DNA of 64,000 nucleotides from IMG/VR virus record IMGVR_UViG_3300033153_013547, positions 62,001 to 126,000 of that record; one strand, given 5' to 3'. This document shows positions 1 through 64,000 of the stretch, one piece after another. Under the pieces are notes generated by a model. That model searched no databases. It saw nothing but the letters and a program-made list of their open reading frames with translations, and was not told where the DNA came from. The position numbers and the translations under genes are program-made. How positions within the stretch are numbered: position 1 is the stretch's first letter; each line of letters starts with the position of its first letter.

Positions 1-64
1 CGCGTACATTGGGTGTAAATGGATTACGACCGATGCGATCAATCTTTTTCCATCTTCTGTCCAT
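1..64 (-). CDS. 5' end of a hypothetical protein running off the window (MDRRWKKIDRIGRNPFTPNVR...)
   Basis: AGGAGG SD upstream of ATG at 64; frame open to the window edge. Confidence 0.55.
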   Translation of the reverse strand, partial: MDRRWKKIDRIGRNPFTPNVR

Positions 65-586
65 CCGCTTTCCTCCTAAACTTATGGTTTTTGTTTGTTT
101 GACCAATACAAGAACAAAAACCATAATCAGTCAAGAATGACTGATAGATGTAATTCCCATTTGACAAATATTAGAGTCAAATAGTGACTTACCCTTGTTC
201 ACCCAGCCATCTTTTTATTCAAAAGGGAGCCCAATGCAAGCATTCAGGCAAAGATGGATCAGTCAAGGTGTCTTAATACTAAAAATAAGCAGCCAAGCAA
301 ACAGGGCTGTAATCAAAAGCATTTCTATAAATGCTCCTTTTGCAACCCAGCATTTGTGGAATGCTTTGTTTGCTTGACCAATACCTATGGCAGAGCTAAA
401 ACTTCAGTCAATAAACCAGCCTACCTTTTGACTGATCTTTGACATGATCAGTCAATGTCATAGTAAGCCAATTCCAGCATCTACAAGCTGCCAAAGATGC
501 TTTATTGAGATAGAAGCAATCCTTGGGACCCAACTTACCACATATTGGGTAGAGGATTCTTCTACTCTTCAACCAACATATTCCCA

Positions 587-982
587 TTAGTTGGTTGTTG
601 AGGTCTTTTCCCTAATAGACAAAAACTGAATGTCTGGAAGATGTTCTGCTAAGCAACCCACTTCCAAATAAACCTTAGTGTCTTCTGCAGGAATGCCACT
701 ATTTACTACAGAAATTTCAATAAATAGTGGCACTTGGGGATATTTCTTTATATCATCATGTAACAGAAATATCCCAGTATTCCTGCTATGTTTCCCCATA
801 TCTATATGCAATTGGTAACCAATATACCTCATAGAAGCATCTGAGCAATGAAGACGCATAGTAAGTAGAAGATAACTGCTTGGAAGATTCATGTCTTCAG
901 ACAAATTTTCCAACTGCACATGATTATAGATCCAATGAGGTAAGAATTCTAACAGAGTAGCAATCCTTTCTTCAGAAAGCAT
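587..982 (-). CDS. hypothetical protein
   Basis: 131-aa ORF with AGGAGG SD. Confidence 0.7.
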   Translation of the reverse strand: MLSEERIATLLEFLPHWIYNHVQLENLSEDMNLPSSYLLLTMRLHCSDASMRYIGYQLHIDMGKHSRNTGIFLLHDDIKKYPQVPLFIEISVVNSGIPAEDTKVYLEVGCLAEHLPDIQFLSIREKTSTTN

Positions 983-1224
983 TGTTATCCTCCTGTTTTT
1001 GTATTTTGTGAAGACAACACTTATATTATTCCTAATAATAGAAAATTATAGGAAAATGTGAAATATTTGCTGATCAGTCAGCATCACAAAAAAACAGAGT
1101 TGCAACTATGGTTTGTTGTGGTTTCTGTCTTTCCTACAATTTTTTAGGAATTTGATTGCAAGAAAATTACTGGTCCTTCCAACTCATGCAGTCTTCATGA
1201 AATTGCGTAAGATTATGATAAGCA

Positions 1225-1545
1225 TCAATAATCATGATTATCCTCTATTTGTTGTTTCCATCTGAGCATGGCTTTTTCTGCAGCCAACTTTGCCTTGTAA
1301 ATACAAGGTTCAAAACCATGGAATGCAGGATCATCTACAGTTCCTAAGGGTATAGACCAAAGAGTTGTCTTAGTTCTACAAAATGATCGTTTGCTGAATA
1401 GTCGCCATGCCCAATTACTATCATGAGATAGGCCTCTCCAAACAATAGCAGCAACTTTTGATCCATCAGGCAAAGAAGTTACCCATTGCCATTCAAGCAA
1501 TACTGGTTTCCAATTACCTACTAATGATTTTGCTTTCTCAATCAT
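1225..1545 (-). CDS. small hypothetical protein, CxxxAKxAxE paralog family
   Basis: LVGNW near N-term and CIYKAKLAAE near C-term, shared with ORFs at 2276, 2632, 2902. Confidence 0.7.
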   Translation of the reverse strand: MIEKAKSLVGNWKPVLLEWQWVTSLPDGSKVAAIVWRGLSHDSNWAWRLFSKRSFCRTKTTLWSIPLGTVDDPAFHGFEPCIYKAKLAAEKAMLRWKQQIEDNHDY

Positions 1546-1549
1546 CTTG

Positions 1550-1807
1550 TCAGTCAGTGAGCAAACATCTTTGATCTTCTGGTCCTACTACAATGAATGT
1601 CTTCAGTGTTAGTGGTTTAGATTGTTCTTTTACCACAGGGGTTTCCACTTGTTCTAATTTCAGTTGTTGTTCAGATATACCAATAGTAAAGATCAAAGCA
1701 AGTATAATAATTCCAATTACTATATTGCTAACAACAACAATCATAGGAGAGCAGTTTGGATTGTTGATATAACATCCACTGCTACAAGCATCTCTCAATT
1801 CTTTCAT
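1550..1807 (-). CDS. small membrane protein
   Basis: AAGGAAG SD; one hydrophobic segment. Confidence 0.6.
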   Translation of the reverse strand: MKELRDACSSGCYINNPNCSPMIVVVSNIVIGIIILALIFTIGISEQQLKLEQVETPVVKEQSKPLTLKTFIVVGPEDQRCLLTD

Positions 1808-1973
1808 GATTTCTTCCTTTTACACATTTTTCTACTGCAATGAAGACAAAACTATGTTCTATGGCATGAAGGAAAGGCTACCCATCACTGGCACAAAACA
1901 ACAAGAAATAGAGAGTAACAAGAGTAACAATAGTCCTGCTGAAATCAAGTAATTTATGAGTAAATCAGTTTGT

Positions 1974-2146
1974 GAATCAATGGATGAATTCTTGGATAAA
2001 AAAGGTAAATTAGGTGGTAAATCAGTAAATAGATCAATGGGGGGATGAATGGATGGATGAGTCAATGGATTCTTGAGTAAATTCTTCAATAAATCAATGG
2101 ATTCTTGGATGAATCAATGGATAAATCAATGGATAAATCAATGGAT
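1974..2146. repeat. cluster of ~7 short direct repeats, core TCAATGG(AT)
   Basis: Copies at ~1974, 2031, 2061, 2091, 2111, 2123, 2135; the last three are tandem at 12-bp period. Confidence 0.7.
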
Positions 2147-2275
2147 TCTGCTGTAAAAAAGGACTCATAGCAGCCTCTCTCAATCCATTCATTTCCTCAT
2201 TTTCCCATTCCTGCCCATATTTTTCCCATTCTCACCCACTCTATCCCCTGTTTTACCCACAAATTGACATTATTT

Positions 2276-2623
2276 TCAGATCTGCTCACCCTCAAGCCAC
2301 TTGACTGATGAAAAACACTCATTGATGTATGCCTCAGCAGCTATCTTAGCTTTGTATGCACATTGTGCAGATTGACAAATTACAGAAGGTCCCCAATATC
2401 GTTGTGAGTCTCTTATCCATATTCTCCAAAAGCATGTGCTCCCAAGAACCCTGACTTGACATTGTCCTTCAAGAAAGTCTTGCCTGTCAAGAGACCAAAA
2501 GGAAAAATACATTTTGCTTATTATCACTAGTGGTTCATTGCTTTGAAGAAAATGGATAGGATCATTCCTATCTTGCCAAATGCCTTGAAGTTTAGTTATT
2601 GTCATATTCCCTGTTTTATCCAT
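2276..2623 (-). CDS. small hypothetical protein, CxxxAKxAxE paralog family
   Basis: KLQGIW...CAYKAKIAAEAYINECFSSVKW. Confidence 0.7.
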   Translation of the reverse strand: MDKTGNMTITKLQGIWQDRNDPIHFLQSNEPLVIISKMYFSFWSLDRQDFLEGQCQVRVLGSTCFWRIWIRDSQRYWGPSVICQSAQCAYKAKIAAEAYINECFSSVKWLEGEQI

Positions 2624-2631
2624 AGATCAAC

Positions 2632-2877
2632 TCACAAACAGCCATGTTTAGATAAATACTCTTCAACAGCCAATTTAGCAAGATATACACACCTTCTATA
2701 ACCATTGGCTTTCTTTGATCCTATTCTCACATAAAAATATGTCTTGCCTGGGTAAAAAACAGAAGGATAGATATGAGCATAAACCTTGTGGTTCCCAGTA
2801 GAGGCAAACAAACACTTTTCTCCATTATCTTTATCACTCTCTTTTTCCCAGTTACCCAGTAGTTTTCTTGCTTTCAT
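2632..2877 (-). CDS. small hypothetical protein, CxxxAKxAxE paralog family
   Basis: KLLGNW...CVYLAKLAVEEYL. Confidence 0.7.
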   Translation of the reverse strand: MKARKLLGNWEKESDKDNGEKCLFASTGNHKVYAHIYPSVFYPGKTYFYVRIGSKKANGYRRCVYLAKLAVEEYLSKHGCL

Positions 2878-2901
2878 GCTTTCTCATTTTTATATTCACC
2901 A

Positions 2902-3195
2902 CTAACTGAATTCATCCATGATAGATTCAGTTAGTTCTAGGTTATACCACTTGACTGGTGAATAATGTTCTTCTACATATGCTTCTGCTGCCTGTTTAGC
3001 CTTTTGTATGCAGGTAGCCTCTTGGATTATAACAAATTTCCACTTTTCAGCAGGTTCTTTTATCCAAATTACCCAGTAGAGATTGCCTCCTGACATGGTG
3101 ATTCTGATCGTTCCAACAAGAGGCAGAGAAGCAAACGAAGTCCAGTGTCCCTTGTAATCATGATCCCAAATACCACGAATCTTGGCTATTTTCAT
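2902..3195 (-). CDS. small hypothetical protein, CxxxAKxAxE paralog family
   Basis: KIRGIW...CIQKAKQAAEAYVEEHYSPVKW. Confidence 0.7.
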   Translation of the reverse strand: MKIAKIRGIWDHDYKGHWTSFASLPLVGTIRITMSGGNLYWVIWIKEPAEKWKFVIIQEATCIQKAKQAAEAYVEEHYSPVKWYNLELTESIMDEFS

Positions 3196-3396
3196 AATAT
3201 TTTCCTTTCAATTCATAATTTATCCCCCTCTTTTTGTAAGTAAGAGGGGTAAATAGGAAAAGTTACTAACAACAACCAACAATAGACCCCTATTCTTGGG
3301 GGGTCTATTTAGTGATTTTTTTTGGTGTGAGGCAACTTTTTTAGACATGTGAGGAAAGAACTTCTTAGAGGTATAAATAAACAGCCTTTTCCATAC

Positions 3397-3438
3397 GCAA
3401 ACTAATAGCTTCATAAGCTTATGAAGCTATTAGTTTGC
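3397..3438. repeat. perfect 42-bp palindrome
   Basis: GCAAACTAATAGCTTCATAAG|CTTATGAAGCTATTAGTTTGC is its own reverse complement. Confidence 0.95.
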
Positions 3439-3583
3439 TTCTAGGAAGAATGGAAGGAATCTGTTTATAATCTAAGAAATAATTGGTTGATCAGTAGATG
3501 AACCAATTGATTAGTTGATTATTGTGATGTTATTCTGCTTTTGTAGAGCAGTAATAACTTGAATTGATTTGTGAATTAAATGA

Positions 3584-3788
3584 GGGTGCGGGGGCTTCGC
3601 CCCCGCACCCCCCAAAGTATTGTTGTGTGAGATTGATTATGGATCAGGAAGAAGAGTGCGGGGGGCTTCGCCCCCCGCCAGGAGGGTAACCTGTTTGTGT
3701 TATTATGTAGGGTTGATTGGTTTATGAATTTATGAATGAATTCTTGCTTGCTTGCTGAAAGAAAGGGTGCCTCGGCTTCGCCTCGGCC
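3584..3788 (-). other. three GCGAAGC motifs (minus strand), two capping long GC stems
   Basis: GGGTGCGGGGGC-TTC-GCCCCCGCACCC (3584-3610), GCGGGGGGC-TTC-GCCCCCCGC (3658-3678), GGC-TTC-GCC (~3774-3782) in AT-rich context. Confidence 0.75.
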
Positions 3789-4132
3789 TATTCTGGGGGG
3801 TAGTCCTGTTGTTTGCTGCAATGAATGTTCTACCAGACAAGTGTTTATAAAACAGGGGGGTGTGTTGTGCTAACTTGCCTGGTAGAACATAACAAAGGGA
3901 GAATGAGATGCCAGAATAATAACAACTTATCTAACTTTGGGTTGTTTATTGAGCCAGTAGGTTTTTTGGCGGAAAACCTTGTTCCAGTGTGCGGAGAACA
4001 GTTAGACTGGCTAACCGATACCAAACAAAAACAGGGTTGTTAGCTAGCTAGTAAGCGCCACAATACAATAACAACCCTGTTCTAGTTCAGTATGTGGGTA
4101 TGTGGGTTTCGTCACAAGTATGATAATATCTC

Positions 4133-4618
4133 TCACTTGGTTTCCTCCTTAGTGAAAATCAACATAGTCTGAAGATCATCAAGACTCTTCATAGTTGTCT
4201 TGATGATTTCAATCATGAATCTGATGGCTGCTTCATCATTCAAGCACATTTGGATCAATTTATCTGTTGGTGTATTGACAAAGTCTAAATCTGTTGAAAC
4301 TTTGTCAATTTCTGGTCCAGTGAAGAGAACATCCTTGGTTCCATTAGGACCAGTATGGAAAATTTGTGTAATTTGTGTGTTGTATTTAGGCATTTGTTTC
4401 TCCTGGGTTGAGTAGTCAATGGCGAATGGCTCTATAGTTGTGTTATCTTTTGTGTGTTCTCTTTTTATCCTGCCGTATTCGTCACTGAGCTCGTCGAGTC
4501 TTGCCCGAGTTTTGTTGCATAGTTCTTTGTCGCCGTTTTGTTCTGCTTTCTGGAGTATGGGTCGTAGGTTATGTATCTCTGTTTCTATGTCTTTAGCTCG
4601 ATCCATTTGTTTCTCCAA
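4133..4618 (-). CDS. hypothetical protein, coiled-coil N-terminus
   Basis: 161-aa ORF in a co-oriented run of genes. Confidence 0.65.
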   Translation of the reverse strand: MEKQMDRAKDIETEIHNLRPILQKAEQNGDKELCNKTRARLDELSDEYGRIKREHTKDNTTIEPFAIDYSTQEKQMPKYNTQITQIFHTGPNGTKDVLFTGPEIDKVSTDLDFVNTPTDKLIQMCLNDEAAIRFMIEIIKTTMKSLDDLQTMLIFTKEETK

Positions 4619-5060
4619 ATAAATCCAATGTGTTGATCAACCTGATTCCTATGTTGGTCAATGCATTGAGTTTTTTCTCTAGTTGTGCGATTCTGTTGAT
4701 ACGATACTGGTTGATCCTGTCTTCCGCAATATACAGTTTGTGCTTACTGCCATTATCAAAATCCCATATGTGGATATGGGCGATTATGATTTTGTCATTG
4801 CGGTTCCAAAACTCTACTTCTTTGTGACATGGAGAGCCCGTGTGAATACCCGAAGAGCCGTCTAGGACATTGAAAACTTGATGAATTTTTGAGCCATCTT
4901 CAAACAAACAATCAATAGTGCCTCCATGGGGGAAGGGGGCAATTTCTGTTGGAATGTTTGTTAGCACCTCGTTGGGTGGTGTACTGATAACATGTGAAAT
5001 CTCTGGAAACTCCCGTAGCAGTCTTTCCCAGACAATCTTTGATTCTTTGCTGATTTCCAT
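4593..5060 (-). CDS. hypothetical protein
   Basis: 155-aa ORF, AAGGAG SD. Confidence 0.7.
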   Translation of the reverse strand: MEISKESKIVWERLLREFPEISHVISTPPNEVLTNIPTEIAPFPHGGTIDCLFEDGSKIHQVFNVLDGSSGIHTGSPCHKEVEFWNRNDKIIIAHIHIWDFDNGSKHKLYIAEDRINQYRINRIAQLEKKLNALTNIGIRLINTLDLFGETNGSS

Positions 5061-5084
5061 GGTATTTTCTCTCCTTTTCTTAGG

Positions 5085-5360
5085 TTAGGGAGTTGGGGAT
5101 TTTTGTTTGGTGGCATATCTGGATGGCCATAGAGCCAAGATCCATATGGCACCAACAACACTGGCAGCAAGATTTGACGTTCCTGCTATCATTCCTGTCC
5201 CAAGGAAATGTGCTATGAGAAATGAAATAACAAAATTCATTATCAGATTGATAAGAGCATAACGACTCATCAATCGTTTTAGCCATAGAGGGCAAGATTC
5301 AGTAACAATGATTGTGAAAAATGTCACAACAATTATGGCTGTCCAGAGACTTGAGATCAT
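5085..5360 (-). CDS. small multi-pass membrane protein
   Basis: Three hydrophobic segments; ATGA overlap with upstream gene. Confidence 0.65.
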   Translation of the reverse strand: MISSLWTAIIVVTFFTIIVTESCPLWLKRLMSRYALINLIMNFVISFLIAHFLGTGMIAGTSNLAASVVGAIWILALWPSRYATKQKSPTP

Positions 5361-5650
5361 ATCTGTAACAACCCCCTAAGTTTTATCATAGGCATCCGTC
5401 GTTGGTGATAGTAGCACTTGCGTTCATAGACTCTGACTGCTTTTTCAAATGCTTGAAAGTCTTGCTTGAGGGCTTCTAGGTCTTTTCTGATTGTCTCTTC
5501 CTCAAGATCAATTATGTATTGTAAGGATCTCTGGTAGTTGTTGATTTTAGCCCAGACTTCCAAGATCTTCTTTTGCTCTTCTGGGGTGAAGTGATAGTTG
5601 TTGTTGTTTTCAGGCATTTCGTTGAACAGCTCTTCTAATCTCTTGGTCAT
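5357..5650 (-). CDS. hypothetical protein
   Basis: 97-aa ORF, GGAG SD. Confidence 0.65.
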   Translation of the reverse strand: MTKRLEELFNEMPENNNNYHFTPEEQKKILEVWAKINNYQRSLQYIIDLEEETIRKDLEALKQDFQAFEKAVRVYERKCYYHQRRMPMIKLRGLLQI

Positions 5651-5699
5651 GATGACTTAACTCCAATTATTTATGTTTTCCTAAGGTATGACAGTTCTC

Positions 5700-6248
5700 C
5701 TAAAGGCAGGAGATATCATGAGAACAACAAGGGAAACCGTGTTTTTCTTCGTCCATTAGTTCCAATTCACAAATATGCAACGAAAATTCGATGGCTTCGA
5801 CGCTTTTTTTACCTAATCCTCTGATGCCAAGGAGGTCTTCTTTGCTTTTATCAACAAGCCATTCCAAAGGGGGATAATCCAGATATTGTGGTGGGTGTTT
5901 GTTGCCATGTAATTCTTGCCAATGAGCTAATTTGAGGATTTTTTGAACATAAGGCTCTAGGCCCAACACATGTGTTGTTTGGTTCAGAATGAACCTCATG
6001 GCTTCTTTACCCAATTGATCAGCATGTTCTTTGGCTCTTTCTGGGGTAGGGTGTAATTGCCTACTTAGACCTCTATTGGGTCCTTTCAACGTATGGACAT
6101 ACATGTAATATTCGTTGTTGCCAAGGACTTTACCAATCTCTATTTCCATCACATGTCCATATTTTTTAGTTAGTGTCCCGTCAGCATGTTCGACCCATCT
6201 TGTGGTGCTGTTCATGACACTTTTTGTTTTGTTGTTGTGGTATTCCAT
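5700..6248 (-). CDS. protein with C-terminal RNA polymerase alpha-CTD-like HhH domain
   Basis: LVDKSKEDLLGIRGLGKKSVEAIEFSL resembles the alpha-CTD consensus LxxxxExdLLkixnLGrKSlxEIkexL. Confidence 0.65.
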   Translation of the reverse strand: MEYHNNKTKSVMNSTTRWVEHADGTLTKKYGHVMEIEIGKVLGNNEYYMYVHTLKGPNRGLSRQLHPTPERAKEHADQLGKEAMRFILNQTTHVLGLEPYVQKILKLAHWQELHGNKHPPQYLDYPPLEWLVDKSKEDLLGIRGLGKKSVEAIEFSLHICELELMDEEKHGFPCCSHDISCL

Positions 6249-6571
6249 TTGGTTTCGAGTAGTATTCCTCCTGGCAAAACAATAAAGAACCAGATGGCGG
6301 TTGCCAAATATATGTTCATGATGTTGATGAGCAGACAGAGTATGCCGAAATAAACGATGAATTGCATGGTGTATTCGGCAATGTTTGTGATGAATTTTTT
6401 CATTTCTTCCCTTCTTCCCATCCCCTCTTTGAACTTGGAAATAGGATTGGGTGGCTGTATTTCCTTGACTTTGCCAAGACTATTGTAAGTCTTTGAGCAA
6501 ATCTTCCCAAAAAACCTGGGATTGTTGTATAACACAATACCCAGGATAACTACAATGATTAGAACTGGCAT
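6212..6571 (-). CDS. membrane protein
   Basis: AAGGAG SD; N- and C-terminal hydrophobic segments. Confidence 0.6.
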   Translation of the reverse strand: MPVLIIVVILGIVLYNNPRFFGKICSKTYNSLGKVKEIQPPNPISKFKEGMGRREEMKKFITNIAEYTMQFIVYFGILCLLINIMNIYLATAIWFFIVLPGGILLETKWNTTTTKQKVS

Positions 6572-6627
6572 TTCATGCTCCTTTGAGTAGTTTTCCTACT
6601 ACTCTCTATGGTAATGAACAATAAACG

Positions 6628-6777
6628 CTAATCGTCAATTTCAATGACGAGTGCTGCTGCTGTTAGTGGCCGGATATCGTAGTCGCTGTAGTCGAAGCCT
6701 GGGGTTGCGCGGTGGAGTATTGTGCAAACGACGACGATGGTGATGATGATCAGGATTCTGATGATGATGTCTTTCAT
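6628..6777 (-). CDS. 49-aa membrane/secreted peptide, not in ORF track
   Basis: AAGGAGAG SD; MKDIIIRILIIITIVVVCTILH...IEIDD. Confidence 0.6.
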   Translation of the reverse strand: MKDIIIRILIIITIVVVCTILHRATPGFDYSDYDIRPLTAAALVIEIDD

Positions 6778-6924
6778 CTTATTCTCTCCTTTTAATGGGT
6801 AGTAGTCGTGTTGATGCTCCCCTCTAACTACTATCCCTAAGTTTGGTAACGAATAATAATGGGCTACACCTAACTGGAGTGTGAGTCAGATGTAGCCCAA
6901 AATTGACTGAAAATTGACTGATGT

Positions 6925-7353
6925 TTAGCCCTGGAAACTGGCAGTGTTGCCTGGGGCTGCGTTTCGTTTCTGCATCTTGGTAATCCATGCTGCTCTTTCA
7001 ATAGAGCCTGCAGCCACCGTCTCGAACTCTTTGGCGGAAAACTGCTGAACGAGTTTGTCTACTTCAGCAATTTCTGCTTCTGAAATCTGTTCCCAACCCG
7101 TCTCTTTGTTGCCTTTGTGGATGTTGTAATTCATGTTGTCATTCTCAACATCGATGTTGAGAATGTGTAGAACGTAGGAATTGCTTATCCACTTGTTGGC
7201 AATTGTGAACATGATTGTGGGCTCGCTTGTGTTTTTGCCGGTTGCACTGTCAAACCATGTGCCCCAGGCGCTTGCAGTAACTGTTGTTCCGTCGTCATGT
7301 TCTCGGCTGACGGAGATGTCGTTGAATCCGCCTCTAATAACTTTGGTTTTCAT
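6925..7353 (-). CDS. hypothetical protein
   Basis: 142 aa, GAGGAG SD; followed by a long hairpin at 6861-6898. Confidence 0.7.
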   Translation of the reverse strand: MKTKVIRGGFNDISVSREHDDGTTVTASAWGTWFDSATGKNTSEPTIMFTIANKWISNSYVLHILNIDVENDNMNYNIHKGNKETGWEQISEAEIAEVDKLVQQFSAKEFETVAAGSIERAAWITKMQKRNAAPGNTASFQG

Positions 7354-7555
7354 GAGATAATTCTCCTCTAAACAATGATTTTACCCAGTCAAAACAGGGG
7401 TTATTGAACCAGTTGGGTATGCTGGTTACCCCATGGGTGCTTACGCACCAAAAAAAAACATAGTGATGAACGCGATGGCCCTCCCTAGCCAGCCAGGAAG
7501 GAGCAAAAGGGGGGGAATAACTGACCACATGGCCAATTATTCCCCTAACCAATTG

Positions 7556-10315
7556 TTATTTCTGTTGTTTTCCTCCTTGAAGTTGTCTCAATACTTCTTC
7601 CCAGTTGACATCATCTTGATGTTTTCTGAGAATTACCTTGGCAATTATCTGGGGTAGCCTGGTATTTCTTACTCTGGCTTCTTTCATCAGAGCATCCACA
7701 ATTGCTACTCCTTTGTCTGTTTTCAGCATAGGACAGAAACCTATATTGAGAACAGGTTGAACCAGTAGTGATGCATCATCTTCATTGATGTTTTGCATCA
7801 GCAACTCATCATACACTTTTCTTGCCAACAAAACACCCAGTGATTCTTTGGATTGTCCATCTCCTATGAACAGAAGATTGAAGAACCACTTAACCTTGGC
7901 AATTACTTCTTGTTTGGTTGCTGGAATGGGATTTAGCTTATCAGCAATATCCCATATTTCTACTTCTTTGGGTTCCCAGCCTATACCTGCTTTACCAAAG
8001 GTACCTGTGTGTTCTTTGATAGTTTCCAGGTCTGTGGGAACAAACAATACATGATCCCCATCATTGTCTGTGGCATCACACACATATGGTTCTCTTGATC
8101 CATTTCTGGGATCTATTGCTCCAAGCAGTAGAAAATCTCCTTCACCAAGGGCATGCTTGCAGTGTTGGATGATGGTTACATCAATAGCTCCTTGAAATCT
8201 AGGAGCCTTTTTCTGTAATGCCAGACTAAACTTCCCATCCTTTGGGAAATGAGGCATATTGGCTGCCACAAAATTGATTCTTATACCTGCTTGGCTTGCT
8301 ATTTTGTGTAGTTCTGGGTAGTGATATTCTAAAAATGCTTGTAGTCTGTTAGGATCTGATCTGTGGAATCCTATACATCTGGCATAGAATCCTTTTCTGC
8401 CCAAACATCTGAAAGCCATTCTGGCAATCCGTCTTTGTCCACGGGGGGATGTATCTTGTTTTGCTAGGTGTCCTGCATAGACCTGTAGTCCATAAATCTC
8501 ATCTATTTCTGTGATGAGATCATCTACCTCTGTAATTCCCAGTAATTGTTGGGATACATCTGGCATTACATCTCCAAACCATCTGGCAAGTTCTGTTGGA
8601 GCCTTGACAGGAACAGTCAATCCACCTGTAGCTAAATTGGCAATTCTAACTAGGTGGATTTTATCAGTGTCCACAATCTTTCCATCATGGACTTCGAAAT
8701 TGAGACGATCCAGCAGCTTTTTGCCATCTGTTGTCATCAACTTTCTGGTATATGGGCCATCTCTCAAAACACCAGAAATGGGCACAGGTGGTTCAGCCAA
8801 TGCTGCCACAATGACTTTGGGAACTATACAACCACGTAGGTTGTCTAGCTCTACAACGTCAGGAAGACCATATTTAGCCACTCCTGGACGTAAGCAATCA
8901 GCATTGTTGTGGCTGAATACTACCTTTATACCCCTTTTACGGAGTTCTTCAAGGTCTGGATGGTTCCAGTTTGAAACATCCAGAATGGTAACCTTGCCGC
9001 CCCAACCAATCTTGCTGGCTTTGACGCGGCATTTGATTTTCATAGCAAACGTATGGACTGGAATTACTCCCAGTCTGTTTCTGTCATCTCTGAATTTACC
9101 TGGGAGCATTGTGCACCTAACGTGCTGTGGCTGATCCCAGGACAGCAATTCCATACGTCTTCGTGGAAATCTGATGACGGTCTGGTTGATTTCATCATCA
9201 AATTCCCAATCTTCTTTATCGTTATCTAAATGTAGAACATCCAGCCTTGGACGGCTGAATATCAACTTTCCTCCTTCTTCTCTGATCTCAAAACTGGGGA
9301 TTCTGTCTGGCGACTCCCCTGCGCCAGGTGTTCCAGCAATAGTACGTAGTAGCACAAATTCCATTTCGTGCCATTTTCCTAATGCTGAATCACTGTCGAT
9401 CACCACGCACATTCTGTCGTGGTCCAGATCGACATCTGCCACGGTTCCTGATGCTACAAGAACGGGCCCCACTTCCATGTGGGTTTTGATAACGGAGACC
9501 TGGTGTAGTTCTCCGTTTCTAGTAGATTGTCCGCCATCCTTGGCGAATCTTCTGGGGTTGTATAGGCTATAAAACTCTTTCCAGTCCTTATGACGGGTAT
9601 CAACCAAGATTCCCTCGTATCTTGGTTGCATTAGAGGACCTGGATTTTCCCCGTCACAGATCCACTGTTGAACTGACATTGGCAGACCTCTGAACCTTTT
9701 ATCACCCATTCTTACAATGGGTTTGAAGGTCTTGTCCCCTGAAATGGGGATCAATACATGGCTGCCATCTTTGCCAAATTCAAATACTGCTGGTTTGCCT
9801 ATGATTTTGCACGTAAGATTGGCATAATTCCCACGTGGATTTGCCATAGAAATCATATCCAGAACCAGCAGTAGAGCCTTGATCTTGTCATCAACTGGCA
9901 ATCTGGCAAAGGGTTGCATGAACCAGTCAATGAACCTTTCTGCTGACAACACCATCTGTTGCCCTTTGTGCCAAAATAGCACATGAGCAGCAGAGTAAGT
10001 GTCTTTTGTTCCTTGAATTAGCAGACACTTGCCATTGGCAACTTTGCTAATTGCAGGAACAAACCAAACCATCTTTTTCTTGACAAATCCAGGGACATTA
10101 TTTCCAACAATATGAAACTTTCCTGGACCAAGGTGTTTAGACCAGAATTCTTCTGAATCTCTGATGGTCTGGTTGTCAAAAACAGTTTGTTGCTTGCTTT
10201 GTGGAAGAAACCATTGCTTGGCTACCTCCACAAAATCAACTGTATGACTTGTGAATAATTTCACAAGCCATTGAACAATGTCTAGCACCAATCTGGTGCT
10301 GAATTTACACTCCAT
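7556..10315 (-). CDS. putative single-subunit two-barrel (DPBB) RNA polymerase, YonO/RdRP-like
   Basis: 919 aa; DNDGD + hydrophobic strand (HVLFVP); K-x-P ~48 aa upstream; LGRKGFYARCIG similar to beta' LGKRVDYSxRxVI; VKASKIGWGGKVT similar to the beta K...K motif. Confidence 0.55.
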   Translation of the reverse strand: MECKFSTRLVLDIVQWLVKLFTSHTVDFVEVAKQWFLPQSKQQTVFDNQTIRDSEEFWSKHLGPGKFHIVGNNVPGFVKKKMVWFVPAISKVANGKCLLIQGTKDTYSAAHVLFWHKGQQMVLSAERFIDWFMQPFARLPVDDKIKALLLVLDMISMANPRGNYANLTCKIIGKPAVFEFGKDGSHVLIPISGDKTFKPIVRMGDKRFRGLPMSVQQWICDGENPGPLMQPRYEGILVDTRHKDWKEFYSLYNPRRFAKDGGQSTRNGELHQVSVIKTHMEVGPVLVASGTVADVDLDHDRMCVVIDSDSALGKWHEMEFVLLRTIAGTPGAGESPDRIPSFEIREEGGKLIFSRPRLDVLHLDNDKEDWEFDDEINQTVIRFPRRRMELLSWDQPQHVRCTMLPGKFRDDRNRLGVIPVHTFAMKIKCRVKASKIGWGGKVTILDVSNWNHPDLEELRKRGIKVVFSHNNADCLRPGVAKYGLPDVVELDNLRGCIVPKVIVAALAEPPVPISGVLRDGPYTRKLMTTDGKKLLDRLNFEVHDGKIVDTDKIHLVRIANLATGGLTVPVKAPTELARWFGDVMPDVSQQLLGITEVDDLITEIDEIYGLQVYAGHLAKQDTSPRGQRRIARMAFRCLGRKGFYARCIGFHRSDPNRLQAFLEYHYPELHKIASQAGIRINFVAANMPHFPKDGKFSLALQKKAPRFQGAIDVTIIQHCKHALGEGDFLLLGAIDPRNGSREPYVCDATDNDGDHVLFVPTDLETIKEHTGTFGKAGIGWEPKEVEIWDIADKLNPIPATKQEVIAKVKWFFNLLFIGDGQSKESLGVLLARKVYDELLMQNINEDDASLLVQPVLNIGFCPMLKTDKGVAIVDALMKEARVRNTRLPQIIAKVILRKHQDDVNWEEVLRQLQGGKQQK

Positions 10316-10376
10316 GACACACTCCTCTGTTAGTTAAATAGTAACAGCAACTACTCTTCTGTCTGTGGCACCTCCT

Positions 10377-10772
10377 TCAGAAGTGGCAACCAAGTTCACC
10401 GATGGTAAACTTGTATTTGGGGTTTGTTTTGACGTAGAAGTCCCATATTTCGAGAGGGATGTCATCCAAGAAATTGTCAGTCATCCACTCTTCGAAATCT
10501 TCGCCGTAGTAGTTCTTGGGATCCAGGTACGGCAAAGTTTGCCTGACGAGAGCACGTGCCAGATGTCGCTCCAGTTTGTGCTGGATTATGGTGCCTTCTA
10601 TCTCATCATAGCAGTTCATAGGGTTGAACTCTACTATAGTGCTCCACCCCCCAACCGTGGCTTTCCACCAAGCCGTATATTTCTCAATGGACGACTGGTA
10701 GATAGTCACGAACAACAGTTCAAATAGCACACCACATATGGTGATGCTACCTGGCAACGATGTAAAATCCAT
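10377..10772 (-). CDS. hypothetical protein (start revised from 10982 to MDFTSLP)
   Basis: GGAGTGTG SD before ATG 10772, as at 10315, 11445, 17070; the upstream extension crosses a structured GC-rich element. Confidence 0.6.
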   Translation of the reverse strand: MDFTSLPGSITICGVLFELLFVTIYQSSIEKYTAWWKATVGGWSTIVEFNPMNCYDEIEGTIIQHKLERHLARALVRQTLPYLDPKNYYGEDFEEWMTDNFLDDIPLEIWDFYVKTNPKYKFTIGELGCHF

Positions 10773-10803
10773 CACACACTCCATAGAATATAAATTTGGT
10801 TGA

Positions 10804-10955
10804 AACTCTCTCTCAACCGCCCCTACGGGGGCGTAGCGCCGCAGCAGGCGGGTCAAAGCCGAGCGCGACCGAGCTTGCCGAAGGTCGTGCGTAGTGCGAA
10901 GCAGTGCTTTGATGCGCCTGACCGGCGCGTATAATGAAAAAGTTGAGAGAGAGTT
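10804..10955 (+). other. ~150-nt nested inverted-repeat (rod) element
   Basis: AACTCTCTCTCAAC/GTTGAGAGAGAGTT enclosing GCGCCG/CGGCGC, CAGGCG/CGCCTG, TCAAAGC/GCTTTGA, GCGCGACC/GGTCGTGC. Confidence 0.7.
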
Positions 10956-11050
10956 AGCAAACAGCGTACATGTTGTTAGCATTTTACATATTTATAGCTT
11001 ATTGATATAGTAGCCTTCGTTACTCTTTCTCTCCCCTATAAGAACGGAGT

Positions 11051-11083
11051 AAAAAAATACCTGCCCCCATTACAGGGGCAGGT
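11051..11083 (-). terminator. rho-independent terminator
   Basis: ACCTGCCCCT-GTAAT-GGGGGCAGGT then T7 on minus strand, just after the 11092 stop. Confidence 0.8.
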
Positions 11084-11091
11084 TGGGATGG

Positions 11092-11445
11092 TTACTGTGT
11101 GATGACACGAGTTTCTTGGACTGTGTTGGCTTCGCAGGCTTTACGAAGCCTTTCCCCATCGTTCTGGGAAATGGTCTCGATCAACTTTGCCACTTTGGTA
11201 GCGGTCTTTTTGTCGACTGGAATCCACTTTCCGTTGTCGGGGCGACGAATTCGGATATCGAATCCGTCAGGACTTACAGTAACCATGATGCTGGTTTTGG
11301 AATCATTGGAATTGAGGAAGAAAAACCAGTTAACCTCCTTGTTCCCTGTCAAGCGGATGCCCCCGCTGTTGGCATTGAAATCTCCGACGGGGAACAACCC
11401 CTTTGGGCTGTTGTCGATGATTTCCACGTTTTTAAAGTAGCTCAT
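11092..11445 (-). CDS. hypothetical protein (start revised to MSYFKNV)
   Basis: AGGAG SD before ATG 11445; terminator follows. Confidence 0.7.
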   Translation of the reverse strand: MSYFKNVEIIDNSPKGLFPVGDFNANSGGIRLTGNKEVNWFFFLNSNDSKTSIMVTVSPDGFDIRIRRPDNGKWIPVDKKTATKVAKLIETISQNDGERLRKACEANTVQETRVITQ

Positions 11446-11476
11446 AACGCACACTCCTAAAAGTTTGTTTGTCACG

Positions 11477-11744
11477 CACATCCCGTGACATAGTCTTCAG
11501 GACGAACTGCGGCTTGGCCTAGCCCCGAGCGTTAGCGAGCCCAGGAGAAGAAATGGGAGAGGTCTGACTACCATTAAAATATAAAACATGTCAGACCTGA
11601 AGGGTTCCTATTTCTTCGGATGGGTGTAGGGCTAGGCCAAGGGAGAGCAGTTTGTCACAATGTATGTCACGGATGTGAGATCGTCTAAAGTTGCGCTAGT
11701 CTCCTTTCTTTTCAAATAAATAAGTGGCTAGCGCAACTTTAGAC
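11477..11744 (+). other. ~200-nt imperfect rod plus a 62-nt hairpin; structured ssDNA or ncRNA candidate
   Basis: Five nested stems at 11477-11677 and a 19-bp stem at 11683-11744; mismatches read as G-T on the + strand. Confidence 0.65.
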
Positions 11745-12051
11745 ACCTTATGGATGTCTTTTTGACTTAGAAAAGGCGGTCAGAAATAGAAGAACCTTTC
11801 TCTATCTCCCCCCACCTGGAGAATTGCAAAATTGTCAAAAAGCATCATTGTGTAAACTACAAGCAAGTAATGTGCTACTTATTCTTAGATTGTATCATAT
11901 TGTTCTTAGATTATGCCACATCCTGAACTCAAAGCAAAACAGGGGGCATAGACGTGTTGTATGTGCAGAAGGCGATGGTCTGCCGAAGGCAACACAATGT
12001 AATATTATCTATTAAAGTTGCCCTCAGCAGACCCATCAACATCAATCCAAG

Positions 12052-12222
12052 CTAATCACTTGGGAAAATGGGATACCGTGGATCATCCAGATCCTGGGGG
12101 GGGTCTTCCACTTCATAATGTGGACACCCATCACAATCTGGGCCTACGATATCCGTCAAGCCACACACCGACTCGTTGTCGGATAGGCTAAACCACAGAT
12201 GGACACAGGCCTCTTTTTCCAT
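12052..12222 (-). CDS. 56-aa acidic Cys-containing mini-protein, not in ORF track; last cassette of array
   Basis: AAGGAGG SD supplied by repeat R1; MEKEACVHLW...DDPRYPIFPSD. Confidence 0.7.
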   Translation of the reverse strand: MEKEACVHLWFSLSDNESVCGLTDIVGPDCDGCPHYEVEDPPQDLDDPRYPIFPSD

Positions 12223-12227
12223 CTCTT

Positions 12228-12307
12228 TCCTCCTTCAAGAAAGAATCACTATGCATTCATCATGGCACAATGTAGCTTCATGGCCACCAGCTACTCGGCC
12301 AAGCAGT
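12228..12307 (-). repeat. array repeat R1 (pseudoknot + P3 hairpin + SD)
   Basis: GGCCGAGTAGCTGGTGGCCATGAAGCTACATTGTGCCATGATGAATGCATAG...AAGGAGG. Confidence 0.9.
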
Positions 12308-12631
12308 TTAGTCACGAGGATCTATAACCCCTTCGATTTCATAGTCATCAACCTCTTCGATTTCACGGTCATTATTATAATCATACGAAACTTCATCGAT
12401 CCCCACCCTGAAGAGTGGGGATCCTCCACCACACGCGTCGAGGAACGCCATCTTTACCTGATGGGGATTTTGCCAATCATCATCAGGTTCGATGATCTTA
12501 ACCCCCCGTGTACTTGCAACAATACGGCCACCGATCTCATCAATGGCAAGAAACGCAGGCTTGCCATCATCGGTAACCGACATGAATGCCCCATATGTTA
12601 AATTGAAGTAGTTGTTAAAAAACAGATTCAT
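12308..12631 (-). CDS. acidic hypothetical protein ending DPRD
   Basis: 107 aa, between R2 and R1. Confidence 0.75.
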   Translation of the reverse strand: MNLFFNNYFNLTYGAFMSVTDDGKPAFLAIDEIGGRIVASTRGVKIIEPDDDWQNPHQVKMAFLDACGGGSPLFRVGIDEVSYDYNNDREIEEVDDYEIEGVIDPRD

Positions 12632-12731
12632 CTCTTCCTCCTTAGAAAGAAATCATCACACTTTCGTAGTGATCAAGTGATCGGATGATCACACGTAGCT
12701 TCATGGCCACCAGCTACTCGGCCACACAGCT
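12632..12731 (-). repeat. array repeat R2 (pseudoknot + alternative GTGATC hairpins + SD)
   Basis: Near-identical to R9; shares the pseudoknot with R1/R5/R7/R8. Confidence 0.9.
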
Positions 12732-12887
12732 TTAGTCACGAGGATCCAGATCCAACTCAGGATCCAGATCCAAGACATCAACATCAACCCCCCATCTGCA
12801 ATCTTGTTGATAAACAAGATCGCACTCTTCTCCCTCGGAAAGGAGGCAAGTTATGCCATCCTTCCCTAGGTATTTGCATTTTTTCAT
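12732..12887 (-). CDS. 51-aa acidic Cys-rich mini-protein ending DPRD (start revised)
   Basis: MKKCKYLGKDG...LDLDPRD; the longer ORF-track start reads through repeat R3. Confidence 0.7.
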   Translation of the reverse strand: MKKCKYLGKDGITCLLSEGEECDLVYQQDCRWGVDVDVLDLDPELDLDPRD

Positions 12888-12984
12888 TTTTCTTCTCCCT
12901 TGCCCCAAAGCACAACTCTTTGGGGCAAATCGCCATGCATTCATCATGGCACAATGCAGCCACAGTGCTAACGGCTGCTCAGCT
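12888..12984 (-). repeat. array repeat R3 (pseudoknot + P3 + P4 + SD)
   Basis: GCTGAGCAGCCGTTAGCACTGTGGCTGCATTGTGCCATGATGAATGCATGGCGATTTGCCCCAAAGAGTTGTGCTTTGGGGC. Confidence 0.9.
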
Positions 12985-12990
12985 AAAATG

Positions 12991-13956
12991 TTAAACAGGC
13001 ACAATCGAGTCGCTTCCTGCCTGCAACCTGCGCCTGTTTCCCAACACGATCCCCTCTTTCGTGTTGGCGTAGCAGTAACTGCAAAGGTGTGGGCAGGTGT
13101 TATATTGCCCGATGTCTTTGCTGGCAGCGCATCCGCAGATGCGCCGCTGCCCTGAATCTTTCAGTCCGGCTGGAGTGCCGAAAAGTTTCAGCAGTGCCGG
13201 ATCATTATTTGAGATTCGGAGCAACAGCTCGTCATCGATACATTTGTTTGGCTCGATGCTTGGTTGCTGAAGATCGAGCGGCTCGGCGCAAGTCGCCAAT
13301 TTTAGCCCCCATTGCTGATTCAATCTTACCAAACCTGAAGCTGTCTCACGCATTAAAAATGGTGTGAAATCGAGCCATTTGACGCCCTTTGCCTTTAGGT
13401 TGTTTCGGACTTTACCATAAGCGTCCATATAACTGAAAACCAACTTTTCCGTATATGGATGCAATTGGTCGCCCACTCGTTTAACCTTTTCGAGAAGTCG
13501 CTCAACATTGAGCTCTTCTGTTAAGATTAGAGGATCGAAACGCCAAATCACTCTATGCTTGCCAAGACGGTTGGACAACTCTTGGAATGATTGAATGCGC
13601 GACTCCAGAGGCGGCACATTCGGTTCCAACGCGCCGCCATGGTCTGCGACATAGTCGTTGACCGTGAACTGGAAATAGTAGGCGACGCCTACTTGATCCA
13701 GCTTTTTAAGGTGTTTCATCAAGGGTTTTGGATTCTTACTCCAAAAAACGATGGCGCGCATACGCTCAAAGGAAACAAACTGGGATTTCCCATTAAAAGG
13801 ATTAACCCAGCGTGAATAGCCTTCTTCGAGTCGTCGCATAAACCAATCAGAATAAAAGGCTGGAATATCGGTAGATCGACTAGCCGATATAACTTCCGGC
13901 GCCACAGCCGTATGCACTCCACTGGATGTGGAGATTTCAGTTCTTTTCCACCTCAT
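12991..13956 (-). CDS. DUF1848 family protein (radical-SAM-like, C-terminal Cys cluster)
   Basis: ISASRSTDIPAFYSDWF, FWSKNP, WRFDP, CGCAASKDIGQYNTCPHLCSYCYAN. Confidence 0.88.
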   Translation of the reverse strand: MRWKRTEISTSSGVHTAVAPEVISASRSTDIPAFYSDWFMRRLEEGYSRWVNPFNGKSQFVSFERMRAIVFWSKNPKPLMKHLKKLDQVGVAYYFQFTVNDYVADHGGALEPNVPPLESRIQSFQELSNRLGKHRVIWRFDPLILTEELNVERLLEKVKRVGDQLHPYTEKLVFSYMDAYGKVRNNLKAKGVKWLDFTPFLMRETASGLVRLNQQWGLKLATCAEPLDLQQPSIEPNKCIDDELLLRISNNDPALLKLFGTPAGLKDSGQRRICGCAASKDIGQYNTCPHLCSYCYANTKEGIVLGNRRRLQAGSDSIVPV

Positions 13957-14050
13957 CTACTCTCCCTACCCCAAAGCACAACTCTTTGGGGCAAATCGCC
14001 ATGCATTCATCATGGCACAATGCAACTTCATTGCTATCAGTTGCTCAGCT
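13957..14050 (-). repeat. array repeat R4
   Basis: Same architecture; S2 stem variant GCAACT/AGTTGC. Confidence 0.9.
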
Positions 14051-14057
14051 AATTAAT

Positions 14058-14582
14058 TCACCAATTCTGTTGAACAAACGCCACAATGGCGTCAAAGGTG
14101 TTTAGATCAACATCTTTGACGCCATTGTTGCCAATGATGGTCAACGGAATCCCCAGGCCAAGGGCAATCCTTATCCCCTGGCCTGTACCACCAAGGCCCC
14201 GTTTGTTAGACGGAGCAGCAATTACAGAATCACAACCAAAAATGATTCTGTAATTCCTTCCGTGCAACTTCCTTGCCCCCATAGACAAATATCCTGGGGC
14301 AGGATGATATTTGTCAACGGAAGCAAAGGCCGCCTGGTCGCTCATGGACAAAACATGAACGACCTTGCAAAGGCCCTGGATTTGAGAATTGTACGACGGC
14401 CACGGCACATGACCTTCAGTACTTATTCCCAAATTTCTGGCATGCTCGATGGCAACTTTGTCAATACCATCAGCGCAGCCAGAGACAACTACAGACCCTT
14501 TATCAAGAGATTCTACAATCTCTCTGACAATGCGGATCTGGGGACCAGAGGGGTCTCTGGTCCCTATCACAGCAATCTTCAT
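14058..14582 (-). CDS. SLOG superfamily (DprA/Smf-like) nucleotide-binding protein
   Basis: IAVIGTR, VVSGCADGID, GGTGQGIRIALGLGIP. Confidence 0.75.
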   Translation of the reverse strand: MKIAVIGTRDPSGPQIRIVREIVESLDKGSVVVSGCADGIDKVAIEHARNLGISTEGHVPWPSYNSQIQGLCKVVHVLSMSDQAAFASVDKYHPAPGYLSMGARKLHGRNYRIIFGCDSVIAAPSNKRGLGGTGQGIRIALGLGIPLTIIGNNGVKDVDLNTFDAIVAFVQQNW

Positions 14583-14666
14583 TCCTTTTCTCCTTCAAAA
14601 AAGAATCGCCATGCATTCATCATGGCACAATGTAGCTTCATGGCCATCAGCTACTCGGCCAGGCAG
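14583..14666 (-). repeat. array repeat R5 (no P4)
   Basis: Close match to R1. Confidence 0.9.
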
Positions 14667-14673
14667 ACAATTG

Positions 14674-14934
14674 TTAATGAACAATCACTCCATCTTTCAC
14701 CCTTCTTAGGGCAAAGATGAAGTCATCGCCTTGCATATAGACGATGACCTTTACATCCGAGGTGTCGAAACACTCTATACTGGTCTCGACAAATTTTAAG
14801 GGATCGTTAAGGTACGCATCAGCGTCATTAACATCCAGCACCCATGTGCCGGTTATCGGGAGCCTAAACGCCTCCCGAATGATAACATGTGATCCCGGAC
14901 TTGCCGGGATCGTGGGGTATATAATTCTCCTCAT
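14674..14934 (-). CDS. hypothetical protein (start revised to MRRIIYP)
   Basis: AAGGAG SD of R6. Confidence 0.65.
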   Translation of the reverse strand: MRRIIYPTIPASPGSHVIIREAFRLPITGTWVLDVNDADAYLNDPLKFVETSIECFDTSDVKVIVYMQGDDFIFALRRVKDGVIVH

Positions 14935-14940
14935 CCCCAT

Positions 14941-15032
14941 CTCCTTTGCCCCAAAGCACAACTCTTTGGGGTAAAATCGCCATGTATTCATCATGGCACA
15001 ATGTAGCCTTATGACTATCGGCTGCTCAGTCA
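14941..15032 (-). repeat. array repeat R6
   Basis: S1 variant GACTG/TAGTC. Confidence 0.9.
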
Positions 15033-15039
15033 AGAGAAC

Positions 15040-15423
15040 TTAGGCAGAATCTCTGATCTTCATCAGGATCCTGCCCAGATGGTTCAGTCCAACTCCGTTG
15101 CTTACGCCCCAGAATTGGTCTCCCCACCAATTCTCTTCAACGATCTCCCCCTTTATGGCCTGAAGTTTGGCCATAAAGACAGGATCGCTGAACTTTTTAC
15201 TTACCAGATCCTCCATGATCTGGAGTTTGACCTGATCCCAGTCAGGCCTAAGCCTAACTGTTTTGCCAATCTTTTTGGCAATAAACCCGTTGGTCACACC
15301 AACGAATCTTGCCTGATCAGCAGGATCAGTACACTTTGCCTTCTGGTACTCCACCTCCACACAGTACCCTAACGAATTAGGACACATGTTGGACAGAAAC
15401 CAGAAGATGCCCCTGAATCTCAT
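15040..15423 (-). CDS. NADAR (YbiA-like) ADP-ribose/N-glycosidase
   Basis: FLSN, VEYQKAK, RPDWDQVKLQIM, KF, IVEENWWGDQFWG, GLNHLGRILMKIR; AAGGAGG SD. Confidence 0.9.
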   Translation of the reverse strand: MRFRGIFWFLSNMCPNSLGYCVEVEYQKAKCTDPADQARFVGVTNGFIAKKIGKTVRLRPDWDQVKLQIMEDLVSKKFSDPVFMAKLQAIKGEIVEENWWGDQFWGVSNGVGLNHLGRILMKIRDSA

Positions 15424-15433
15424 AATCACCTCC

Positions 15434-15847
15434 TTAGTGATATATCTCAACATTCAGATCAAGATCAGCCAGTTTATCAGACATCATCTGCCTAACCACT
15501 GGCCAATCCAGACCTCCAAGGCCACATCCAAGCCTGGGGAAGGCTATGGACCTAAAACTCCAGGTTTGGGTGGCAAAATCATCAAGACCATCAGAGATAT
15601 ACTCCAATTTGCTTGGATCTCTCCAATGATCCTTGGTGGGGAACAGTAGAACATTCTCCACCAAGATGACCTTGCCAGGCCTTAGAATGCCTGCAGAGCA
15701 TAGCCTGGCATACTCTGCAAACACCATGGGAAACCTTGCTTTGAACTCCAAGGCAAGACCCTTGCCCATCACGCCAACACAGTTGACGGGATTGACAAGA
15801 ACCTCACATTTGGAATCAAACAGATCCCCCCGCAGCAACAACAACAT
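15434..15847 (-). CDS. macrodomain ADP-ribosylhydrolase (DarG/Poa1/TARG1-like class)
   Basis: GDLF, VNPVNCVGVMGKGLALEFK, FPTKDHW, SIAFPRLGCGLGGLDW. Confidence 0.9.
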   Translation of the reverse strand: MLLLLRGDLFDSKCEVLVNPVNCVGVMGKGLALEFKARFPMVFAEYARLCSAGILRPGKVILVENVLLFPTKDHWRDPSKLEYISDGLDDFATQTWSFRSIAFPRLGCGLGGLDWPVVRQMMSDKLADLDLNVEIYH

Positions 15848-15951
15848 CTCCTCCTCCTTTACCCCAAAGCACAACTCTTTGGGGTAAAATCGCCATGTAT
15901 TCATCATGGCACAATGTAGCTTCATGGCCACCAGCTACTCGGCCAAGCAGT
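15848..15951 (-). repeat. array repeat R7
   Basis: GGCCG-type pseudoknot + P3 + P4. Confidence 0.9.
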
Positions 15952-16155
15952 TTAATCACGAGGATATCTGATGACATCATTCATGGTATCATGGTCAATA
16001 TCAGCAGATATCGTCTTGATTGCTTCCAACTTGATGAAAGCGCACAGAAGTCCCCGCACTTCTTCGATTTCATCAAATAAAATCTTGCTCCGATGAAAGA
16101 GCAAGACTATCGTCACCACAAGGGCGGCGATAATAATCGACATTAATAACAACAT
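15952..16155 (-). CDS. 67-aa membrane-anchored protein ending YPRD (start revised)
   Basis: MLLLMSIIIAALVVTIVLLF hydrophobic N-term; SD from R8. Confidence 0.7.
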   Translation of the reverse strand: MLLLMSIIIAALVVTIVLLFHRSKILFDEIEEVRGLLCAFIKLEAIKTISADIDHDTMNDVIRYPRD

Positions 16156-16258
16156 CTCCTCCTCCTTTACCCCAAAGCACAACTCTTTGGAGCAAAATCG
16201 CCATGTATTCATCATGGCACAATGCAGCTTCATGGCCACCAGCTACTCGGCCAAGCAG
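16156..16258 (-). repeat. array repeat R8
   Basis: Near-identical to R7. Confidence 0.9.
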
Positions 16259-16561
16259 TTACTTCTTCTGCTTTTCAACCCATTCCTTTATCACGTCTCC
16301 GTGACAAGGGCTGGGTTTGCAAAAGCAGACAAGGGTCTTCCCATCAAGTTCAAGCACCCTCCTCTTGAACTCGGGGTCAGACCCCAATCTGCTCAGGAAG
16401 TACTCCCTATACTTAGGTAGGGAGCTACCCCCTGAGCCGGGGAATGGATTCCCAAAATATCCATCCATTCCCCTACCAGCCCTTCCTATGTAAACATAGG
16501 AAGGGTCATCGCGCCACCCCTTAGGGGCGTCGCGAATATTAATAACGTTGATAGGCAACAA
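16259..16561 (-). CDS. DUF4326 family protein
   Basis: YVYIGR...FGNPF...LDGKTLVCFCKPSPCHGDVI; AAGGAGG SD favours TTG at 16561 (ORF track start 16594). Confidence 0.85.
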   Translation of the reverse strand: MLPINVINIRDAPKGWRDDPSYVYIGRAGRGMDGYFGNPFPGSGGSSLPKYREYFLSRLGSDPEFKRRVLELDGKTLVCFCKPSPCHGDVIKEWVEKQKK

Positions 16562-16629
16562 AATCACCTCCTTTTGTTGCCGGTCAATCGACACGGTTTC
16601 GGCAGACCACGTGTCATTCTGCAGACAAA

Positions 16630-17070
16630 TTACATGAAATCTCCCACAATCAGGTCACCCTTCTTGTGGGAGATTTTCTTCCCCCTTGGTCGGGGCGCAG
16701 GCACCTTCTTGGCGGGCACCTTCTTGGCAGGTGCCTTAACCTCTCTGGGCCACTTGCAATAATGCTTGACTGGCCCAGAGGCAGGCCGCTCTGCTGTTGC
16801 TGCCACCACTTCCACAGCAACAGCCTTTTTCACAGTAGGCCCAACCACATCATGGATGAGCCTACTGCAACACAGCTGCTTCCTGAGACGAAGTATTGCC
16901 TCGCCTCCGTCCACGCCTGTGGGGATCGTGCCCCTCCAACCGGGAACACGTTCCCCGTTGAGGTAGGCTTCACAGTACTGAAGCCCACCCCTTTCAAACA
17001 GGGGGGAGAATTTAATCTTTACCCTCTTCCCCCCCAACAAAATGTCAGGGGGACGAATCAAATTAGGCAC
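16630..17070 (-). CDS. hypothetical protein with basic PAKK tail
   Basis: AAGGAG SD, GTG start; KAPAKKVPAKKVPAP repeat. Confidence 0.65.
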   Translation of the reverse strand: MPNLIRPPDILLGGKRVKIKFSPLFERGGLQYCEAYLNGERVPGWRGTIPTGVDGGEAILRLRKQLCCSRLIHDVVGPTVKKAVAVEVVAATAERPASGPVKHYCKWPREVKAPAKKVPAKKVPAPRPRGKKISHKKGDLIVGDFM

Positions 17071-17143
17071 AGTAACACACTCCTTTCTGCCAGGTATATC
17101 CTGGATCAGATGAGCAGTTTATTGTCTTGCTCAGGACACAATG

Positions 17144-17464
17144 TTATAAACCAAGTTCCTCCCTGACACGATCCCTATTGACGGGATAAATGTTTATCTC
17201 ATCTATCCCATCAATAGAAACCCTGAACAATTGCCAGGGGCCCCCATCTGCTGGGATGAACCAGTATAGAGGATTATACCCCTTGGCTTCCTCAAACTCC
17301 TTCGCTGCTCTTCCGAACAGCGAATTCTTCCGGGGATTTTGTTGCCAAACTTCTCCCCAAATCTGCCCTATTGGCTTGGCAGATTTGAGCATCACCCCAG
17401 AAATGGTGGCTCTTGGTGCGGAGCAGACCGCCTTACGCACCAAGGCAATAATTTTCTCTTCCAT
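17144..17464 (-). CDS. hypothetical protein
   Basis: SD from R9. Confidence 0.75.
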   Translation of the reverse strand: MEEKIIALVRKAVCSAPRATISGVMLKSAKPIGQIWGEVWQQNPRKNSLFGRAAKEFEEAKGYNPLYWFIPADGGPWQLFRVSIDGIDEINIYPVNRDRVREELGL

Positions 17465-17562
17465 TTTTCCTCCTTAGAAAGAAATCATCACACTTTCGTA
17501 GTGATCAAGTGATCGGATGATCACGCGTAGCTTCATGGCCATCAGCTACTCGGCCATACAGT
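17465..17562 (-). repeat. array repeat R9 (R2 type)
   Basis: Near-identical to 12632-12731. Confidence 0.9.
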
Positions 17563-17645
17563 TTAGTCACGAGGGTCCAGAATGTCACCATGGCTTGTTG
17601 TCAGCCAGAAATGGCTTTCAACCCATAGACCAATGCCCCAACTGA

Positions 17646-18611
17646 CTAAATTCCCCGTGCCCAGAGAGCGTTCCGGCGCGCTTCTTTTTCGGCGCGCGCC
17701 TTTTCAACTCGTTCGCGAAGCTCCGGGGGAACATAGCCCGGCGTGTCGGGCGGTTCCGTAGCAGACACCGTAAATGTCTGCAGGAAAACGCTCGCGTACT
17801 CTTCCACCTGTTCGAGGGACAGCTCGACCCCCGAACGCAGCTCTTTGGGCAACTGGTAATCCAGATCAACTTCCACCACTCTCTCGGCGTGAACCGCGAT
17901 GTGTGGCGGGAGGCTGCCTTGCGTGGTATAAACGTCCTTCCCCATCACGTCATCCACTGCGGCATTCTCCACGACTGGCGTTCCCTTTGTCACCAGTCCT
18001 ATTTTCTCCAGATACGTCACGAACGCCGGATGGCGCGTGACGATGATGTTCCCATTTTCCATGGGAACAATATCCGACGCCCTGAGCAAATCTGACGCGA
18101 TGAAAGAGTACGCCTTGAGCTCACCGCTCGCGTACTCTTCCACCTGTTCAAGGGTCAGTTCGACCCCAGAACGCAGTTCATCGGGTAAATCGAGCGTGAG
18201 CTCGATTAACTTTTCTGAATACACCGCCAAGTGCAGGGGAATATACCCCTGCGTGGTGTAAACAGACCTTAAGGGACCGAGAGGTATCCCCGTCATGTCA
18301 TGACGGCTCCGCACATTCTTGAGCCACGTCACACGCCGTGCGCTGCCGAATGTGTGGATCTTCGCAAAATAACGCGCCACTGCGAGGTGGCGCGAAACGA
18401 CAAGATCTTTCGGCGGATAAATCTCCACTAGTCGGACAACGCGCGACTCGCCCTCCTCCAGGTAATTCCCGTAGGAATCCTGGACGGAACCCGAGGCTAT
18501 CGTCGTTCGATAGCCGTGCTCGATATCTATGGGGCCGCACCGGCGACCCTTGAAGTCCCTGATTTTCTCAAGCCTAGCCTCATTCCAGGCTTGAAACTCC
18601 TTCTCATTCAT
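17646..18611 (-). CDS. tandem two-domain Csx16-like (Cas_VVA1548) putative ring nuclease
   Basis: Two repeats of VV(S/T)RH...G(Y/S)(I/L)PxH(L/I)A...LPxELRSGVEL(T/S)LEQVEEYA. Confidence 0.7.
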   Translation of the reverse strand: MNEKEFQAWNEARLEKIRDFKGRRCGPIDIEHGYRTTIASGSVQDSYGNYLEEGESRVVRLVEIYPPKDLVVSRHLAVARYFAKIHTFGSARRVTWLKNVRSRHDMTGIPLGPLRSVYTTQGYIPLHLAVYSEKLIELTLDLPDELRSGVELTLEQVEEYASGELKAYSFIASDLLRASDIVPMENGNIIVTRHPAFVTYLEKIGLVTKGTPVVENAAVDDVMGKDVYTTQGSLPPHIAVHAERVVEVDLDYQLPKELRSGVELSLEQVEEYASVFLQTFTVSATEPPDTPGYVPPELRERVEKARAEKEARRNALWARGI

Positions 18612-18668
18612 ATCAATCTCTCCTTGCCCTGCACTAGCCGCGGCAGGGCTTCGCGGTTGTGTGTTACC

Positions 18669-18953
18669 CTATGCAAACTGCACGATGTACGCCACGGGCG
18701 TGCTGGCGTATTCGCGCACTTGCTCAAGGGTCAGCTCGACCCCCCTCATCTCCGCCGGAATATCCAGCGGAACTTCGATCACTCGCCGCGCATGCACGGC
18801 GAGCCGAAGAGGAAGAACGCCGAAAACGTTCTTCCCCATTACATCGTCGACCGTGGCATGTGCCACGATGGGCGTGCCTTCCGGCACTAACCCTATCTCG
18901 ATCAAATACGTCACCAATGCTGGGTGACGCGTAACAACAATACTTTTATTCAT
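18669..18953 (-). CDS. csx16: Csx16-like (Cas_VVA1548) putative cOA ring nuclease, 94 aa (start revised)
   Basis: IVVTRHPA...GVLPLRLA...LDIPAEMRGVELTLEQV fits the Csx16 pattern hhsRHpgA...GtLPxhLA...LdlPxexRGxELs. Confidence 0.75.
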   Translation of the reverse strand: MNKSIVVTRHPALVTYLIEIGLVPEGTPIVAHATVDDVMGKNVFGVLPLRLAVHARRVIEVPLDIPAEMRGVELTLEQVREYASTPVAYIVQFA

Positions 18954-19048
18954 CTCTTCTCCTTTACCCCAAAGCACAACTCTTTGGGGCAAATCGCCAT
19001 GTATTCATCATGGCACAATGCAGCCACAGTGCTGTCGGCTACTCAGCT
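18954..19048 (-). repeat. array repeat R10
   Basis: Same architecture as R3. Confidence 0.9.
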
Positions 19049-19086
19049 GTGGGGGGCGATCCTGTTTCGATGTTGACAGGATCCAT

Positions 19087-19117
19087 AAAAAAAGAGAGAG
19101 GCCCGAAGGCCCCTCTC
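19087..19117 (-). terminator. rho-independent terminator (copy 1)
   Basis: GAGAGGGGCC-TTCG-GGCCTCTCTC + T7. Confidence 0.85.
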
Positions 19118-19120
19118 CGA

Positions 19121-19210
19121 TGATGCCTATATTTCTCCTTTCCCGGCATCAGGGAGTTTCACCACTATGCAGGTGACGCATACATTTTGTTTATCCAGAT
19201 GTAAACTGGA
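19121..19210 (-). ncRNA. candidate structured RNA, three tandem H-type pseudoknots (copy 1)
   Basis: TCCAG/CTGGA + TACAT/ATGTA; TGC/GCA + TCACC/GGTGA; TCCC/GGGA + TGATGCC/GGCATCA; covaries with copy 2. Confidence 0.55.
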
Positions 19211-19234
19211 ATCCGGTTTTGAAAGGGGAGGGGG

Positions 19235-19690
19235 TTACTCTATTATTGGGAGGACATCCCCTTCTTCAAAGTCATACTGCCACGGATCATAATCCGTGGC
19301 AAGACCAATTGCTGTGACCATGTCTTTTGCGACGATCACAGCAAACCCCTGAAATTCCTCGCCCCCATCGTAGGGGACGAGGAACCCCCCGGGTTCCTTT
19401 TCTTCCGGACACTCCGGAAGGTTGGGGGCAAGTTTTCTTGCCCCCAACTGAAGGGTCCTCCAGACGGAGGTTTTTACTCCGTCTAGAAACCCTGACTCCC
19501 CACGTAAAATGGGGTAAAACACGCTAGTCGCTGCAGCGGCCAGCGTGCTCGCTCCTCCGGCTCTCATGAGCCGGAAGTACGAAATATTGCCGCTAACAGC
19601 AACTGGGCACCACGTCCTGTGGAGGGGCAGACACTGCCCATACCCCTCCACAGGGCGTAAAAAGACCGATAGCCAAAAAATTTTAGCCAT
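19235..19690 (-). CDS. hypothetical protein, paralog of 19972..20442 (start revised)
   Basis: MAKIFWLSV...FRLMRAGGA...LVPYDGGE. Confidence 0.75.
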   Translation of the reverse strand: MAKIFWLSVFLRPVEGYGQCLPLHRTWCPVAVSGNISYFRLMRAGGASTLAAAATSVFYPILRGESGFLDGVKTSVWRTLQLGARKLAPNLPECPEEKEPGGFLVPYDGGEEFQGFAVIVAKDMVTAIGLATDYDPWQYDFEEGDVLPIIE

Positions 19691-19696
19691 TCCCAT

Positions 19697-19787
19697 CTCC
19701 CTTACCCCAAAGCACAACTCTTTGGGGTAAAATCGCCATGTATTCATCATGGCACAATGCAACCACAGTGCTAACGGCTGCTCAGCT
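19697..19787 (-). repeat. array repeat R11
   Basis: Same architecture as R3. Confidence 0.9.
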
Positions 19788-19825
19788 GTGGGGGGCGATC
19801 CTGTCTCGATGTTGACAGGATCCAT

Positions 19826-19857
19826 AAAAAAAAGAGAGAGGCCCGAAGGCCTCTCTC
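19826..19857 (-). terminator. rho-independent terminator (copy 2)
   Basis: GAGAGAGGCC-TTCG-GGCCTCTCTC + T8. Confidence 0.85.
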
Positions 19858-19860
19858 CGG

Positions 19861-19952
19861 TGATACCTATATTTCTCCTTTCCCGGTATCAGGGAGTTTC
19901 ACCACTATGCAGGTGACGCATACATTTTGTTTATCCAGATGTAAAAACTGGA
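19861..19952 (-). ncRNA. candidate structured RNA, three tandem pseudoknots (copy 2)
   Basis: TGATACC/GGTATCA compensatory change; a 2-nt insertion falls in a loop. Confidence 0.55.
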
Positions 19953-19971
19953 ATCCGATTTTGAAAAGGGG

Positions 19972-20442
19972 TTACCCTATTATCGGGATAATATCCCGAT
20001 AATCCGTAGCAAAGTCGTCTCGCCACAGATCGTAATCTATGGCGAGATCAATCGCCGTGGTCGCATTTTTTGCGACTACGACGACAAACCCCTCGAATTC
20101 GCCCCCATCGTAGGGGACGAGCACTTTGCAGAATACCCCGGAACGTTCCGGGATATCGGGGGCAAGCAAAGCTACCCCCACCTGCATTGTTCTCCGGACA
20201 AATGTTACCCACTTGTCTAGAGAATTTACCTCGCTCAAGAGCCAATCCGCATTTGTTAAAATGGGATAAAATATACTAGCCACTATAGCGGTTAGTATAT
20301 CCGCTCCTCCGGCTCTCATGAGCCGGAAGTGCGAAACGCCGTCGCTTTCAGCGACGACGTTCCATGACTCATTATCGGGGGGGTTTTCTTTAAACCCCTC
20401 GATCTTGTCGAGTAAAACTGACAGCCAAAAGATCTTGGCCAT
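19972..20442 (-). CDS. hypothetical protein, paralog of 19235..19690 (start revised)
   Basis: Shared motifs; SD from R12. Confidence 0.75.
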   Translation of the reverse strand: MAKIFWLSVLLDKIEGFKENPPDNESWNVVAESDGVSHFRLMRAGGADILTAIVASIFYPILTNADWLLSEVNSLDKWVTFVRRTMQVGVALLAPDIPERSGVFCKVLVPYDGGEFEGFVVVVAKNATTAIDLAIDYDLWRDDFATDYRDIIPIIG

Positions 20443-20537
20443 CTCCTCCTCCTTTGCCCCAAAGCACAACTCTTTGGGGCAAATCGCCATGTATTCATCA
20501 TGGCACAATGCAACTTCATTGCTATCAGTTGCTCAGC
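20443..20537 (-). repeat. array repeat R12
   Basis: R4-type pseudoknot + P3 + P4 + AAGGAGGAGG. Confidence 0.9.
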
Positions 20538-20628
20538 GTCATATCGCAGATTTCCTAACCGGTGTCTGCCAACCGGCCACAGCCAAAATAGTGACTGTGG
20601 CCACCGCCTACGTTGCGGAGGCGGTGGT

Positions 20629-20835
20629 TTAAAACCCCCGAGCCTCAAGGTCGAGGCATATGTCTTCGTATGCCTCGACCTTGAGCTCGTCAGCAAGGGA
20701 ATCTAAATAACTCCCTTGCTGAACGTTGAGGCGTTCTACCTTGCGGCAGAACGCCTCAACAAGCTCAAGGCGACGATAAGGATTCTTGCAATCCTTAATC
20801 GCCTCCTTGAGCTTAAACAACTCAAGAAATCTCAT
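20629..20835 (-). CDS. 68-aa hypothetical protein, first gene of array (start revised)
   Basis: AAGGAGG SD before MRFLELF. Confidence 0.7.
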   Translation of the reverse strand: MRFLELFKLKEAIKDCKNPYRRLELVEAFCRKVERLNVQQGSYLDSLADELKVEAYEDICLDLEARGF

Positions 20836-21342
20836 AAACACCTCCTTCAACGACATAGGGCATCTATTTATACCCCTCTTTGGCCCTATCACAGAATTGT
20901 GTCCATCTTCGACCAGATGGAAGAATTACTCCCTTAGGCCATATAGTTTGGGGGTGGGCATCATCTGATAACTCCACCCCTAAACTATCATTCTGGTCAG
21001 CCCCCCAAAATTCATCACAGAATTGCCTTATAAACAGACAAAAAAATTGCCTCATGAACAAACAACATTCTTCATAGCTAGCTAGATAAAAACTAACTTT
21101 CAGTCAGTCTTCCAAAATTCACAAATTTACTCCTTCATTGAATGATCCATATACTATAAAAACTTTTTCTCAAACAACTTCTCAAAAAATATATGCAGTA
21201 ATAATTCCCATGTAAGGGCTAAAATAAAATCTCTCTCTGGCCTCCAAAATAAAATAATTATTATCTAATAAGGTAGTATAGATGGGTAGATGGGTAGATA
21301 TCCTGCCTTATTTACTAAAATAGGATTTACTTTTAATTAATT

Positions 21343-21696
21343 ATGCCACAAACACGTGAAGAACGTATTTCTAACTATGCTGATGTGTCTGTAAGAGTAG
21401 CTGTGAAATACCACATAGATGAAGAGTTGTTGGACTTAGATAGTAATAATAAATATGACCAGAGGTATATGGAAGGGCAGATGTGCTACAAGGAACAAGA
21501 ACTGTTTTTTGAATATAAAATAGAACAGGCTGCCAGGAAAACACTCTGTAAGCTATTTATACAGACTTTAACTGAAATAAAACGTATTATGTATGACTCT
21601 ACTGATCACAGGACTTTTGAATACCTGCAGACAATGAAGGATGTTGCAGAAAAACACCCTATAATAGCAGAATATTTAGAGAGCCATGAATCTTAG
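21343..21696 (+). CDS. hypothetical protein
   Basis: First gene after the strand switch. Confidence 0.7.
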   Translation: MPQTREERISNYADVSVRVAVKYHIDEELLDLDSNNKYDQRYMEGQMCYKEQELFFEYKIEQAARKTLCKLFIQTLTEIKRIMYDSTDHRTFEYLQTMKDVAEKHPIIAEYLESHES

Positions 21697-21904
21697 AGAA
21701 AAACTTGCAACATTAGAACACAAACAATGGGCACACTGGACCAAGTATATGTTGGCCAACCTTACTGATGAAAATATATCCAGGTGGAAACGTCAGATTG
21801 ATACGTCTTATGACCAATTAAGTGAACAGGAGAAAGATAGTGATAGGGAGTGGGCAGATAAAGTGCTTGAATTATTGCAAGACGAATTAGACAGTATTAT
21901 TTAG
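21686..21904 (+). CDS. small RyR-domain-like protein
   Basis: LATLEHKQWAHW...YDQLSEQEKDSDR resembles the RyR repeat. Confidence 0.6.
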   Translation: MNLREKLATLEHKQWAHWTKYMLANLTDENISRWKRQIDTSYDQLSEQEKDSDREWADKVLELLQDELDSII

Positions 21905-21918
21905 AGAAACGATAAAAT

Positions 21919-22212
21919 ATGTATAAAAAGACCACGCAAGACAAACTACAAGACAAGATGAATTGGATGGTGCTTGTAGGTAGACCGATACCAAAGTCTT
22001 GGTTATTCTGTCTGTTTGAGCCAGAGATCAAAAAGATTATACAGCACAATGTTGTAAAAAATAAGAGGCAGGAACGAGAAAAGTTTGGATCAGAAATAAG
22101 TGCCAAATATATTGAAATAATAAACAAAAGGCTAAGCCTCATTCAATTAGCAGGAAACAATAATGAAACCAAAAATAACAGAGAGGGAAGGAGTTTATCA
22201 CTAAATGAATAA
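21919..22212 (+). CDS. hypothetical protein
   Basis: Co-oriented ORF. Confidence 0.55.
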   Translation: MYKKTTQDKLQDKMNWMVLVGRPIPKSWLFCLFEPEIKKIIQHNVVKNKRQEREKFGSEISAKYIEIINKRLSLIQLAGNNNETKNNREGRSLSLNE

Positions 22213-22399
22213 TATTGACAAGAAGGTTTGGATTTTCAAACTGACAGAAAAAATGCTGTTTTATAGGCCAAAAGATTATCAGATAAATTCTCTTGAGACA
22301 GAACATGTGTTGTACTATAATATCATCAATAACATCAGTCATTTGATTGGTGGAGATGAAGGGAAGGCATTCAAGAAATATCTGGTTTACGAAGAATGA
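22205..22399 (+). CDS. hypothetical protein
   Basis: AAGGAG SD; overlaps upstream stop. Confidence 0.55.
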   Translation: MNNIDKKVWIFKLTEKMLFYRPKDYQINSLETEHVLYYNIINNISHLIGGDEGKAFKKYLVYEE

Positions 22400-22643
22400 T
22401 GGAAGATAATTATGGCAGAATTAATAGAACAACGCCCCCATCTTCGCCCTCTCTGCAAAATTGGCTGAAAAATTTATTAAGTTAATGCTGAAAACAAGAC
22501 ACGATATGCCACCTTGCTTTGTCAGTTAATAAAACAGCAAGGCAATAACAATTACTAATTTTGCCTCTTCAATTGGGCATTAATACAATTGGATATCCAG
22601 AATAAGGGGCCGTGCCCCCTCTGGAGAAAAAGGAGAACATCGT

Positions 22644-23858
22644 ATGTTTACTCTAAAGAACAAACCTGACTGGGATCGTCTTTTTGACCGTGGGTTCCCA
22701 ATGCTTGGCAACTTCCCACGCCTAACCCCAACTACTGTGGACATTAGACGTGAGTATCATCATTTGCCCGCTAGTTTTTTTGAGCGTAGATTGCCCACAA
22801 CAGAACATCTGGGAATAATCAGCCAAGGCACAGAAACCATCATATATTATCTGTGGATAGCCACATCAGCACGGGGGGAGCGTTTCTACAACGCAACCGA
22901 CAACCCCGACGCAGGACTTGCAATAGCCATCGACAGAGAAACGACTATAGAAGATCTAATTGATAGTTATTTCACACGAGATGAGGAAGACGATAGTATT
23001 ACTGACACAGGACCCTTGGCCATAATGCTACAGAGATATCGTGTAACCAATGAGTGGGCAGAGAATTCTGGCGAACTAACGATCATAAAAAACTTCAATT
23101 TCGAAGAATTCAAGAAAGCCAGAGACGACAGGTTTACAGATATTTTACAAGCAGAAGAGGCAAAAACAAATATAACACCAGAAGAAGGTATAGAACAAGT
23201 AACTGAAGATGAAACAGAAGTTATGAAAGCCCTGCATGAAAAATATCCTGAATTAGCAGGCTGGATATTAGAGACGCTGGGGAACCAACCAACAGATATT
23301 CATTATGATCCAGATAGTCACGGCACATGGGCAAGAATTGAAGGCCAGAGATACGATCCTAAATCAGGGAAAATAACACTTTGTTTAGCTACCCATAGTT
23401 ACAATTATCACTTAGATGCTAAATTACCCAAAGCAGAACATAAAGGATACCTTGGTTGTGGTGCCAATTGCAGGCTTGCAGATCCAGGAGAAAGCCATCT
23501 TAGAGGCCGTGATCTTCCAGATGGAGAATATTGCCAGAAAACATGGAATAAAATAGTCAGGGCCATCTTGAGACGTGAATTATTGCCTTTCCCTAATAAA
23601 ACAACACAGGCCCCCAACCGCTTATATGAGACCATCTATAATTATGGTATGCCAAATTTATCACACATCAAGATGACGGGCACGGGACAGGCTTCCTCGG
23701 TAGACGATACCACGACCGAAAGAGGCGTCTCATTTGTGGCAACCGAACATGATGACGTTCAAAAAGAAGAAAATGCCAAAACAACGCTAAAAGCAGAACG
23801 CGTCAAGATCATTTCAGAAGAAACACCCAACATCATTCCAGAACAAGATCCCTGGTAA
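22644..23858 (+). CDS. hypothetical protein
   Basis: 404 aa, AAGGAG SD. Confidence 0.8.
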   Translation: MFTLKNKPDWDRLFDRGFPMLGNFPRLTPTTVDIRREYHHLPASFFERRLPTTEHLGIISQGTETIIYYLWIATSARGERFYNATDNPDAGLAIAIDRETTIEDLIDSYFTRDEEDDSITDTGPLAIMLQRYRVTNEWAENSGELTIIKNFNFEEFKKARDDRFTDILQAEEAKTNITPEEGIEQVTEDETEVMKALHEKYPELAGWILETLGNQPTDIHYDPDSHGTWARIEGQRYDPKSGKITLCLATHSYNYHLDAKLPKAEHKGYLGCGANCRLADPGESHLRGRDLPDGEYCQKTWNKIVRAILRRELLPFPNKTTQAPNRLYETIYNYGMPNLSHIKMTGTGQASSVDDTTTERGVSFVATEHDDVQKEENAKTTLKAERVKIISEETPNIIPEQDPW

Positions 23859-23877
23859 TAATAATCTATCCAGAACC

Positions 23878-23911
23878 AAGGGCCACTTGTAATCAACACA
23901 GGTGGCCCTTT
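23878..23911 (+). terminator. probable terminator hairpin
   Basis: AAGGGCCACTTGT-loop-ACAGGTGGCCCTTT after stop; short U tail. Confidence 0.55.
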
Positions 23912-24014
23912 CTACAACTAATAATATGGTAAGCTATGAAGCCAATTAACTATTATTTGTATTACACAATTATAACCATAGCCTATAAAACCCCACCAAA
24001 AAGGACAAACAAGA

Positions 24015-24953
24015 ATGCATGAATTGTGCCATTTGCAGTTAGATCCACTATACAATAACAAAGAAGTAGATCCACAAGAAATAGGTATAAGCAAAAATCA
24101 ATTTGAGAACCTAAAGTACAATGAATATTGTATCTTGAGCAATGGAGAATCTAATAGTGCAATAGCCTATAAAACAATCAAAGACACAATTAAGATTGCC
24201 AAACTTCCCAAAACTCTATCAATAAAAGCAAAATATGCTGAACATACCGCAGCTATTCATGCCATATTATACAATAATGATGTCAAGATCGTGATCCTCC
24301 ATGGCGTAGCTGGAGGAGGAAAATCTTACATATCTCTTGGTTGCGGTCTTCATGCCACAGTCGTTGCTAAAAAGCCACAATACAAGAAAATGCTATTGAT
24401 TAGAAACAATGTACCGGCATCCACATATTCCCTAGGACTATTGCCTGGAGAACTACACGAAAAGATGACCCCATGGTTTGGTCCAGCGGACGATATTTTA
24501 GAAGAACTATTATTGCTGCCAAGCCTCAAATCATGTGGATTGTATGCAGAAACCTCTGGTCAGCAACAAATTCCTGCCACTAGATTACTTACAAATAGCG
24601 GTCTATTAACAATAAGTACATCAGAATATCTTAGAGGAGCATCAAAAAAAGATACATATGTAATCGTTGATGACTTCCAAAACTTCACCAAAACAGAAAC
24701 AGATCTGATAATGACGAGATTTGGCCAGGGCTGTAAACTCGTGTTGTGTGGAGATCCTTCCCAAGTAGACAACAAGCAAACAAATGCCACCAACTCTGGC
24801 ATGGAATTAGTTCAAAATATGCGTCGATTAGACAATAATTTTGAAAAAGCCACAGCATCTATAGAATTCTTACACAGCGAATGTCGCGGGCCAATCGTCA
24901 AATTGTATATTGCTGCTAAAAGAAAAGTAACACAACACAGCACTCGTCACTAA
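24015..24953 (+). CDS. phoH: PhoH family ATPase
   Basis: GVAGGGKS, LGLLPGELHEKMTPW, YLRGAS, IVDDFQN, TRFGQGCKLVLCGDPSQVD. Confidence 0.9.
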   Translation: MHELCHLQLDPLYNNKEVDPQEIGISKNQFENLKYNEYCILSNGESNSAIAYKTIKDTIKIAKLPKTLSIKAKYAEHTAAIHAILYNNDVKIVILHGVAGGGKSYISLGCGLHATVVAKKPQYKKMLLIRNNVPASTYSLGLLPGELHEKMTPWFGPADDILEELLLLPSLKSCGLYAETSGQQQIPATRLLTNSGLLTISTSEYLRGASKKDTYVIVDDFQNFTKTETDLIMTRFGQGCKLVLCGDPSQVDNKQTNATNSGMELVQNMRRLDNNFEKATASIEFLHSECRGPIVKLYIAAKRKVTQHSTRH

Positions 24954-25025
24954 CCAATACCAATAACTAATATTGATTGGTCTGTAGTAACAAAAATAAT
25001 TAACAAAGGCAGGAACACAAACATA

Positions 25026-25385
25026 ATGAAAAATAATTCCACAAATCGATGGGAATGGGTAGCAGTTTATTCTGACTATTCTGAATTTCGCCAATTTGAC
25101 GGCTCTACTGGTAAATCACATCATCAATTTAGCGAAATAGATTTTGATAGATTAAGAAACGTTATACTAACTAATGGTGCCCTTAGTTTAACAATAGGTG
25201 TATTCAACTGTGATCAGGTTGAGTATATACCAACATATTCTGATATCCACCATTCTATTGCATATACATGCATTTCAATTAAGAGAAATCATGAAACAAT
25301 CATCATTGGAGTATCAGAAACCAACGAAATAAAAATACTTGAAGGCAATCCAAAAGCCTTAGATATACATATTGAATTGAAATAA
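25026..25385 (+). CDS. hypothetical protein
   Basis: 119-aa ORF. Confidence 0.65.
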   Translation: MKNNSTNRWEWVAVYSDYSEFRQFDGSTGKSHHQFSEIDFDRLRNVILTNGALSLTIGVFNCDQVEYIPTYSDIHHSIAYTCISIKRNHETIIIGVSETNEIKILEGNPKALDIHIELK

Positions 25386-25450
25386 ATGCATTATAATTCT
25401 AATGAATCTAATTTTAGAATTATAACAACCCATAAAACTAATAATATGAT

Positions 25451-25987
25451 ATGAAATACATTGCCACATTAATTATGATGCTTGTGCTCATTATAGCCCT
25501 ATTTTCTTGTTCAAAACCAGTCTCCATTGTATTGCTTGTAGATCAAACTGACTCAACCAAAAATATCAGAGCCAACAAAAATGTCAAAAAATTGTGTGAT
25601 GCAATCAAGGCAAGACCAAATTATACTGTAAAAATGCTTGGAATGATGCCAGATCGTCTCTATCCTTTATCACTTGAGAATCTCAACAAATCATATGGTG
25701 TAAACAAAGGAGAAAATGGAGTAAAATACACAGGTGGAGATCTTGAAGGAGCAATTGAAAAAGTCACTAAGATTGCTTCATCTGACATCTATGTTATTAT
25801 TACAGATGGAGAGAATAATTTTGGGAACGTAGAACATGGGGTACCAGATGTTCCACCAGGACGATATATTTTTGTAGGTATAGACAAAGAAAAGTGGCAA
25901 AGTTATGCTGACAAAGGACATGAAGTATACACGTTAGATGAAGTGCCTAATTTGCTCAGAAGCATAGTTATGTATGGCAGGCTATAA
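25451..25987 (+). CDS. vWA-like lipoprotein
   Basis: Signal peptide ending LFSC; LLVDQTDS (MIDAS-like) and IITDGE. Confidence 0.6.
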   Translation: MKYIATLIMMLVLIIALFSCSKPVSIVLLVDQTDSTKNIRANKNVKKLCDAIKARPNYTVKMLGMMPDRLYPLSLENLNKSYGVNKGENGVKYTGGDLEGAIEKVTKIASSDIYVIITDGENNFGNVEHGVPDVPPGRYIFVGIDKEKWQSYADKGHEVYTLDEVPNLLRSIVMYGRL

Positions 25988-26943
25988 TGAACACACTATA
26001 TTTATACATAATAGTAGCAACATTATATCTGGGGATCCTTATATTTGCATCCTATAAACTGGGCATTATTACTTGGCTGATTGGCATGCTGATCATACCA
26101 GCATCTATAGGCACCATTCTAGCAGAAGTAGACATAGCACGTGGGGCTCTGTCTATGCTGACTGGGTCAGAGCTGGGATCCATGGTGATTTCTTTTTCTT
26201 TGGCCGTAGGTTTGTTGTTTTCATCTCACTGGTTGGCCAGTTGTATATTGAAATCTAGGTTCCATGAATTACATATGCCAAGCATTCTACTAGTAATGCT
26301 CATCATCTTATTTGGTTGGTTAGGAATGCTGAGAGTAGAGTTAGTAACATCATTTTTGCCTGATGACATAATAACCCAATCTAAATATATTTTCTTCATA
26401 TATCCCTTTATTTCTCTCACTTTGGGCTTTGCTTTGGCAGCAACCATAAGACCAATAGAACAAAAGTTCAAAAGAGCACATTTGTCTGCCCTTTTACTGA
26501 TGTCTAAAAAATCAGAGGAAGATGGATCAGCCATGGTAGCAGCCAGTGAGCTTGTTGATAAATTAGAATTTTCTCATGACAAAGCCATCAACTATGTATT
26601 GGATGAATCTGAATTTTTTGCAAAACTAACAGGAGAACCTGATGATCAAGCAAAATCAACAGAATCTGCCCCTGAAAAACCACCAGAAGCAGTGGTAATT
26701 GAGAAAAACCCAGAGATAGAAGAAGAATCTCCAGAGGACACTACTATTACTAATACAGATGCTAATATAAAACCGGAAATTCCTGTAAAAAAGCCTGTGA
26801 CAACCAAAACAACAGGAACTAAAATTGTTACAAAAACCAAGAAAAAATTCGTAAAAGAAATACACAATCCATACAGGGAAATACGTAAGACAAACAGAAA
26901 AATAAGAAATAAAGCCAACAAAAAGGTGGTGCCCTTAAAGTGA
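25987..26943 (+). CDS. multi-pass membrane protein with charged C-terminal tail
   Basis: ~5 TM segments; start overlaps the vWA gene stop. Confidence 0.75.
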   Translation: MNTLYLYIIVATLYLGILIFASYKLGIITWLIGMLIIPASIGTILAEVDIARGALSMLTGSELGSMVISFSLAVGLLFSSHWLASCILKSRFHELHMPSILLVMLIILFGWLGMLRVELVTSFLPDDIITQSKYIFFIYPFISLTLGFALAATIRPIEQKFKRAHLSALLLMSKKSEEDGSAMVAASELVDKLEFSHDKAINYVLDESEFFAKLTGEPDDQAKSTESAPEKPPEAVVIEKNPEIEEESPEDTTITNTDANIKPEIPVKKPVTTKTTGTKIVTKTKKKFVKEIHNPYREIRKTNRKIRNKANKKVVPLK

Positions 26944-27073
26944 CCAAACAAGAAGTGTTAGAAAAACTTCAAGATCTTATGGACAAATATGGGTGTGGCA
27001 TTCCTTATGGTGCAATAATAATTATTAGAAATATTATTGTAGAACTAAGTAAGGAATTGGGGGAGAAAGGCTA

Positions 27074-27604
27074 ATGCCAGACATAAAAGAATATACAAGT
27101 ATTGATCCTAATGTAAAGTTTTTGGGTGCTGCTACTGTGCACTCTTTTACTAGTATAGATGGAGATGTAGTGATTGGAGACAATACCACAATATGGCAAT
27201 CTACAAATATTGCAGGCAAAGTTTCCGTAGGCTCAAATTGTGTAATTGGTTCTCAGTGCTCAATTCTGGGCACCAAGATGCCCACAATCATTGGCAAACA
27301 TGTTCGTATGCAGTCTCATTGTTTTATTCCTGATGGCACAGTAATTGGAGACAACACCTTTCTTGCCCCTGGGGTTACGATTTTGAACGATAAATATCCC
27401 CCATCATCCAGTCACAAAGATTGGAGTCCCGTAACAATCGAAAATGGGGCACGTATAGGCGGAGGAGTAGTCATTTTACCCGGCGTCACCATTGGCAAGG
27501 GTGCTCTGGTGGGGGCAGGTTCGGTTGTGACCAAGGACGTTATTCCCAACTCTGTGGTCAAAGGAAGCCCAGCAAGGATTTGGGTGATACCATCCCTTGA
27601 ATAA
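27074..27604 (+). CDS. hexapeptide-repeat sugar N-acetyltransferase (WbpD/WlbB-like)
   Basis: Left-handed beta-helix repeats; NDKYP; [29 protein letters not shown]. Confidence 0.88.
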
Positions 27605-28439
27605 TAAAACATTTGCCATATCTGGATTGGGTAGCATATCCCCACGTCATTTGGAAGCCGTGAAGCATATTGGGGGCATCATTCTTGACGTACATGATCC
27701 TGATTGGAGCAAATCATATTTTTATGGAAGGCAGGCAGTCTTTCACAAATCCATTGAAAGCATGCTTGAAAAATCAGAAGCAGAATGGTTTGTCATTTTG
27801 TCTCCCAGTAAATACCACTTTTCTCAATCTATGAAAGCCCTGGATCTGGGCAAGAAAGTTATAGTAGAAAAACCTGCTGCTATGACTCTATATGACGTTC
27901 TACAATATTCTGGACGAGAAATCTATACCGTATCACAACTACGATATCTCGACGACATTATCAACATCAAAAATAAAATATCTACAGGTCACCATGATGT
28001 AAACATCAAGATCATAGCACACAGGCATCCCATAACCATGGCAAACTGGAGACATGACATAAATTGGTCTGGTGGGCTAATGTATTTCGTAGGCATTCAT
28101 TACATAGACTTAGTCACTTGGTTGTTTGGCAAGATGGAAAAATTAGAACAAGTTACTTGGCTAAACAAACAAAAGTGCCAATTTAGTATGGAGTTAGAAA
28201 GAGCCACAGTCAATGCCAGCTTTGAAATTACTGAAACCCAACCAAACCACAAGAGCATGATCATAGATGATATAGAAATAGATTTGGCTGCCAAGTTTTA
28301 TGATTTACATTGTTATTTATATGAAGATATAATGGCAGGACATGGCATTCATCCAATGGATGTATATCATACTATGGAGATTATTCATAAGATTAATGGC
28401 TATGCCAATGAAGGATATGGCTACAATGCTTCTAAATAA
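27597..28439 (+). CDS. Gfo/Idh/MocA oxidoreductase (WbpB/WlbA-like)
   Basis: [33 protein letters not shown]. Confidence 0.85.
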
Positions 28440-29389
28440 GCAGCTATATTTTCATGGGCATTAGCAGGGGGAACAATAATTTCTAAATTACCAGCCCTAA
28501 ATGACCTAATAGCATTGGCCAAATACTCACTACTATATCCCACTATTATACCATAGCCTGTGTCTATAATTGCTTGGTGTTCTGTGTTACTACGAGGAAT
28601 AATTACTGTCTTACCCAACCAATAAGCCTCACGTTGAATGCCGCCGGAATCTGTTGCAACAAATTCAGAATTGACTAACAGAGAAACAAGTCTCTTGTGT
28701 GATATAGGATCTATAAGCCTTATATTTTTGGGTATCAATAAACCAAACTCTTGTATTCTTGCCTTGGTTCTTGGATGAATGGGCCAAACAAAACTATATT
28801 CCTCACAAGTTCCTATGGCATGCAAAACAGATGATAGTCTTGCTCTATTGTCCACCAATTCTGCTCTATGAAGGGTTATAAGATTTTCATTACTTGTGCT
28901 ATAAGGATCCAAATCATATGACATAATTTTGTCATAGACAGGATCTCCAACAATAGTGGAATTATGCAAACCTTCCTTAGATAAATTCCTTTGACAATAT
29001 TTGTCAGTGCACAACAAATGATCTGCCATTTTATCCACAGACATTCTAATCCTTTCTTCTATGGCTTCGTTGTCATAACACCTCATTCCTGCTTCAATAT
29101 GTACTAACGTTTTGTTGCACATTTTAGCACAAATAGCTCCAGCAAGAGTGCTTCTTGTGTCTCCTAAAACACAGATGATTTTGGGATTGATATCATTGAC
29201 AATTTCTATTGCTGCATCTATGGTTTCCCCCAAGCTGGTTTTCAGCAAATTGTAATCACAATTCACTGCATCATGTATGTCATTGAGATTAGCATCATAG
29301 TGCTGACCAGTATTTACTATAATACTAGCCCAAAGTCTGGATAATTTCAATAATTCAGGACGTGTGCCTATGATTGTTAGGACTTTCAT
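28421..29389 (-). CDS. UDP-N-acetylglucosamine 2-epimerase (WecB/WbpI-like)
   Basis: GTRPE, TGQHYD, LGDT, HIEAGMR, TLHRAE, HPRT, TDSGGIQREA. Confidence 0.92.
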   Translation of the reverse strand: MKVLTIIGTRPELLKLSRLWASIIVNTGQHYDANLNDIHDAVNCDYNLLKTSLGETIDAAIEIVNDINPKIICVLGDTRSTLAGAICAKMCNKTLVHIEAGMRCYDNEAIEERIRMSVDKMADHLLCTDKYCQRNLSKEGLHNSTIVGDPVYDKIMSYDLDPYSTSNENLITLHRAELVDNRARLSSVLHAIGTCEEYSFVWPIHPRTKARIQEFGLLIPKNIRLIDPISHKRLVSLLVNSEFVATDSGGIQREAYWLGKTVIIPRSNTEHQAIIDTGYGIIVGYSSEYLANAIRSFRAGNLEIIVPPANAHENIAAYLEAL

Positions 29390-29398
29390 TTGTGTCTC

Positions 29399-30280
29399 CT
29401 AAAACGTATCAAAAGTATCTGGATATACTTTATTGGGTAAGTTCTTTCTTATTCGCAACTGAGACCATTGCTTATCATAGTTGAGTAAAGAGACTTCTTT
29501 GCTTATTCTATCAACGGTCTGTGCCACATTGTCTCCACAATATACTTTTACATTATAATCCATTGTTTGGGAATCTATTTCTAGTGCCCAGTTCTGATCA
29601 CCCAACTTCCATCCACCCTGAGAATTGTCTACATCCCATAAAAAGGTACCAAGACTATAAGCAATAATACCATCTCTATATCTTTCAATGCCAGAAGGAA
29701 TGTGTGGGTGGGCTCCAGCAATAATATCTGCCCCCCAATCAATAATATCATGGGCCAATCTTTTTTGAGATGGTAATGGATAAGGTTCTCCCTCATATCC
29801 CCAGTGTAAGGACACAATGATGGTGTCACAAGACTTTCTAATTAGATTGATATCTCTTCTGATTTCTTGACGCTTGATGTCTCTTGCCCCCACTCCATCA
29901 AGATGACCAGAAGTTGTCATTGGCCAAACATGCCATGAATAGGCCAGTAAACCAACACCATTGGTAATATTATACGTCCCATCCCCAAACACACCAGTAT
30001 AACCCACTCCCCACTGATCAAGATATTTTTTAGTAATATCTACCCCCTCTTTGCCAAAATCATAAATATGATTATTAGCAAGCGATACTGTAGTGAGATT
30101 CATATTCTTTATGGGTTCTGGAGCAGACCGTATACCAAATCTCCATGACCATCTTGGTGTCGGGTGCAAGGTTGTTCCGCCAAGTGGTCCTTCTAAATTG
30201 GCAAAAACATAGTCAGATTCAGGTTGATAGGGAGATTCTTGTTTCCTGGAACAAATATCGCCTATTAATATAATTTTCAT
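29399..30280 (-). CDS. CapA/PGA_cap family metallophosphoesterase
   Basis: GD, NLEGP, SLANNHIYDFG, SLHWGYE, GAHPH, YSLG. Confidence 0.88.
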   Translation of the reverse strand: MKIILIGDICSRKQESPYQPESDYVFANLEGPLGGTTLHPTPRWSWRFGIRSAPEPIKNMNLTTVSLANNHIYDFGKEGVDITKKYLDQWGVGYTGVFGDGTYNITNGVGLLAYSWHVWPMTTSGHLDGVGARDIKRQEIRRDINLIRKSCDTIIVSLHWGYEGEPYPLPSQKRLAHDIIDWGADIIAGAHPHIPSGIERYRDGIIAYSLGTFLWDVDNSQGGWKLGDQNWALEIDSQTMDYNVKVYCGDNVAQTVDRISKEVSLLNYDKQWSQLRIRKNLPNKVYPDTFDTF

Positions 30281-30295
30281 TATTGTTTTCTCCTA

Positions 30296-31531
30296 TTACT
30301 TGACTGGAGGAAAATCATCTTGGTTCAACCATTTCTTCCACTTGTCTACATAACATCCATATCCATTATTATCTGGAGCAGTGTTGCCGCTATAAAAATC
30401 AAAGCCAGTATCCAATAATATAGATCCAATGTCTTCTCCTCTCCAAAGCAATTTGAGTATAGATTCATTGGCTTTGTATACCCATTCTGGCACAGACTTG
30501 CCATCAACAAGTTCCATGGCATATTGATGAGTATCAGAAATCAAAGGATTGAGCACGTCACGATTTCTTGGTCTTTTATTGATGCCAACAATCCCCGGAT
30601 TATGGCCAACTGCCTTTATCAAGGTGTACACATTGTGACAAGTACCACACGCATAACACCACGGCATACCCGTCATACAAGATCTCTGAAAGCTTGCTAT
30701 TTTTGGATACCTATCAAGCAAGAGTCTTTGTACACCCAGTGTGCTCAGAGCATGGGTGACGGACGAAAAATCTATATCCAGCAAACCAGAAGAAACGCAT
30801 CCCAAATGAAACAAAGAACAATTGGGACGTGGCAAGAGATTATCATTATTCGTTTTGGAAAACGGCATTTCTAACCCAGAAAGAATGGTAGAAGCGCCAT
30901 AAGCATATGCTAAGGGAACCGCGAATAACCACCACGGGATTATTTTATAACCGAATGAGCTCATATAATTGGTCATTATTTGACAATTAGGAATGCTTAA
31001 TATAGCATATACTTTAGACATGGCTGCCCGCCGCTCCTGCCACAACGCTTCGGTTTTGTACTGATTGCCAATTGTAAAGGCTATAACGTTTTCAGAAATT
31101 TCTGATGCCAAACTCACACAAGTTAGCCCGTCCTTACCCATACCATTCCCAGCAAGCACAGCCCGTTTCTTATCCATGCCCTGATCTTGAACAATCTTAT
31201 TGCACACTACCGTCATCGGCTTGCCGTTCTTGGTAACAAAACCATAAGGATTAGTTTTGTGATTTACATTGATGTGTCGCTGAATGGCAGATATCTCTGA
31301 TTCAGTTAGTTCACTGAAAATGACTTTGTCATATAAATGAGATGACCAAGCAAGATGTTCAGACAATATAATGGCTATCATGAAGTTTAGCACATGATCT
31401 GGTGCCACACCAATATCACGGTCATACTTGATCCATAGAGGACGCAGAGTTTTGCCAGAAAATTTAGTCAATAAATGACTAAAGCCAAATTCTATCGTGG
31501 AACTATCTCGTCTATTTAGTGTAATACGCAC
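30296..31531 (-). CDS. PP-loop-like (adenine nucleotide alpha-hydrolase) protein with Cys cluster
   Basis: GNGMGKDG (SGGKDS-like) and SC...WCYACGTC, a QueC/MurL-like layout. Confidence 0.5.
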   Translation of the reverse strand: MRITLNRRDSSTIEFGFSHLLTKFSGKTLRPLWIKYDRDIGVAPDHVLNFMIAIILSEHLAWSSHLYDKVIFSELTESEISAIQRHINVNHKTNPYGFVTKNGKPMTVVCNKIVQDQGMDKKRAVLAGNGMGKDGLTCVSLASEISENVIAFTIGNQYKTEALWQERRAAMSKVYAILSIPNCQIMTNYMSSFGYKIIPWWLFAVPLAYAYGASTILSGLEMPFSKTNNDNLLPRPNCSLFHLGCVSSGLLDIDFSSVTHALSTLGVQRLLLDRYPKIASFQRSCMTGMPWCYACGTCHNVYTLIKAVGHNPGIVGINKRPRNRDVLNPLISDTHQYAMELVDGKSVPEWVYKANESILKLLWRGEDIGSILLDTGFDFYSGNTAPDNNGYGCYVDKWKKWLNQDDFPPVK

Positions 31532-31532
31532 G

Positions 31533-32558
31533 TTACTTGCCTACCAGCTTACCACCACAACACAATCGTTGACAAGGAGGAGGAAACCCATTCTCGATAA
31601 TAAAATTATTGAGTTCTGTAAGAGCCTTGGTATCTAAAACAAGGGGAGGACCAATATTTCCGAATACTCTTGTGTCAAAACACCTACCACCAGCAGGTAT
31701 TGTGCCATCGGGATTGATGGCCAGTCTTTGCCCTGCAAGCAAGGCAGAAATTATTCTACAACCATTACGTCCCGACGCAACAAACTTTGTGGGAGATTCT
31801 TGATAATATTCTTTGAGATCTGATAAGGTAGATAATTTTGGATAGCAATAAGGGAACAATTTATGCTTAGTCAATTGCTCAAATATTTTATTACAGTTCA
31901 TTTGATGTATTTGTTCTTCTGTATATCCAGAGATATTTGCTGGTTTACACACACCCCCTGGCGCATCAAAATTACACGACAATGGAGACACATAATTATA
32001 GTGATTGAAAACCATTTGATGAATGCCAAGGGTTTTGGTAATAAACACATGCATTGCACCCAAATGCATGTAATTATCTGGGGTAATGGCTAGGGAAATT
32101 CTTATGGTCTTATATTTGAACTTTTTCTTCAGCAATAGAATTCCATTTATAGCTCTATCAAATGATCCATCAACTCCACGTATTTTATCATGAATATCTG
32201 CAGTAGGCCCATCTAAACTTACTGCCAATGAATCAATGTGTTTGGCAATTGTCCCAGCATACTTTTCAAGATACCAACCATTAGTTGTCATACTTATAGA
32301 TATTGGCCCCTTGAGATGTGAACGCAAACTAGCACACAATTCATCAAACTTTTTGTATAGTAGTGGTTCAGCACCCAGAATGGCTATGGCTTTCACATCT
32401 AATTGCTTGAGCCCATTTATCCATTCTTCAGGCTCCAATTCATGAGCACCTGGAATCCATGTGCCACCAAAACCAGACGCATCATGCTGACCCTGTCCAA
32501 TATCACACATTTTGCATCGTAAATTGCATCTATTAGTAATGATCATGCTGACATTCAT
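31533..32558 (-). CDS. radical SAM protein with SPASM/twitch-like C-terminus
   Basis: CNLRCKMC, GAEPLL, TTNG, VSLDG..HDKIRG. Confidence 0.9.
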   Translation of the reverse strand: MNVSMIITNRCNLRCKMCDIGQGQHDASGFGGTWIPGAHELEPEEWINGLKQLDVKAIAILGAEPLLYKKFDELCASLRSHLKGPISISMTTNGWYLEKYAGTIAKHIDSLAVSLDGPTADIHDKIRGVDGSFDRAINGILLLKKKFKYKTIRISLAITPDNYMHLGAMHVFITKTLGIHQMVFNHYNYVSPLSCNFDAPGGVCKPANISGYTEEQIHQMNCNKIFEQLTKHKLFPYCYPKLSTLSDLKEYYQESPTKFVASGRNGCRIISALLAGQRLAINPDGTIPAGGRCFDTRVFGNIGPPLVLDTKALTELNNFIIENGFPPPCQRLCCGGKLVGK

Positions 32559-32567
32559 AATAATTCC

Positions 32568-33392
32568 TTAACTATTAGACAACGCCCAGGCAGCAATGGC
32601 TCTTGCCCTGAAGTTAGGGGCAACAATGGTTTCTTGTGTTGTGATATCTAACGCTTTCTTAGCAATATCCTTATTGAGATTTTTACAGGCCATATAAATC
32701 ATTGGTGGGCCCCAACCTGCTCGCCCACGATATCCAGGGCGTGTAACCCACATGGCCTCAAGACGCTCCATTGATAATGCCACAATATCCTGCGTATTCA
32801 ATCCATAAGCCACGTCTGCTTCCTTCAAACAATAGATAATCATGGCCAAATGATATGGGTCTTCTTCTCTGACATATGTGTCATCTTTCATGTTCATATA
32901 TTTCCAGTTGTTGATATTAGGATCTAGATAGCTTACAAGAACATCTATAAGTTTATTGGCCTTGTCTATTTGTCCATTCATTGCAAAAACCAAGGCTGCC
33001 GATGCACTCACGTTGGGAACAAGATATTCAATATCAACACTGCAATATTTTTGCATGCCATTAGGATACAATCCTATGGATTCTATTGTTTTTGCCAGTC
33101 TATTAATTAGATCTGTGTCACCAATCACCCTGGCAAATTCACAACAGGCCCACGCTGTATAGGCAAACTTAGTGCCCTTAGGACATAAAACCTTGTGTAT
33201 ACCGCACGCATAATCGGCATGAAGAGTACAGTCTCTTTGTATTATCTGATCATAGCAATCTTTGTAATCCAAATTAGCCAAAGCGCGTGCGGTTCCCAAA
33301 AACGCAAAGCCATCAGCACTGTCTTGTTCAAAATAATGATTATTCACAGGATATTCTATTGAGCCAATAATTTTCTTATTTTTTTTGTGCAT
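32568..33392 (-). CDS. hypothetical helical protein
   Basis: 274-aa ORF in operon. Confidence 0.7.
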   Translation of the reverse strand: MHKKNKKIIGSIEYPVNNHYFEQDSADGFAFLGTARALANLDYKDCYDQIIQRDCTLHADYACGIHKVLCPKGTKFAYTAWACCEFARVIGDTDLINRLAKTIESIGLYPNGMQKYCSVDIEYLVPNVSASAALVFAMNGQIDKANKLIDVLVSYLDPNINNWKYMNMKDDTYVREEDPYHLAMIIYCLKEADVAYGLNTQDIVALSMERLEAMWVTRPGYRGRAGWGPPMIYMACKNLNKDIAKKALDITTQETIVAPNFRARAIAAWALSNS

Positions 33393-33399
33393 TGATTCT

Positions 33400-34392
33400 C
33401 TATTTCCTGGGTGTTCTTCTCAGCGGACGCCGTCTATTATAAGATCTTGGTCGTTGATGAACCGTCTTCTTAACGGACCTCTCTGATTTGGGCGCTTCTT
33501 TAGCCTTTGATTTGGGGGCCCGTTTTTTGACTCGCTTTTTAGATGATGCTTTGGGTGGTTTCACAAGATTCCTTGCTACAAGATCTCTTGGTTTTCTGTG
33601 AGCCTCATGATTGGGCACATATTGCTTTAGTTCCAATAGCCTGTCTACAATATCTTTTGGAATATATTGCTTTATGTCTATGTCTATTTCAACCCAAGGT
33701 GCGCTTATCCTCTGTCCCCTGAAATTGCCTTGTGGGCTAGATAGATTATTAAGCCCTCTGGTCCACAATGCATGTTGCCAACTATCAGAATTATTCCAGC
33801 ATACATTTAGTGGTTTGCCAGCATTTGCAACAATTGCTTGTTTATACAACCAACTATCATTTGAGCGTATACTATTCATTGGCACAAGATTTTTGGTCAG
33901 CCTACTATTGATAGCAAAGTTTATTGACACTGGATGTTTATAACCAGGATGATCATGATCAAAAAGATAATACTTGTGTGTTAACAAATCTAGCCACCAG
34001 CCTTTCTTGACCTGTGTCCAATCAGCAGATTTATCTTGAAAAATCTCATGGATCTCAGATAGTATGGTGGGTGGCAAATAATTATCACCAGCCACAGGGA
34101 ATAACACACGTGATGTGGAAGCCATCTTGTCCGCAATAATTTTCCACTTCCTGGACAAAACAATCCACTCATCAATAGATATATAACGAATATTCAGACA
34201 ATTGACTTGTCGCAATCTTTCTTCGAATTTAGCAACTTCTTCGGACCCAAACATATATTCGTCTTGTTCCTCACAAACAATGAGTTCCCACCCAAAATCA
34301 ACACTGATCTGCCCACACAAAGATTCCAAGGCAAGCCAGCCAATGTGTTTACAATTGAACATTGGTAAACCAACTGTCAATTCAATTTCCAT
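33400..34392 (-). CDS. GT-A (family 2-like) glycosyltransferase with basic C-terminal tail
   Basis: LTVGLPMFN...LESLCGQ...WELIVCEE. Confidence 0.65.
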   Translation of the reverse strand: MEIELTVGLPMFNCKHIGWLALESLCGQISVDFGWELIVCEEQDEYMFGSEEVAKFEERLRQVNCLNIRYISIDEWIVLSRKWKIIADKMASTSRVLFPVAGDNYLPPTILSEIHEIFQDKSADWTQVKKGWWLDLLTHKYYLFDHDHPGYKHPVSINFAINSRLTKNLVPMNSIRSNDSWLYKQAIVANAGKPLNVCWNNSDSWQHALWTRGLNNLSSPQGNFRGQRISAPWVEIDIDIKQYIPKDIVDRLLELKQYVPNHEAHRKPRDLVARNLVKPPKASSKKRVKKRAPKSKAKEAPKSERSVKKTVHQRPRSYNRRRPLRRTPRK

Positions 34393-34394
34393 AA

Positions 34395-35468
34395 TTATAG
34401 TCCTGAATATATATCATTCCATATATTAGCCACTGAAGCATAACTATGATGCTTGTGTACCCAATCCTTGGCACATTTTGATACGTCGGTCAAATCCATA
34501 TGAATAAGAGACAACAACGTATAATAAATATCATCTGGATTAGGAAGCACATTTATAATACCGTCCAACTCTTCTCGGACAAATCTGCCGCTCGATTGGT
34601 CGACAGCTCGATCTGAAACCCACACAAGAGTGGGTATTCCATAACTCATTGCTTCTAACCCAGCATAACCATATGCCCCAACAACACACTGCTCAAACAA
34701 TACATAAGACTGCTTGGTTCGTCTGAGACATTCTTTATGAGATAATTTTTCTATAAGATTTAATTGAGCTTCGGGATACTCTGACGCTAATTTATTCATG
34801 GCTGCCAAAAATGTATCGGTACCCTTTATAATCCTCGAACTAGGAGCATGGCTGATCAATTTTGTTTTCGAATGATCATGCTTGAACCATTCGTTATCCA
34901 TTTGATCACAGTCTATTGCTTGTGGAGTATAAACTCCTTTAAATTCTGGATAATTGATGTCTGGCGTCAATGTTGTTCTAATAGCCGCACTCATATACAT
35001 ACGCATTGGCCATATAGCCAATGCAGATTGCTTGTTACAGTAGTCATCACGCCTTCTAAATTTTGATCCTTCTACAGATGAAATAATTGGCACACGAGGG
35101 CTGCGCATTTTCAATAATTGATCAAATGCACTCCATATTACCGATGGCGGCTCATCCCCTTTATAATGAATAATATCAGCATTTTGAATAAGATTTTTGG
35201 CTTGTTCAATGCTCTCCCAATTTGCCTGGTCCGTTCTCATAAGACGATAACCGTCCCCAATGGGGCTGAGCTTGATGTTGGTTAAGCAAACATTTCTTGG
35301 CATTTGAAATCTATTGCCATGATCTGTGAGAACAATATGATCAACCTTATGCTTTGTGTATTTATTAACAGCACGAGCTATGCGCAAACCAGCAGCAGCA
35401 TAGTCAAACAACGATAACATGACAATGTTTTTGCCTTCCTTAGCCGTCTTTTTGACTGTCTTTATCAT
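34395..35468 (-). CDS. GT-B (family 4-like) glycosyltransferase
   Basis: HAPS...KGT; GAYGYAGLEAMSYGIP. Confidence 0.8.
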   Translation of the reverse strand: MIKTVKKTAKEGKNIVMLSLFDYAAAGLRIARAVNKYTKHKVDHIVLTDHGNRFQMPRNVCLTNIKLSPIGDGYRLMRTDQANWESIEQAKNLIQNADIIHYKGDEPPSVIWSAFDQLLKMRSPRVPIISSVEGSKFRRRDDYCNKQSALAIWPMRMYMSAAIRTTLTPDINYPEFKGVYTPQAIDCDQMDNEWFKHDHSKTKLISHAPSSRIIKGTDTFLAAMNKLASEYPEAQLNLIEKLSHKECLRRTKQSYVLFEQCVVGAYGYAGLEAMSYGIPTLVWVSDRAVDQSSGRFVREELDGIINVLPNPDDIYYTLLSLIHMDLTDVSKCAKDWVHKHHSYASVANIWNDIYSGL

Positions 35469-36202
35469 TCTTCAGTCACCACTGGCTTGACATTGCCAAC
35501 CAACCAACCATCTTTATTGGCCTGTCCATATAAATATTTGCCTTTTGGCTGTTTCAAATGATAGCAGAAAGAGTCCCTGTGTGTAAACATCTTGATACCA
35601 GCATTCGTCAGTCTCATAGAGAAATTATGATCAGAAGAAACCCCACTTGTTTTTCCACGAGCAACGGCAGTGTATTTTGCAAATGGAAATTCAAGCCACA
35701 AATCTCTCTTGATAGTTGTTATAGAGTAACTTACTAAAAACGTCTCAATAATTTGATTCTTATAATTAACCACTTCATCTAGTTTCAGCAAGTCATAATC
35801 ATCTGCTCTAGGATAATCTTGCTGTTTTAGTGTCACAGGACTTTTGGCCAAACTCACATATTCAGAATCCACATATAGATTACAATATCCTGTAAACACA
35901 TCAAACTTAGACATTTTATCCAATACATTGGTAAATGCTGTTTGATTGAGCACAAGATCATCACTTGTTACAATATAATAATCATAATTGGTATTCTTGA
36001 CATAATCATTGAGCACACCACTTATCTGTAAAGAATTGAAACCAGTAAACCATACTTTCTTGATATTGATGGGCTTTATTGAATCAATTACTCGATCAAT
36101 ACGACGAGGATTCATAATTAGCAAGCAAGCATTATCAATATACGTGTCAGGATATCTGCTAGCAGCAACTTCCTGGCTATAAGAAGGATAAGCAATAAGC
36201 AC
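35465..36202 (-). CDS. GT-A-like glycosyltransferase
   Basis: YDYYIVTSDD, SSDHNFS, CYHLK. Confidence 0.55.
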   Translation of the reverse strand: MLIAYPSYSQEVAASRYPDTYIDNACLLIMNPRRIDRVIDSIKPINIKKVWFTGFNSLQISGVLNDYVKNTNYDYYIVTSDDLVLNQTAFTNVLDKMSKFDVFTGYCNLYVDSEYVSLAKSPVTLKQQDYPRADDYDLLKLDEVVNYKNQIIETFLVSYSITTIKRDLWLEFPFAKYTAVARGKTSGVSSDHNFSMRLTNAGIKMFTHRDSFCYHLKQPKGKYLYGQANKDGWLVGNVKPVVTEE

Positions 36203-37290
36203 TACAACAACCCTCTCAGATGCTGGGACAATCTATTAGCAACGTTTTGTGGATCAAAATCCGACAAATCAAGTTTTGATATATGTTGTCTATACTGATC
36301 TATGTTGTTACATACATCCAATAACTTATTAGACATGGCAGAAACAACATGGGGATCGGCAGGATCAATGGCAAATTTGCTTAACCCCTCTTGACCGCCA
36401 AACACCTCTATATTGGCAGGGGTATTTGTAACAATTGGAATACATCCATGAGCCAGGGATTCGACAATTCTAATACTACCACAAATATTGAAAAGCTTCT
36501 GCCCCTTATGATAGACAAACAAACGTTTTTGATCATACATTGAAAAGGTAACAACACAACGGCGATAATATTTGTATGCTTCTGCCATAGACAAGGGGGT
36601 CATTTTGATGTTCTGGTTTCTGTTAACCGCTTTTAGTATTTGGCCATATACATCGCGATCTTTTACACACGAAGTTCCCACTACCATTTGAGATGGGGTT
36701 AGTTTATCAGACACAGCGCAAAAAGCCTCAATGGCTTCTCTACTAAAGTGATTATTGTTGATAGTATCAAATGTCCCTACACAAAAATCTCTGACCACAG
36801 AAGCATCTTTGGAAGTTACTATACAGGGTTGAACATGTGCGGTAGGCAAAGTCTTCATTTTCAATTTTTGCAAATATGCAATAGTAATTTCATGATAGAG
36901 TTTGCCAACAACAGTAAATCCATCTATCAATGAATAATGATACAAATCCGTAGCCAATAATGACTTGTAATGATCACTATTTTCAAACCATCTTGGATAA
37001 AATTCTAAACAAATTGGTGTATTGGGAAAAGATTTTCTGAGCAAAGGAACAAGATTTGCTCCACGAACATACAAAACATCGGGCTTTATAGATTGAATTT
37101 TCCGTATATTAGGTGCTATCTTGCCATTGATAAGAGAAATGTCTTTGGGAATCTGTTTGATCAGCGCAGAGCAGTTGGCCGCCAAATACGGGGTGGCAAC
37201 CAATTTCATTGCGCGAATAAGGTTGATTGCGCGAGTTAGTGGTCCGTTGAAAAGTCTGTAATTACCATCCAGACAATATATCACTTTCAT
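36202..37290 (-). CDS. GT-B-like glycosyltransferase
   Basis: SIRIVESLAHGCIPIVTN. Confidence 0.65.
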   Translation of the reverse strand: MKVIYCLDGNYRLFNGPLTRAINLIRAMKLVATPYLAANCSALIKQIPKDISLINGKIAPNIRKIQSIKPDVLYVRGANLVPLLRKSFPNTPICLEFYPRWFENSDHYKSLLATDLYHYSLIDGFTVVGKLYHEITIAYLQKLKMKTLPTAHVQPCIVTSKDASVVRDFCVGTFDTINNNHFSREAIEAFCAVSDKLTPSQMVVGTSCVKDRDVYGQILKAVNRNQNIKMTPLSMAEAYKYYRRCVVTFSMYDQKRLFVYHKGQKLFNICGSIRIVESLAHGCIPIVTNTPANIEVFGGQEGLSKFAIDPADPHVVSAMSNKLLDVCNNIDQYRQHISKLDLSDFDPQNVANRLSQHLRGLL

Positions 37291-37452
37291 TTGTCTTGTT
37301 CTTTTCGGGGTGTTCTGGATCTTTGATGCTATTCATTTTTATTTTCATTATGTATTTTATGATGACATGGTACACAAATGGATCATATCCACTTCTTTCT
37401 TTTAATTGCTTATACACAATTCAATCCAGTCAAATAGTATTTGTTTCTTTCT

Positions 37453-38355
37453 CTAGCCATTCTTTTTTCTGCAAGGAATACCCTCTTTTCTCATAATCCT
37501 TATGATATTGGCCTCTGTCATCCCAATCTCATCTGCAATTTCATTAGATGATTTGCCTTTACCCCAGTACTCGCAATATAACCAAGTTTTATCCAAATAT
37601 GGTTTATCGCCATCAATTGTTTGACCCATAGACATTATGGCTTCAAATAACCATTTCATATCATCTGGGACCAATTGATGCATCAGCACAGCATTTGGCT
37701 CAACACAGTGGCCACCACATGCCTCATCATAATGATCCATCACGGGTCTGTTGAATTTCTCAGGCGTCATAACACCTTTATTGTATTCCTTGTTCCATTC
37801 AGTATAAACCACATCAAAGGGCACATCATAATATTCACAAAGTTTATGTACAAACTTTTCAAACAATATGTTCCAGCCATAATAGGTTGTACACATCACC
37901 TTTGTAATTTCTGTGGTTTCTGGAGGACAATCTATAAGGGGCCTGACATTTCTGCATACTGTAGAAAACATGTCAGCCACTTCCATAATTCTGTCTGGAT
38001 CCATTCCACCAATAAACATCGTTATCCTTTTGATGTGTTCTGCCAAATGAGGGTGTTTACCATGGGTAGGTACATGAACTGCCCTGTTTCCCAATTTCCT
38101 CATAGTTCCTGGTGTTAGAGTTGAATGTACAACAATTGTGTGAGGCTTATATTCATCAGCATAATTGTTCACACGTTCAACAAATTTACCATCACCAGCA
38201 TCTGGGAAGGCTATGTGCATGAAATCCACTTGGCCCCACAAAAATTCAATGGGATCTGCATCTCTGATTAAAACAGATGCTCCAGAAATTTCATTCAAAA
38301 TTTCAAAAATAGCAGTTCCAACTTCTCCTGCCCCCACTACAATGTGCTTTGTCAT
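37453..38355 (-). CDS. UDP-sugar dehydrogenase-like protein with C-terminal HTH
   Basis: VVGAGEVG, HSTLTPG, TEITKVMCTTY, GGHCV. Confidence 0.75.
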   Translation of the reverse strand: MTKHIVVGAGEVGTAIFEILNEISGASVLIRDADPIEFLWGQVDFMHIAFPDAGDGKFVERVNNYADEYKPHTIVVHSTLTPGTMRKLGNRAVHVPTHGKHPHLAEHIKRITMFIGGMDPDRIMEVADMFSTVCRNVRPLIDCPPETTEITKVMCTTYYGWNILFEKFVHKLCEYYDVPFDVVYTEWNKEYNKGVMTPEKFNRPVMDHYDEACGGHCVEPNAVLMHQLVPDDMKWLFEAIMSMGQTIDGDKPYLDKTWLYCEYWGKGKSSNEIADEIGMTEANIIRIMRKEGIPCRKKNG

Positions 38356-39362
38356 TGTTGCTCCATCAACCTTTTTACCAACCCAACATCTGTATACCCA
38401 TGGTTTAGGGCAAATAATCTACCCTGCTGGGCAATTTTTTCTCTTTCTTTATCATGGATTAGATAATGTTTTATTAGTTTTATACACTCATCATTGGTTT
38501 TGAACCAAACAAGGTGCTCACCATTCTTGAACATCTTTTCAAATCCAGGTTTATATTTGATCAAAACAAAACTACCAGACAGCATGGCATTGGCTGTTCT
38601 TATACTGGTAGCCATTGGTAGCTTCCCTATATCATGGCATAAAGTTATTTTAGACTGATTGAAGATCTTGTTGCACTGAGTAAATTTAGCAATGCTTTTA
38701 TCCCCACTATTGTTACCTAAAAATATACCACCAATCTTGGCCCAATCTTTTGATCCAAGTAAAGCAATTTTTACACCAGGCAATTTGGGAATAATGTATT
38801 TTAGCCACTGTATTCTTTCTTGCAAAAAATCAGCAGAGGGCTTGTTATATGACTGCCCCACAAAATTGACATCATAAATTTTGTTAGTATTTATTGGTTT
38901 GAAATATGTGGTTAGTCCAGGAGGATAACAGTAAGTGGCATTGACTACAGCATCAACAGCAAGCTTATCTGATACTAACAGTATTTTGGCATGCTTACCA
39001 ATTGTTTTTAGATCAGCAATAAAACTTGATTTCCAGCCTATGCTGGCATCACTATAGAAGACTCTTATGGTCAGTTTTGGTGCTTTCTTTTTCAGTCTAG
39101 GCAATATTTGACAATACTTTCTAATAGTGCTTCTGTTCATGTGTATTGCTAAATCTGAACAGCCACGAGTCAAATGAACAATTTGTTTTGTAATTTTGTC
39201 ATAGTCAGTAGATTTTAATATCCAACGAATCGAGCAATATTTAAGCCCACAAGAATCTGTTCTTCCATTCAAAAAACAAAAGCTATGATCAGATAAGTTC
39301 GCTATATGTTTATACATATTGGCGGTGATTGGAATTAGTGGTATAACCGCAACTTTGGGCAT
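38352..39362 (-). CDS. CgeB-like GT-B glycosyltransferase
   Basis: YDVNFVG, SKITL, SIRT..AMLSGSF, FKNGEHLVWF, EREKIAQQG. Confidence 0.8.
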   Translation of the reverse strand: MPKVAVIPLIPITANMYKHIANLSDHSFCFLNGRTDSCGLKYCSIRWILKSTDYDKITKQIVHLTRGCSDLAIHMNRSTIRKYCQILPRLKKKAPKLTIRVFYSDASIGWKSSFIADLKTIGKHAKILLVSDKLAVDAVVNATYCYPPGLTTYFKPINTNKIYDVNFVGQSYNKPSADFLQERIQWLKYIIPKLPGVKIALLGSKDWAKIGGIFLGNNSGDKSIAKFTQCNKIFNQSKITLCHDIGKLPMATSIRTANAMLSGSFVLIKYKPGFEKMFKNGEHLVWFKTNDECIKLIKHYLIHDKEREKIAQQGRLFALNHGYTDVGLVKRLMEQQ

Positions 39363-40201
39363 TATGACATAATCTCCACGTCTAAAAAAGTAGGGCTCAA
39401 GGATTTTATAGATGTACCTTTATTTTTGATAGACTGTAGCAGCCCACTGAATGCTTGTGTATTAACCCACACTTTCTGTCCATCACCACGAAAGTGTATG
39501 TTTTTGTTTAAAGATCCATCATAGTAAGTATCTCCAGACATATCTATTCCACACAGAATTATTTCTTTAGCTCCTCCATAATAAGCAGCCTGCACAGCAC
39601 ATCCAGCAATAGTTGCTCCACCCCTCAAGATTTTGGGTATTAGCATAGAATCTGCTACGGACACAGATGGAGATGCAATAAAAGTGTATTCACAAGGGTA
39701 TCTTGTTATGACGGATCGACTAAACAATCTAGGAACATTATAGGTCATAGCTGTGTTCCACCAGTCTTTTTGGGAAGCACGGTAGTCAAAAACCATCCAT
39801 ATGTTGGACGAAGGCCTGATCATTATTCCTTGATTGACAGCAATGACAAAAGCATCTTGTGGTATCTTGTCATAAAAAGGCTTGCCATTTGGCCCTGTAG
39901 CTAAAATATACACCGTTTCTGGTATAATTTTGATGAGATCAGAACTAAAAAAATCTACAGCTTTACTATTGACTGGCTTGAAAGTTTGTCCTCTTTGTCC
40001 TCTGATTCTGTGTCTGGGCTTCCCAAGAACGAGGCTTTTTTGGGGTTTGGGTTGTATTGCTGTTCTTTTTACAACGTTTTTTTTGGAATTACTGGTATAA
40101 CGACGATTGGCAACACGTTTCTGAGCCTTCTTTTGATTTTGAGGTCGAGAAACTATTCGTGTTTTTCTGGTACCACTTGTGAAATTGCTGCTTCTTCTCA
40201 T
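39362..40201 (-). CDS. Maf/GT42-like (MptE-like fold) putative sugar transferase with basic N-terminal extension
   Basis: ILATGPN, VIAVN, GAKEIILCGIDM. Confidence 0.6.
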   Translation of the reverse strand: MRRSSNFTSGTRKTRIVSRPQNQKKAQKRVANRRYTSNSKKNVVKRTAIQPKPQKSLVLGKPRHRIRGQRGQTFKPVNSKAVDFFSSDLIKIIPETVYILATGPNGKPFYDKIPQDAFVIAVNQGIMIRPSSNIWMVFDYRASQKDWWNTAMTYNVPRLFSRSVITRYPCEYTFIASPSVSVADSMLIPKILRGGATIAGCAVQAAYYGGAKEIILCGIDMSGDTYYDGSLNKNIHFRGDGQKVWVNTQAFSGLLQSIKNKGTSIKSLSPTFLDVEIMS

Positions 40202-40464
40202 AATTGACCTAAATAATTATAAGTAAAATTTTCCTAAAGGACAGGATCTAATATGAAATCTACAAAAACAATCAGACAAGGGATTCTTGTGATGGGAATC
40301 TTATTTTCTGTATATTGCTTGATATGTTATATGAAAAATAGACGACCACACCCTGCAGCACTCAATTTGTATAAAATATTGACCAACATACTTAAACTTA
40401 TTCTTGAATTCTCATAACCAATAACTAATAGAAATAAAACAAATACTGTTGTTATGAGATATAC

Positions 40465-40917
40465 ATGCTCCACCATAATCTTGCTAATAAATCAGAAAGT
40501 CACATCAGACTACAAACAATACGTGCACTAAAAAACATGAAATCAGGCTGGATCATTTCTGACAAGTTCTACACGTATACTAATAATTATGATCAATGCA
40601 TATGTATCTTCAATAATAAAACATATATTTTAAATATCAATGATCTCCATGTTCCCATGAGTTGTATTTATGATTTGTCTTCTGAAAAGAACATAAACTG
40701 TTATCAGGCCATAGCAGAAATCATTATAGAACATATCAATAGTGTAAAAACACTTTTGAATACAATTGTTATAGCCAGTAGCAAAAAACATCTATCTACT
40801 AATAAAAACCGCAATTTAGGGTTGGTTTTAGTACGTACAGAAGTGTTCAAAAATTTCTTTCCAAATGATGATGGATTGAATATTTTGTATGCAGATACAA
40901 TAAATGAACATCTATAA
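40465..40917 (+). CDS. hypothetical protein
   Basis: 150-aa ORF. Confidence 0.55.
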   Translation: MLHHNLANKSESHIRLQTIRALKNMKSGWIISDKFYTYTNNYDQCICIFNNKTYILNINDLHVPMSCIYDLSSEKNINCYQAIAEIIIEHINSVKTLLNTIVIASSKKHLSTNKNRNLGLVLVRTEVFKNFFPNDDGLNILYADTINEHL

Positions 40918-40956
40918 CAGCACTTATAATTAATTAACAAAGAATTTGGAAAAACC

Positions 40957-41139
40957 ATGTCAAAAGACAGAAAAGACATTATAATTATTGATACTGATAG
41001 AGATTGTTTTGACGACGCCATTTACATACACTGCATAAAGTGTGGAAAAAGATATAAACTTAGCCCAAAATGTCTGATACCTAATGTGTGTCCAGATTGT
41101 GCTAAATTAGACGTAGATCAAGACTTGGAGAACCAGTAG
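40957..41139 (+). CDS. small zinc-ribbon protein
   Basis: CIKC...CPDC. Confidence 0.6.
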   Translation: MSKDRKDIIIIDTDRDCFDDAIYIHCIKCGKRYKLSPKCLIPNVCPDCAKLDVDQDLENQ

Positions 41140-41224
41140 TTCTTCCTCTAAAATACAATAAATATAGATCTTTCAAGGTAATAAATATCACCACAACTTA
41201 CTTTGTTTAGGAGGACAAAATTAC

Positions 41225-44200
41225 GTGTATGAACCAGAGAAAACCAAACCTTTCAGATTATCTGAAAGGTTTTTAGAAAAATATAAAAATACCAAACCAC
41301 CCTTTGGTTTCAATGGACTTGGAGAATTTATTTACCGAAGGACCTACTCGCGAATCAAGCCATCAGATGGAACCAATGAAGAATGGTGGGAGACTATACA
41401 GCGTGTTGTAGAAGGCACGTATAATATGCAAAAGAGACATGTGGAATTTTATACACTGAAATGGAATGCTCATCAAGCCCAATATAGTGCCCAAGAAATG
41501 TATGACAGAATGTTCCACATGAAGTTTCTTCCAAGTGGGAGGGGTCTTTGGGCCATGGGCAGCCCCATCATTGAAGAACGAGGAATGCATATGGCTCTGT
41601 CTTCATGTGCCATGATAAGCACTGCAAATATCAAAGATGATCCAGCCAAGCCATTCTGTTTCTTGATGGATGTATCAATGCTTGGGGTTGGATCAGGTTT
41701 TTCTACAGATGGCGCTGGCAAAATTACAATCAAAGGGCCAAGTGATACCAGAAAACCAGAAGTTTTCATTATACCAGATACCAGAGAAGGATGGGTTGAA
41801 TCAGTAAAATTACTGTTAGAATCATATTTCTTTGGGACAGGCAAAATAGAATTTGATTATACAAAGATACGACAAATTGGTGAACCAATACGAGGATTTG
41901 GGGGCGTCAGTTCTGGTTACAAACCACTGGAAAAATTACACCAAACACTTAGGCAAATATTGGATAAAGAAATAGACAACCCCATTAGCGTAACCACCAT
42001 CGTAGATATTATGAATTTGATTGGCCAGTGTGTAGTATCTGGCAATGTCAGAAGATGTTTGCCACAAGGCACTCTTGTTCACACCAAAAAAGGGCTTCTA
42101 AAAATAGAGGATCTCAAAGCCGGGATGATGGCCAAAACATCTACTGGCTATGATAAAATAACAGAAGTTGTGTATCAGGGGAAGCAAAACACAATAACAA
42201 TACAGACAATTATTGGCGACTTAAAATGTACCCCCAAACACAGAGTAGCAAAACTTACATCTCCTACAGAATATACTTGGGTATATGCAAAAGATCTAAA
42301 AGAAAATGATTTACTGGTTTTTGTTGCTTCTGAAACAGATGGCATAAAAACCAAATTACCAGACTGGACTTACGAGAAACCCAAACATTCTACTACATGT
42401 AAAGACATAACCATTCCAGATCTCGATCATGATATGGCTTGGTTTTTCGGCTTATTACATGGTGACGGGTATGTGGCCCCTAACTTTGATAAAAACGGAT
42501 TCAATGCGCACATTTCTGTCGCATGCGCCCCAGATAATAACGAGATTGTACTCAGATGTAGAGAGCAGATCAAGAGATTTGGCGTAAATATCAATATTGT
42601 ACCACCAAAAATAGGCGATAGATCCACCAAAATTAGATCACAATCTAAGCAATTGGCATGGTATCTATCACAATTCAAGATGCCAAGAGAACCTATTGTA
42701 ATCCCTGATTTTATAATGAATGGTAAAACAGATTTGCGGGCGGCATACTTGGCTGGACTTTTAGATGCTGATGGTTGTGTAAAAAGCAGTCCAATAATTC
42801 TTGTAACAACAATATATGAGCACTTTCTTTACCAAGTCCAATCATTATATGCCAGCCTTGGTATACCAACCAGAATTAGATATTTCAAATCTATGAATGG
42901 ATGGAAACCCAAATATGCTCTGCATTTGGTTGGCAAATACCCCAAGGCAAGGTTTATGGAAATTGTGGCCCCACATTCGTCTAAGCAAACACAAATAAAT
43001 TACACAAGAGGATCGCAAAATGACTATGGCTATCCCATGTCTTGGGCAAACAACAAAATGAGAAGGACAGCGGGATATTATGCTAAACAAATTACTCAGT
43101 TCACCTATCAACGGTTATCTGGCAATTTTACAAATATCACACCAATCAGGGTAAATAATGTTGTATTTACTAACAAAAAATCAGAGACGTGGGATATCTC
43201 TGTAGAATCCCAACACGAATTTGTTATAGATAGGGGCTTATTGGTCCACAACACAGCTCTGATCACCTTTGGAGATCCAGAATCACAAGAATATGTTGAT
43301 CTCAAAAACCCCAAAGTCAATCCAGAAAGATGTGGAGATAATGGGTGGGCATGGACATCTAATAACTCTGTTTGCGCAAGACTTGGAATGGATTATTCTA
43401 AGGTGTCTAAAAGAACGGTCGCCAATGGTGAGCCAGGTTACATATGGTTAGATAATGCTCGTGGTTACTCAAGAATGAACAATGGCCCAGACAATAAAGA
43501 TCATAGGGTTGTAGGCACAAACCCGTGTTCGGAACAATTTTTGGAATCATATGAACTTTGCTGTTTAGTAGAGGCCTTTCCTTGTAATAATGAATCCAAA
43601 GAAGATTTTCTAAGAACACTCAAATATGCATATCTGTATGCCAAAACCGTAACCCTTGGCCAAACACATTGGCCAGAAACAAATGGGGTTATGCTTCGTA
43701 ATAGAAGAATAGGAACATCATTGAGTGGTATCCAACAATTTATTGCCAAACACAACATAGACATTCTAAAAGAATGGTGCGAAGACGGGTACAACGAAAT
43801 CAAGCGCTGGGACCGCGTATATTCCGATTGGCTTGGCATACCAAGATCCATAAAAATCTCAACAGTAAAACCGAGTGGCTCAATTTCATTACTTGCTGGC
43901 GCAACAGCTGGCATTCACTTCCCAGAGGGCAGATATTTTGTCAAACGAGTACGCATAGCCAAAAACAGTCCGCTAATCGCCCCCTTGAGAAAGGCTGGTT
44001 ACCCAATAGAAGATGACGTAAACAATGAATATGCATTTGTTGTTGAGTTCCCTGTAGATGTTGGTAAAAACGTAAGAAGCGTCAAAAATGTTTCTGCTTG
44101 GGAAAAAACGTCGATGGCAGCATTCATGCAGCACTATTGGTCGGACAATGCCGTATCAACAACAGTAGATTTTGATCCAGAAACAGAGGGAGACCAAATA

Positions 44201-44446
44201 GAAAGAATATTGGACATGTATCAATATCAGTTGAAGGCAATCTCTTTTCTTCCAAGAATGGCAGAAGGAGCATACCCCCAAATGCCTCAAGAAGCCATAA
44301 CAGAAGAAGAATACAAACAAAGAAGCAAGAAGCTAAAGCCAGTAAAATATAACAAGATTATAACAAAAGTAGAAGCTGAACATGGTTGCACAACAGATTA
44401 TTGTGAAATAAAGGATTTTGAGAAAAATAAAAACAATGAACAATGA
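41225..44446 (+). CDS. nrdJ: class II (B12-dependent, monomeric RTPR-type) ribonucleotide reductase with intein
   Basis: RTYSR, PSGRGLW, GNVRR|..|TA, WTSNNS, GEPG, TNPCSEQ, TVKPSGS, C-terminal CTTDYC. Confidence 0.93.
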   Translation: MYEPEKTKPFRLSERFLEKYKNTKPPFGFNGLGEFIYRRTYSRIKPSDGTNEEWWETIQRVVEGTYNMQKRHVEFYTLKWNAHQAQYSAQEMYDRMFHMKFLPSGRGLWAMGSPIIEERGMHMALSSCAMISTANIKDDPAKPFCFLMDVSMLGVGSGFSTDGAGKITIKGPSDTRKPEVFIIPDTREGWVESVKLLLESYFFGTGKIEFDYTKIRQIGEPIRGFGGVSSGYKPLEKLHQTLRQILDKEIDNPISVTTIVDIMNLIGQCVVSGNVRRCLPQGTLVHTKKGLLKIEDLKAGMMAKTSTGYDKITEVVYQGKQNTITIQTIIGDLKCTPKHRVAKLTSPTEYTWVYAKDLKENDLLVFVASETDGIKTKLPDWTYEKPKHSTTCKDITIPDLDHDMAWFFGLLHGDGYVAPNFDKNGFNAHISVACAPDNNEIVLRCREQIKRFGVNINIVPPKIGDRSTKIRSQSKQLAWYLSQFKMPREPIVIPDFIMNGKTDLRAAYLAGLLDADGCVKSSPIILVTTIYEHFLYQVQSLYASLGIPTRIRYFKSMNGWKPKYALHLVGKYPKARFMEIVAPHSSKQTQINYTRGSQNDYGYPMSWANNKMRRTAGYYAKQITQFTYQRLSGNFTNITPIRVNNVVFTNKKSETWDISVESQHEFVIDRGLLVHNTALITFGDPESQEYVDLKNPKVNPERCGDNGWAWTSNNSVCARLGMDYSKVSKRTVANGEPGYIWLDNARGYSRMNNGPDNKDHRVVGTNPCSEQFLESYELCCLVEAFPCNNESKEDFLRTLKYAYLYAKTVTLGQTHWPETNGVMLRNRRIGTSLSGIQQFIAKHNIDILKEWCEDGYNEIKRWDRVYSDWLGIPRSIKISTVKPSGSISLLAGATAGIHFPEGRYFVKRVRIAKNSPLIAPLRKAGYPIEDDVNNEYAFVVEFPVDVGKNVRSVKNVSAWEKTSMAAFMQHYWSDNAVSTTVDFDPETEGDQIERILDMYQYQLKAISFLPRMAEGAYPQMPQEAITEEEYKQRSKKLKPVKYNKIITKVEAEHGCTTDYCEIKDFEKNKNNEQ
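42056..43252 (+). mobile_element. intein with LAGLIDADG homing endonuclease (399 aa)
   Basis: CLPQGT...TPKHR...GLLHGDG...YLAGLLDADG...LLVHN followed by Thr. Confidence 0.93.
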
Positions 44447-44464
44447 GCAGGTGGTGAGATACAA

Positions 44465-44791
44465 TCATTCTTCCTCTATGTACACTTTGCCATTGATCCA
44501 AATTTTCTTTAGTACAGTAACAATGGTTCTTCGTGGAACGCAGGTGTTATCTATAACTAAGATAACATCTGCATATTCAATATAGGTATTGTGTTTAGCC
44601 TTGGATTTTTTGATATATTTGATGATATCACGCAAGTCTCTATATGTCTTACATTCACCATTGGTAAAAACAACACTAACAATGTTTTCTACCAGATCAG
44701 AGCTAACACAGAATCTCTCCATGATTCTCAGTAGAGCATGATCTGTTACATCTAATTGCTCATCAGAAGGTAGGGTGATTGTTATCATCAA
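44465..44791 (-). CDS. hypothetical protein
   Basis: VTDHALLRIMER and TIVTV motifs; isolated opposite-strand gene. Confidence 0.6.
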   Translation of the reverse strand: MMITITLPSDEQLDVTDHALLRIMERFCVSSDLVENIVSVVFTNGECKTYRDLRDIIKYIKKSKAKHNTYIEYADVILVIDNTCVPRRTIVTVLKKIWINGKVYIEEE

Positions 44792-44812
44792 TTGTTTTAT
44801 TAGGAGAGTTTT

Positions 44813-45670
44813 ATGTATCGATTTTTAGTGTTGAGCAAAGAATTTGAGGGTTCATCCAAAATATCTAAAACATGGTCACCCTACTGGAAATTATTGTATA
44901 ATTGTGTTAGTCAAGAATTTGCCAACAAAATAAGCTGTGAAATTATAGACATAGAACAATTGCTATCAACAAATTTAGGTATTTATACTATAAGCAATAT
45001 CATTATCAACAAATGCCAAAATAATTATAGCAATACCATAGTAGATTTCATTGTAGTTACTAATACTAAATATTTAGACATATTTAGCCAAAACAAATTA
45101 GCAATATTAAAAAAACTTAATATAAAGATCATATCTCTAGACAAACCAGACAAAAGATGTGATGGAGGATTCAACTCATTTGATCCTCATATGTTGGTCA
45201 ATACTGGGATCTTTGTTCCCAAGGTGGCTTTGCCTAATTTTTCTAAATCTATCAGTTTTATATATTGTTACAATGAAAAAGAAAGCACACCCCTTATATT
45301 AGAACAACTACAAAAAAATGAAGATATTATCATTGTTGATATCAATAACATATATAATATGCACTTATTTACAGAAACCAAGCAAATAGCATGGATGGAA
45401 AGATCTCCAGATCAACTAGCAAATTTATACAACTTTGGCGCAGACGTTGTCATTACAGACAAAACAAACACATACGACGTTGCAGCTTGTAGAAAGCCCC
45501 AAATCAACATCCACGAAATAAGCGATAACATACAAAAAGAACTAAATACTATTAGAAACAGCCAAGAACGCCAACAAGCACTCCTTGAACAGACTAATAA
45601 TCTATATGAATCTGTTGGTAACAGGGCAACAGACAATCTGTTGCACAAATTAGCAACAAGTCTTCAGTGA
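44813..45670 (+). CDS. hypothetical protein
   Basis: AGGAG SD; 285 aa. Confidence 0.7.
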   Translation: MYRFLVLSKEFEGSSKISKTWSPYWKLLYNCVSQEFANKISCEIIDIEQLLSTNLGIYTISNIIINKCQNNYSNTIVDFIVVTNTKYLDIFSQNKLAILKKLNIKIISLDKPDKRCDGGFNSFDPHMLVNTGIFVPKVALPNFSKSISFIYCYNEKESTPLILEQLQKNEDIIIVDINNIYNMHLFTETKQIAWMERSPDQLANLYNFGADVVITDKTNTYDVAACRKPQINIHEISDNIQKELNTIRNSQERQQALLEQTNNLYESVGNRATDNLLHKLATSLQ

Positions 45671-45671
45671 G

Positions 45672-45890
45672 TTGAACAATATGTCTAATAACGGAAAACA
45701 AACACCACCCCTTTGGCTTCCCAGGGGTAGCGTTAGGGCATTGCTTGCTATTTTCACAACCTTTGCATTTTTGTTTTTGATAATAATGCATCCTAGTAAC
45801 ATTGCTCAAGATGGGGTTTTGGCTACTCTTGTGGTAGTCATTTGGGAACGCTATTTTCAAGCAAGAGGACAAAGCAACCCTAAAACATAG
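45672..45890 (+). CDS. small two-TM membrane protein (holin-like possible)
   Basis: PLWLPRGSVRA then two hydrophobic segments. Confidence 0.55.
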   Translation: MNNMSNNGKQTPPLWLPRGSVRALLAIFTTFAFLFLIIMHPSNIAQDGVLATLVVVIWERYFQARGQSNPKT

Positions 45891-45914
45891 CATCACCAAG
45901 TAAGGAGAAACAAC

Positions 45915-46313
45915 ATGTCTATAAAAATGAATTTGTTTGAGGAAAAAGAATTCAGCATGGGAATGCCTAATATTGATACCAGGACAAATATTGTGGCAAT
46001 GGAAAATGCCAATATTACATCAGAAGGAACAACTCAATTAATTGAGTTTCCTGGTTATCTATCTGGCATTGTTGTGTTTGATAACTCTAATGGAAGTGCT
46101 GACGTTAGAGTAGAGTTATGGGACCTGAACCCCAATAATGCTGACTGTGTCACAAACATGATTATTGTTGCCAATGTACCAGCAGGATCAATATACTATG
46201 CACCCTATGGAAGCACCAAATTATTATTCTATGAACTCTGGTGCACAACAACAATAACAAGCAGCACTGATCTTGCTGTTGACTTAACTTTACTTATTCC
46301 TGTCAATTATTAG
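45915..46313 (+). CDS. putative virion protein
   Basis: AAGGAG SD; beta-rich composition; starts the structural run. Confidence 0.6.
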   Translation: MSIKMNLFEEKEFSMGMPNIDTRTNIVAMENANITSEGTTQLIEFPGYLSGIVVFDNSNGSADVRVELWDLNPNNADCVTNMIIVANVPAGSIYYAPYGSTKLLFYELWCTTTITSSTDLAVDLTLLIPVNY

Positions 46314-46321
46314 GGGCATAA

Positions 46322-47887
46322 ATGGCTAACACAATTATAACTGCTACTAATTTAGTTACTCAGGAAACTACTGAGCAAACATTACAAGATGCTGGTTGTG
46401 AAACAGATGCTTTAGTAAATGAGGTTGTATATTTAGTTATATATTCTGCTTGCACTGGTTGTGTGGAAAGTACAGATAAAAGGGTAGTTGGCTCTCTTCT
46501 TTTTGGGACAGATGAAATCGCATCTTCCGAGCATGAAGTTGCAACAAGCGCAACTGTCACTGGAGGGGTGCTAAATGGCACCGCGCTCCTAACTGGAGAC
46601 GGAGTAAAGACACTCAAATTTCAATTTCGAGCACATGGCAGCAGCACCACAGCACAAATTACCAATATGTCTATAAGCGCTATTCCACTCATTGGCGAAG
46701 ATTATTCGTATGATCAATCTTTAGATGATACAGTTGTTGCAACAGACGTCGATGACATAGTCCCCGAAACAATATCCACGTTAATGATAGTTGTGCCGCC
46801 AGGCGGCAAAGATTACATACTATTCACATATTGTGAGGGTGCTCCACAAGGATCAACGGCAGCAGGCGGAGCAATTGTTGACATAAACATCAACGGTATA
46901 CCGATAGCAAGTTGGGTACGAGAATTTGAAGATATTGCTGAATGGTTTTCATTTGCCGGAGTTTTTCCCATATCGCTCGGAGAGGGCATGTATATTGTTA
47001 CAATAGATGTGTTGTCCCGATATTCTGCTAAAACAGCTGATTTCAGACGTCCACGTATTATTGCTGTCCAGCAATCCATGTTTGATATTTGTACAACAAT
47101 AACAGATGATACCGGAGCCACTACTAGCAGTGATGCGGATGTTGCCTTTGTGCCATTTTCTATTCTTCATACGCCATCTGAATCTGGCGACAAGATCGTT
47201 GCTATATGTAATTCCATTCTTGGAACCGCAATATCAGCTCGAACATCGGCAATGGAATTACAAGATGGTACCACTAACTATATGAATGATTACGGGTGCT
47301 CAGAAACCGATCCTGGGTTTGATAGTAGCCGCGATCAGTTCCCCATCATGTTGTCTTATCCGCTAGACATAAACGATCCAACCACATTATCAATATATTG
47401 GAGATGTACATACGGAGAGGGAGCGTTTGGCAGAAATGCAGATAACACTGCCGGAACAAATAGTAGCTTTGTGTTGTTGGGCGTTAAAAACACATTTAAG
47501 GCACCAAAAAATGTAAGTGCTACTGACGGTACATACACAAACAAAGTTGTTATTACATGGGACGCACCAGATGGCGAAGAACAAGCCGGATATAGTATTA
47601 CCAGAGATGGTATCGTGCTGGACACAGTTGGTGCAGAAGTCACATCATACAATGATACAACCATGACGTCAGGTATTACATATACTTATGGTGTAACAGC
47701 AAACTATGGTGAAAGCTCAAGCGGAACCATAACAGATACTGGCTATGCTGCCACTATACCAACGCCATCTGATCCAACCCCAACAAATTCTGATCCACCT
47801 GCCTTTTCAGAAGGAGCAGCAACAATGGCTGGTTGCATAGACACTATCGATTATTTTCTTGTTTGGACAGTCAATCCACCCAGTTAA
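46322..47887 (+). CDS. putative virion protein with fibronectin type III domain
   Basis: APKNVSATDGTYTNKVVITWDAP...YSITRDG...TYTYGVTA; Thr/Gly/Asp rich. Confidence 0.7.
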   Translation: MANTIITATNLVTQETTEQTLQDAGCETDALVNEVVYLVIYSACTGCVESTDKRVVGSLLFGTDEIASSEHEVATSATVTGGVLNGTALLTGDGVKTLKFQFRAHGSSTTAQITNMSISAIPLIGEDYSYDQSLDDTVVATDVDDIVPETISTLMIVVPPGGKDYILFTYCEGAPQGSTAAGGAIVDININGIPIASWVREFEDIAEWFSFAGVFPISLGEGMYIVTIDVLSRYSAKTADFRRPRIIAVQQSMFDICTTITDDTGATTSSDADVAFVPFSILHTPSESGDKIVAICNSILGTAISARTSAMELQDGTTNYMNDYGCSETDPGFDSSRDQFPIMLSYPLDINDPTTLSIYWRCTYGEGAFGRNADNTAGTNSSFVLLGVKNTFKAPKNVSATDGTYTNKVVITWDAPDGEEQAGYSITRDGIVLDTVGAEVTSYNDTTMTSGITYTYGVTANYGESSSGTITDTGYAATIPTPSDPTPTNSDPPAFSEGAATMAGCIDTIDYFLVWTVNPPS

Positions 47888-48010
47888 TCAGACAGGATGA
47901 CTAATAAGATGACTAATATTAAATGATCAAGTAGAGTGAATTGATTTAGACGTATACTTGTGTCACAATTATCACATGTATATGCATCATGGACATAAGG
48001 AGAAATAACT

Positions 48011-51000
48011 ATGCCATATGTATTCAATTATCCTTTCAATCCTTCGGCTTCTGAAAAAAATGATGCACCCGATGGCTTACCGTACACAGTCGAGAGAACG
48101 GAAACAATTCCAATTGTCCTTGATGGGGAACTCATCACAGCACCTCATCACAATTCTCTGAAAAAAAGCATAGTGGGAACATTCCTGGAAGCCACATCGA
48201 TTGATCCCCAGCTTTATAGGTATGGCTTAGAACAATTCATAGGCCCATTGTGGAGTAGATTACATGATACATGGAGCCAAGGATATGAATATCGTAGTGT
48301 GTCTGAAGATTCTGGGTTAGGTGCCTGGACAAACTGGGATTTTGATCCAACTATTCCTTATGATCTTGATGATCCTACTACTAGAATCAATGCAAATATG
48401 TATCAGCAAGAGAATAGAATCAAAACCACTATCTACGACATAGACAATACTGGTGTAGTTGAGGGTCACAATGAACTGACAGGGGTAGGCACCATCCTTG
48501 GTAGAATAAGATATGGGTCTGCTGACAGCTATGTTTACAACAATTCACTTAAATATTGTTATTTAGATGCAGATACTGCTAAAGACTGGCCAGCAGATAC
48601 TGATCATAATCTTCGTAGGCAGAGATTGCTTTCTGAATACTGGTGGATATATAACGATACTCAAACAATATATCCAGGAACCACACAACCCTGGGCATAC
48701 GTATATGATGCTACTTTAGAAACCCTGGGAGCTACTTACTCAAGTTACGGACAATTTACCATAAAGCTTGGAAATCCATCAGTTGGTGGAGTGTCTTATG
48801 TTGAATATTTTGATATAATCCCATGGTCACCATACAATGAAGGATCTAATTTCTATACTGATGTAGATCCTGTGCTCAATGTTTCTGTTGTTTACAAACC
48901 AGCCCTTTCTGTGTCCCAAGCAGATTCTATTCTTGCAGAAACAGCAGAAGCACCAGTATTTAGGATTGGCATTTCTGTATTCGATGTCAACCATGAGAAA
49001 TTGGGTGATTACTACTGCGATGTAGCAGCCGCAGTGGTACCAGTAGATACTGTTATTCCGTGGACAAAGGTTGCTGTTTCTTTTGTGCCTAAGTATAACA
49101 ATTCTACTTTACAGGGGTGCATAACAGTTGCAGATATTGTGGGAAACAAATGCTATACAGCAGAAGTAGAAGTTGGAGCATCTGTTACTGGAACACATTA
49201 TTCAGCATTTAGTGACGAAGAAAAGACGGGTTATATAGCATACATCAGGCCATTTATATGGAGAGAACACGCATCATACGATATAGACTTTGGTGATGCA
49301 GATATTTACGTTGCCAAAATTGATGTATATGAAGGATCTAAAAATTACTACAATATAGATCTTACACAATGTAGGGTTTGTGATACTGTTTATTTTGGCA
49401 AGGGTGATAATGCAGGAATTACAGCACCAACTGGTGATCCAGATAATGGTGCAACCACACAGATCCCCCTATACATAGATACTGGTGTTGATGCAGATAG
49501 TGATAATAATATTTTTCTGTCTACATCTCAAATCACACACATCAACTCAACAACAGCTGGTGCAGGCTCACCAGGTGACTCAACTACCTATAGCAATTTA
49601 GCAGAACTCATAGATCTATACATAACCAAAAATATTGATGCTTATTTAGCCAAAGTTGGAGACACAATAGTCTATACAACTGGTGGCTATAACACATCTG
49701 AACTGGCATTTGATGGAACCAGTGCAGATTGGCCTTTTACAACTCCTTCTGGTACATTTGATTTAACATATATTTTAAGCAATCTATCTATATTTAACAA
49801 TGATGATATAGGTGAGACTATATGGAATGGTAGCTTCAGCAATGCCACAGGTTGGTCTGGTGGTTTTTATGTAGGTCCAGTAATAAGTGCCTACAACTAC
49901 TTGAGCACTTCTGGCATTTCACTCAATATACAACAACCATATATTGAAGCATACACTGCTGGATATGAAATTACACCAACAGAGATTACCAACCATTCTG
50001 TTAATGGTATGCCCACAATTGATGTGGCAGCGACTGGTAGCACAGATACTACAGCAGCAGGCGGAATAACATTCAGAGATTATTTCAGGCGCCTGGTTGC
50101 AGGAGAAACCCCTGCGGCCCCAAGTGAAGTGGCAATGAGGGTCTTTGGCAGTTTGACCATAGCTAACATGCCAACCACAGCATCTTTTGGCACCCAGGTT
50201 ACAATCTCTGATGGACTTGTTGATGGCATAGATATAGCAAACCACAATCACAGAGGGGGAACGTCTGGTCTGCAAATCCCCATTGCTGGTCTAACTTCTC
50301 AGGTTACAGACAGAATGTTTGATAGCACAGATGACAAAACAGATGTCATCAGCTTGATTGAAAATGATGGTGAAGACAAGAACAATTTTCACAAGCATCA
50401 TGTAGATCAGTTGTTGGCGTGCCCGACGCTTGGAGATCTTGGTGAGGAAGCCTATTTTTCTACCAATCATTCTCACTGCACGGTAGTCAAGGTATATGTT
50501 GCTGATTGGGGACTTTCATCAGAAGATTTTGGTTATTGGCAAACAGTCACAACAGATCCAGCCATTATTACAGTAAAACCCAGGATGATAACGTTAGCCC
50601 CCATGTATTCGTCCGCAACCGCCGCCTGCAACCTATGCCATAGCTGGAAATGCATATGGGTAAGCGATCCAGCATCGAGTGAAACAAGTGACTCATATGA
50701 ATTCTATGGTCCCACAGAAGTGCGAGGCTATAATGCATCAGGTACCGGCGATTCCTATTACACCCTGATCAACGGACTGGTTGGTTTGGGTGATGCCAAC
50801 GCTACAGATCCTGCGCTACCACCACCACCAGCACCACAACCGCCAATGGCTACACCAATTAGGGTTGTCTCTAATGGTTCGTACTATGTAATATGGATTC
50901 GTAATCTGCGCTATTGGATCAAGGATAGCTGGTATGGTGATCATAATTGGGAAGACACACACAATGATCTTATTGATATACCAGATGGAACAGATTGGTG

Positions 51001-51022
51001 GAAACTGGTAATACATTACTAA
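48011..51022 (+). CDS. large virion structural/tail-fibre-like protein
   Basis: 1003 aa, T/D/G/Y rich; VDGIDIANHNH and HxH motifs typical of fibres/spikes. Confidence 0.65.
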   Translation: MPYVFNYPFNPSASEKNDAPDGLPYTVERTETIPIVLDGELITAPHHNSLKKSIVGTFLEATSIDPQLYRYGLEQFIGPLWSRLHDTWSQGYEYRSVSEDSGLGAWTNWDFDPTIPYDLDDPTTRINANMYQQENRIKTTIYDIDNTGVVEGHNELTGVGTILGRIRYGSADSYVYNNSLKYCYLDADTAKDWPADTDHNLRRQRLLSEYWWIYNDTQTIYPGTTQPWAYVYDATLETLGATYSSYGQFTIKLGNPSVGGVSYVEYFDIIPWSPYNEGSNFYTDVDPVLNVSVVYKPALSVSQADSILAETAEAPVFRIGISVFDVNHEKLGDYYCDVAAAVVPVDTVIPWTKVAVSFVPKYNNSTLQGCITVADIVGNKCYTAEVEVGASVTGTHYSAFSDEEKTGYIAYIRPFIWREHASYDIDFGDADIYVAKIDVYEGSKNYYNIDLTQCRVCDTVYFGKGDNAGITAPTGDPDNGATTQIPLYIDTGVDADSDNNIFLSTSQITHINSTTAGAGSPGDSTTYSNLAELIDLYITKNIDAYLAKVGDTIVYTTGGYNTSELAFDGTSADWPFTTPSGTFDLTYILSNLSIFNNDDIGETIWNGSFSNATGWSGGFYVGPVISAYNYLSTSGISLNIQQPYIEAYTAGYEITPTEITNHSVNGMPTIDVAATGSTDTTAAGGITFRDYFRRLVAGETPAAPSEVAMRVFGSLTIANMPTTASFGTQVTISDGLVDGIDIANHNHRGGTSGLQIPIAGLTSQVTDRMFDSTDDKTDVISLIENDGEDKNNFHKHHVDQLLACPTLGDLGEEAYFSTNHSHCTVVKVYVADWGLSSEDFGYWQTVTTDPAIITVKPRMITLAPMYSSATAACNLCHSWKCIWVSDPASSETSDSYEFYGPTEVRGYNASGTGDSYYTLINGLVGLGDANATDPALPPPPAPQPPMATPIRVVSNGSYYVIWIRNLRYWIKDSWYGDHNWEDTHNDLIDIPDGTDWWKLVIHY

Positions 51023-51023
51023 A

Positions 51024-51635
51024 ATGAAAAAAGAAAAAGCATTAGCAAAAACAGAAGGTTGGGCAATCAAGCCCTTTAAGGATGAAGACCTATCTATAGA
51101 AATGGTCCAAGACATTCTACAAACCTGGCTGGCAGATTTACCAATAACTTGTGCACAGAAAAAAGTAAAGTGTCCTAATTGTCCTCATCCTAATAGTAAT
51201 ACTGAATTATGTTCAAGAGAAGTAAACTATTGTGCTGTAATGTATAAAGGATACATAGCTCAACTTGGTGTAGAACCAACAAAACTAATTGATCAAAAAC
51301 TTGTAAAAGATCTTGTGAAAATAGATCTCAAACTATACAGGCTTGAAATGGCAGATGATGGAGACTATGAGCAAGATCAGATAGTAGGTGTAACAGAAAC
51401 AGGAGAACCTCTGTATACCAAGCAACTTGCTAATTCTGTTGAATATATGGAAAAATTGTATAATATGAAGCTGAAAATAATGAAACAATTGGGTATTACA
51501 ATGAAAGGTAGTAATGTCCATGACAATGTAAATACTGTTGGAGATTATAGTGTTGTTGCTGCCCAAGTCAAGGCCAATCCTCATATCAAAAGAGAATTGA
51601 GAGATAAAAAGGCCAGAGATCTTGGGCTGGATTAG
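51024..51635 (+). CDS. hypothetical protein, possible terminase small subunit
   Basis: Cys cluster, helical core ending KQLGIT; upstream of terL. Confidence 0.45.
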   Translation: MKKEKALAKTEGWAIKPFKDEDLSIEMVQDILQTWLADLPITCAQKKVKCPNCPHPNSNTELCSREVNYCAVMYKGYIAQLGVEPTKLIDQKLVKDLVKIDLKLYRLEMADDGDYEQDQIVGVTETGEPLYTKQLANSVEYMEKLYNMKLKIMKQLGITMKGSNVHDNVNTVGDYSVVAAQVKANPHIKRELRDKKARDLGLD

Positions 51636-51725
51636 GTGATCTATATTTTTATAGATTATGGATTTTTAGTGATAGGAATAATAGCAGGCTTTATCATAGG
51701 CCTGTGTGTGAGGATGAGATAAAAA

Positions 51726-52466
51726 ATGGCAAGAGCATTGGTAAAAGGACTTGTGAAAGGACTAGAAACAGCAAGGAAAAGCCTTGGACGAGGAACTGGT
51801 CGGGGGGGGACACTTATAGATGAAGTAACCGGCAAAATCTATACTGGTCCGCGGAAAATACCTGGCGTTATAGACAAGGGAACTGGCGAAATTTTTCCGC
51901 CACTACCGCCAACAACAAGACTAATCTCACCATCAATTGCGCCAAAAGGTCCGCGTTACTTCCCGGCAGATGACCCAATCCCCATGGGCCAACAAGGGAG
52001 ACTTTTCGCAGGAATTCCCAGAACATACAAACAAGTTGCAAACGCACAACCAGCCCTCAAAACAAACATCCATCCTGGTCAAATGCACCTAAGAGAGGCT
52101 TTTTCTCCCTTATACCAAATAAGTGAAAAGGGCTACCAAAATATATTGAGACATGCTGGCTGGACAGGATTATATGCCTTTGGAGGCTATCATGCTGGTG
52201 CAGGAGCAGCAGGATTATTTGGTGCTGATGAAGATACTCAAAGATTCTGGGGCAGAATAGGTGCTGGTGCAGGAGCATATGCACATATAACAAGAAATAT
52301 TCTTGGTAGAGATATTTTGTTCAGGCAATTCAAAAAAGGATCAAAGGTTCCTACCAAATATACTTTCAAAACATCAACAGATGGGACTTTTAATATGTTC
52401 CTCAATCCAGAATTTGCTGGTAAAACATTACAAGAAAAGATGATGCCAGGAAGATCTGCCTGGTAA
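51726..52466 (+). CDS. hypothetical Gly/Ala-rich protein
   Basis: 246-aa ORF. Confidence 0.7.
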   Translation: MARALVKGLVKGLETARKSLGRGTGRGGTLIDEVTGKIYTGPRKIPGVIDKGTGEIFPPLPPTTRLISPSIAPKGPRYFPADDPIPMGQQGRLFAGIPRTYKQVANAQPALKTNIHPGQMHLREAFSPLYQISEKGYQNILRHAGWTGLYAFGGYHAGAGAAGLFGADEDTQRFWGRIGAGAGAYAHITRNILGRDILFRQFKKGSKVPTKYTFKTSTDGTFNMFLNPEFAGKTLQEKMMPGRSAW

Positions 52467-52538
52467 AACATTATCAAGAAAGATGATGCAAGGAAGATCT
52501 CCCTTTATGTTGGGATAGTGTAATTATTGGTGATATAA

Positions 52539-52892
52539 ATGGGTATAATCAAAAAAGCACTTCAAAGTTCACAAAAATTTGTTAGTGGCCTTGGTGCATA
52601 TGGCACAAGCCCTGCCTTTGAAGCAGCCAGAAGGGGAGGAGGACTACGTGCCTCTCTCATAACTGGTTGGGCAGCATATGAAGGATATGGCTTATACCAA
52701 GGAATGGTAGCACCAGCAGTTGGAGAACAATATAGAATTGCTACTGCTTCACGTAGACCACCTGACTATTCATCTGTTATCAACGAACAGGTTTTTGGAT
52801 ATGCAAGAACTGGTGGATCACAAGCACCAAGGCTAGGAACAACAGGTGGACAAGTCTTGAGTGCTCATTATGGAAGGAAGGCTAACTACTAA
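52539..52892 (+). CDS. hypothetical Gly/Ala-rich protein
   Basis: 117 aa; stop overlaps next start. Confidence 0.7.
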   Translation: MGIIKKALQSSQKFVSGLGAYGTSPAFEAARRGGGLRASLITGWAAYEGYGLYQGMVAPAVGEQYRIATASRRPPDYSSVINEQVFGYARTGGSQAPRLGTTGGQVLSAHYGRKANY

Positions 52893-53311
52893 TGGCAGGA
52901 TTACCCAAAATATCCCCACTTGGCAGCACCCTTGTTTCAGCAGGAGCATTCACGGCCATAGATTTTGCGATGGGAAATAGACCATCTTTCAAAGAATGGC
53001 TTGGTCACACTGGTATTCCGTTTGCTATTTTGCCGTTGGTTGCCCCAGAATTGGTTTGGCCATATATTATTTTAGATACAGCGATTTCCTTGGCACCTTT
53101 ATCTAAAGAATTAGCCAGTGGTATAACCAGGGGATATGAGGATGCCAGAACAACTACCTTTACAGGAGGTCCGATGCGAACGGTTGACACAAGGCAAGCA
53201 GCAACAATGAGACAGCGAGCCTTGTCTGACATATCTGCCAGTGGAATGACTTTAAGAAATGCCCTTACAGGACAAGGCAGAATTTTCCACTATAGATATG
53301 GTCGTTACTAA
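52892..53311 (+). CDS. hypothetical protein
   Basis: 139 aa; immediately upstream of terL. Confidence 0.7.
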   Translation: MAGLPKISPLGSTLVSAGAFTAIDFAMGNRPSFKEWLGHTGIPFAILPLVAPELVWPYIILDTAISLAPLSKELASGITRGYEDARTTTFTGGPMRTVDTRQAATMRQRALSDISASGMTLRNALTGQGRIFHYRYGRY

Positions 53312-53322
53312 TCGGCACATCA

Positions 53323-56220
53323 ATGTTACCCGAAGACAACAATACTCCCAATGACTTCATCGATTTTCTTTTTGCAGAAGAAGACAACACCACAGCAGAA
53401 CTGGTTGATCTTTATTCAATATTAGATGATATCCCCAAATGGGTGGAGCATGAGTTTGACATTGAGCTTCGTCCCTTTCAAACAAACATATTGTCTTGCG
53501 ACAACAAAAAAATAGTGATGAGAATCGCTCGTCGTCAAGGTAAATGTTTACACGAAGATACAGCAGTAATGTTGGCCAATGGTGAGACTCGCCCAATCAA
53601 AGACATAAACAAAGGTGACTGGGTTATTTCAACATACGATCAGTCTGTTTGTCCCAGACAAGTAAAAGAAAAACATGACAATGGCATTCAATTCTGTCAT
53701 ATAGTCAAAACAAAAACTGGTAGAGAAATAATCTGCACAGCAGACCACAGGCTGCTCAAACAATTTAGTAACAACCCAAGATGGACTAAGCTAAAAAACA
53801 TTAGTGTTGGCAACAAAATAGCCATTTTGGGATCTGCTCCTTGTTTTGGCAATGAAAAATTATTAGAAGATCACGTCACAGGAAGCATTCCAAAAAATTA
53901 TAACAAGCTAAACAAGATCAATTCTGAAGCTGCTTTATCAGACTATGTCTATCATCACCATCACAAAATCATTATTCAATCAATAGGTTATAAAATAGCT
54001 TGTGACTCAGAATATGAAAAGAATGCCCTAGAATTATTATTACTACGAGCAGGAATATTTCCAATAATCCAACAAAAAGACAAAAGTGATACCATCTATT
54101 TATCTATCAAAGATTATAGTAGTGTCAAAAAATCTATCAAGTTGTTTGGACTACCAATAACATTGCCTGCTCATAATTACATTGATCGAACTAACGACGT
54201 GATCTGGGATGAAATTATTAGCATCAAAGAGTTTGGAAATGTCCAGACATATGATTTAGAAATTGACACATACAAGCACAAAGATAAGAACTTCATAGGT
54301 AATGGTGTAATAGTGCATAACAGTTTTGTTATGTTGCTGAAAGTATTACATTTTTGCATGACACATGCTAATGCTGCTGTTTTCTGGATAGCACAGGCTG
54401 AATCTATCATTCAGGAAATTTTTGAAATCAAACTCAATGATGTGCTCTCCCGCAGTCTACGTCCTCATATTGAGGCTAGCATACAAAGAAGGACCAAAAA
54501 ACCTTGCACCATTACATTTGGCAATGGTACTATAATTCGTACAGCCATAGCTGGTAAGGGATCAACGGGCGAGGCTGTTCGTGGACTTGGACAACGATTA
54601 TCTGGCACGGGCCGAGTGTGCAAAGCCAGGGTATTAAAAGTTAGTGGATATAATGTTGTAATCAAAGTTATAGAAAAAGCAGAAGATGATATTACATATA
54701 AGGAAAGAGACATTTTCTTTGATCACTATATCAAAGATCAAGAAAATAAGAAAATCAGGATTGACAGTAGCACAGCAAGAGGATCAGATGGTTCTATAGG
54801 ACTCAAACTTGCTGGTAAGCCCAAACTCTTGTTAGATGACGAAATATGGATAAGGGTTGAAACAGTCCAAGGAGACGTTCTTATTGTCTTAGACGAGATG
54901 GAAATTCTTAGTGAACGATCCCTGGTGGCTTTGATTCCCATTATACAAGAAAGCAAAACAGTTGAGGTCTGGGGGGCGTCGACGCCCGCTGCAGGACCAT
55001 CTACATTTAAAAGATGGTGTAAATCACCTGTAATCAACAAGAAAACAGGCCTAAATGCTTTGGGATTCGTTCATTTTCACTATCCACAATGGGAAATTGA
55101 TCCACTTTGGATTGTGCGTGACGAAAATACTGGCGAAGCACTTTTGGATGAAAACGGAGAAATACTAACACGAGAACAAGAGCTCAGAAGCCACCTAAGT
55201 CCTATTGATTATACCAGAGAGGTCGGCGCTGATTGGGGGGACGACGAAGAAGGAGCATATTCCAAACACAAAATAGACGAGTGCTTCCGCGGACCATCTT
55301 CCAATTATCTATATTCTAACATAATAGATCCAGATAGCCCCATGAGAACAATGGGAGTTGACTGGAACAAATTTGGTGCTGGTCCCGAAATGGTAATTAT
55401 TCAAATGCATCCAGAAACTAAAATATTATACATAGTTGCAAGGTATCAAATGCCAGCAGCCACAAGCGAAAATGACCTCGTGTATACAAGCGCCGTGCAA
55501 ATGGTAGATCAATTGGCACAAATATACAGACCTCATCACATATATGTTGACAGAGGTGCTGGTGAACAGCAAGTAGAAACACTACTACAAATGGCTGAAA
55601 AGCCAGGCAAAGGATATTTGAGGGTTATGCAAGGCAAAAACTTTGGGTCAACAATAGAAGTGCTCAACTATTGGGAAAAAACCTGGGACAAAGCACGCCT
55701 AAAATCCGTTATGATAGACAATTTGAGCAAAATACTTGATCACAATCTAATAATTGGTAGAGATGATAAAGCCAACCTAATAGACGTAGTCAACGTCGAA
55801 GAAGGACATTATATCAAGCCACCCAATCTTAGGCACATGACCCAATCATTTGTAGTTTCATTACCAGAAGAACTGGAAGCTGTGAGAGTCAAGGGTAAAG
55901 ACACCAAAGGCTATTCTTTTGAAAGCCAAATAGAAGATCATGGGCATGATGCATTGTTGCTTGCTGTGCAAGCTGTTTTTGAAAATCACGACGATTATAA
56001 AAACAGCAAACCAGTGGGTAGGATAAGTCTCAACACAATGCCAGTTGCAGAAATAGCATATAAAGAATATTCTAAATCTTTATGCAGAGCAATTGATGAA
56101 ATAGGAGAGGGGAAGACCCAAATCTCAATTATTCCTGTTAAATCTATCAAGCCACGAAGAGGCAGAGGAAGAACGGCGTTTGGATCAAAAAATCGACCAA
56201 GCAGGGTATACTGGAGATAA
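53323..56220 (+). CDS. terL: terminase large subunit with intein
   Basis: LRPFQ, Walker A ARRQGK|S, Walker B IVLDE, ASTP, MGVDW, IYVDRGAG, DHGHDA. Confidence 0.92.
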   Translation: MLPEDNNTPNDFIDFLFAEEDNTTAELVDLYSILDDIPKWVEHEFDIELRPFQTNILSCDNKKIVMRIARRQGKCLHEDTAVMLANGETRPIKDINKGDWVISTYDQSVCPRQVKEKHDNGIQFCHIVKTKTGREIICTADHRLLKQFSNNPRWTKLKNISVGNKIAILGSAPCFGNEKLLEDHVTGSIPKNYNKLNKINSEAALSDYVYHHHHKIIIQSIGYKIACDSEYEKNALELLLLRAGIFPIIQQKDKSDTIYLSIKDYSSVKKSIKLFGLPITLPAHNYIDRTNDVIWDEIISIKEFGNVQTYDLEIDTYKHKDKNFIGNGVIVHNSFVMLLKVLHFCMTHANAAVFWIAQAESIIQEIFEIKLNDVLSRSLRPHIEASIQRRTKKPCTITFGNGTIIRTAIAGKGSTGEAVRGLGQRLSGTGRVCKARVLKVSGYNVVIKVIEKAEDDITYKERDIFFDHYIKDQENKKIRIDSSTARGSDGSIGLKLAGKPKLLLDDEIWIRVETVQGDVLIVLDEMEILSERSLVALIPIIQESKTVEVWGASTPAAGPSTFKRWCKSPVINKKTGLNALGFVHFHYPQWEIDPLWIVRDENTGEALLDENGEILTREQELRSHLSPIDYTREVGADWGDDEEGAYSKHKIDECFRGPSSNYLYSNIIDPDSPMRTMGVDWNKFGAGPEMVIIQMHPETKILYIVARYQMPAATSENDLVYTSAVQMVDQLAQIYRPHHIYVDRGAGEQQVETLLQMAEKPGKGYLRVMQGKNFGSTIEVLNYWEKTWDKARLKSVMIDNLSKILDHNLIIGRDDKANLIDVVNVEEGHYIKPPNLRHMTQSFVVSLPEELEAVRVKGKDTKGYSFESQIEDHGHDALLLAVQAVFENHDDYKNSKPVGRISLNTMPVAEIAYKEYSKSLCRAIDEIGEGKTQISIIPVKSIKPRRGRGRTAFGSKNRPSRVYWR
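53545..54321 (+). mobile_element. intein (259 aa) with degenerate endonuclease, inserted in Walker A
   Basis: CLHEDT...CTADHR...TYDLEI...NGVIVHN followed by Ser. Confidence 0.92.
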
Positions 56221-56221
56221 A

Positions 56222-56743
56222 ATGGCAGAAGAACTAAACTTTGATGAGTTGTTGTCAAATATTGGTGTGCAACCAGACACACCAGATGAATTACAACCAA
56301 CAGCACCTTTGCCCAGGGAGCCTGACGATCAGTTGGCAAAAGAAGCCGTTGGTGACTCTAATCTGTATCTTCTACCACAACATCAACAGGCATTGGCTTT
56401 TGTTGGTTTGTATAATGCTGCTATTAGAATCATAGATGCTCAAAAAGTAATCTCTGGTAAATATGGAAACAAAACAATAAATTTAGCAGATCTTCCTGGG
56501 GGAGAATATCTGAAAGATCTCGTTGGCAAAGATAACTTGACATTTGCAGATATAGCCAATATAGTATCTACATCAAACTCCGTGAAATTCATAAAAAATA
56601 CCAGGGATATCGATGATGCAGTAGATATGATTGCTGATAATCCTCTTATGCCTGGTGCAACCATATGTGAAGACGAACTAAAATTAGAAAAGCAGAGATT
56701 ACATAATCTAAAGATATCTTTAGAAAATCTGTCTAAGAAATAA
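56222..56743 (+). CDS. hypothetical protein (start revised to MAEELNF)
   Basis: GGAG SD; starts right after the terL stop. Confidence 0.7.
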   Translation: MAEELNFDELLSNIGVQPDTPDELQPTAPLPREPDDQLAKEAVGDSNLYLLPQHQQALAFVGLYNAAIRIIDAQKVISGKYGNKTINLADLPGGEYLKDLVGKDNLTFADIANIVSTSNSVKFIKNTRDIDDAVDMIADNPLMPGATICEDELKLEKQRLHNLKISLENLSKK

Positions 56744-56744
56744 A

Positions 56745-59108
56745 ATGATACAGGATATAAATATTGATCAACTGAACAACATGGCTGAAGCCTTGAAAAA
56801 TGGACTGGCCCAAACAACTGTGGGCTATGATGTTGCGTATTATGACGCACTCAACACACAACTTCTAAAGATAATTATGCACATGAAGTCCATCAACATC
56901 AATATATTTGACACAGAGCTAAATGCATGTATAAAATCTCACCCAGATCTTGTAACACATTATGAAGAACTCAATACTCAACTACGCCAAACATTAGATA
57001 AAATGATCGATAAACTAACAATGCCAACAAGTGTGGGCAAACACCACCCTGCTGGTTCTTCTCTGATTCAGGGTGAAATGGAGATAGTAGGCATCTTAGG
57101 TGAGATGTACCAGTTGTTTACATCTGCACCATTCCCACAAGCATTAAAGTTAGAAACATTTACTACAAGTGCCAGAACATTGTTGGTAAAACTCAAAAAT
57201 GTTTTGGGCAATGATCAACCCAATAGACAGGCAGCCAGCAATATAATAAATTATGACGAACCAGAGACACCTATAGATGGAAGCATTACCCCATCACCCA
57301 CTGGTCTTGATCCACTTGCAATAACAAGTGAAAATATAGAAGAAGATCTCATAGAAATCAAAGAAGAAATTCAAAGCAAGATGGAAGAAGACATAGAAAT
57401 AGTGGTTGGTGGACAAACACATTATAAAAACTATAACAACTATGGCACCCAGTCTTCAATAGAAAAAGTCTGGAATAAAGAGATCAATGATCTGGAAAAT
57501 TATGCTAAACATAGATTAGATAGTTTTGTAGACGGCTTTTTAGAACAAGCTCATCAATTTCAAAACGACTCTCTAAAGGCACTGTCAGGAGACACAACAA
57601 CTCCCCTAACAGGATTTGTAAAACGCTTGGGTCAAGACAATCTATACAACACATTCTTTGGCATCCATAAGAGTGTGGCTGATTTTGCAGGATTCTTAGC
57701 AGACAATATAAAACTAAATTCTTTGGCCACCCTGTGGAATTTATATCCTGAGATCACTTGTATTGTAAAATGGTTATTGGCCCAGGTTTGCATGAGCAAC
57801 AAGCCTATAGCAGACATAGATCAACATTGTGAAGTTTTAGACAAAATTGAACAAGCACTGGAACTGCTGTCATTGGGTTTGTCATTCAAAGGACTAGATA
57901 TAAGAAAAATACTTGATTCATTGATCAATGAACTTGCAGGTAAAGCTCTGGAAACAATTGTTTCTTTAGTTGGCAATATAATAGATACAATGATCAGTCA
58001 ATTAATTGATCAATTGCTTGACACGCTCAAAGTAGACGACAGGTGTTCACCACTAAAATGCGTTCCTTTCGATGATCTCATACATGAGATTTTAGATTTT
58101 GTAGAAGCCAAAAGAGACGATTTGATGCGGTGGATCTCTGATTTTTTAGCTAATCTGATAAATTATGACGAGTCTCAAAAACAATTATTATTAGTCATCA
58201 ATAAAAGCTCCAGATTCACCAAGCTCATTGAGCTCGTCAGGGAACTCAAAGAGCTATGTAGAGAATTGGCCAAGATTCTAAAGGCATCTCCTCAGCAATT
58301 ATTCAATCAATTTACAGACACAGCTCTTGGAGAACTTGATTCTCAATTAGAAGCTGAATTAGAAATAAAGGCAAAATCAACAGCCCTAAAAAACCTTGGA
58401 ATACCAGACGACAACATTGCTGGCCCAGAAACCACCCAAGCATCTAAAAATATAAAAACCACAGTTGATAATTATAATAATGCTAAGATGAAAAAAGAAG
58501 CTGCTGCCAAAATCATAGATGAAAAGAGAATATACGGAGAAGCGTCGTTGAAGATCAAAAGATATATTGATGAAGTAGACATAGATTCTGTTGGAATTGA
58601 TGCTAACATTGCTGCTGGCTATGTTTTGATTCCAGGCCTTGCTACTACCACAAAAGTTCCCGATGATATGATGGATTACTACAAAGCTGTCATAGAATAC
58701 AAAAGAATGAACAAAGAAATTTCCAAATATAGTGACGACATTCGAGATGCGGGCTTATCAACAGCATTTTTCAGTGGATTTAGCAAGGTTCTAACAACTA
58801 CTGGTAATGACAGAATATTTGATGGACAGAGATTTAGAAAAGCACCAGACACCAATTTCGATGGTTGTTTTTGTGGAAAACACACATATCGTTCACCCAT
58901 TGAAAATTCTATTCCTGCTCCCAGTGGAGAAACCCCACCACCAACAGGAACCATACCCCCAGATATCCTGAGAAAAACACCCAAGCCCGAAACTAATGGA
59001 ACTAATAATAATAAAGACACATATGTGTGTGAAGAAGATTTAGAAGCAGTGAGAAATGAAATAAAGCTTTTGATTGAGCAAATGTCTTTGGCACAAGGAG
59101 CCCACTAA
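56745..59108 (+). CDS. large helical hypothetical protein, probably head-associated
   Basis: 787 aa, between terL and portal. Confidence 0.75.
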   Translation: MIQDINIDQLNNMAEALKNGLAQTTVGYDVAYYDALNTQLLKIIMHMKSININIFDTELNACIKSHPDLVTHYEELNTQLRQTLDKMIDKLTMPTSVGKHHPAGSSLIQGEMEIVGILGEMYQLFTSAPFPQALKLETFTTSARTLLVKLKNVLGNDQPNRQAASNIINYDEPETPIDGSITPSPTGLDPLAITSENIEEDLIEIKEEIQSKMEEDIEIVVGGQTHYKNYNNYGTQSSIEKVWNKEINDLENYAKHRLDSFVDGFLEQAHQFQNDSLKALSGDTTTPLTGFVKRLGQDNLYNTFFGIHKSVADFAGFLADNIKLNSLATLWNLYPEITCIVKWLLAQVCMSNKPIADIDQHCEVLDKIEQALELLSLGLSFKGLDIRKILDSLINELAGKALETIVSLVGNIIDTMISQLIDQLLDTLKVDDRCSPLKCVPFDDLIHEILDFVEAKRDDLMRWISDFLANLINYDESQKQLLLVINKSSRFTKLIELVRELKELCRELAKILKASPQQLFNQFTDTALGELDSQLEAELEIKAKSTALKNLGIPDDNIAGPETTQASKNIKTTVDNYNNAKMKKEAAAKIIDEKRIYGEASLKIKRYIDEVDIDSVGIDANIAAGYVLIPGLATTTKVPDDMMDYYKAVIEYKRMNKEISKYSDDIRDAGLSTAFFSGFSKVLTTTGNDRIFDGQRFRKAPDTNFDGCFCGKHTYRSPIENSIPAPSGETPPPTGTIPPDILRKTPKPETNGTNNNKDTYVCEEDLEAVRNEIKLLIEQMSLAQGAH

Positions 59109-60535
59109 TGAGAATAAAATTTGATAACCAAGAAATCCATAGCAAGGAATCTGCTCCTATTTCTGCACTAATGAAACAACAAGGTCTTTCAACATACTCA
59201 CCTGTTCAAGCACCAACCAGAACCAATTATTACTACAGATATGCAGACTTTGGTCAAAATGTTTTGTCTTCTGTAAAAACAGAAAATGCATATATGAGAG
59301 ATTCTCGTCAGCTTGTAGAAGTTGATATGGCAATCTATCATGATTCATATGTTATGAGATCTGTTGAAGAACACATGAATCTTATGCTGAATGTCAGTGA
59401 ATATAACATCATTTCAGAAAATCCAAGATTGTTAAAATATGTTGATCAAAGATTTGATGCTACAATGACAACCATGGGAACCACAAGAACCCTGTGGTTT
59501 AGAAAATTAGCAGAGCACTTGATAAAATATCACAATATAATCATAGTCAAATCTAGGGTTTCTTCTGATAGAGCCAAACTCCGAGGATACAAATTACATA
59601 ACAACATGATCACTGTTGGATATCACATTGTGCATCCAGCATCTATTATGCCACAGTTTGATACTAAACGGGGCAATAAAATAGTCAAATGGTCTCATGG
59701 TGGAGAAAAGATAGATGTTTCCAGAGTCATCCACATTTCTGTTTCTCCAGACAATGTGGAGGGTGTATTTGGACTGCCATATATTATGGCAGCATCTCTA
59801 GATGTTAAGATGATGAGAGAACTTGAAGAATTAGATTATTCTATGATCTGGAGACACATCAATCCATTACTACTTTTCAAGATTGGCAGTGAAAAACACG
59901 AAATGGCTCGCGGAACACCCTCAGAAGTTGCAGATGTCAGAAGCAATATTGATAGAATGCCAGCCAATGGTTGGGTAGTTGGAACTGAAAGATGGAATGT
60001 TGAACCAGTCAACATGACAATAGGTGTTCCAGATATTATAGATCACCTACAATATTTTAGAAACAGAGCCATCACTGGTCTTAGGCTTGACCCCATCACC
60101 CTAGGTTTACAACCAGGTGGATCAGAAGGGACAATGTATAATCTTGAAAAGAAAAGATTTGCACAAGTCAAGGCCTATCAATCTGTAATCAAAACACTTG
60201 TGGAAGATATCATTCTCAAAGAATGGATGCTAGACATTGGTGTTATTGAAGATAATCCCCCTGTTCAGTTTCAGTGGAAAGAAGTAGATTTTGATAACAA
60301 AATAAAACAGGAAAATCATTACACCCAACTATTTTCCATGGGGGCAATCAGTCATGGAGAGCTTCGTCGATTATTGGGTAAAAAACAAGATTCTCCATTC
60401 AACAAGCAATATATTTGGGAAATTCAAAATAAGTTTAATGTCGATTTAGAATCTGCAAAAGCAACGCTCTCTAATGCAACAATGCCTGCTAACCAGGCGA
60501 AAAAGAAGGCTTCCCCAACAAAAGGCAGGAAATAA
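59108..60535 (+). CDS. portal protein
   Basis: 475 aa; VIHIS...VFGLPYI, P+LLFKIG, GAISHGELR; position between terL and protease. Confidence 0.78.
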   Translation: MRIKFDNQEIHSKESAPISALMKQQGLSTYSPVQAPTRTNYYYRYADFGQNVLSSVKTENAYMRDSRQLVEVDMAIYHDSYVMRSVEEHMNLMLNVSEYNIISENPRLLKYVDQRFDATMTTMGTTRTLWFRKLAEHLIKYHNIIIVKSRVSSDRAKLRGYKLHNNMITVGYHIVHPASIMPQFDTKRGNKIVKWSHGGEKIDVSRVIHISVSPDNVEGVFGLPYIMAASLDVKMMRELEELDYSMIWRHINPLLLFKIGSEKHEMARGTPSEVADVRSNIDRMPANGWVVGTERWNVEPVNMTIGVPDIIDHLQYFRNRAITGLRLDPITLGLQPGGSEGTMYNLEKKRFAQVKAYQSVIKTLVEDIILKEWMLDIGVIEDNPPVQFQWKEVDFDNKIKQENHYTQLFSMGAISHGELRRLLGKKQDSPFNKQYIWEIQNKFNVDLESAKATLSNATMPANQAKKKASPTKGRK

Positions 60536-60759
60536 AACCAGTGTTCAAGCCACTTAAAAATCAATGCAATGATTTATAACAGTGGCTATTTGTTTTTTAT
60601 GACAATACGTTACTAATAATAATACGATAGGGCTGGACAGACCCGAATCTGACGCCTGAGGAGATCCGATTGATCATTGAATCAGGAAATTGTGATAATC
60701 AACACAACGTGTCACAGAACGCTTAAGTAGTGTCATTTGGCATAGTAATACTAATCAAA

Positions 60760-61926
60760 ATGTATACAGAGAATTTTATTAGGGAGTTTGATCAAAGTAT
60801 CAAATTGTTTGGCATTGCATATCTGCCAGAAATGGCAACCACAGGCACTGCTGTTGTTCAAGACATGTATGCAGGTGGAAGTTTCAGTCCAATATTTGTG
60901 GAAAGCATAGCCAATAATAAATTTGATAAAACTCCAGAAGCAGTTCTTGATTGGGCAGAAAAAATTACCAAACAAATTGTTGCTGCTTTCCCTTATGATG
61001 GACCAAGAGTAATTCCTATAATCAGATCTATCAGAGCAGGCATGACCAGGAATCATAACATATACAGAGCCGAAACCCTGCGGGGTACTGGCAAAAAGGA
61101 TATGCAAGGCATTCCTGATGGCATCCTTTCATGGACTACCCCAACAGCAAAGCCTATGATCAAAAACCATGATACTCTTTCCAACGAGCACACTCAGGGC
61201 AGAATTAGGGCAGCCATGTATTGTGAAGAAGACTCTTCAGAATATCTGATAGCAGATATAACAGAAGCAACAGCAGTAGAGGCAGTCAAATCAGGTAGAT
61301 TAATTACAGGTTCCCGTGGAAGCAACGTAGCTGGTGTTCATTGTAATATTTGTGGCAAACCTATTGGCTGGGCTTGTGATGATCATGAACTTGGCTTACC
61401 ATATAAAAGTGAATTGAGCAAGAAAACAGAATTGGCTGGCAGACAATTTGACAACGTCTGGGCAATTGAATATTCTTCAACTCCAATTCCTGCAGACAGC
61501 TATTCAGGTATTGTAAAAGTGTTGGCTGAAAAAAACGGACTCATTGGTGCTAAGTCTTTAGATGATATCTTTAGATTCCCAGAGTCTACCATTACAGCAA
61601 CATCTACCATTGCTACTGTTGACAGCAATAAACAAACAACTACAATAGAAAAGACTAATAATAAAAAAGACACACAAGAAATCAATGAACTAATCGGCAG
61701 AATCAAGACGGTTATCTCTAATCATGATCGTATTCATGATCTTTACCAAAAACATGGGGCAACCTATTTGATCAATGATCATAAACATGTGGTTGCCAAG
61801 CTACAACAACTTGGTATTGAGCTAAGCAAACTGACGGGTAGTAGGTCGATATCCCTTCACAAGCTAAGAGATAACAAACTTGATGAAAGTCTGCCTGATT
61901 ACCTTACGATTACCTCAAAGGAGTAA
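60760..61926 (+). CDS. prohead maturation protease
   Basis: TRNHNIY, KPMIKNHD...GRI, TGSRGS..CNICG, EYSSTPIPAD. Confidence 0.72.
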   Translation: MYTENFIREFDQSIKLFGIAYLPEMATTGTAVVQDMYAGGSFSPIFVESIANNKFDKTPEAVLDWAEKITKQIVAAFPYDGPRVIPIIRSIRAGMTRNHNIYRAETLRGTGKKDMQGIPDGILSWTTPTAKPMIKNHDTLSNEHTQGRIRAAMYCEEDSSEYLIADITEATAVEAVKSGRLITGSRGSNVAGVHCNICGKPIGWACDDHELGLPYKSELSKKTELAGRQFDNVWAIEYSSTPIPADSYSGIVKVLAEKNGLIGAKSLDDIFRFPESTITATSTIATVDSNKQTTTIEKTNNKKDTQEINELIGRIKTVISNHDRIHDLYQKHGATYLINDHKHVVAKLQQLGIELSKLTGSRSISLHKLRDNKLDESLPDYLTITSKE

Positions 61927-61931
61927 CTAGT

Positions 61932-62600
61932 ATGAGAGACGAACTAGAACGTTTATTGGAATCTACGATACCAGAAACGCCTGAGGAAAAAGATAAGTTC
62001 ATTACTGACCTCAAAGAATGCATTTCTAAATTGATGGAGGAATCTAAAAAGTTAGAAAAGCAAAATGACACTAGTGATACAAGGATCACCGAGCTTGAGG
62101 AGGAAAAACTCAATCTTCAGTCACAATTTGAGGAAGTAACACAGGACTTAAAAAAAATCAAGGCAGAAACAACTGCTGAATTAGACAAACTGAAGGATGA
62201 GAATAGCGAATTGAGCGTAGAGGTCGATACGCTCAAGGAAAATTATTCTACACTTACAGAAGACTATCGTCAGCACTTGATTGATCAGGTTGTACATAAT
62301 AGGTTATCTATTATGTCAGTATCTGGTTCCTCAGATGAAGTAAGTAAAATAGCGACACAGATTCGTGACAAATTTGCAAAAGACACCATTGAAAGTTTGA
62401 AAGCGAGACTGGAAGAGCATCGTGTTGTTGTAGACAATATTGAGTTCAAGCTCAATGTTGAAAAAGATGAAATTTCTGACGACTTTCCTAGTGATCCATC
62501 AATCAATGATGAAACAGAGGAAGACGCGGAAGAAACCAAAGATCCTAAGTTCTGGGACCTAGAGAAAGATATTGGGATCCAAAACGAACAATCAAAATAA
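61932..62600 (+). CDS. capsid scaffold-like acidic coiled-coil protein
   Basis: Heptad-rich E/K sequence; follows the protease. Confidence 0.6.
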   Translation: MRDELERLLESTIPETPEEKDKFITDLKECISKLMEESKKLEKQNDTSDTRITELEEEKLNLQSQFEEVTQDLKKIKAETTAELDKLKDENSELSVEVDTLKENYSTLTEDYRQHLIDQVVHNRLSIMSVSGSSDEVSKIATQIRDKFAKDTIESLKARLEEHRVVVDNIEFKLNVEKDEISDDFPSDPSINDETEEDAEETKDPKFWDLEKDIGIQNEQSK

Positions 62601-62615
62601 AGGAGTGGGAAAAAC

Positions 62616-63965
62616 ATGCCTTTCATGCCAAGCCCAAACGAAAGATTCATTGAGCGCGATAGTGATGGAGTGCCGGTACGAACATGGTCTAAGCTTATGG
62701 CTGGTGACTATCACACGCTACCTCCTAATTACATACTCGACGCTCAGGCAATTCGTCAGGATTGGGCTGGGACTGCAACATCCATCAACGGCGCAGATGG
62801 CAACCCCTGGGCTTTTGTAGATCAATTTACGAATCTACATACAGACATATCTCAGGGAAGGGTCGTTGTGCCAAAGGGCTTCCCACTAATGCCCTCGGAA
62901 TTCAGTCTCAGCACAAGAACAGATAGATTTGCTGGAGATACAATTGATCAACTTAACTTAAATCGCCTTAGGTTAGCTAATTATACAGAAGATTCATTAG
63001 GCAATTATACTGGTAACACCCTTGGTGTAGCAGTCAAAGACTACTACATGCCAGTTTATGCGCGTGCACTGTCAGAACCAATTGCTGTAGTTGATAGAGC
63101 GGTTATTGAAATTCCATTTTATCAAAGCGATTTGACAACAGGTGGACGTGAATTAGCAAGATTAGTAACTCGTATTACAGCTCTTGCTAAAAACGCTGGC
63201 ACTGATGCAGATATTGCCGTTGGAGATTATGTAACAGTTGGCGCAGGAGCAGACCGTGGTCGTTTCATCAATATTGGTGCTAGTAATGCTAATTCTGATG
63301 TTGTGGGACAGATTATAGCTATTGAAACCGTAGATGTTGAAGGGGGCATTCGTGGATGGATGCAAAACAAACAGTTTGATCCATTTTACATGTTCCGTGA
63401 AGGCACATGGTATACGGATTGGGACACCGCAGAGACATTTACATATCCAACAGATTACAACGCTGACTACGTAATGCCTCCGTATTCATGGTTTGGAAGA
63501 GGCCTCACCGGTCTTACTGATGGTGGTGAATACCGCTTAACAATAACAGATACGGCAACATTCACGGTGCCGAATCCCGCCGTCCAGGACTATGAACTCG
63601 ATCTAGGTGCCTATGCCGCAACATTCGGCGCAGCCAAGATCGTTCGTGCGGATGGAACAGTAGTTACAGCAACAAACGCATTTACCACTGCTGACGTTAC
63701 TATCGTGTCAGTCACCAACGATGGTGTTGACGACCTAGTAGCAGGCACGTGGACGGTATCAGCCGTAGATGACACTACGATTGATTCTGATTACGCACAG
63801 CATATAAATGTTACATTCAACCGTGGCGCCGGAAATCCCGGAGTCGGTAATGAGATCGTGGTCGAGTTCTCATTTGTAGCAAAAGGTCAGCATACTGGTC
63901 TGCCGGTAAGCCTAGATAGTGCTACTGTCGTTGGCATTGCTCAGGTCAAGCTGACGCTTTCTTAA
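62616..63965 (+). CDS. capsid-associated/head decoration protein
   Basis: Follows scaffold; strong SD; next gene starts at 63997 with TAAGGAG (possibly the major capsid protein). Confidence 0.55.
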   Translation: MPFMPSPNERFIERDSDGVPVRTWSKLMAGDYHTLPPNYILDAQAIRQDWAGTATSINGADGNPWAFVDQFTNLHTDISQGRVVVPKGFPLMPSEFSLSTRTDRFAGDTIDQLNLNRLRLANYTEDSLGNYTGNTLGVAVKDYYMPVYARALSEPIAVVDRAVIEIPFYQSDLTTGGRELARLVTRITALAKNAGTDADIAVGDYVTVGAGADRGRFINIGASNANSDVVGQIIAIETVDVEGGIRGWMQNKQFDPFYMFREGTWYTDWDTAETFTYPTDYNADYVMPPYSWFGRGLTGLTDGGEYRLTITDTATFTVPNPAVQDYELDLGAYAATFGAAKIVRADGTVVTATNAFTTADVTIVSVTNDGVDDLVAGTWTVSAVDDTTIDSDYAQHINVTFNRGAGNPGVGNEIVVEFSFVAKGQHTGLPVSLDSATVVGIAQVKLTLS

Positions 63966-64000
63966 TGCGCCAATAAATTACTAAGGAGCAATAAAAATGG

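What the first reader, a model, noticed from the sequence alone, without database searches (positions are those of the whole stretch)
7556..10315. Divergent single-subunit two-barrel RNA polymerase candidate downstream of the array
Seen: a 919-aa ORF with, in order, VKASKIGWGGKVT, LGRKGFYARCIG, QKKAP and DATDNDGDHVLFV. Known: two-barrel polymerases (beta/beta', eukaryotic RdRP, phage SPbeta YonO) have two conserved lysines in the first barrel, then R/K-x-P and DxDGD in the second; order, spacing and size fit. Inference: an early-expressed phage RNAP too diverged for routine annotation, which might transcribe the late module or recognise the hairpin elements nearby.
Basis: partly seen in the sequence, partly recalled or inferred. 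Interest (0 to 1): 0.78.

Follow-up and report, generated by a model that had tools for sequence, protein, structure and literature searches.

The report
Orphan phage protein, possible hidden RNA polymerase
A 919-residue protein of an uncultured 261-kb phage has no detectable relative anywhere; it carries the metal-binding signature of "two-barrel" RNA polymerases, and a protein language model places it near them, but no alignment, profile or structure prediction could confirm it.

Summary
The ORF is real. It lies at window 7556-10315 on the MINUS strand, encodes 919 aa and has a good RBS. All four quoted motifs are present in the stated order. The protein is a complete sequence orphan: in about 15 billion proteins only itself was found, and Pfam, PHROGs, NCBIfam, PDB sequences and 50,697 phage genomes gave nothing.

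For the two-barrel polymerase idea:
- DNDGD (aa 750-754) is identical to YonO's motif.
- K-A-P lies 47 aa upstream; the family has R-x-P at 43-45.
- The ESM-Atlas feature search puts 71/100 (whole protein) and 72/100 (aa 1-690) nearest clusters in PF05183 RdRP/YonO-like families. A control orphan from the same genome gave 0/100.
- The gene lies in an early-type region, in a short unit between terminator-like hairpins. The validated P23-45 gp64 and the predicted 0305phi8-36 gp99 also sit among small ORFs.

Against it:
- A YonO/gp99 profile that reaches eukaryotic RdRPs (1e-9) and P23-45 gp64 (hhalign 5e-4) sees nothing beyond the DxDGD loop.
- The motif flanks fit no better than shuffles.
- Most family-invariant residues are missing, and the invariant Arg is Lys.
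- AlphaFold models are unusable (pLDDT 36-40).

Verdict: plausible (about 0.45) but unproven. Biochemistry or an experimental structure must decide.

The parts
7556..10315 (-). 919-aa ORF (stop codon included), a sequence orphan and candidate two-barrel polymerase
   Evidence: identical product on two JGI contigs
10322..10327 (-). Shine-Dalgarno-like GAGGAG, 6 nt before the ATG at 10315
   Evidence: read
8054..8068 (-). codons for D750-N-D-G-D754, the putative Mg2+-binding Asp triad. A hydrophobic run follows, with P-T at +6/+7 as in P23-45 gp64
   Evidence: It is the only DxDGD in a long ORF of the window (the other two lie in ORFs of 42 and 52 aa), and the only family block above chance (p 0.047)
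8201..8209 (-). codons for K703-A-P705, the possible equivalent of the invariant R-x-P of the Asp-bearing barrel (Lys in place of Arg), 47 aa before D750
8369..8404 (-). codons for aa 638-649. Together with R636, this region holds the protein's one match that I found by eye to the family pattern R-x4-K-G (R636...K641-G642). It lies only 62 aa before K-A-P, against about 220 aa in the family, and is predicted helical at low confidence
   Evidence: the family matrix scan did not return it
The K432...K441 spacing of 9 equals R139...K148 of P23-45 gp64, but the YonO/gp99 matrices give it no support
7512..7545 (-). 15-bp-stem terminator-like hairpin 10 nt after the stop codon
10377..10772 (-). 131-aa orphan gene immediately upstream, with a near-identical translation-initiation sequence; probably co-transcribed with the candidate
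   Evidence: repeats D13/D20; gene call in L096
10800..10950 (-). GC-rich, strongly structured leader-like element ahead of the two-gene unit
   Evidence: MFE -83 kcal/mol, z -6.3; no Rfam family
11059..11083 (-). strong terminator-like hairpin plus T-run that closes the preceding unit

Best explanation
The ORF most likely encodes an extremely diverged single-subunit two-barrel nucleotide polymerase, functionally like YonO of SPbeta, gp99 of 0305phi8-36 or gp64 of P23-45.

Proposed mechanism, all inferred:
1. The gene is expressed early, as a two-gene unit bounded by terminator-like hairpins.
2. D750, D752 and D754 sit on a loop of the Asp-bearing double-psi beta-barrel and hold the catalytic Mg2+. 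K703 and P705 occupy the R-x-P position of the same barrel.
3. A second barrel, N-terminal to this one, supplies the basic residues that contact the incoming NTP. Its position is unresolved; the candidate sites are aa 345-350, 432-441 and 636-642.
4. The enzyme then transcribes a later class of phage genes independently of the host polymerase.

What is shown: the ORF, its motifs, their spacing, its orphan status, its neighbours, and the language-model neighbourhood. What is inferred: the fold, the catalysis, the template and the target genes.
For: 1. DNDGD at aa 750-754 is letter-identical to YonO's catalytic motif. Mutating that triad abolishes YonO activity (PMC5467207).
2. K-A-P lies 47 aa upstream, against R-x-P at 43 aa in YonO and 44 aa in gp99 and 45 aa in QDE-1 (residue numbers in PMC2919709). 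The joint chance is 0.0028 per shuffled protein.
3. After the motif comes a hydrophobic run and P-T at +6/+7, as in the validated polymerase P23-45 gp64.
4. ESM-Atlas features: 71/100 nearest clusters for the whole protein and 72/100 for aa 1-690 (no DNDGD) carry PF05183, including plant and nematode RdRPs. A 1003-aa orphan from the same genome gives 0/100.
5. Context: a large ORF among small orphan ORFs, in its own short unit between terminator-like hairpins. 0305phi8-36 gp99 is described as apparently monocistronic next to the host-takeover genes (PMC2147016), and gp64 sits among small ORFs. Among the phages searched, the portal matched only the 0305phi8-36 group.
6. Precedent: P23-45 gp64 and gp96 were picked out by the DxDxD signature with little or no other detectable similarity, and then proven to be two-barrel RNA polymerases. 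Many families share nothing but that region (PMC10770324).
Against: - No homologue at all in 1.84 billion cluster representatives or in the word-indexed 5.8 billion clusters.
- No Pfam, PHROGs, NCBIfam or PDB-sequence hit even at E 1-10. tblastn against phages finds nothing at E 10.
- YonO/gp99-family profiles find only 11 columns around DNDGD (hhalign E 0.15) or nothing (hmmsearch). Comparable profiles of the same family reach eukaryotic RdRPs at 1e-9 and gp64 at hhalign E 5e-4.
- Co-linear block-matrix chains score no better than shuffles (p 0.3-0.9).
- The flanks of DNDGD, anchored to the family profile, fit no better than shuffled flanks (p 0.25-1.0).
- Of the 22 residues invariant across eight diverse family members, only the three Asp and the Pro are found in register. 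The Arg is Lys, and DG, YQ, IG..SN and D..K are absent in register.
- Atlas scores (0.78 and 0.71; 149 and 90 shared features) lie in the range the tool calls 'a lead only'.
- DxDGD is expected by chance about three times per genome of this size (my arithmetic).
Confidence: 0.45

Rival explanations
1. An orphan early protein of some other, unknown function (host takeover, anti-defence or DNA handling), in which DNDGD and K-A-P are chance occurrences and the language-model neighbourhood is an artefact of composition or local motifs.
For: - All formal homology tests are null.
- The motif pair is expected about 0.06 times per window by chance (my arithmetic).
- By eye I found several attractive 'matches' to family motifs that contradicted each other in order, for example a YPEL at aa 666-669 downstream of the G-R-K-G at 639-642, the reverse of the family's order. 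This shows how easily such motifs arise.
- Atlas scores are below the tool's own reliability range.
- Every neighbouring gene is also an orphan.
Against: Of all Pfam families, the Atlas neighbours point to exactly the one the motif suggests. They do so for the part without the motif as well, and not for a control orphan. Size, position and transcription-unit layout match those of the known or predicted phage single-subunit two-barrel polymerases.
Confidence: 0.4
2. A different Mg2+-dependent enzyme that uses an acidic DxD(G) loop. One option is a HAD-type phosphatase or polynucleotide-phosphatase domain at the C-terminus (motif I DxDG, and a GDG...E at aa 818-824 that resembles motif IV). The other is a Toprim-like domain (DxDG-x-H-V resembles the GyrB DxDG-x-H-I; E725-G-D lies upstream). 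These consensus motifs are from my own knowledge.
For: Motif resemblance only, read from the sequence.
Against: - No HAD or Toprim Pfam model hits even at E 1, although these families are usually easy to detect.
- HAD motif I normally has T/V-L after the G and a fully hydrophobic strand before it.
- The Glu-to-DxD distance here (25 aa) is too short for a Toprim fold.
- No Atlas neighbour cluster listed carries these families.
Confidence: 0.06
3. A structural or Ca2+-binding protein in which DNDGD is an EF-hand-like or DxDxDG-type calcium loop.
For: DxDGD overlaps the start of the EF-hand loop consensus (my own knowledge).
Against: Positions 6 and 12 of the loop (His and Thr here) do not fit. 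The gene lies in the early-type, small-ORF region, not in the structural module at 44-64 kb. It has a single copy of the motif and no repeats.
Confidence: 0.04

Closest known systems
YonO of Bacillus prophage SPbeta (single-subunit DNA-dependent RNA polymerase; PMC5467207)
   Same: Identical DNDGD. A basic-x-Pro motif about 45 aa upstream. Similar size (839 against 919 aa). Phage-encoded. Language-model neighbours of the candidate are YonO-like clusters.
   Different: No alignable similarity outside the loop. The candidate lacks the family-invariant SSAGQIR, DG-x-G, NYQ, IG..SN and ID.AK motifs in register, and has Lys for the invariant Arg.
gp99 of Bacillus jumbo phage 0305phi8-36 (PF05183 RdRP-like putative RNA polymerase; PMC2147016)
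   Same: A large ORF next to small host-takeover-type ORFs in a jumbo phage, in its own short transcription unit. The candidate's portal matched only this phage group among the phages searched (25-27% identity).
   Different: gp99 matches Pfam RdRP at 1.2e-18, and the candidate does not match at all. BLASTP between them gives only E 1.7 around the Asp loop.
gp64 non-virion RNA polymerase of Thermus phage P23-45 (PDB 8F72; PMC10770324)
   Same: Recognised originally by the DxDGD signature with extremely low overall similarity. Sits among small ORFs. The motif continues with hydrophobic residues and P-T at +6/+7 in both. K432...K441 of the candidate has the same 9-residue spacing as R139...K148 of gp64.
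   Different: gp64 is shorter (616 aa). It keeps R-x-P, 38 aa before the triad, and the YonO/gp99 profile still detects it weakly (hhalign E 5e-4), unlike the candidate.
gp66 virion RNA polymerase of crAss-like phage phi14:2 (PDB 6VR4) and QDE-1 (PDB 2J7N)
   Same: Single-chain two-barrel enzymes. gp66 contains a DFDxD motif (abstract). QDE-1 has R962-x-P964 and D1007-Y-D-G-D1011, a spacing of 45 aa.
   Different: gp66 is virion-packaged, with DFDxD. QDE-1 is found by the phage-family profile (1.5e-8), and the candidate is not.

Membership tests
Two-barrel RNA polymerase superfamily (eight universal residues, PMC2919709) | Asp triad DxDxD on the beta'-like barrel | tested here: met
   D750-N-D752-G-D754. 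The chance of DxDGD in a shuffle of this protein is 0.029.
Two-barrel RNA polymerase superfamily | Invariant Arg-x-Pro 33-45 aa before the triad | tested here: inconclusive
   K703-A-P705 lies 47 aa before D750. The Pro is present, the Arg is replaced by Lys, and the spacing is 2-4 aa longer than in YonO, gp99 and QDE-1.
Two-barrel RNA polymerase superfamily | Beta-like barrel with one Asp and two basic residues (Rpb2 D837, K979, K987; QDE-1 D709, R738, K743) | tested here: inconclusive
   Three mutually exclusive candidate sites (R345/K350, K432/K441, R636/K641-G). None ranks among the top matches of the family matrices and none beats shuffles.
Two-barrel RNA polymerase superfamily | Two double-psi beta-barrel folds facing one active site | not testable with these tools
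   AlphaFold2 without homologues gave pLDDT 35.6 for the full length and 39.5 for aa 575-805. The ESM Atlas model has pLDDT 0.33. There are no homologues from which to build an alignment.
Two-barrel RNA polymerase superfamily | Template-dependent RNA synthesis abolished by mutating the Asp triad | not testable with these tools
   Needs biochemistry, as done for YonO (PMC5467207) and gp64/gp96 (PMC10770324).
PF05183 RdRP / YonO-like family | Significant match to the family HMM or profile | tested here: not met
   Pfam gives no hit at E 1. hmmsearch with YonO-family and diverse-family HMMs gives none. hhalign gives only 11 columns, E 0.15. Positive controls: gp99 matches Pfam at 1.2e-18, the family profile reaches PDB RdRPs at 1e-9, and hhalign reaches gp64 at 5e-4.
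PF05183 RdRP / YonO-like family | Family-invariant residues in register (DG, R-x4-KG, YQ, NPE Pro, GK Gly, R-x-P, DxDxD, IG..N, D..K; 22 invariant columns in 8 diverse members) | tested here: not met
   Only the three Asp and the Pro are found in register. The co-linear chain test gives p 0.3-0.9 and the anchored flank test p 0.25-1.0.
HAD phosphatase superfamily | Motif I DxDG[TV] after a hydrophobic strand, plus motifs II-IV, detectable by Pfam HAD models | tested here: not met
   No Pfam hit. Asp instead of Thr/Val after the Gly, and polar residues before the motif.
Toprim domain | Conserved Glu about 45-80 aa before DxD, detectable by Pfam Toprim models | tested here: not met
   No Pfam hit. 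The nearest E-G-D is only 25 aa upstream.

The most novel reading that the evidence does not exclude
The protein founds a new, sequence-orphan family of single-subunit two-barrel RNA polymerases in an uncultured jumbo phage. It would be more diverged from YonO-like enzymes than those are from eukaryotic RdRPs, with Lys in place of the 'invariant' Arg and a rearranged or unusually placed first barrel. It would run a host-independent transcription programme. One possibility is that it is tied to the structured leader RNAs repeated in the adjacent island; no evidence supports that link.
Probability: 0.4. Interest if true: 0.7.

Novelty: new variant of a known kind. Interest (0 to 1): 0.45.

Why it matters
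Single-subunit two-barrel RNA polymerases (YonO, crAss gp66, P23-45 gp64 and gp96) are rare windows on how minimal the universal transcription fold can be and on its pre-LUCA history. Each was found from little more than a DxDxD motif. If this orphan is another, three things would follow:
- The known sequence space of the fold would widen, including tolerance of Lys at a position so far invariant as Arg.
- It would show that protein-language-model features can flag such enzymes where HMMs fail.
- It would give a handle on transcription in a jumbo-phage lineage with no cultured member.

If it is not one, it is a caution that DxDGD plus a proline is expected by chance in a genome of this size.

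Tried and rejected
- Direct searches for homologues (phmmer on 1.84e9 representatives; two word-indexed searches, including aa 560-919 at E 10; IMG/VR peptide scan; tblastn on phages at E 0.01 and E 10): only the protein itself.
- Pfam, PHROGs, NCBIfam and PDB sequences: nothing.
- Pairwise BLASTP against YonO, gp99 and gp64: only the Asp loop, E 0.8-24.
- Profiles: an 18-member YonO alignment, a 16-member alignment and an 8-member diverse alignment, by hhalign and hmmsearch. All null.
- My own tests: a co-linear block-matrix chain against shuffles, per-block maxima, and an anchored profile alignment of the DNDGD flanks. All null. The chain test also misses the verified gp64 (p 0.13-0.35), so it has little power. 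hhalign does detect gp64.
- Eyeballed co-linear motif matches at aa 257-353 (for example P-S-F-E-I-R...K) and at 639-663. Rejected as evidence because the matrices do not rank them, and because a YPEL match falls out of order.
- Searches for related phages to find an orthologue (portal in IMG/VR; gp99 in IMG/VR and in phages): none close. gp99 is itself isolated.
- AlphaFold2 on the full length and on aa 575-805: unusable, so no fold search was run.
- Search for a phage-wide promoter motif: only the island repeats came up.
- Paralogues in the roughly 73 kb of this genome that I held: none.
- Not done: walking the other roughly 190 kb of the contig to look for other RNA polymerase genes.
Full report
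OBSERVATION. The 2,760-nt ORF lies on the minus strand of window 7556-10315. It starts at ATG 10315 behind a GAGGAG (10327-10322) and encodes 919 aa. The window is positions 62,001-126,000 of a 261,124-bp IMG/VR contig (UViG_3300033153_013547). An identical protein is encoded on a 9.9-kb contig from the sibling sample 3300033148. The genome is a phage. It carries a portal, a terminase-like ORF with an intein, a class II ribonucleotide reductase with an intein, and PhoH. It has no close relative in IMG/VR. In GenBank phages its portal matched only the Bacillus jumbo phage 0305phi8-36 group, at 25-27% identity.

ORPHAN STATUS. phmmer against 1.84 billion cluster representatives of about 15 billion proteins returned only the query. 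Two word-indexed searches of 5.8 billion clusters did the same; the second covered aa 560-919 at E up to 10. Pfam, PHROGs and NCBIfam (E up to 1-10) and PDB sequences (E up to 10) gave nothing relevant. tblastn against 50,697 phage genomes found nothing even at E 10. The roughly 73 kb of this genome that I could read holds no paralogue.

WHAT THE FAMILY LOOKS LIKE. I fetched the following sequences:
- YonO and 120 relatives;
- 80 IMG/VR relatives;
- distant phage members at about 24% identity: Enterocloster PMBT24, Bacillus BUCT082, Thomasclavelia TR-TP1 and two gut contigs;
- gp99 of 0305phi8-36, which matches Pfam RdRP at 1.2e-18.

Eight diverse members share 22 invariant columns (alignment). 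These are a DG of a DG-x-G loop, R-x4-K-G, YQ, a Pro of NPE, a Gly of GK, R-x-P, D-x-D-x-D, G...N of IG..SN, and D..K. A profile of these eight finds eukaryotic RDR2 and QDE-1 in the PDB at about 1e-9. A near-identical eight-member alignment reaches the experimentally verified, very divergent P23-45 gp64 by hhalign at E 5e-4 over 88 columns. So the profiles can see far.

TESTS OF HOMOLOGY.
- Against the candidate, hhalign aligns only 11 columns at DNDGD (E 0.15) or an irrelevant N-terminal stretch.
- hmmsearch with all filters off reports nothing.
- I built position-specific matrices for the conserved ungapped blocks and scored the best co-linear chain. The candidate scores like its own shuffles (p 0.3-0.9).
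- Block by block, only the DxDGD block exceeds chance (p 0.047).
- Conditional on DNDGD, an anchored profile alignment of the 90 upstream and 126 downstream residues fits no better than shuffled flanks (p 0.25-1.0).

Caveat: my chain test also fails on gp64 (p 0.13-0.35), so it is insensitive. The hhalign contrast (5e-4 against 0.15) is the fairer comparison.

By eye I found several tempting matches: P-S-F-E-I-R-x4-K at 340-350, L-G-R-K-G...D-P...A-F at 638-661, and YPEL at 666-669. They are mutually inconsistent in order and the matrices do not rank them, so I do not count them.

WHAT REMAINS IN FAVOUR.
(a) The Asp loop is identical to YonO's. K-A-P sits 47 aa upstream, against 43 in YonO, 44 in gp99 and 45 in QDE-1. 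The joint chance is 0.0028 per shuffled protein. By my arithmetic that is about 0.06 per window and about 0.3 per genome. On its own this is weak.
(b) The loop continues as a hydrophobic run with P-T at +6/+7, exactly as in gp64. This was noticed post hoc.
(c) The ESM-Atlas feature search puts 71 of the 100 nearest clusters in PF05183 (phage, Bacillota, plant and nematode RdRPs). It still puts 72 of 100 there when only aa 1-690 are given, which excludes K-A-P and DNDGD. A 1003-aa orphan of the same genome gets tail-fibre-type neighbours and no RdRP. Scores are low (0.78 and 0.71), and the tool itself calls such hits leads. I could not verify that the partial query is embedded on its own. Even so, the family it names is the one the motif predicts.
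(d) Context. The gene lies in a minus-strand region of small orphan ORFs. It forms a two-gene unit that begins after a strong terminator-like hairpin (11083-11059) and a structured leader, and ends at a 15-bp hairpin 10 nt after the stop. 0305phi8-36 gp99 is described as apparently monocistronic next to host-takeover genes (PMC2147016). P23-45 gp64 sits among small ORFs.
(e) Precedent. gp64 and gp96 of P23-45 were picked out by DxDxD with little or no other detectable similarity and were then proven to be two-barrel RNA polymerases. That paper states that many of the 23 families share nothing beyond that region (PMC10770324).

STRUCTURE. With no homologues, AlphaFold2 ran on single sequences and gave pLDDT 35.6 (full length) and 39.5 (aa 575-805). 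The Atlas model has pLDDT 0.33. Both models do agree, at low confidence (about 50), that aa 607-675 are helical. This mildly disfavours putting a barrel strand at R636-K641.

WEIGHING. I start from a small prior that a given jumbo-phage window holds a hidden two-barrel polymerase. The motif raises it only to odds of about 1:4 once the look-elsewhere effect is included. The absence of any other family signal lowers it further. The language-model result, its persistence without the motif, the clean control, and the context raise it again to roughly even. I put the polymerase reading at 0.45, an unrelated orphan function at 0.40, and other metal-dependent or Ca-binding readings at 0.10 together.

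COMPARISON AND MEMBERSHIP. The candidate is not a member of PF05183 as that family is defined, because both the HMM test and the invariant-residue test fail. For membership of the wider two-barrel superfamily, the eight universal residues are the criterion (PMC2919709). Four are met (three Asp and the Pro). One is conservatively substituted (Arg to Lys). Three, in the first barrel, are unlocated. The fold and the activity are untestable here. If the protein is real as a polymerase, it is a new variant of a known kind, further from YonO than YonO is from eukaryotic RdRPs.

THE 'HAIRPIN ELEMENTS'. The hairpins near the gene are part of a 95-nt, three-hairpin element that sits immediately 5' of the RBS of eight minus-strand genes between 12.9 and 20.6 kb. 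Three pairs of stem 1 show compensatory changes, and no Rfam family matches. None lies at the candidate gene, and I found no window-wide promoter motif. Nothing links these elements to the candidate beyond proximity.

Noticed in passing
window 12885-20594, minus strand (hairpin cores at 12904, 13970, 14950, 15863, 16171, 18968, 19706, 20458): Eight copies of a roughly 95-nt element with three hairpins, ending directly at the RBS of the downstream gene. It is almost invariant in sequence, but three pairs of stem 1 show compensatory changes. It has no Rfam family. It looks like a repeated structured 5' leader (a regulatory or processing RNA).
   Followed up: partly
window about 12000-20600, minus strand: A higher-GC island (47-53% against about 38%) whose cassettes encode Cas_VVA1548-like, DUF4326, Macro, NADAR, DprA/SLOG-like and DUF1848 proteins, each behind the repeated leader. 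It looks like an anti-defence or ADP-ribose-reversal gene array.
   Followed up: partly
window about 10800-10950, minus strand: A GC-rich, strongly structured element (MFE -83 kcal/mol over 216 nt, z -6.3) between a terminator and the 131-aa gene preceding the candidate. It was called as coding (201 aa) on one contig but not on the sibling contig. No Rfam match.
   Followed up: partly
window 27074-40201: A cluster of about 15 genes with glycosyltransferase, radical SAM, PGA_cap, UDP-GlcNAc 2-epimerase-like, GFO/IDH/MocA oxidoreductase and hexapeptide acyltransferase domains: a phage-borne sugar-biosynthesis or modification module.
   Followed up: no
window 41225-44446 and 53323-56220, plus strand: Inteins interrupt the class II ribonucleotide reductase (with a LAGLIDADG homing endonuclease) and the 965-aa terminase-like ORF.
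   Followed up: no
window 5700-6248, minus strand: A 182-aa orphan 1.3 kb downstream of the candidate has a sub-threshold match to the helix-hairpin-helix of the bacterial RNA polymerase alpha C-terminal domain (E 4e-4, 20.4 bits against a cut-off of 23.8).
   Followed up: no
L100 35290-37140 (Thermus phage P23-45, NC_009803): The RefSeq record labels gene 64, the experimentally proven non-virion RNA polymerase, as 'head protein'. The PDB entries 8F72 and 8F5M also carry unrelated automatic names.
   Followed up: no
L084 38024-38590 (0305phi8-36 gp97) against window 14058-14582: A SLOG/DprA-like small protein lies close to the RdRP-like gene in 0305phi8-36 (DUF1273), and a DprA/SLOG-like protein lies 4 kb from the candidate here. 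This may be coincidence.
   Followed up: no

What the first reader, a model, noticed from the sequence alone, without database searches (positions are those of the whole stretch)
12052..20835. Phage anti-defence gene-cassette array delimited by 12 modular RNA-structured repeats
Seen: about 18 short co-oriented genes separated by 12 copies (R1-R12) of an 80-105-nt element. Each ends in the next gene's Shine-Dalgarno and most begin within a few nt of the previous stop codon. The element is built from swappable modules: a pseudoknot (several sequence variants), a P3 hairpin (GCCATG-ATGAATR-CATGGC or an unrelated GTGATC type) and an optional P4 hairpin (CCCCAAAG-AGTTGTG-CTTTGGGG). Modules occur in mixed combinations, e.g. 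the GGCCG pseudoknot with no P4 (R1, R5), with P4 (R7, R8) or with the alternative hairpins (R2, R9). Known: NADAR, macrodomain and Csx16 families act on defence-related nucleotide chemistry. Inference: an integron-like but integrase-free platform, where the repeat serves both as a portable expression leader and as homology for gaining, losing, duplicating and shuffling counter-defence cassettes. No integrase lies in the window.
Basis: partly seen in the sequence, partly recalled or inferred. Interest (0 to 1): 0.93.

Follow-up and report, generated by a model that had tools for sequence, protein, structure and literature searches.

The report
Repeated structured leaders heading phage anti-defence genes
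A giant phage from a metagenome carries an island of foreign genes, many resembling the 'off-switches' of bacterial defence systems, and each gene unit starts with a copy of the same modular, folded ~100-base leader; the leader is new, but the principle (repeated regulatory cassettes that also drive gene shuffling) is already known from T4-like phages.

Summary
On the minus strand of 12052-20835 lie 17 co-oriented genes forming 12 units. Each unit is headed by an 85-116 nt element found nowhere else in the window (covariance model: 12 hits, the next is noise). The element is modular: a two-helix pseudoknot region with compensatory changes, a P3 hairpin or an alternative hairpin pair, an optional P4 hairpin, then the Shine-Dalgarno.

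The cargo is compositionally foreign (GC3 0.42-0.65 against 0.30-0.38 in core genes) and rich in defence off-switch homologues: a DarG-type macrodomain, NADAR, DUF4326, a ShosA/PsyrA-like DprA domain, DUF1848 and two Csx16 proteins.

Footprints of recombination at the repeats are present. Unrelated genes share termini supplied by the repeat, an orphan gene tail survives, leader-plus-gene duplicates exist, and one gene pair is circularly permuted against a bacterial donor-like element.

No relative of the phage or the element exists in any searchable collection, and the one independent assembly is identical. Gain and loss of cassettes is therefore untested. There is no integrase, no attC-like site, no sigma-70 promoter and no Rfam match.

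Best reading: a private intercistronic RNA leader that also serves as recombination homology. It is a new variant of the PeSL principle, not an integron.

The parts
20443..20545 (-). R12 leader: PK variant C + P3 + P4 + SD, precedes g2
   Evidence: 120 bits
19691..19795 (-). R11 leader: PK variant B + P3 + P4 + SD, precedes g3
   Evidence: 115 bits
18954..19056 (-). R10 leader: PK variant B + P3 + P4 + SD, precedes g4; joins the acquired g4 at the SD
   Evidence: 117 bits
17465..17580 (-). R9 leader: orphan gene tail (LDPRD-stop, 17563-17580) + PK-A + alternative hairpin pair + SD, precedes g6
   Evidence: D6, D12; 28.5 bits
16156..16258 (-). R8 leader: PK-A + P3 + P4 + SD, precedes g9; 97% identical to R7 over 116 nt, including the first 11 nt of the ORF
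   Evidence: (D1)
15848..15951 (-). R7 leader: PK-A + P3 + P4 + SD, precedes g10
14935..15039 (-). R6 leader: PK variant D (TGACT/AGTCA) + P3 + P4 + SD, precedes g12
14583..14673 (-). R5 leader: PK-A + P3, no P4, U-rich tract + SD, precedes g13
   Evidence: 69 bits
13957..14057 (-). R4 leader: PK variant C + P3 + P4 + SD, precedes g14; 91-94% identical to R12, 6.5 kb away
12888..12990 (-). R3 leader: PK variant B + P3 + P4 + SD, precedes g15
   Evidence: 121 bits
12632..12750 (-). R2 leader: shared tail (last codons of g15, DPRD-stop) + PK-A + alternative hairpin pair + SD, precedes g16; 96% identical to R9
   Evidence: (D6)
12223..12321 (-). R1 leader: shared tail (last codons of g16) + PK-A + degenerate P3, no P4, SD, precedes g17
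   Evidence: D12; 65.5 bits
20629..20835 (-). g1, 68 aa, unknown; first gene of the array, with its own SD and no leader
19972..20442 (-). g2, 156 aa, orphan family (paralogue of g3, 50% aa identity)
19235..19690 (-). g3, 151 aa, paralogue of g2
19796..19971 (-). Structured spacer after g2 with a strong intrinsic terminator (19858-19833) and a 10-bp hairpin; 95% identical to the spacer after g3
19057..19234 (-). Structured spacer after g3 with a strong intrinsic terminator (19118-19093); duplicate of the one after g2
18669..18953 (-). g4, 94 aa, Csx16 (Cas_VVA1548) family
17646..18611 (-). g5, 321 aa, two Csx16-like repeats in one chain; 68% aa / 74% nt identical to a gene in a bacterial mobile element (L007)
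17144..17464 (-). g6, 106 aa, unknown; weak C-terminal similarity to g16
16630..17070 (-). g7, 146 aa, unknown, own SD, no leader
16259..16558 (-). g8, 99 aa, DUF4326 (rhodanese-phosphatase clade linked to ADP-ribose processing)
15952..16155 (-). g9, 67 aa, hydrophobic N-terminus; first codons (MLLL) and last codons (PRD-stop) supplied by the repeats
15434..15847 (-). g10, 137 aa, DarG-type macrodomain without the DarT-binding C-terminal part
   Evidence: DarG 3e-52; 5m31, 5m3i
15040..15423 (-). g11, 127 aa, NADAR domain, 10 nt after g10
14674..14934 (-). g12, 86 aa, unknown
14058..14582 (-). g13, 174 aa, DprA/SLOG-like; matches the DprA-like part of ShosA and PsyrA
12991..13956 (-). g14, 321 aa, DUF1848; matches the DUF1848 accessory protein of defence reverse-transcriptase systems
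   Evidence: 5e-92; 1e-44
12732..12887 (-). g15, 51 aa, Cys-rich and acidic, ends in the repeat-encoded DPRD-stop
12308..12631 (-). g16, 107 aa, unknown, ends in the repeat-encoded DPRD-stop
12052..12222 (-). g17, 56 aa, Cys-rich and acidic, last gene of the repeat array

Best explanation
The region is an accessory, largely counter-defence island of a 261-kb jumbo phage. It consists of 12 expression units of horizontally acquired genes, and each unit is headed by a private modular leader.

The leader most likely acts in the mRNA as an intercistronic insulator. The pseudoknot region sits 5-12 nt after the upstream stop codon, where it could cap and protect the 3' end of the upstream cistron. 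A short conserved single-stranded linker follows. Then P3 and P4 (or the alternative hairpins) form a stable 5' structure that abuts a strong SD, giving every foreign gene the same protected 5' end and the same ribosome-binding site, whatever its origin.

As DNA, the same 60-116-nt near-identical direct repeats provide homology for the phage's recombination machinery. Genes have therefore been joined to, duplicated with and exchanged between leaders.

Shown: the repeats, their modularity, compensatory base-pair changes, the foreign composition of the cargo, the cargo families and the junction footprints.

Inferred: the RNA-level role (stability, processing, translation), ongoing shuffling, and the counter-defence activity of the cargo.
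For: Repeat reality and confinement.

Modular mosaic: PK-A occurs with three different 3' parts, and P3+P4 occurs with four PK variants.

Structure: S2 is 98.5% paired with 3 of 6 pairs compensatory; S1 is 83.6% paired with 2 of 5 compensatory; slid controls give 22-58%. Folds are more stable than shuffles, with z of -1.5 to -3.9 for the six copies folded on the sense strand. The sense strand has 19 G.U pairs against 4 A.C mismatches. The P4 stem ends directly at the SD.

Not coding: frames differ among copies, 1-nt indels occur in the linker, and in-frame stops are present.

Foreign cargo: GC3 is 0.42-0.65 against 0.30-0.38 in core genes. The g4/g5 pair is 74-77% nt identical to a 56%-GC bacterial mobile element that lacks the repeats, and R10 joins g4 at the SD.

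Recombination footprints: PRD-stop tails are shared by the unrelated g9, g15 and g16, and an orphan tail follows g5. R7/R8 identity runs 11 nt into two unrelated ORFs. The R2/R9 leaders are 96% identical in front of proteins with only a weak residual similarity. Between the g2 and g3 units, coding DNA is 61% identical and the non-coding spacer 91-95%. g4-g5 is circularly permuted against the bacterial order.

Cargo families. Literature.
Against: There are no expression data, so processing, stabilisation or translational effects are untested.

P3 and P4 are invariant among copies, so they give no covariation evidence. The covariation rests on about four PK variants in paralogous copies of one genome.

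S1 is only 3 bp in the B and C variants, and the pseudoknot loops are short (2, 3 and 3 nt), so S1 and S2 may be alternative helices rather than simultaneous ones.

Two strong terminators lie inside the array, upstream of R11 and R10. This is awkward for a simple single-operon model and leaves room for a promoter or antiterminator role.

The G.U against A.C excess is modest once shared ancestry is allowed for.

No relative or population variant shows an actual cassette gain, loss or swap.
Confidence: 0.55

Rival explanations
1. PeSL-type transcriptional cassettes. Each repeat would be a promoter (for the host or a phage RNA polymerase) combined with an attenuator stem-loop, so each unit is its own transcription unit, and shuffling is the known PeSL mechanism.
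For: The layout is the same as PeSLs: the upstream stop codon at the 5' edge and the SD plus start at the 3' edge, at high density in a plastic region of ORFans. Strong terminators upstream of R10 and R11 imply that transcription must restart or read through there. P3 followed by a U-rich tract is flagged as terminator-like in R5 and R8.
Against: The consensus scan finds no -35/-10 pair inside any repeat unit, and there is no AT-rich UP region (the repeats are 44-51% GC). The module that varies does so by compensatory changes that keep base pairs, which is typical of RNA structure and not of a promoter. A phage-specific promoter would be expected elsewhere in the genome, but exact scans of the whole 261-kb contig find the modules only in this array.
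Confidence: 0.15
2. Operator sites for a trans-acting RNA-binding protein or nuclease. A phage or host factor would recognise the invariant P3/P4 hairpins and loops to time or repress translation, or to cut between cistrons. This would resemble T4 RegA/RegB targets or the RNase III sites between T7 early genes (own knowledge).
For: P3 and P4 are sequence-invariant, loops included, over 8-10 copies while the PK drifts. A TTGTGC motif occurs twice per element, in the linker before P3 and in the P4 loop. The position next to the SD suits translational control.
Against: The alternative hairpin module (R2, R9) has an unrelated sequence, so one sequence-specific factor cannot serve all copies. No candidate factor has been identified. 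Invariance is equally explained by gene conversion or recent spread.
Confidence: 0.12
3. A passive by-product. The leaders would be relics of serial tandem duplication of one ancestral leader-gene unit, kept alike by gene conversion, with no function beyond carrying an SD.
For: A higher-order pattern in leader types (C, B, A-alt, A-noP4 occurs twice along the array) and leader-plus-gene duplicates (g2/g3, g6/g16) point to segmental duplication. The P3 loop base is A in R6-R12 and G in R1 and R3-R5, a positional gradient typical of local conversion.
Against: Most genes behind the leaders are unrelated and come from different sources. Compensatory changes keep both PK helices. Non-coding parts are much more conserved than the coding parts of the same duplicated units. 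Long near-identical direct repeats are a deletion hazard, which selection would remove if they were useless.
Confidence: 0.1
4. Recombination sites of a dedicated site-specific system (attC-like, folded single strand) served by a recombinase encoded elsewhere in the 261-kb genome: a true integron analogue.
For: One structured element per cassette, in one orientation, with cargo from many sources. The pairing is strand-specific, which a folded DNA strand would also show. g4-g5 is circularly permuted relative to the bacterial arrangement, as expected from a circular intermediate.
Against: No recombinase family is on record from about 2.4 kb left of the window to window position 33.8 kb. There is no GTTRRRY/RYYYAAC core on either strand, and the element is three or four separate helices, not one imperfect palindrome. 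Junctions are not at a fixed point: some lie inside the upstream ORF, some at the SD and some 11 nt into the downstream ORF. That pattern fits homologous or illegitimate exchange, not site-specific exchange.
Confidence: 0.05
5. The repeat is coding. It would encode a shared N-terminal peptide (for example a capsid- or compartment-targeting signal) fused to each cargo protein, as automatic gene callers implicitly assumed.
For: In R3, R6, R7, R8, R11 and R12 the frame stays open for 29 or more codons upstream of the SD-preceded start, and the JGI gene calls run through the leaders.
Against: The module frames relative to the start differ (P3 in frame 0 six times, frame 2 three times, frame 1 once). 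1-nt linker indels shift the frame between P3 and P4. Stops occur within 0-7 codons of the start in R1, R2, R4, R5 and R9. No SD precedes the internal AUGs, whereas a strong SD precedes every annotated start.
Confidence: 0.03

Closest known systems
PeSLs (promoter-early stem-loops) of T4-type phages (Arbiol et al. 2010, PMC2839356; Comeau et al. 2014, PMC4122927)
   Same: Short repeated regulatory cassettes packed into a plastic region of small non-essential genes. Each is bounded by the upstream stop codon and by the downstream SD and start, and each contains a stem-loop. They act as homology for insertion, deletion, replacement and circle formation.
   Different: PeSLs are defined by a sigma-70 promoter with an AT-rich upstream region and a terminator stem-loop, and they occur about 50 times across the genome. 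This element has no recognisable promoter. It is GC-balanced, much longer and more strongly conserved. It has a covarying pseudoknot region and swappable hairpin modules, and it is confined to one island. Shuffling between relatives has been demonstrated for PeSLs and not for this element.
Start-associated sequences (SAS/ESAS) of Cluster K mycobacteriophages (Pope et al. 2011, PMC3203893)
   Same: A phage-specific repeat directly upstream of the start codons of a subset of genes, in one orientation. Half of the copies are extended by an inverted repeat with a variable spacer. A role in translation initiation has been proposed.
   Different: SAS is 13 bp and ESAS is a pair of 17-bp inverted repeats. 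They are scattered over the genome and tied to particular gene families that are conserved among relatives. The sequence is unrelated, there is no pseudoknot, and no link to gene shuffling or foreign cargo has been made.
RNase III processing sites between T7 early genes (own knowledge: Dunn and Studier 1983; not checked here)
   Same: Similar structured elements repeated between the cistrons of a phage early polycistronic RNA. They define and stabilise the ends of individual mRNAs.
   Different: T7 sites are single irregular hairpins cut by host RNase III, with no modular mosaic. Cleavage has not been tested for this element.
BOX elements of Streptococcus pneumoniae and BIME/REP elements of enterobacteria (Croucher et al. 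2011, PMC3049150; BIME from own knowledge)
   Same: Intergenic repeats built from modules in variable combinations. They are transcribed with neighbouring genes and fold into stable RNA structures.
   Different: These are dispersed chromosomal elements thought to be mobile. They do not form an ordered array, are not fused to the SD of each following gene, and are not phage elements.
Integron cassette arrays
   Same: A co-oriented array of unrelated, horizontally acquired genes, with one structured element per cassette.
   Different: There is no integrase, no attI and no attC architecture or core sites. The element lies 5' of its gene and carries the gene's SD. The junction points vary.
Phage orphan antitoxin counter-defence genes (AdfN NADAR against DarTG1, PMC11257639; phage DarG-like proteins, PMC11481870, PMC13309987; viral ring nucleases and Csx16, bioRxiv 10.1101/2024.09.24.614671)
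   Same: The cargo belongs to the same families: a DarG-type macrodomain, NADAR and Csx16, plus DUF4326 and SLOG/DprA-like proteins that co-occur with them in large phages (PMC9503650).
   Different: Here at least six such genes are collected in one 9-kb island under a common leader. None has been tested.

Membership tests
PeSL (T4-type promoter-early stem-loop) | Sigma-70-like -35/-10 promoter with an AT-rich upstream region inside the motif | tested here: not met
   The consensus scan places no promoter inside the body of any repeat. The only nearby hit (17588-17560) lies mostly upstream of R9 and overlaps only its orphan-tail edge. The repeats are 44-51% GC. A non-sigma-70 promoter cannot be excluded.
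PeSL (T4-type promoter-early stem-loop) | Stem-loop acting as a terminator or attenuator | tested here: inconclusive
   Stable hairpins are present. Only P3 of R5 and R8 is followed by a T-rich tract and flagged as terminator-like. P4 is followed by the SD, not a T-run.
PeSL (T4-type promoter-early stem-loop) | Bounded by the upstream stop codon and the downstream SD and start; enriched in plastic regions of ORFans | tested here: met
   12 of 12 copies end in the SD, and 8 of 12 start 5-12 nt after a stop. The island is compositionally foreign, and 9 of 17 genes have no family.
PeSL (T4-type promoter-early stem-loop) | Indels and replacements between related phages map to the repeats; mini-circles form | not testable with these tools
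   No related phage was found in any collection. The single independent assembly is identical. No reads are available. Only internal footprints are seen.
Integron | IntI tyrosine recombinase with attI and Pc next to the array | tested here: not met
   No recombinase family appears among the precomputed Pfam hits for genes from about 2.4 kb left of the window to window position 33.8 kb. The rest of the 261-kb contig was not inspected.
Integron | attC sites: a single imperfect palindrome with R''/L''-L'/R' and a GTTRRRY core at the 3' end of each cassette | tested here: not met
   Read directly from the sequences: no GTTRRRY occurs on either strand of the element. The fold is a set of three or four separate helices. 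The element carries the SD of the gene that follows it.
SAS/ESAS (Cluster K mycobacteriophages) | 13-bp conserved sequence 3-8 bp before start codons, optionally with 17-bp inverted repeats; dispersed across the genome and tied to gene families | tested here: not met
   This element is 85-116 nt with a different sequence and is confined to one island. The description of the family comes from PMC3203893.
Any Rfam family (ribozymes, riboswitches, leaders, put/EAR-type antiterminators) | Score at or above the family's gathering threshold | tested here: not met
   There are 0 hits at gathering thresholds in the whole window. In the E<=10 scan of the array, no hit lies on a repeat.
DarG antitoxin (for g10) | DarG-type macrodomain plus a C-terminal DarT-binding domain, encoded next to darT | tested here: not met
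   The macrodomain matches strongly: PADLOC DarG at 3e-52 over profile positions 1-143 of 329, and PDB 5m31/5m3i at 1e-30. The C-terminal half and darT are absent. g10 is therefore an orphan DarG-like macrodomain, not a DarTG system.
Csx16 ring nuclease (for g4, g5) | Cas_VVA1548 fold; cA4-specific ring nuclease activity | tested here: inconclusive
   The family match is met: Pfam 1e-14 and 9e-13, PADLOC 2e-13 and 1e-10. Activity is known for a family member only and has not been tested for these proteins. The structure models were unusable.

The most novel reading that the evidence does not exclude
The leader is the recognition module of a dedicated, integrase-free gene-capture system. A structured RNA or single-stranded DNA element (the pseudoknot plus hairpins) would be used by an unidentified phage function to install host defence 'off-switch' genes behind a ready-made expression signal. 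This would explain the junctions at the SD, the circular permutation of g4-g5 and the collection of orphan antitoxin-like genes. Alternatively, the pseudoknot module is a new self-processing RNA that cuts the polycistron into unit mRNAs.
Probability: 0.08. Interest if true: 0.9.

Novelty: new variant of a known kind. Interest (0 to 1): 0.6.

Why it matters
If the reading holds, it extends the PeSL principle to an unrelated jumbo phage lineage, with an RNA-structured rather than promoter-based cassette. The principle is that a phage keeps a plastic island in which a repeated regulatory element both expresses foreign genes and makes them easy to duplicate, lose or swap.

The reading also yields three practical items:
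- A compact, transferable 'expression adaptor' (pseudoknot, hairpins, SD) whose parts can be tested by compensatory mutagenesis.
- A short list of candidate counter-defence genes for direct testing: an orphan DarG macrodomain, NADAR, DUF4326, a ShosA-like DprA domain, DUF1848 and a tandem Csx16.
- Several unknown small proteins that are anti-defence candidates by association (g1-g3, g6, g7, g9, g12, g15-g17).

The finding also flags an annotation artefact. Gene callers read through the leaders and add spurious N-terminal extensions.

Tried and rejected
Searches for the element elsewhere all found only the source contig or nothing:
- Exact-pattern scans of IMG/VR for P3, P4, the alternative hairpin module and the terminator spacer.
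- Metagenome contigs for P3 and P4.
- Genome contigs for P3 and PK-A.
- megablast and blastn against GenBank phages and PLSDB plasmids.
- Rfam at gathering and at E<=10.

Searches for related phages through the flanking genes returned self only.

A possible 'empty site' in the sister sample turned out to be an assembly break. L010 and L012 overlap by 18 nt and are collinear with the window.

Other viral loci with homologous cargo (macrodomain, DUF1848) have no repeat arrays.

Structure prediction gave pLDDT 38 for g2/g3 and 36 for g5, so no fold search was run. The exhaustive profile search for g2/g3 found only a weak match in a 2,206-aa repeat protein.

Hypotheses rejected:
- Coding N-terminal peptide.
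- tRNA or tmRNA.
- MITE-like element: the two ends of the unit are not inverted repeats of each other, as read.
- CRISPR-like array: the repeats are about 100 nt and the 'spacers' are genes.
- attC: no core sites.

One literature search failed on a term that was too short, so the T7 RNase III comparison rests on my own knowledge.

Full report
**What is there.** The window is part of IMG/VR contig UViG_3300033153_013547, 261,124 bp. It is a jumbo phage with a PhoH gene, a class II ribonucleotide reductase interrupted by an intein, and a portal protein 25-27% identical to those of Bacillus phage 0305phi8-36-type phages.

Between 12052 and 20835, all on the minus strand, lie 17 genes with strong Shine-Dalgarno (SD) sequences. 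Twelve of the 16 spacers between them contain a copy of one repeated element. The other four spacers (g4-g5, g6-g7, g7-g8, g10-g11) do not. The array is therefore 12 units: [g2] [g3] [g4-g5] [g6-g7-g8] [g9] [g10-g11] [g12] [g13] [g14] [g15] [g16] [g17], preceded by g1.

**Is it more than chance?** Yes. The P3 hairpin has 10 copies, the P4 hairpin 8 and the commonest pseudoknot variant 6. All are on the minus strand and all lie inside the array, with 0-0.03 matches expected by chance. A covariance model built from the eight full-length copies recovers all twelve at 28-121 bits with filters off. The next hit in the 64-kb window scores 16.5 bits.

**Anatomy of the element.** Read 5' to 3' on the transcript, each element has these parts:
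- **Shared tail (four PK-A copies only).** The repeat starts inside the upstream gene and supplies its last codons and stop (…PRD-stop).
- **Module A.** Two interleaved helices, S1 (5 bp) and S2 (6 bp), in four sequence variants (A to D).
- **Linker.** A conserved single-stranded stretch.
- **Hairpin module.** Either P3 (6-7 bp with a 7-nt loop) or an unrelated pair of hairpins (R2, R9).
- **P4 (optional).** 8 bp, extendable to 11-12 bp.
- **SD.** It begins right at the foot of P4, or lies in a small U-rich hairpin where P4 is absent.

PK-A occurs with P3 only (R1, R5), with P3+P4 (R7, R8) and with the alternative hairpins (R2, R9). P3+P4 occurs behind all four PK variants.

**Is the structure real?** On an ungapped alignment of module A, 91.7% of cells form standard pairs, against 22-58% when the 3' partners are slid by 1-3 columns. 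Five of 11 pairs change on both sides. S2 is 98.5% paired, with three compensatory pairs. S1 is 83.6% paired, with two compensatory pairs, including TGGCC/GGCCA against TGACT/AGTCA.

There are caveats. The copies are paralogues in one genome with only about four independent variants. S1 shrinks to 3 bp in variants B and C. The loops are short (2, 3 and 3 nt), so S1 and S2 might be alternative helices rather than simultaneous ones.

P3 and P4 never vary, so they neither support nor contradict a fold by covariation. They are thermodynamically stable. Over all helices the sense strand shows 19 G.U pairs (about ten independent) against 4 A.C mismatches. That is modest evidence that the transcript strand is the one that folds.

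**What it is not.**
- It matches no Rfam family, even at E<=10, and no tRNA or tmRNA.
- It holds no sigma-70-type promoter.
- It is not a coding N-terminal extension, although gene callers treated it as one. The frames of the modules relative to the start differ among copies, 1-nt indels shift the frame inside the element, five copies have stops within seven codons of the start, and no SD precedes the internal AUGs.
- It has no terminal inverted repeats and no attC-type core (read).
- No recombinase family is recorded from about 2.4 kb left of the window to window position 33.8 kb.

**The cargo.** All 17 genes have GC3 of 0.42-0.65, while core phage genes have 0.30-0.38. The right edge of the island is sharp, dropping to 32% GC beyond about 20900.

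- g10 is a DarG-type macrodomain: PADLOC DarG at 3e-52, and closest solved structures 5m31 and 5m3i. It lacks the DarT-binding half.
- g11, 10 nt downstream of g10, is a NADAR.
- g8 is DUF4326.
- g13 matches the DprA-like part of the ShosA and PsyrA proteins.
- g14 is DUF1848, matching the accessory protein of defence reverse-transcriptase systems.
- g4 is a Csx16, and g5 carries two Csx16-like repeats in one chain.

Published work supports the reading as counter-defence. Phage NADARs neutralise DarTG1 (PMC11257639). Csx16 is a cA4-specific ring nuclease (bioRxiv 10.1101/2024.09.24.614671). Macro, NADAR, SLOG and DUF4326 co-occur in large phages, often in early regions (PMC9503650). The counter-defence reading is therefore well founded by homology and untested by function. 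Nine genes have no family at all.

**Evidence that recombination at the repeats built the array.**
1. Three unrelated proteins (g9, g15, g16) end in the same repeat-encoded PRD-stop. An orphan copy of that tail (LDPRD-stop, 17563-17580) lies in the spacer after g5, with no gene attached.
2. R7 and R8 are 97% identical over 116 nt, and the identity runs 11 nt into two unrelated ORFs, which therefore both begin MLLL.
3. The g4/g5 pair is 74-77% identical in DNA to a pair in a 56%-GC bacterial mobile element that sits next to a serine recombinase and has no repeats (L007, L008). In the phage the pair is circularly permuted. The g4-g5 spacer corresponds to the region upstream of the g5 homologue, and R10 is joined to g4 at the SD.
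4. Leader and gene were duplicated together at least twice. g2 and g3 are 50% identical in protein. g6 and g16 share a residual C-terminal similarity (z = 9), and both follow the alternative-hairpin leader, which is 96% identical between the two copies. In the g2/g3 duplication, coding DNA is 61% identical while the 281-nt spacers are 91-95% identical, with one compensatory change in a hairpin. The non-coding parts are therefore either under stronger constraint or homogenised by gene conversion.
5. Leader types follow a higher-order order: C, B, B, A-alt, A, A, D, A-noP4, and then again C, B, A-alt, A-noP4.

**What could not be shown.** No other genome carries this element. Exact scans for four modules in IMG/VR, for two modules each in the metagenome and genome collections, and blastn against phages and plasmids all returned only the source contig or nothing.

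The flanking core genes have no homologue other than themselves among 5.8 billion proteins. The sister sample 3300033148 yields two contigs that together are collinear with the window. One is 100% and the other 99.96% identical, so there is no variant. Six other viral loci with homologous cargo have no such arrays.

**How it most likely works.** I commit to a dual role with 0.55 confidence.

In the RNA, the element would insulate each foreign cistron. The pseudoknot region sits 5-12 nt after the upstream stop, where it can cap the 3' end of the upstream message. The conserved linker is a candidate cleavage site. P3 and P4 form a stable 5' structure abutting a strong SD, the arrangement that protects mRNAs from 5' exonucleolytic decay in SD-dependent hosts (own knowledge of 5' stabilisers in Bacillus). 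It also gives uniform translation initiation.

In the DNA, the 60-116-nt near-identical direct repeats are unavoidable substrates for phage homologous recombination, and the footprints above show that this has happened.

The two strong terminators inside the array, ahead of R11 and R10, are the main loose end. They leave room for a promoter or antitermination role, which is why the PeSL-type rival keeps 0.15.

**Comparison with known systems.**
- **PeSLs of T4-type phages** are the nearest analogue in principle. The layout and the proposed evolutionary role are the same. The defining promoter is absent here, and the terminator role is unproven, so this element is not a member.
- **SAS/ESAS of Cluster K mycobacteriophages** share the 'repeat in front of start codons' idea and nothing else.
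- **T7 RNase III sites** are the nearest analogue for the RNA role (own knowledge).
- **BOX and BIME elements** are the nearest analogue for modular composition.
- **Integrons** share only the look of a cassette array.

The element itself is new and private to one uncultivated phage. The principle is known, so I rate it a new variant of a known kind, with interest 0.6.

The most novel reading not excluded is a dedicated capture mechanism or a self-processing RNA. I give it about 0.08.

Noticed in passing
window 19057-19234 and 19796-19971 (minus strand): The spacers after g2 and g3 are 95% identical although the genes are only 61% identical in DNA. Each holds a ~130-nt structured stretch, a strong intrinsic terminator and a 10-bp hairpin. 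One hairpin shows a compensatory change (GATACC/GGTATC against GATGCC/GGCATC) and has an SD-like sequence in its loop. They could be a 3'-derived small RNA or an attenuator. The only Rfam hint is a weak match to a Listeria sRNA that covers just the terminator.
   Followed up: partly
window 17646-18953; L007 9954-11271: g5 is a single chain with two Csx16-like repeats (a possible built-in dimer of a ring nuclease). It sits next to a stand-alone Csx16 (g4). The same pair occurs in the opposite order in a bacterial contig (GCA_021158185.1), beside a serine recombinase and an HTH gene, which suggests a temperate element as donor or fellow recipient.
   Followed up: partly
window 12223-20545, leader order: Leader types recur in the same order twice along the array (C, B, A-alt ... 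A-noP4, then C, B, A-alt, A-noP4). The single variable base of the P3 loop is A in R6-R12 and G in R1 and R3-R5. This indicates an old block duplication, local gene conversion, or both.
   Followed up: partly
window 12732-13004, 14674-15033, 15434-15931, 15952-16239, 18669-18992, 19235-19825, 19972-20508: Automatic gene calls in the public records run through the leaders and give g2, g3, g4, g9, g10, g12 and g15 spurious N-terminal extensions of 8-45 residues. This annotation artefact is caused by the open frame in some repeat copies.
   Followed up: yes
window 10377-12051: The GC-rich island continues left of the repeat array without repeats. It holds about 600 nt of non-coding DNA with a 30-nt inverted repeat (11683-11744, SD-like loop), a co-oriented 117-aa gene (11445-11092) followed by a strong terminator (11082-11051), and a 201-aa ORF (10377-10982). 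The sister-sample assembly breaks at 11631-11648, next to the inverted repeat.
   Followed up: partly
window 41225-44446 and 53323-56220: The class II ribonucleotide reductase carries an intein with a LAGLIDADG homing endonuclease. A second 965-aa protein of unknown family also carries an intein splicing domain.
   Followed up: no
window about 27000-40200: A block of sugar-modifying genes lies inside the phage: a hexapeptide acetyltransferase, a GFO/IDH/MocA oxidoreductase, a UDP-GlcNAc 2-epimerase-type protein, a PGA_cap protein and a radical SAM protein (precomputed Pfam hits). This may be a glycan or nonulosonic-acid pathway for virion or DNA modification.
   Followed up: no
window 19972-20442 (g2), residues 79-158: The only outside match to the g2/g3 family among 1.84 billion representatives is a weak, three-fold repeated match (E 8e-8) inside a 2,206-aa protein with Listeria-Bacteroides repeat domains.
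   Followed up: partly
window, each P3/P4-type leader: The hexamer TTGTGC occurs twice per element, about 36 nt apart: once in the single-stranded linker before P3 and once in the P4 loop. It may be a recognition motif or a coincidence.
   Followed up: no

What the first reader, a model, noticed from the sequence alone, without database searches (positions are those of the whole stretch)
12263..20537. The repeat's 5' module is a covarying H-type pseudoknot on the mRNA strand
Seen on the minus strand: S1-A-S2-(2-3 nt)-S1'-(4-5 nt)-S2'. S1 varies as GGCCG/TGGCC (R1,2,5,7,8,9), GCTG/TAGC or CAGC (R3,4,10,11,12) and GACTG/TAGTC (R6). S2 varies as GTAGCT/AGCTAC, GCAGCC/GGCTGC and GCAACT/AGTTGC. Both stems show compensatory changes, and most non-canonical pairs are G-U on the sense strand (R6 has one C-A mismatch), which points to RNA rather than DNA function. 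A 6-bp S2 crossed by a single A is the geometry of the T2/T4 gene 32 pseudoknot. Inference: nuclease roadblock, processing signal, translational enhancer or protein-binding site.
Basis: partly seen in the sequence, partly recalled or inferred. Interest (0 to 1): 0.85.

Follow-up and report, generated by a model that had tools for sequence, protein, structure and literature searches.

The report
Repeated pseudoknot between phage accessory genes
Twelve copies of a 29-base RNA element that can fold into a small pseudoknot sit between the gene modules of an anti-defence-looking operon in an uncultured jumbo phage. Compensating mutations show that the fold is under selection, but what it does is still only inferred.

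Summary
Twelve copies of a 29-nt module lie at 12272-20538, all on the minus (mRNA) strand, and nowhere else in the window. All follow one ungapped layout: S1 (5 nt), A, S2 (6 nt), 2 nt, S1', 4 nt, S2'. About 94-95% of pair cells are standard pairs, five pairs show changes on both sides, and sliding the partners drops pairing to 14-59%. Every substitution in the six varying pairs (pair 1-19 aside) is a transition. Wobble pairs fall on the mRNA strand, which pairs 93.9% against 84.8% for the opposite strand.

An RNA H-type pseudoknot is therefore well supported, with three limits. There are only four sequence classes. No relative exists in any collection searched. S1 is weaker than S2: its outer pair is absent in 5 copies.

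The module is the 5' end of a roughly 100-nt intercistronic cassette: stop codon, 6-8 nt, pseudoknot, invariant hairpin, 12-bp hairpin, Shine-Dalgarno, ATG. The cassettes separate modules encoding Csx16, Macro+NADAR, DUF4326, DUF1848 and others.

It matches no Rfam family. It has no sigma-70 promoter, no recoding signal, and is not a gene 32 operator. My best guess, which is inferred, is a shape-dependent boundary or stability element of a modular, recombining leader cassette. It is a new variant of phage intergenic regulatory cassettes.

The parts
20443..20538 (-). Cassette R12. Pseudoknot 20510-20538 (class C: S1 GCUG/UAGC, S2 GCAACU/AGUUGC). Then hairpin 2, hairpin 3 and the SD, ahead of the ATG at 20442. 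First cassette of the array, 91 nt after the upstream stop.
19691..19787 (-). Cassette R11. Pseudoknot 19759-19787 (class B, with a G.U in S2). Then hairpin 2, hairpin 3 and the SD, ahead of the ATG at 19690. Preceded by an intrinsic terminator and a small hairpin.
18954..19048 (-). Cassette R10. Pseudoknot 19020-19048 (class B; S1 GCUG/CAGC, the only copy with G-C at pair 5-15; U.G in S2). Then hairpin 2, hairpin 3 and the SD, ahead of the ATG at 18953 (Csx16-like gene).
17465..17555 (-). Cassette R9. Pseudoknot 17527-17555 (class A), followed by the alternative leader: two small hairpins and an SD paired with an upstream UUCUUUC. ATG at 17464. The 22-nt class-A 5' extension is present here as an ORF-less remnant ending in TAA.
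   Evidence: (D6, D12)
16156..16252 (-). Cassette R8. Pseudoknot 16224-16252 (class A with U.G in S2), 6 nt after the DUF4326 stop. Then hairpin 2, hairpin 3 and the SD, ahead of the ATG at 16155.
15848..15944 (-). Cassette R7. Pseudoknot 15916-15944 (class A), 7 nt after the upstream stop. Then hairpin 2, hairpin 3 and the SD, ahead of the ATG at 15847 (Macro, followed by NADAR).
14941..15031 (-). Cassette R6. Pseudoknot 15003-15031 (class D: S1 GACUG/UAGUC, S2 with one C.A mismatch), 8 nt after the NADAR stop. Then hairpin 2, hairpin 3 and the SD, ahead of the ATG at 14940.
14583..14660 (-). Cassette R5. Pseudoknot 14632-14660 (class A), 13 nt after the upstream stop. Then hairpin 2 and no hairpin 3. 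ATG at 14582 (DprA/SLOG-like gene).
13957..14050 (-). Cassette R4. Pseudoknot 14022-14050 (class C), 8 nt after a TGA stop. Then hairpin 2, hairpin 3 and the SD, ahead of the ATG at 13956 (DUF1848).
12888..12984 (-). Cassette R3. Pseudoknot 12956-12984 (class B: S1 GCUG/UAGC, S2 GCAGCC/GGCUGC, extendable to 7 bp by a G.U), 7 nt after the DUF1848 stop. Then hairpin 2, hairpin 3 and the SD, ahead of the ATG at 12887.
12632..12723 (-). Cassette R2. Pseudoknot 12695-12723 (class A), 8 nt after the upstream stop, followed by the alternative leader as in R9. ATG at 12631.
   Evidence: (D6)
12223..12300 (-). Cassette R1. Pseudoknot 12272-12300 (class A), 7 nt after the upstream stop. Then hairpin 2 with a mutated 3' arm and an SD-sequestering hairpin. 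ATG at 12222.
19833..19858 (-). Intrinsic-terminator-like hairpin (11 bp plus a U tract) after gene g2, upstream of cassette R11.
19093..19118 (-). Intrinsic-terminator-like hairpin (11 bp plus a U tract) after gene g3, upstream of cassette R10.

Best explanation
The 29-nt module is a real RNA structure, a compact H-type pseudoknot. S1 has 4-5 bp, loop 1 is a single invariant A, S2 has 6-7 bp, there are 1-2 junction nt, and loop 3 has 4-5 nt. It forms on the polycistronic mRNA of a minus-strand accessory operon in a 261-kb uncultured jumbo phage.

It is the 5' boundary module of a repeated intercistronic leader cassette. The order is: upstream stop, a 6-8 nt pyrimidine-rich spacer, the pseudoknot, an AUUGU linker, a sequence-invariant 7-bp hairpin, a 12-bp hairpin ending at the SD, then the ATG.

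Shown:
- The repeats and the pairing pattern.
- The compensatory changes and the strand bias.
- The modular cassette anatomy.
- Confinement to this one array.

Inferred: selection acts on the shape, not the sequence. I therefore propose that the pseudoknot is a shape-dependent barrier at the edge of each gene module.
- It would stay folded next to a terminating ribosome, because it starts just outside the ribosome's footprint.
- It would block exonucleolytic decay. That could be 5'-to-3' decay by an RNase J-type enzyme if the host is a Firmicute, or 3'-to-5' decay of the upstream cistron after cleavage in a linker.
- Together with the two hairpins, it would give every acquired gene the same insulated, stable translation-initiation region.

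Being repeated, the cassettes also serve as homology for module shuffling.

My confidence that the pseudoknot is a selected RNA structure is about 0.75. My confidence in the barrier/insulator role specifically is about 0.35. The single confidence figure given for this explanation (0.45) is a compromise between the two.
For: Copies and pairing:
- Twelve copies, minus strand only, none elsewhere in the window.
- Ungapped alignment with 94-95% of cells paired, 5 pairs changed on both sides, 0/500 shuffles as good, and slid partners at 14-59%.
- All 11 variable columns within pairs 2-18, 4-16, 5-15, 8-28, 10-26 and 12-24 vary by transitions. Three of the four variable unpaired columns show transversions (read).
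- Pairing is 93.9% on the mRNA strand and 84.8% on the opposite strand.

Energetics and fold:
- The two hairpins are nearly isoenergetic in class A (-7.0 and -6.2 kcal/mol). A rough pseudoknot estimate of -6.7 to -14.1 beats the nested minimum free energy of -4.8 to -10.0 in every copy.
- The consensus nested fold of the cassette contains only S2, hairpin 2 and hairpin 3. No conserved competitor uses the S1 strands.
- Whole cassettes fold better than shuffles, with z about -3.1 to -3.5 in 4 of 6 tested.

Position and modularity:
- The spacing from the stop codon to the first S1 pair is 6, 7, 7, 7, 8, 8, 8 and 13 nt in the 8 copies that directly follow an ORF.
- The pseudoknot occurs with two unrelated leaders. 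Pseudoknot classes combine freely with the G/A variant of the hairpin-2 loop, so it is a separate module.
- In the tandem duplicate, intergenic parts are 93-97% identical while coding parts are 73-76% identical (D3/D5 against D8/D9). The cassettes are therefore either conserved or homogenised.

Host:
- The portal protein is 25-27% identical to those of Bacillus jumbo phages of the 0305phi8-36 group and of a Moorella phage, and the SDs are strong (AAGGAGG). Both fit a Firmicute-type host, which would have RNase J and RNase Y (the link to those enzymes is my own knowledge).
Against: - There are only four sequence classes, so there are few independent events: at least 5 compensated double changes, 4 changes to wobble or improved pairs, and 1 disruptive change.
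- No homologous element exists in any searched collection to add independent evidence.
- S1 is weak in classes B and C (3 Watson-Crick pairs plus a G.U), and its outer pair is missing in 5 copies.
- Covariation cannot show that both helices form at the same time.
- The energy estimate uses a generic pseudoknot penalty, not a proper pseudoknot folding program.
- No transcript ends, nuclease data or host are known, so the barrier role is pure inference.
- Four copies are 90-187 nt from the preceding stop, so proximity to the stop is not universal.
- The short spacing could simply reflect genome compaction, or the repeat carrying its own stop codon (class A).
Confidence: 0.45

Rival explanations
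1. Protein-binding operator. The pseudoknot, alone or with the invariant hairpin 2, is bound by a phage or host protein. That protein would co-regulate translation or stability of all modules that carry the cassette, in the manner of gp32, RegA or coat-protein operators.
For: - The same leader precedes 12 unrelated gene modules, as expected for a regulon.
- Hairpin 2 is identical in stem and loop in 9 of its 10 copies apart from one loop purine; R1 carries a mutated 3' arm. That suggests sequence-specific recognition.
- A6, G13 and U21 of the pseudoknot are invariant.
Against: - The pseudoknot stems differ at up to 6 of 11 pairs between classes, and the loops vary too, so few bases are left for specific contacts.
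- No RNA-binding protein is identifiable in the array by Pfam.
- A gene 32-type mechanism needs an unstructured tract downstream, which is absent here.
Confidence: 0.2
2. Recombination scaffold only. The cassettes are PeSL-like repeated homology that mediates shuffling, duplication and deletion of gene modules. On this view the pseudoknot has no function of its own.
For: - The cassettes are mosaic. R1 matches R7 in its 5' half and R5 in its 3' half. Pseudoknot class and the hairpin-2 loop variant occur in all combinations.
- There is a tandem duplicate of gene plus terminator plus cassette.
- An ORF-less remnant of the class-A 5' extension lies at 17562-17584.
- Three unrelated ORFs share a PRD-stop ending that is supplied by the repeat.
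- The array has a different G+C content, 47-53% against 35-45% elsewhere in the window.
Against: - Homology-driven recombination needs no base pairing. It does not explain five compensated pairs, transition-only change in the stems, or wobble pairs confined to one strand.
- This explanation is compatible with the best explanation as a second role.
Confidence: 0.15
3. Recoding stimulator. The pseudoknot, 6-8 nt after the stop codon, promotes stop-codon readthrough or frameshifting of the upstream gene, or stalls the terminating ribosome.
For: - Spacing of 6-8 nt in 7 of the 8 copies that follow an ORF. By my own knowledge, this is the distance used by frameshift and readthrough pseudoknots.
- The NADAR stop is in frame with the next ORF through cassette R6.
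Against: - Readthrough would add only 2-9 residues in R1, R3, R4 and R7, and the extensions are not conserved (read).
- No X XXY YYZ heptamer lies upstream.
- Four copies are 90-187 nt from the preceding stop.
- The frame relation to the downstream gene is inconsistent among copies.
Confidence: 0.05
4. Catalytic or ligand-sensing RNA. The pseudoknot, with hairpin 2, is a self-cleaving ribozyme or a riboswitch aptamer that processes or gates each cistron.
For: - It is a compact pseudoknot followed by hairpins just upstream of an SD.
- Two leader types have an open or a sequestered SD.
Against: - There is no match to any of 4227 Rfam families, even at E up to 10. These include pistol, twister, hatchet, HDV-like, preQ1, SAM-II and guanidine-III.
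- Few unpaired nucleotides are conserved.
- The order of strands does not fit pistol, which has P2 between P1 and the 3' pseudoknot strand (my own knowledge).
Confidence: 0.05
5. Single-stranded DNA structure. The interleaved inverted repeats fold in one DNA strand as a site for a recombinase or transposase, by the logic of integron attC sites, IS200/IS605 ends or REP/RAYT.
For: - It is an array of co-oriented gene cassettes separated by structured, strand-specific repeats.
- G.T wobble pairs are tolerated in folded DNA as well (my own knowledge).
Against: - Over the roughly 9 kb either side of the array that was covered (window about 9970-30490), no gene has a recombinase, integrase or transposase Pfam hit on record.
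- The cassette is three local structures, not one long imperfect hairpin with R''/R' cores.
- The element always lies in the mRNA sense and at a fixed distance from the SD.
Confidence: 0.05
6. Processive antitermination signal. The cassette RNA modifies RNA polymerase in the manner of HK022 put, so that it reads through the internal terminators of the array.
For: - Two strong intrinsic terminators lie inside the array, at 19858-19833 and 19118-19093.
- No sigma-70-like promoter follows them.
- Cassette R12 lies upstream of both terminators.
Against: - Ten further copies lie downstream of the last strong terminator.
- There is no similarity to put or EAR in Rfam.
- A phage-specific promoter cannot be excluded.
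Confidence: 0.05

Closest known systems
PeSL cassettes (promoter-early stem-loop) of T4-type phages (PMC2839356, PMC4122927)
   Same: - Short, conserved, repeated intergenic cassettes that run from the stop codon of one gene to the SD and start of the next.
- Concentrated in a variable accessory region.
- They carry a stable stem-loop with G-T pairs.
- Mosaic patterns and duplications point to recombination between copies.
   Different: - PeSLs are defined by a strong sigma-70 promoter plus a terminator-like stem-loop. Here no sigma-70-like promoter is found in any cassette, and the hairpins lack U tracts.
- PeSLs have no pseudoknot and no reported covariation.
- This phage is not T4-like.
Autoregulatory pseudoknot of the T2/T4/T6 gene 32 mRNA (Holland et al. 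1999, cited in PMC5684407; geometry from my own knowledge)
   Same: A compact H-type pseudoknot in a phage mRNA leader. A single adenosine in loop 1 crosses a 6-7-bp stem 2, and the two stems have similar stability.
   Different: - Gene 32 has one copy per genome, at the 5' end of an unstructured A/U-rich operator that gp32 coats.
- Its stems stack coaxially without junction nucleotides, and its loop 2 has 7 nt.
- Here there are 12 copies, 1-2 junction nt, a 4-5-nt loop 3, two stable hairpins downstream, and no SSB gene.
RNase III processing sites of T7 early and late mRNAs, and of Bacillus phage SP82 early mRNA (my own knowledge)
   Same: Repeated, structured intercistronic elements in phage polycistronic transcripts. 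They define segment ends and stabilise the flanking mRNAs.
   Different: Those sites are long irregular hairpins of about two helical turns. Here the helices are 5-12 bp and the 5' one is a pseudoknot. No cleavage data exist.
REP/BIME elements of enterobacteria (my own knowledge; Liang, Rudd and Deutscher 2015 for the effect of closeness to the stop codon)
   Same: Transcribed, repeated, structured elements in intergenic regions of operons. They act as exonuclease barriers, and when close to a stop codon they affect the terminating ribosome.
   Different: REPs are simple imperfect palindromes, occur in both orientations, number in the hundreds, and are linked to RAYT transposases. This element is a pseudoknot, is in one orientation only, and is confined to one operon.
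Start-associated sequences (SAS/ESAS) of Cluster K mycobacteriophages (PMC3203893)
   Same: Conserved repeats placed just upstream of the translation starts of a subset of phage genes. Some have an added inverted repeat. Their function is still unknown.
   Different: A SAS is a 13-bp motif at the ribosome-binding site, and an ESAS is a 17-bp inverted repeat. Neither has a pseudoknot, and they are scattered over the genome rather than forming one array.

Membership tests
Gene 32-type autoregulatory pseudoknot operator | H-type pseudoknot with a single-nucleotide loop 1 crossing a 6-7-bp stem 2 | tested here: met
   Invariant A6 lies between S1 and a 6-bp S2 (7 bp in class B). Both helices covary.
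Gene 32-type autoregulatory pseudoknot operator | The pseudoknot nucleates cooperative binding along an unstructured A/U-rich tract that reaches the ribosome-binding site | tested here: not met
   The 49-68 nt between the pseudoknot and the ATG hold stable helices. In 8 copies these are two conserved hairpins of 7 bp and 12 bp.
Gene 32-type autoregulatory pseudoknot operator | The regulated gene encodes the single-stranded-DNA-binding protein that binds its own leader | tested here: not met
   The 12 downstream genes differ from one another. Pfam finds Csx16, Macro, DprA/SLOG, DUF1848 or nothing, and no SSB.
PeSL regulatory cassette | Strong sigma-70-type promoter inside the repeat | tested here: not met
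   None of the 13 promoter-like sites in 11800-21200 falls in the conserved part of a cassette, and the total is not above shuffles. A phage-specific promoter cannot be tested.
PeSL regulatory cassette | Stem-loop acting as a terminator or attenuator | tested here: inconclusive
   Hairpin 2 is flagged as weakly terminator-like in 2 copies only. Hairpin 3 is followed by AAGGAGG, not by U residues.
PeSL regulatory cassette | Repeated between stop and SD/start in a variable accessory region, with signs of exchange between copies | tested here: met
   No comparison with a sister genome was possible, because the only other contig is 100% identical.
Recoding (frameshift or readthrough) pseudoknot | Pseudoknot 5-9 nt downstream of the recoding site | tested here: met
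   6-8 nt after the stop in 7 of the 8 copies that follow an ORF.
Recoding (frameshift or readthrough) pseudoknot | A slippery heptamer, or a conserved extended reading frame beyond the stop | tested here: not met
   No X XXY YYZ motif is present. Readthrough extensions are 2-9 codons in R1, R3, R4 and R7 and are not conserved (read).
Known pseudoknotted ribozymes and riboswitches (pistol, twister, HDV-like, preQ1, SAM-II, guanidine-III and others) | Match to the family covariance model | tested here: not met
   No hit at the gathering score over the whole window. At E up to 10, no hit to a ribozyme or riboswitch family and none aligned to a cassette over 11800-21200.
Integron attC site | A single long imperfect hairpin with R''/R' core sites, and an adjacent intI gene | tested here: not met
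   The cassette folds as three local structures. No recombinase Pfam hit is on record over window about 9970-30490, roughly 9 kb beyond each end of the array. The rest of the 261-kb genome was not examined.

The most novel reading that the evidence does not exclude
The pseudoknot is a new class of phage boundary RNA: a small, mechanically directional plug that resists an exoribonuclease (an RNase J-type enzyme) or an incoming ribosome. Together with the invariant hairpin, it would turn each acquired anti-defence gene module into an autonomous, portable expression cassette. That would amount to a natural RNA insulator and a gene-cassette system with integron-like logic that works without an integrase.
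Probability: 0.2. Interest if true: 0.75.

Novelty: new variant of a known kind. Interest (0 to 1): 0.55.

Why it matters
Repeated intergenic cassettes are known to organise the variable regions of some phages, but those are promoter/terminator units.

Here the repeated unit is an RNA leader whose first module is a pseudoknot kept by compensatory evolution within a single genome. It separates genes that look like counter-defence functions: a cA4 ring-nuclease family (Csx16), Macro plus NADAR for ADP-ribose removal, DUF4326, SLOG and DUF1848.

If the element sets mRNA boundaries or stability, three things would follow:
- It would show how a jumbo phage plugs foreign genes of different composition into a uniform expression context.
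- It would add a compact structured RNA motif that is absent from Rfam.
- It could serve as a natural insulator part for operon design.

If it is only a by-product of recombination, it is still a clean example of cassette-mediated shuffling outside the T4 group.

Tried and rejected
1. Searching for relatives to gain independent covariation.
- Exact and degenerate motif scans of viral contigs returned only the source contig.
- The hairpin-2 motif gave nothing in metagenome or genome contigs.
- A degenerate pseudoknot pattern gave one hit in each of those collections. Both lie inside the same ABC-permease gene of an Acetobacteraceae bacterium and are chance matches.
- Protein routes also failed. 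The paralogous pair g2/g3 and the flanking 404-aa gene have no relatives beyond the phage itself.
- The only other contig, from JGI sample 3300033148, is 100% identical over 10,125 bp.

2. Rfam, at the gathering score and at E up to 10, gave nothing relevant.

3. tRNA/tmRNA search found none.

4. Megablast against known phages found no match.

5. A coding reading of the cassette is rejected. Some frames are open through it, but the frame relative to the downstream ATG differs among copies, and gene callers merely over-extended some ORFs.

6. A dsDNA operator reading is rejected. The half-sites differ between copies while staying complementary to each other, and the two inverted repeats interleave.

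7. The idea that S1 lost a base pair by paired deletions is rejected, because the alignment is ungapped.

8. Looking up the gene 32 pseudoknot geometry in the held library failed. That comparison rests on my own knowledge.

Full report
WHAT IS THERE

Reading the minus strand of 12000-21000 shows a run of about 17 small-to-medium genes, all on the minus strand. They are separated at 12 places by a conserved intergenic repeat.

All are on the minus strand, at 12272-12300, 12695-12723, 12956-12984, 14022-14050, 14632-14660, 15003-15031, 15916-15944, 16224-16252, 17527-17555, 19020-19048, 19759-19787 and 20510-20538. I call these R1 to R12.

A covariance model built from them scores the 12 at 36.7-46.5 bits. 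Nothing else in the 64-kb window scores above 7.8 bits. No comparable repeat family exists in the rest of the window.

THE PAIRING PATTERN

The 12 copies align without a single gap. The layout is always S1 (columns 1-5), A (6), S2 (7-12), two nucleotides (13-14), S1' (15-19), four nucleotides (20-23), S2' (24-29).

One detail differs. The shorter S1 of R3, 4, 10, 11 and 12 is not a pair lost by deletion. It is a mismatch (A.A or C.A) at the outermost pair 1-19.

Counting the proposed pseudoknot on the alignment gives these results:
- 94-95% of cells are standard pairs (S2 98%, S1 89%).
- Five of 11 pairs are changed on both sides: 2-18, 4-16, 8-28, 10-26 and 12-24.
- No shuffle out of 500 reaches the observed pairing or covariation score.
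- Pairing falls to 14-59% when the 3' partners are slid by one to three columns.

Read, all 11 variable columns inside pairs 2-18, 4-16, 5-15, 8-28, 10-26 and 12-24 vary by transitions. That is the route through wobble intermediates. Three of the four variable unpaired columns (14, 20, 23) show transversions.

The single changes that are not compensated land on wobble pairs or improve a pair:
- U.G in R8 and in R10.
- G.U in R11.
- G.U to G-C at pair 5-15 in R10.

The one disruptive change is C.A in R6.

HOW STRONG IS THIS?

The copies fall into four sequence classes: A (six copies), B (three), C (two) and D (one). The number of independent events is therefore small. I count at least five compensated double substitutions.

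The shuffle control does not correct for relatedness, but the slide control does, and it is clear.

A single copy would prove nothing. Windows that satisfy this exact geometry occur about 8.6 times per shuffled window, both strands counted. The case rests on covariation.

S2 is solid. S1 is weaker, with two compensated pairs, a nearly constant closing G.U, and an outer pair present in only seven copies.

STRAND, AND RNA VERSUS DNA

The same structure counted on the plus strand pairs at 84.8%, against 93.9% on the minus strand. For S1 the figures are 73.3% against 88.9%. The wobble pairs therefore sit on the mRNA-sense strand.

Most of this asymmetry comes from one column pair (5-15). As independent evidence it amounts to about four events against two.

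Three further observations favour a transcript over folded DNA, though folded DNA of the same strand is not formally excluded:
- The copies have the same orientation as the genes.
- The pseudoknot's distance to the start codon is fixed for each leader type, at 49-68 nt.
- The stems change only by transitions.

Interleaved inverted repeats whose half-sites differ between copies do not fit a double-stranded operator.

GEOMETRY AND ENERGY

A single nucleotide can cross the deep groove of a 6-7-bp stem 2, and four to five nucleotides can cross the shallow groove of a 4-5-bp stem 1. These are the classical rules for H-type pseudoknots, which I cite from my own knowledge. They were not modelled here.

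In class A the two hairpins are almost isoenergetic, at -7.0 and -6.2 kcal/mol. A rough estimate (stacking of both stems plus a 9.6 kcal/mol pseudoknot penalty) gives -6.7 to -14.1 kcal/mol. That is lower than the best nested fold (-4.8 to -10.0) in all 12 copies.

In whole-cassette folds, identical class-A sequences use S1 in some contexts and S2 in others, as expected if neither hairpin alone is decisive.

The consensus nested fold of eight full cassettes contains only S2, hairpin 2 and hairpin 3. Nothing conserved competes for the S1 strands.

CONTEXT

The module is the first part of a cassette with a fixed order. The upstream stop codon comes first, then a pyrimidine-rich spacer of 6, 7, 7, 7, 8, 8, 8 or 13 nt. 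Next come the pseudoknot and the linker AUUGU. They are followed by a 7-bp hairpin with a 7-nt loop, identical in 9 of its 10 copies apart from one loop purine (R1 has a mutated 3' arm). Last come a 12-bp hairpin that ends at the Shine-Dalgarno sequence (8 copies) and the ATG.

Leader variants:
- R2 and R9 carry the same pseudoknot on a different leader.
- R1 and R5 lack hairpin 3.
- In R1 and R2 the fold pairs the SD with an upstream pyrimidine run. R9 and R5 carry the same or a similar pyrimidine tract.

Pseudoknot class and the G/A variant of the hairpin-2 loop occur in all combinations. The pseudoknot is therefore a separable module, and the cassettes are mosaic.

In class A the repeat extends 22 nt upstream, across the stop codon. 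As a result, three unrelated small ORFs end in the same PRD-stop. A fourth copy of this extension is an ORF-less remnant.

R10 and R11 follow strong intrinsic terminators.

In the tandem duplicate g2/g3, the intergenic parts are 93-97% identical while the coding parts are 73-76% identical.

GENES AND PHAGE

The modules between cassettes encode:
- Two Csx16-family proteins. Csx16 is a cA4 ring nuclease (bioRxiv 10.1101/2024.09.24.614671).
- DUF4326.
- Macro followed by NADAR.
- A DprA/SLOG-like protein.
- DUF1848.
- Several orphan proteins.

This looks like a counter-defence island. Its G+C content is 47-53%, against 35-45% elsewhere in the window.

The window belongs to a 261-kb IMG/VR contig. 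Its portal protein is 25-27% identical to those of Bacillus jumbo phages of the 0305phi8-36 group and of a Moorella phage. Together with the strong SDs, this suggests a Firmicute-type host.

IS IT KNOWN, OR FOUND ELSEWHERE?

There is no Rfam match at the gathering score or at E up to 10. No tRNA-like gene is present, and there is no nucleotide match to known phages.

Every search for relatives failed. These covered three repeat motifs, the alternative-leader motif, a degenerate pseudoknot pattern, the flanking genes and the paralogous pair g2/g3. The searches returned only the source contig, an identical 10-kb contig from a sister sample, or chance hits inside a bacterial permease gene.

HOW IT MOST LIKELY WORKS

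Selection keeps the shape of the pseudoknot while its sequence drifts. The adjacent hairpin, by contrast, is frozen in sequence. I therefore read the pseudoknot as a shape-dependent element and hairpin 2 as the sequence-specific one.

The pseudoknot always forms the 5' edge of the leader. Where an ORF precedes it, it begins 6-8 nt past the stop. By my own knowledge, that places it just outside the mRNA entry channel of a terminating ribosome, so it can stay folded while the upstream gene is translated.

My best guess is a boundary or barrier element. It would stop exonucleolytic decay at the module edge. That could be 5'-to-3' decay by an RNase J-type enzyme, or 3'-to-5' decay of the upstream cistron after a cut in a linker. 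It would also shield the uniform hairpin-SD unit from the upstream context. Every acquired module would then get the same stable, insulated initiation region. This is inference and no step of it is shown.

The repeats also clearly act as substrates for exchange, as the mosaics, the duplication and the remnant show. That does not explain the covariation, but it is compatible as a second role.

The rival explanations are a protein operator, recoding, a ribozyme or riboswitch, a DNA-level recombination site and put-like antitermination. They are weighed in their own sections. None is excluded outright.

COMPARISON WITH KNOWN SYSTEMS

- In organisation, the closest kind is the PeSL cassette of T4-type phages (PMC2839356, PMC4122927). 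It runs from stop to SD/start, is repeated in hyperplastic regions and mediates shuffling. Its defining sigma-70 promoter is absent here, and it has no pseudoknot.
- In shape, the closest is the gene 32 mRNA pseudoknot. Its operator context and its regulated gene are not matched.
- In proposed function, the closest are the repeated RNase III sites of T7 and SP82, and REP elements.
- SAS/ESAS repeats of Cluster K mycobacteriophages (PMC3203893) are another case of unexplained repeats next to start codons.

VERDICT

The structural interpretation is well supported, within the limits of 12 related copies from one genome. The functional interpretation is open.

I rate it as a new variant of phage intergenic regulatory cassettes and of moderate interest. 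It is a clean, unannotated structured RNA motif in an interesting gene neighbourhood, but so far it is known from a single phage.

Noticed in passing
window 12052-20835, minus strand: The array looks like a counter-defence island. It holds two Csx16-family (cA4 ring nuclease) genes at 18669-18953 and 17646-18611, the second containing several Csx16-like repeats. It also holds DUF4326 (16259-16594), Macro (15434-15847) followed by NADAR (15040-15423), a DprA/SLOG-like gene (14058-14582), DUF1848 (12991-13956) and several orphan genes. G+C is 47-53%, against 35-45% in the rest of the window.
   Followed up: partly
window 19235-20442: Tandem duplication of a unit made of gene, intrinsic terminator, small hairpin and cassette (g2 and g3, 56% identical proteins with no relatives in any database searched). 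The intergenic parts are 93-97% identical and the coding parts only 73-76%, which points to homogenisation of, or stronger constraint on, the non-coding parts.
   Followed up: partly
window 12308-12329, 12732-12753, 15952-15973, 17562-17584: The class-A repeat extends about 22 nt upstream over the stop codon. Three unrelated small ORFs therefore share the ending PRD-stop. The fourth copy (17562-17584) has no ORF and looks like the remnant of a deleted gene.
   Followed up: partly
window 12223-12250, 12632-12660, 14583-14610, 17465-17490: In the four cassettes without hairpin 3, an upstream pyrimidine run (UUCUUUC-like) faces the Shine-Dalgarno sequence. The folds of R1 and R2 pair the two; R5 and R9 were not folded. 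In the eight cassettes with hairpin 3 the SD lies just 3' of the stem. These may be two leader types with closed and open ribosome-binding sites.
   Followed up: partly
window 15040-15042 and 14674-15033: The TAA stop of the NADAR gene is in frame, through cassette R6, with the next ORF. This is probably chance, since the frame relations differ among cassettes. Automatic gene calls have over-extended several ORFs into the cassettes.
   Followed up: partly
window 1951-2157: A dense block of short direct repeats, spaced 12 and 20 nt apart, with a unit resembling GATAAATCAATGG. It could be iteron-like or a repetitive coding stretch.
   Followed up: no
window about 27600-31500: A cluster of sugar-modification genes in a phage genome: PGA_cap, UDP-GlcNAc 2-epimerase family, GFO/IDH/MocA oxidoreductase and a hexapeptide transferase. 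A PhoH-like gene lies at 24015-24953.
   Followed up: no
window 41225-44446: A 1073-aa ribonucleotide reductase homologue whose PHROG match covers mainly residues 679-1065. The long N-terminal part is unexplained and could be an extra domain or an insertion.
   Followed up: no
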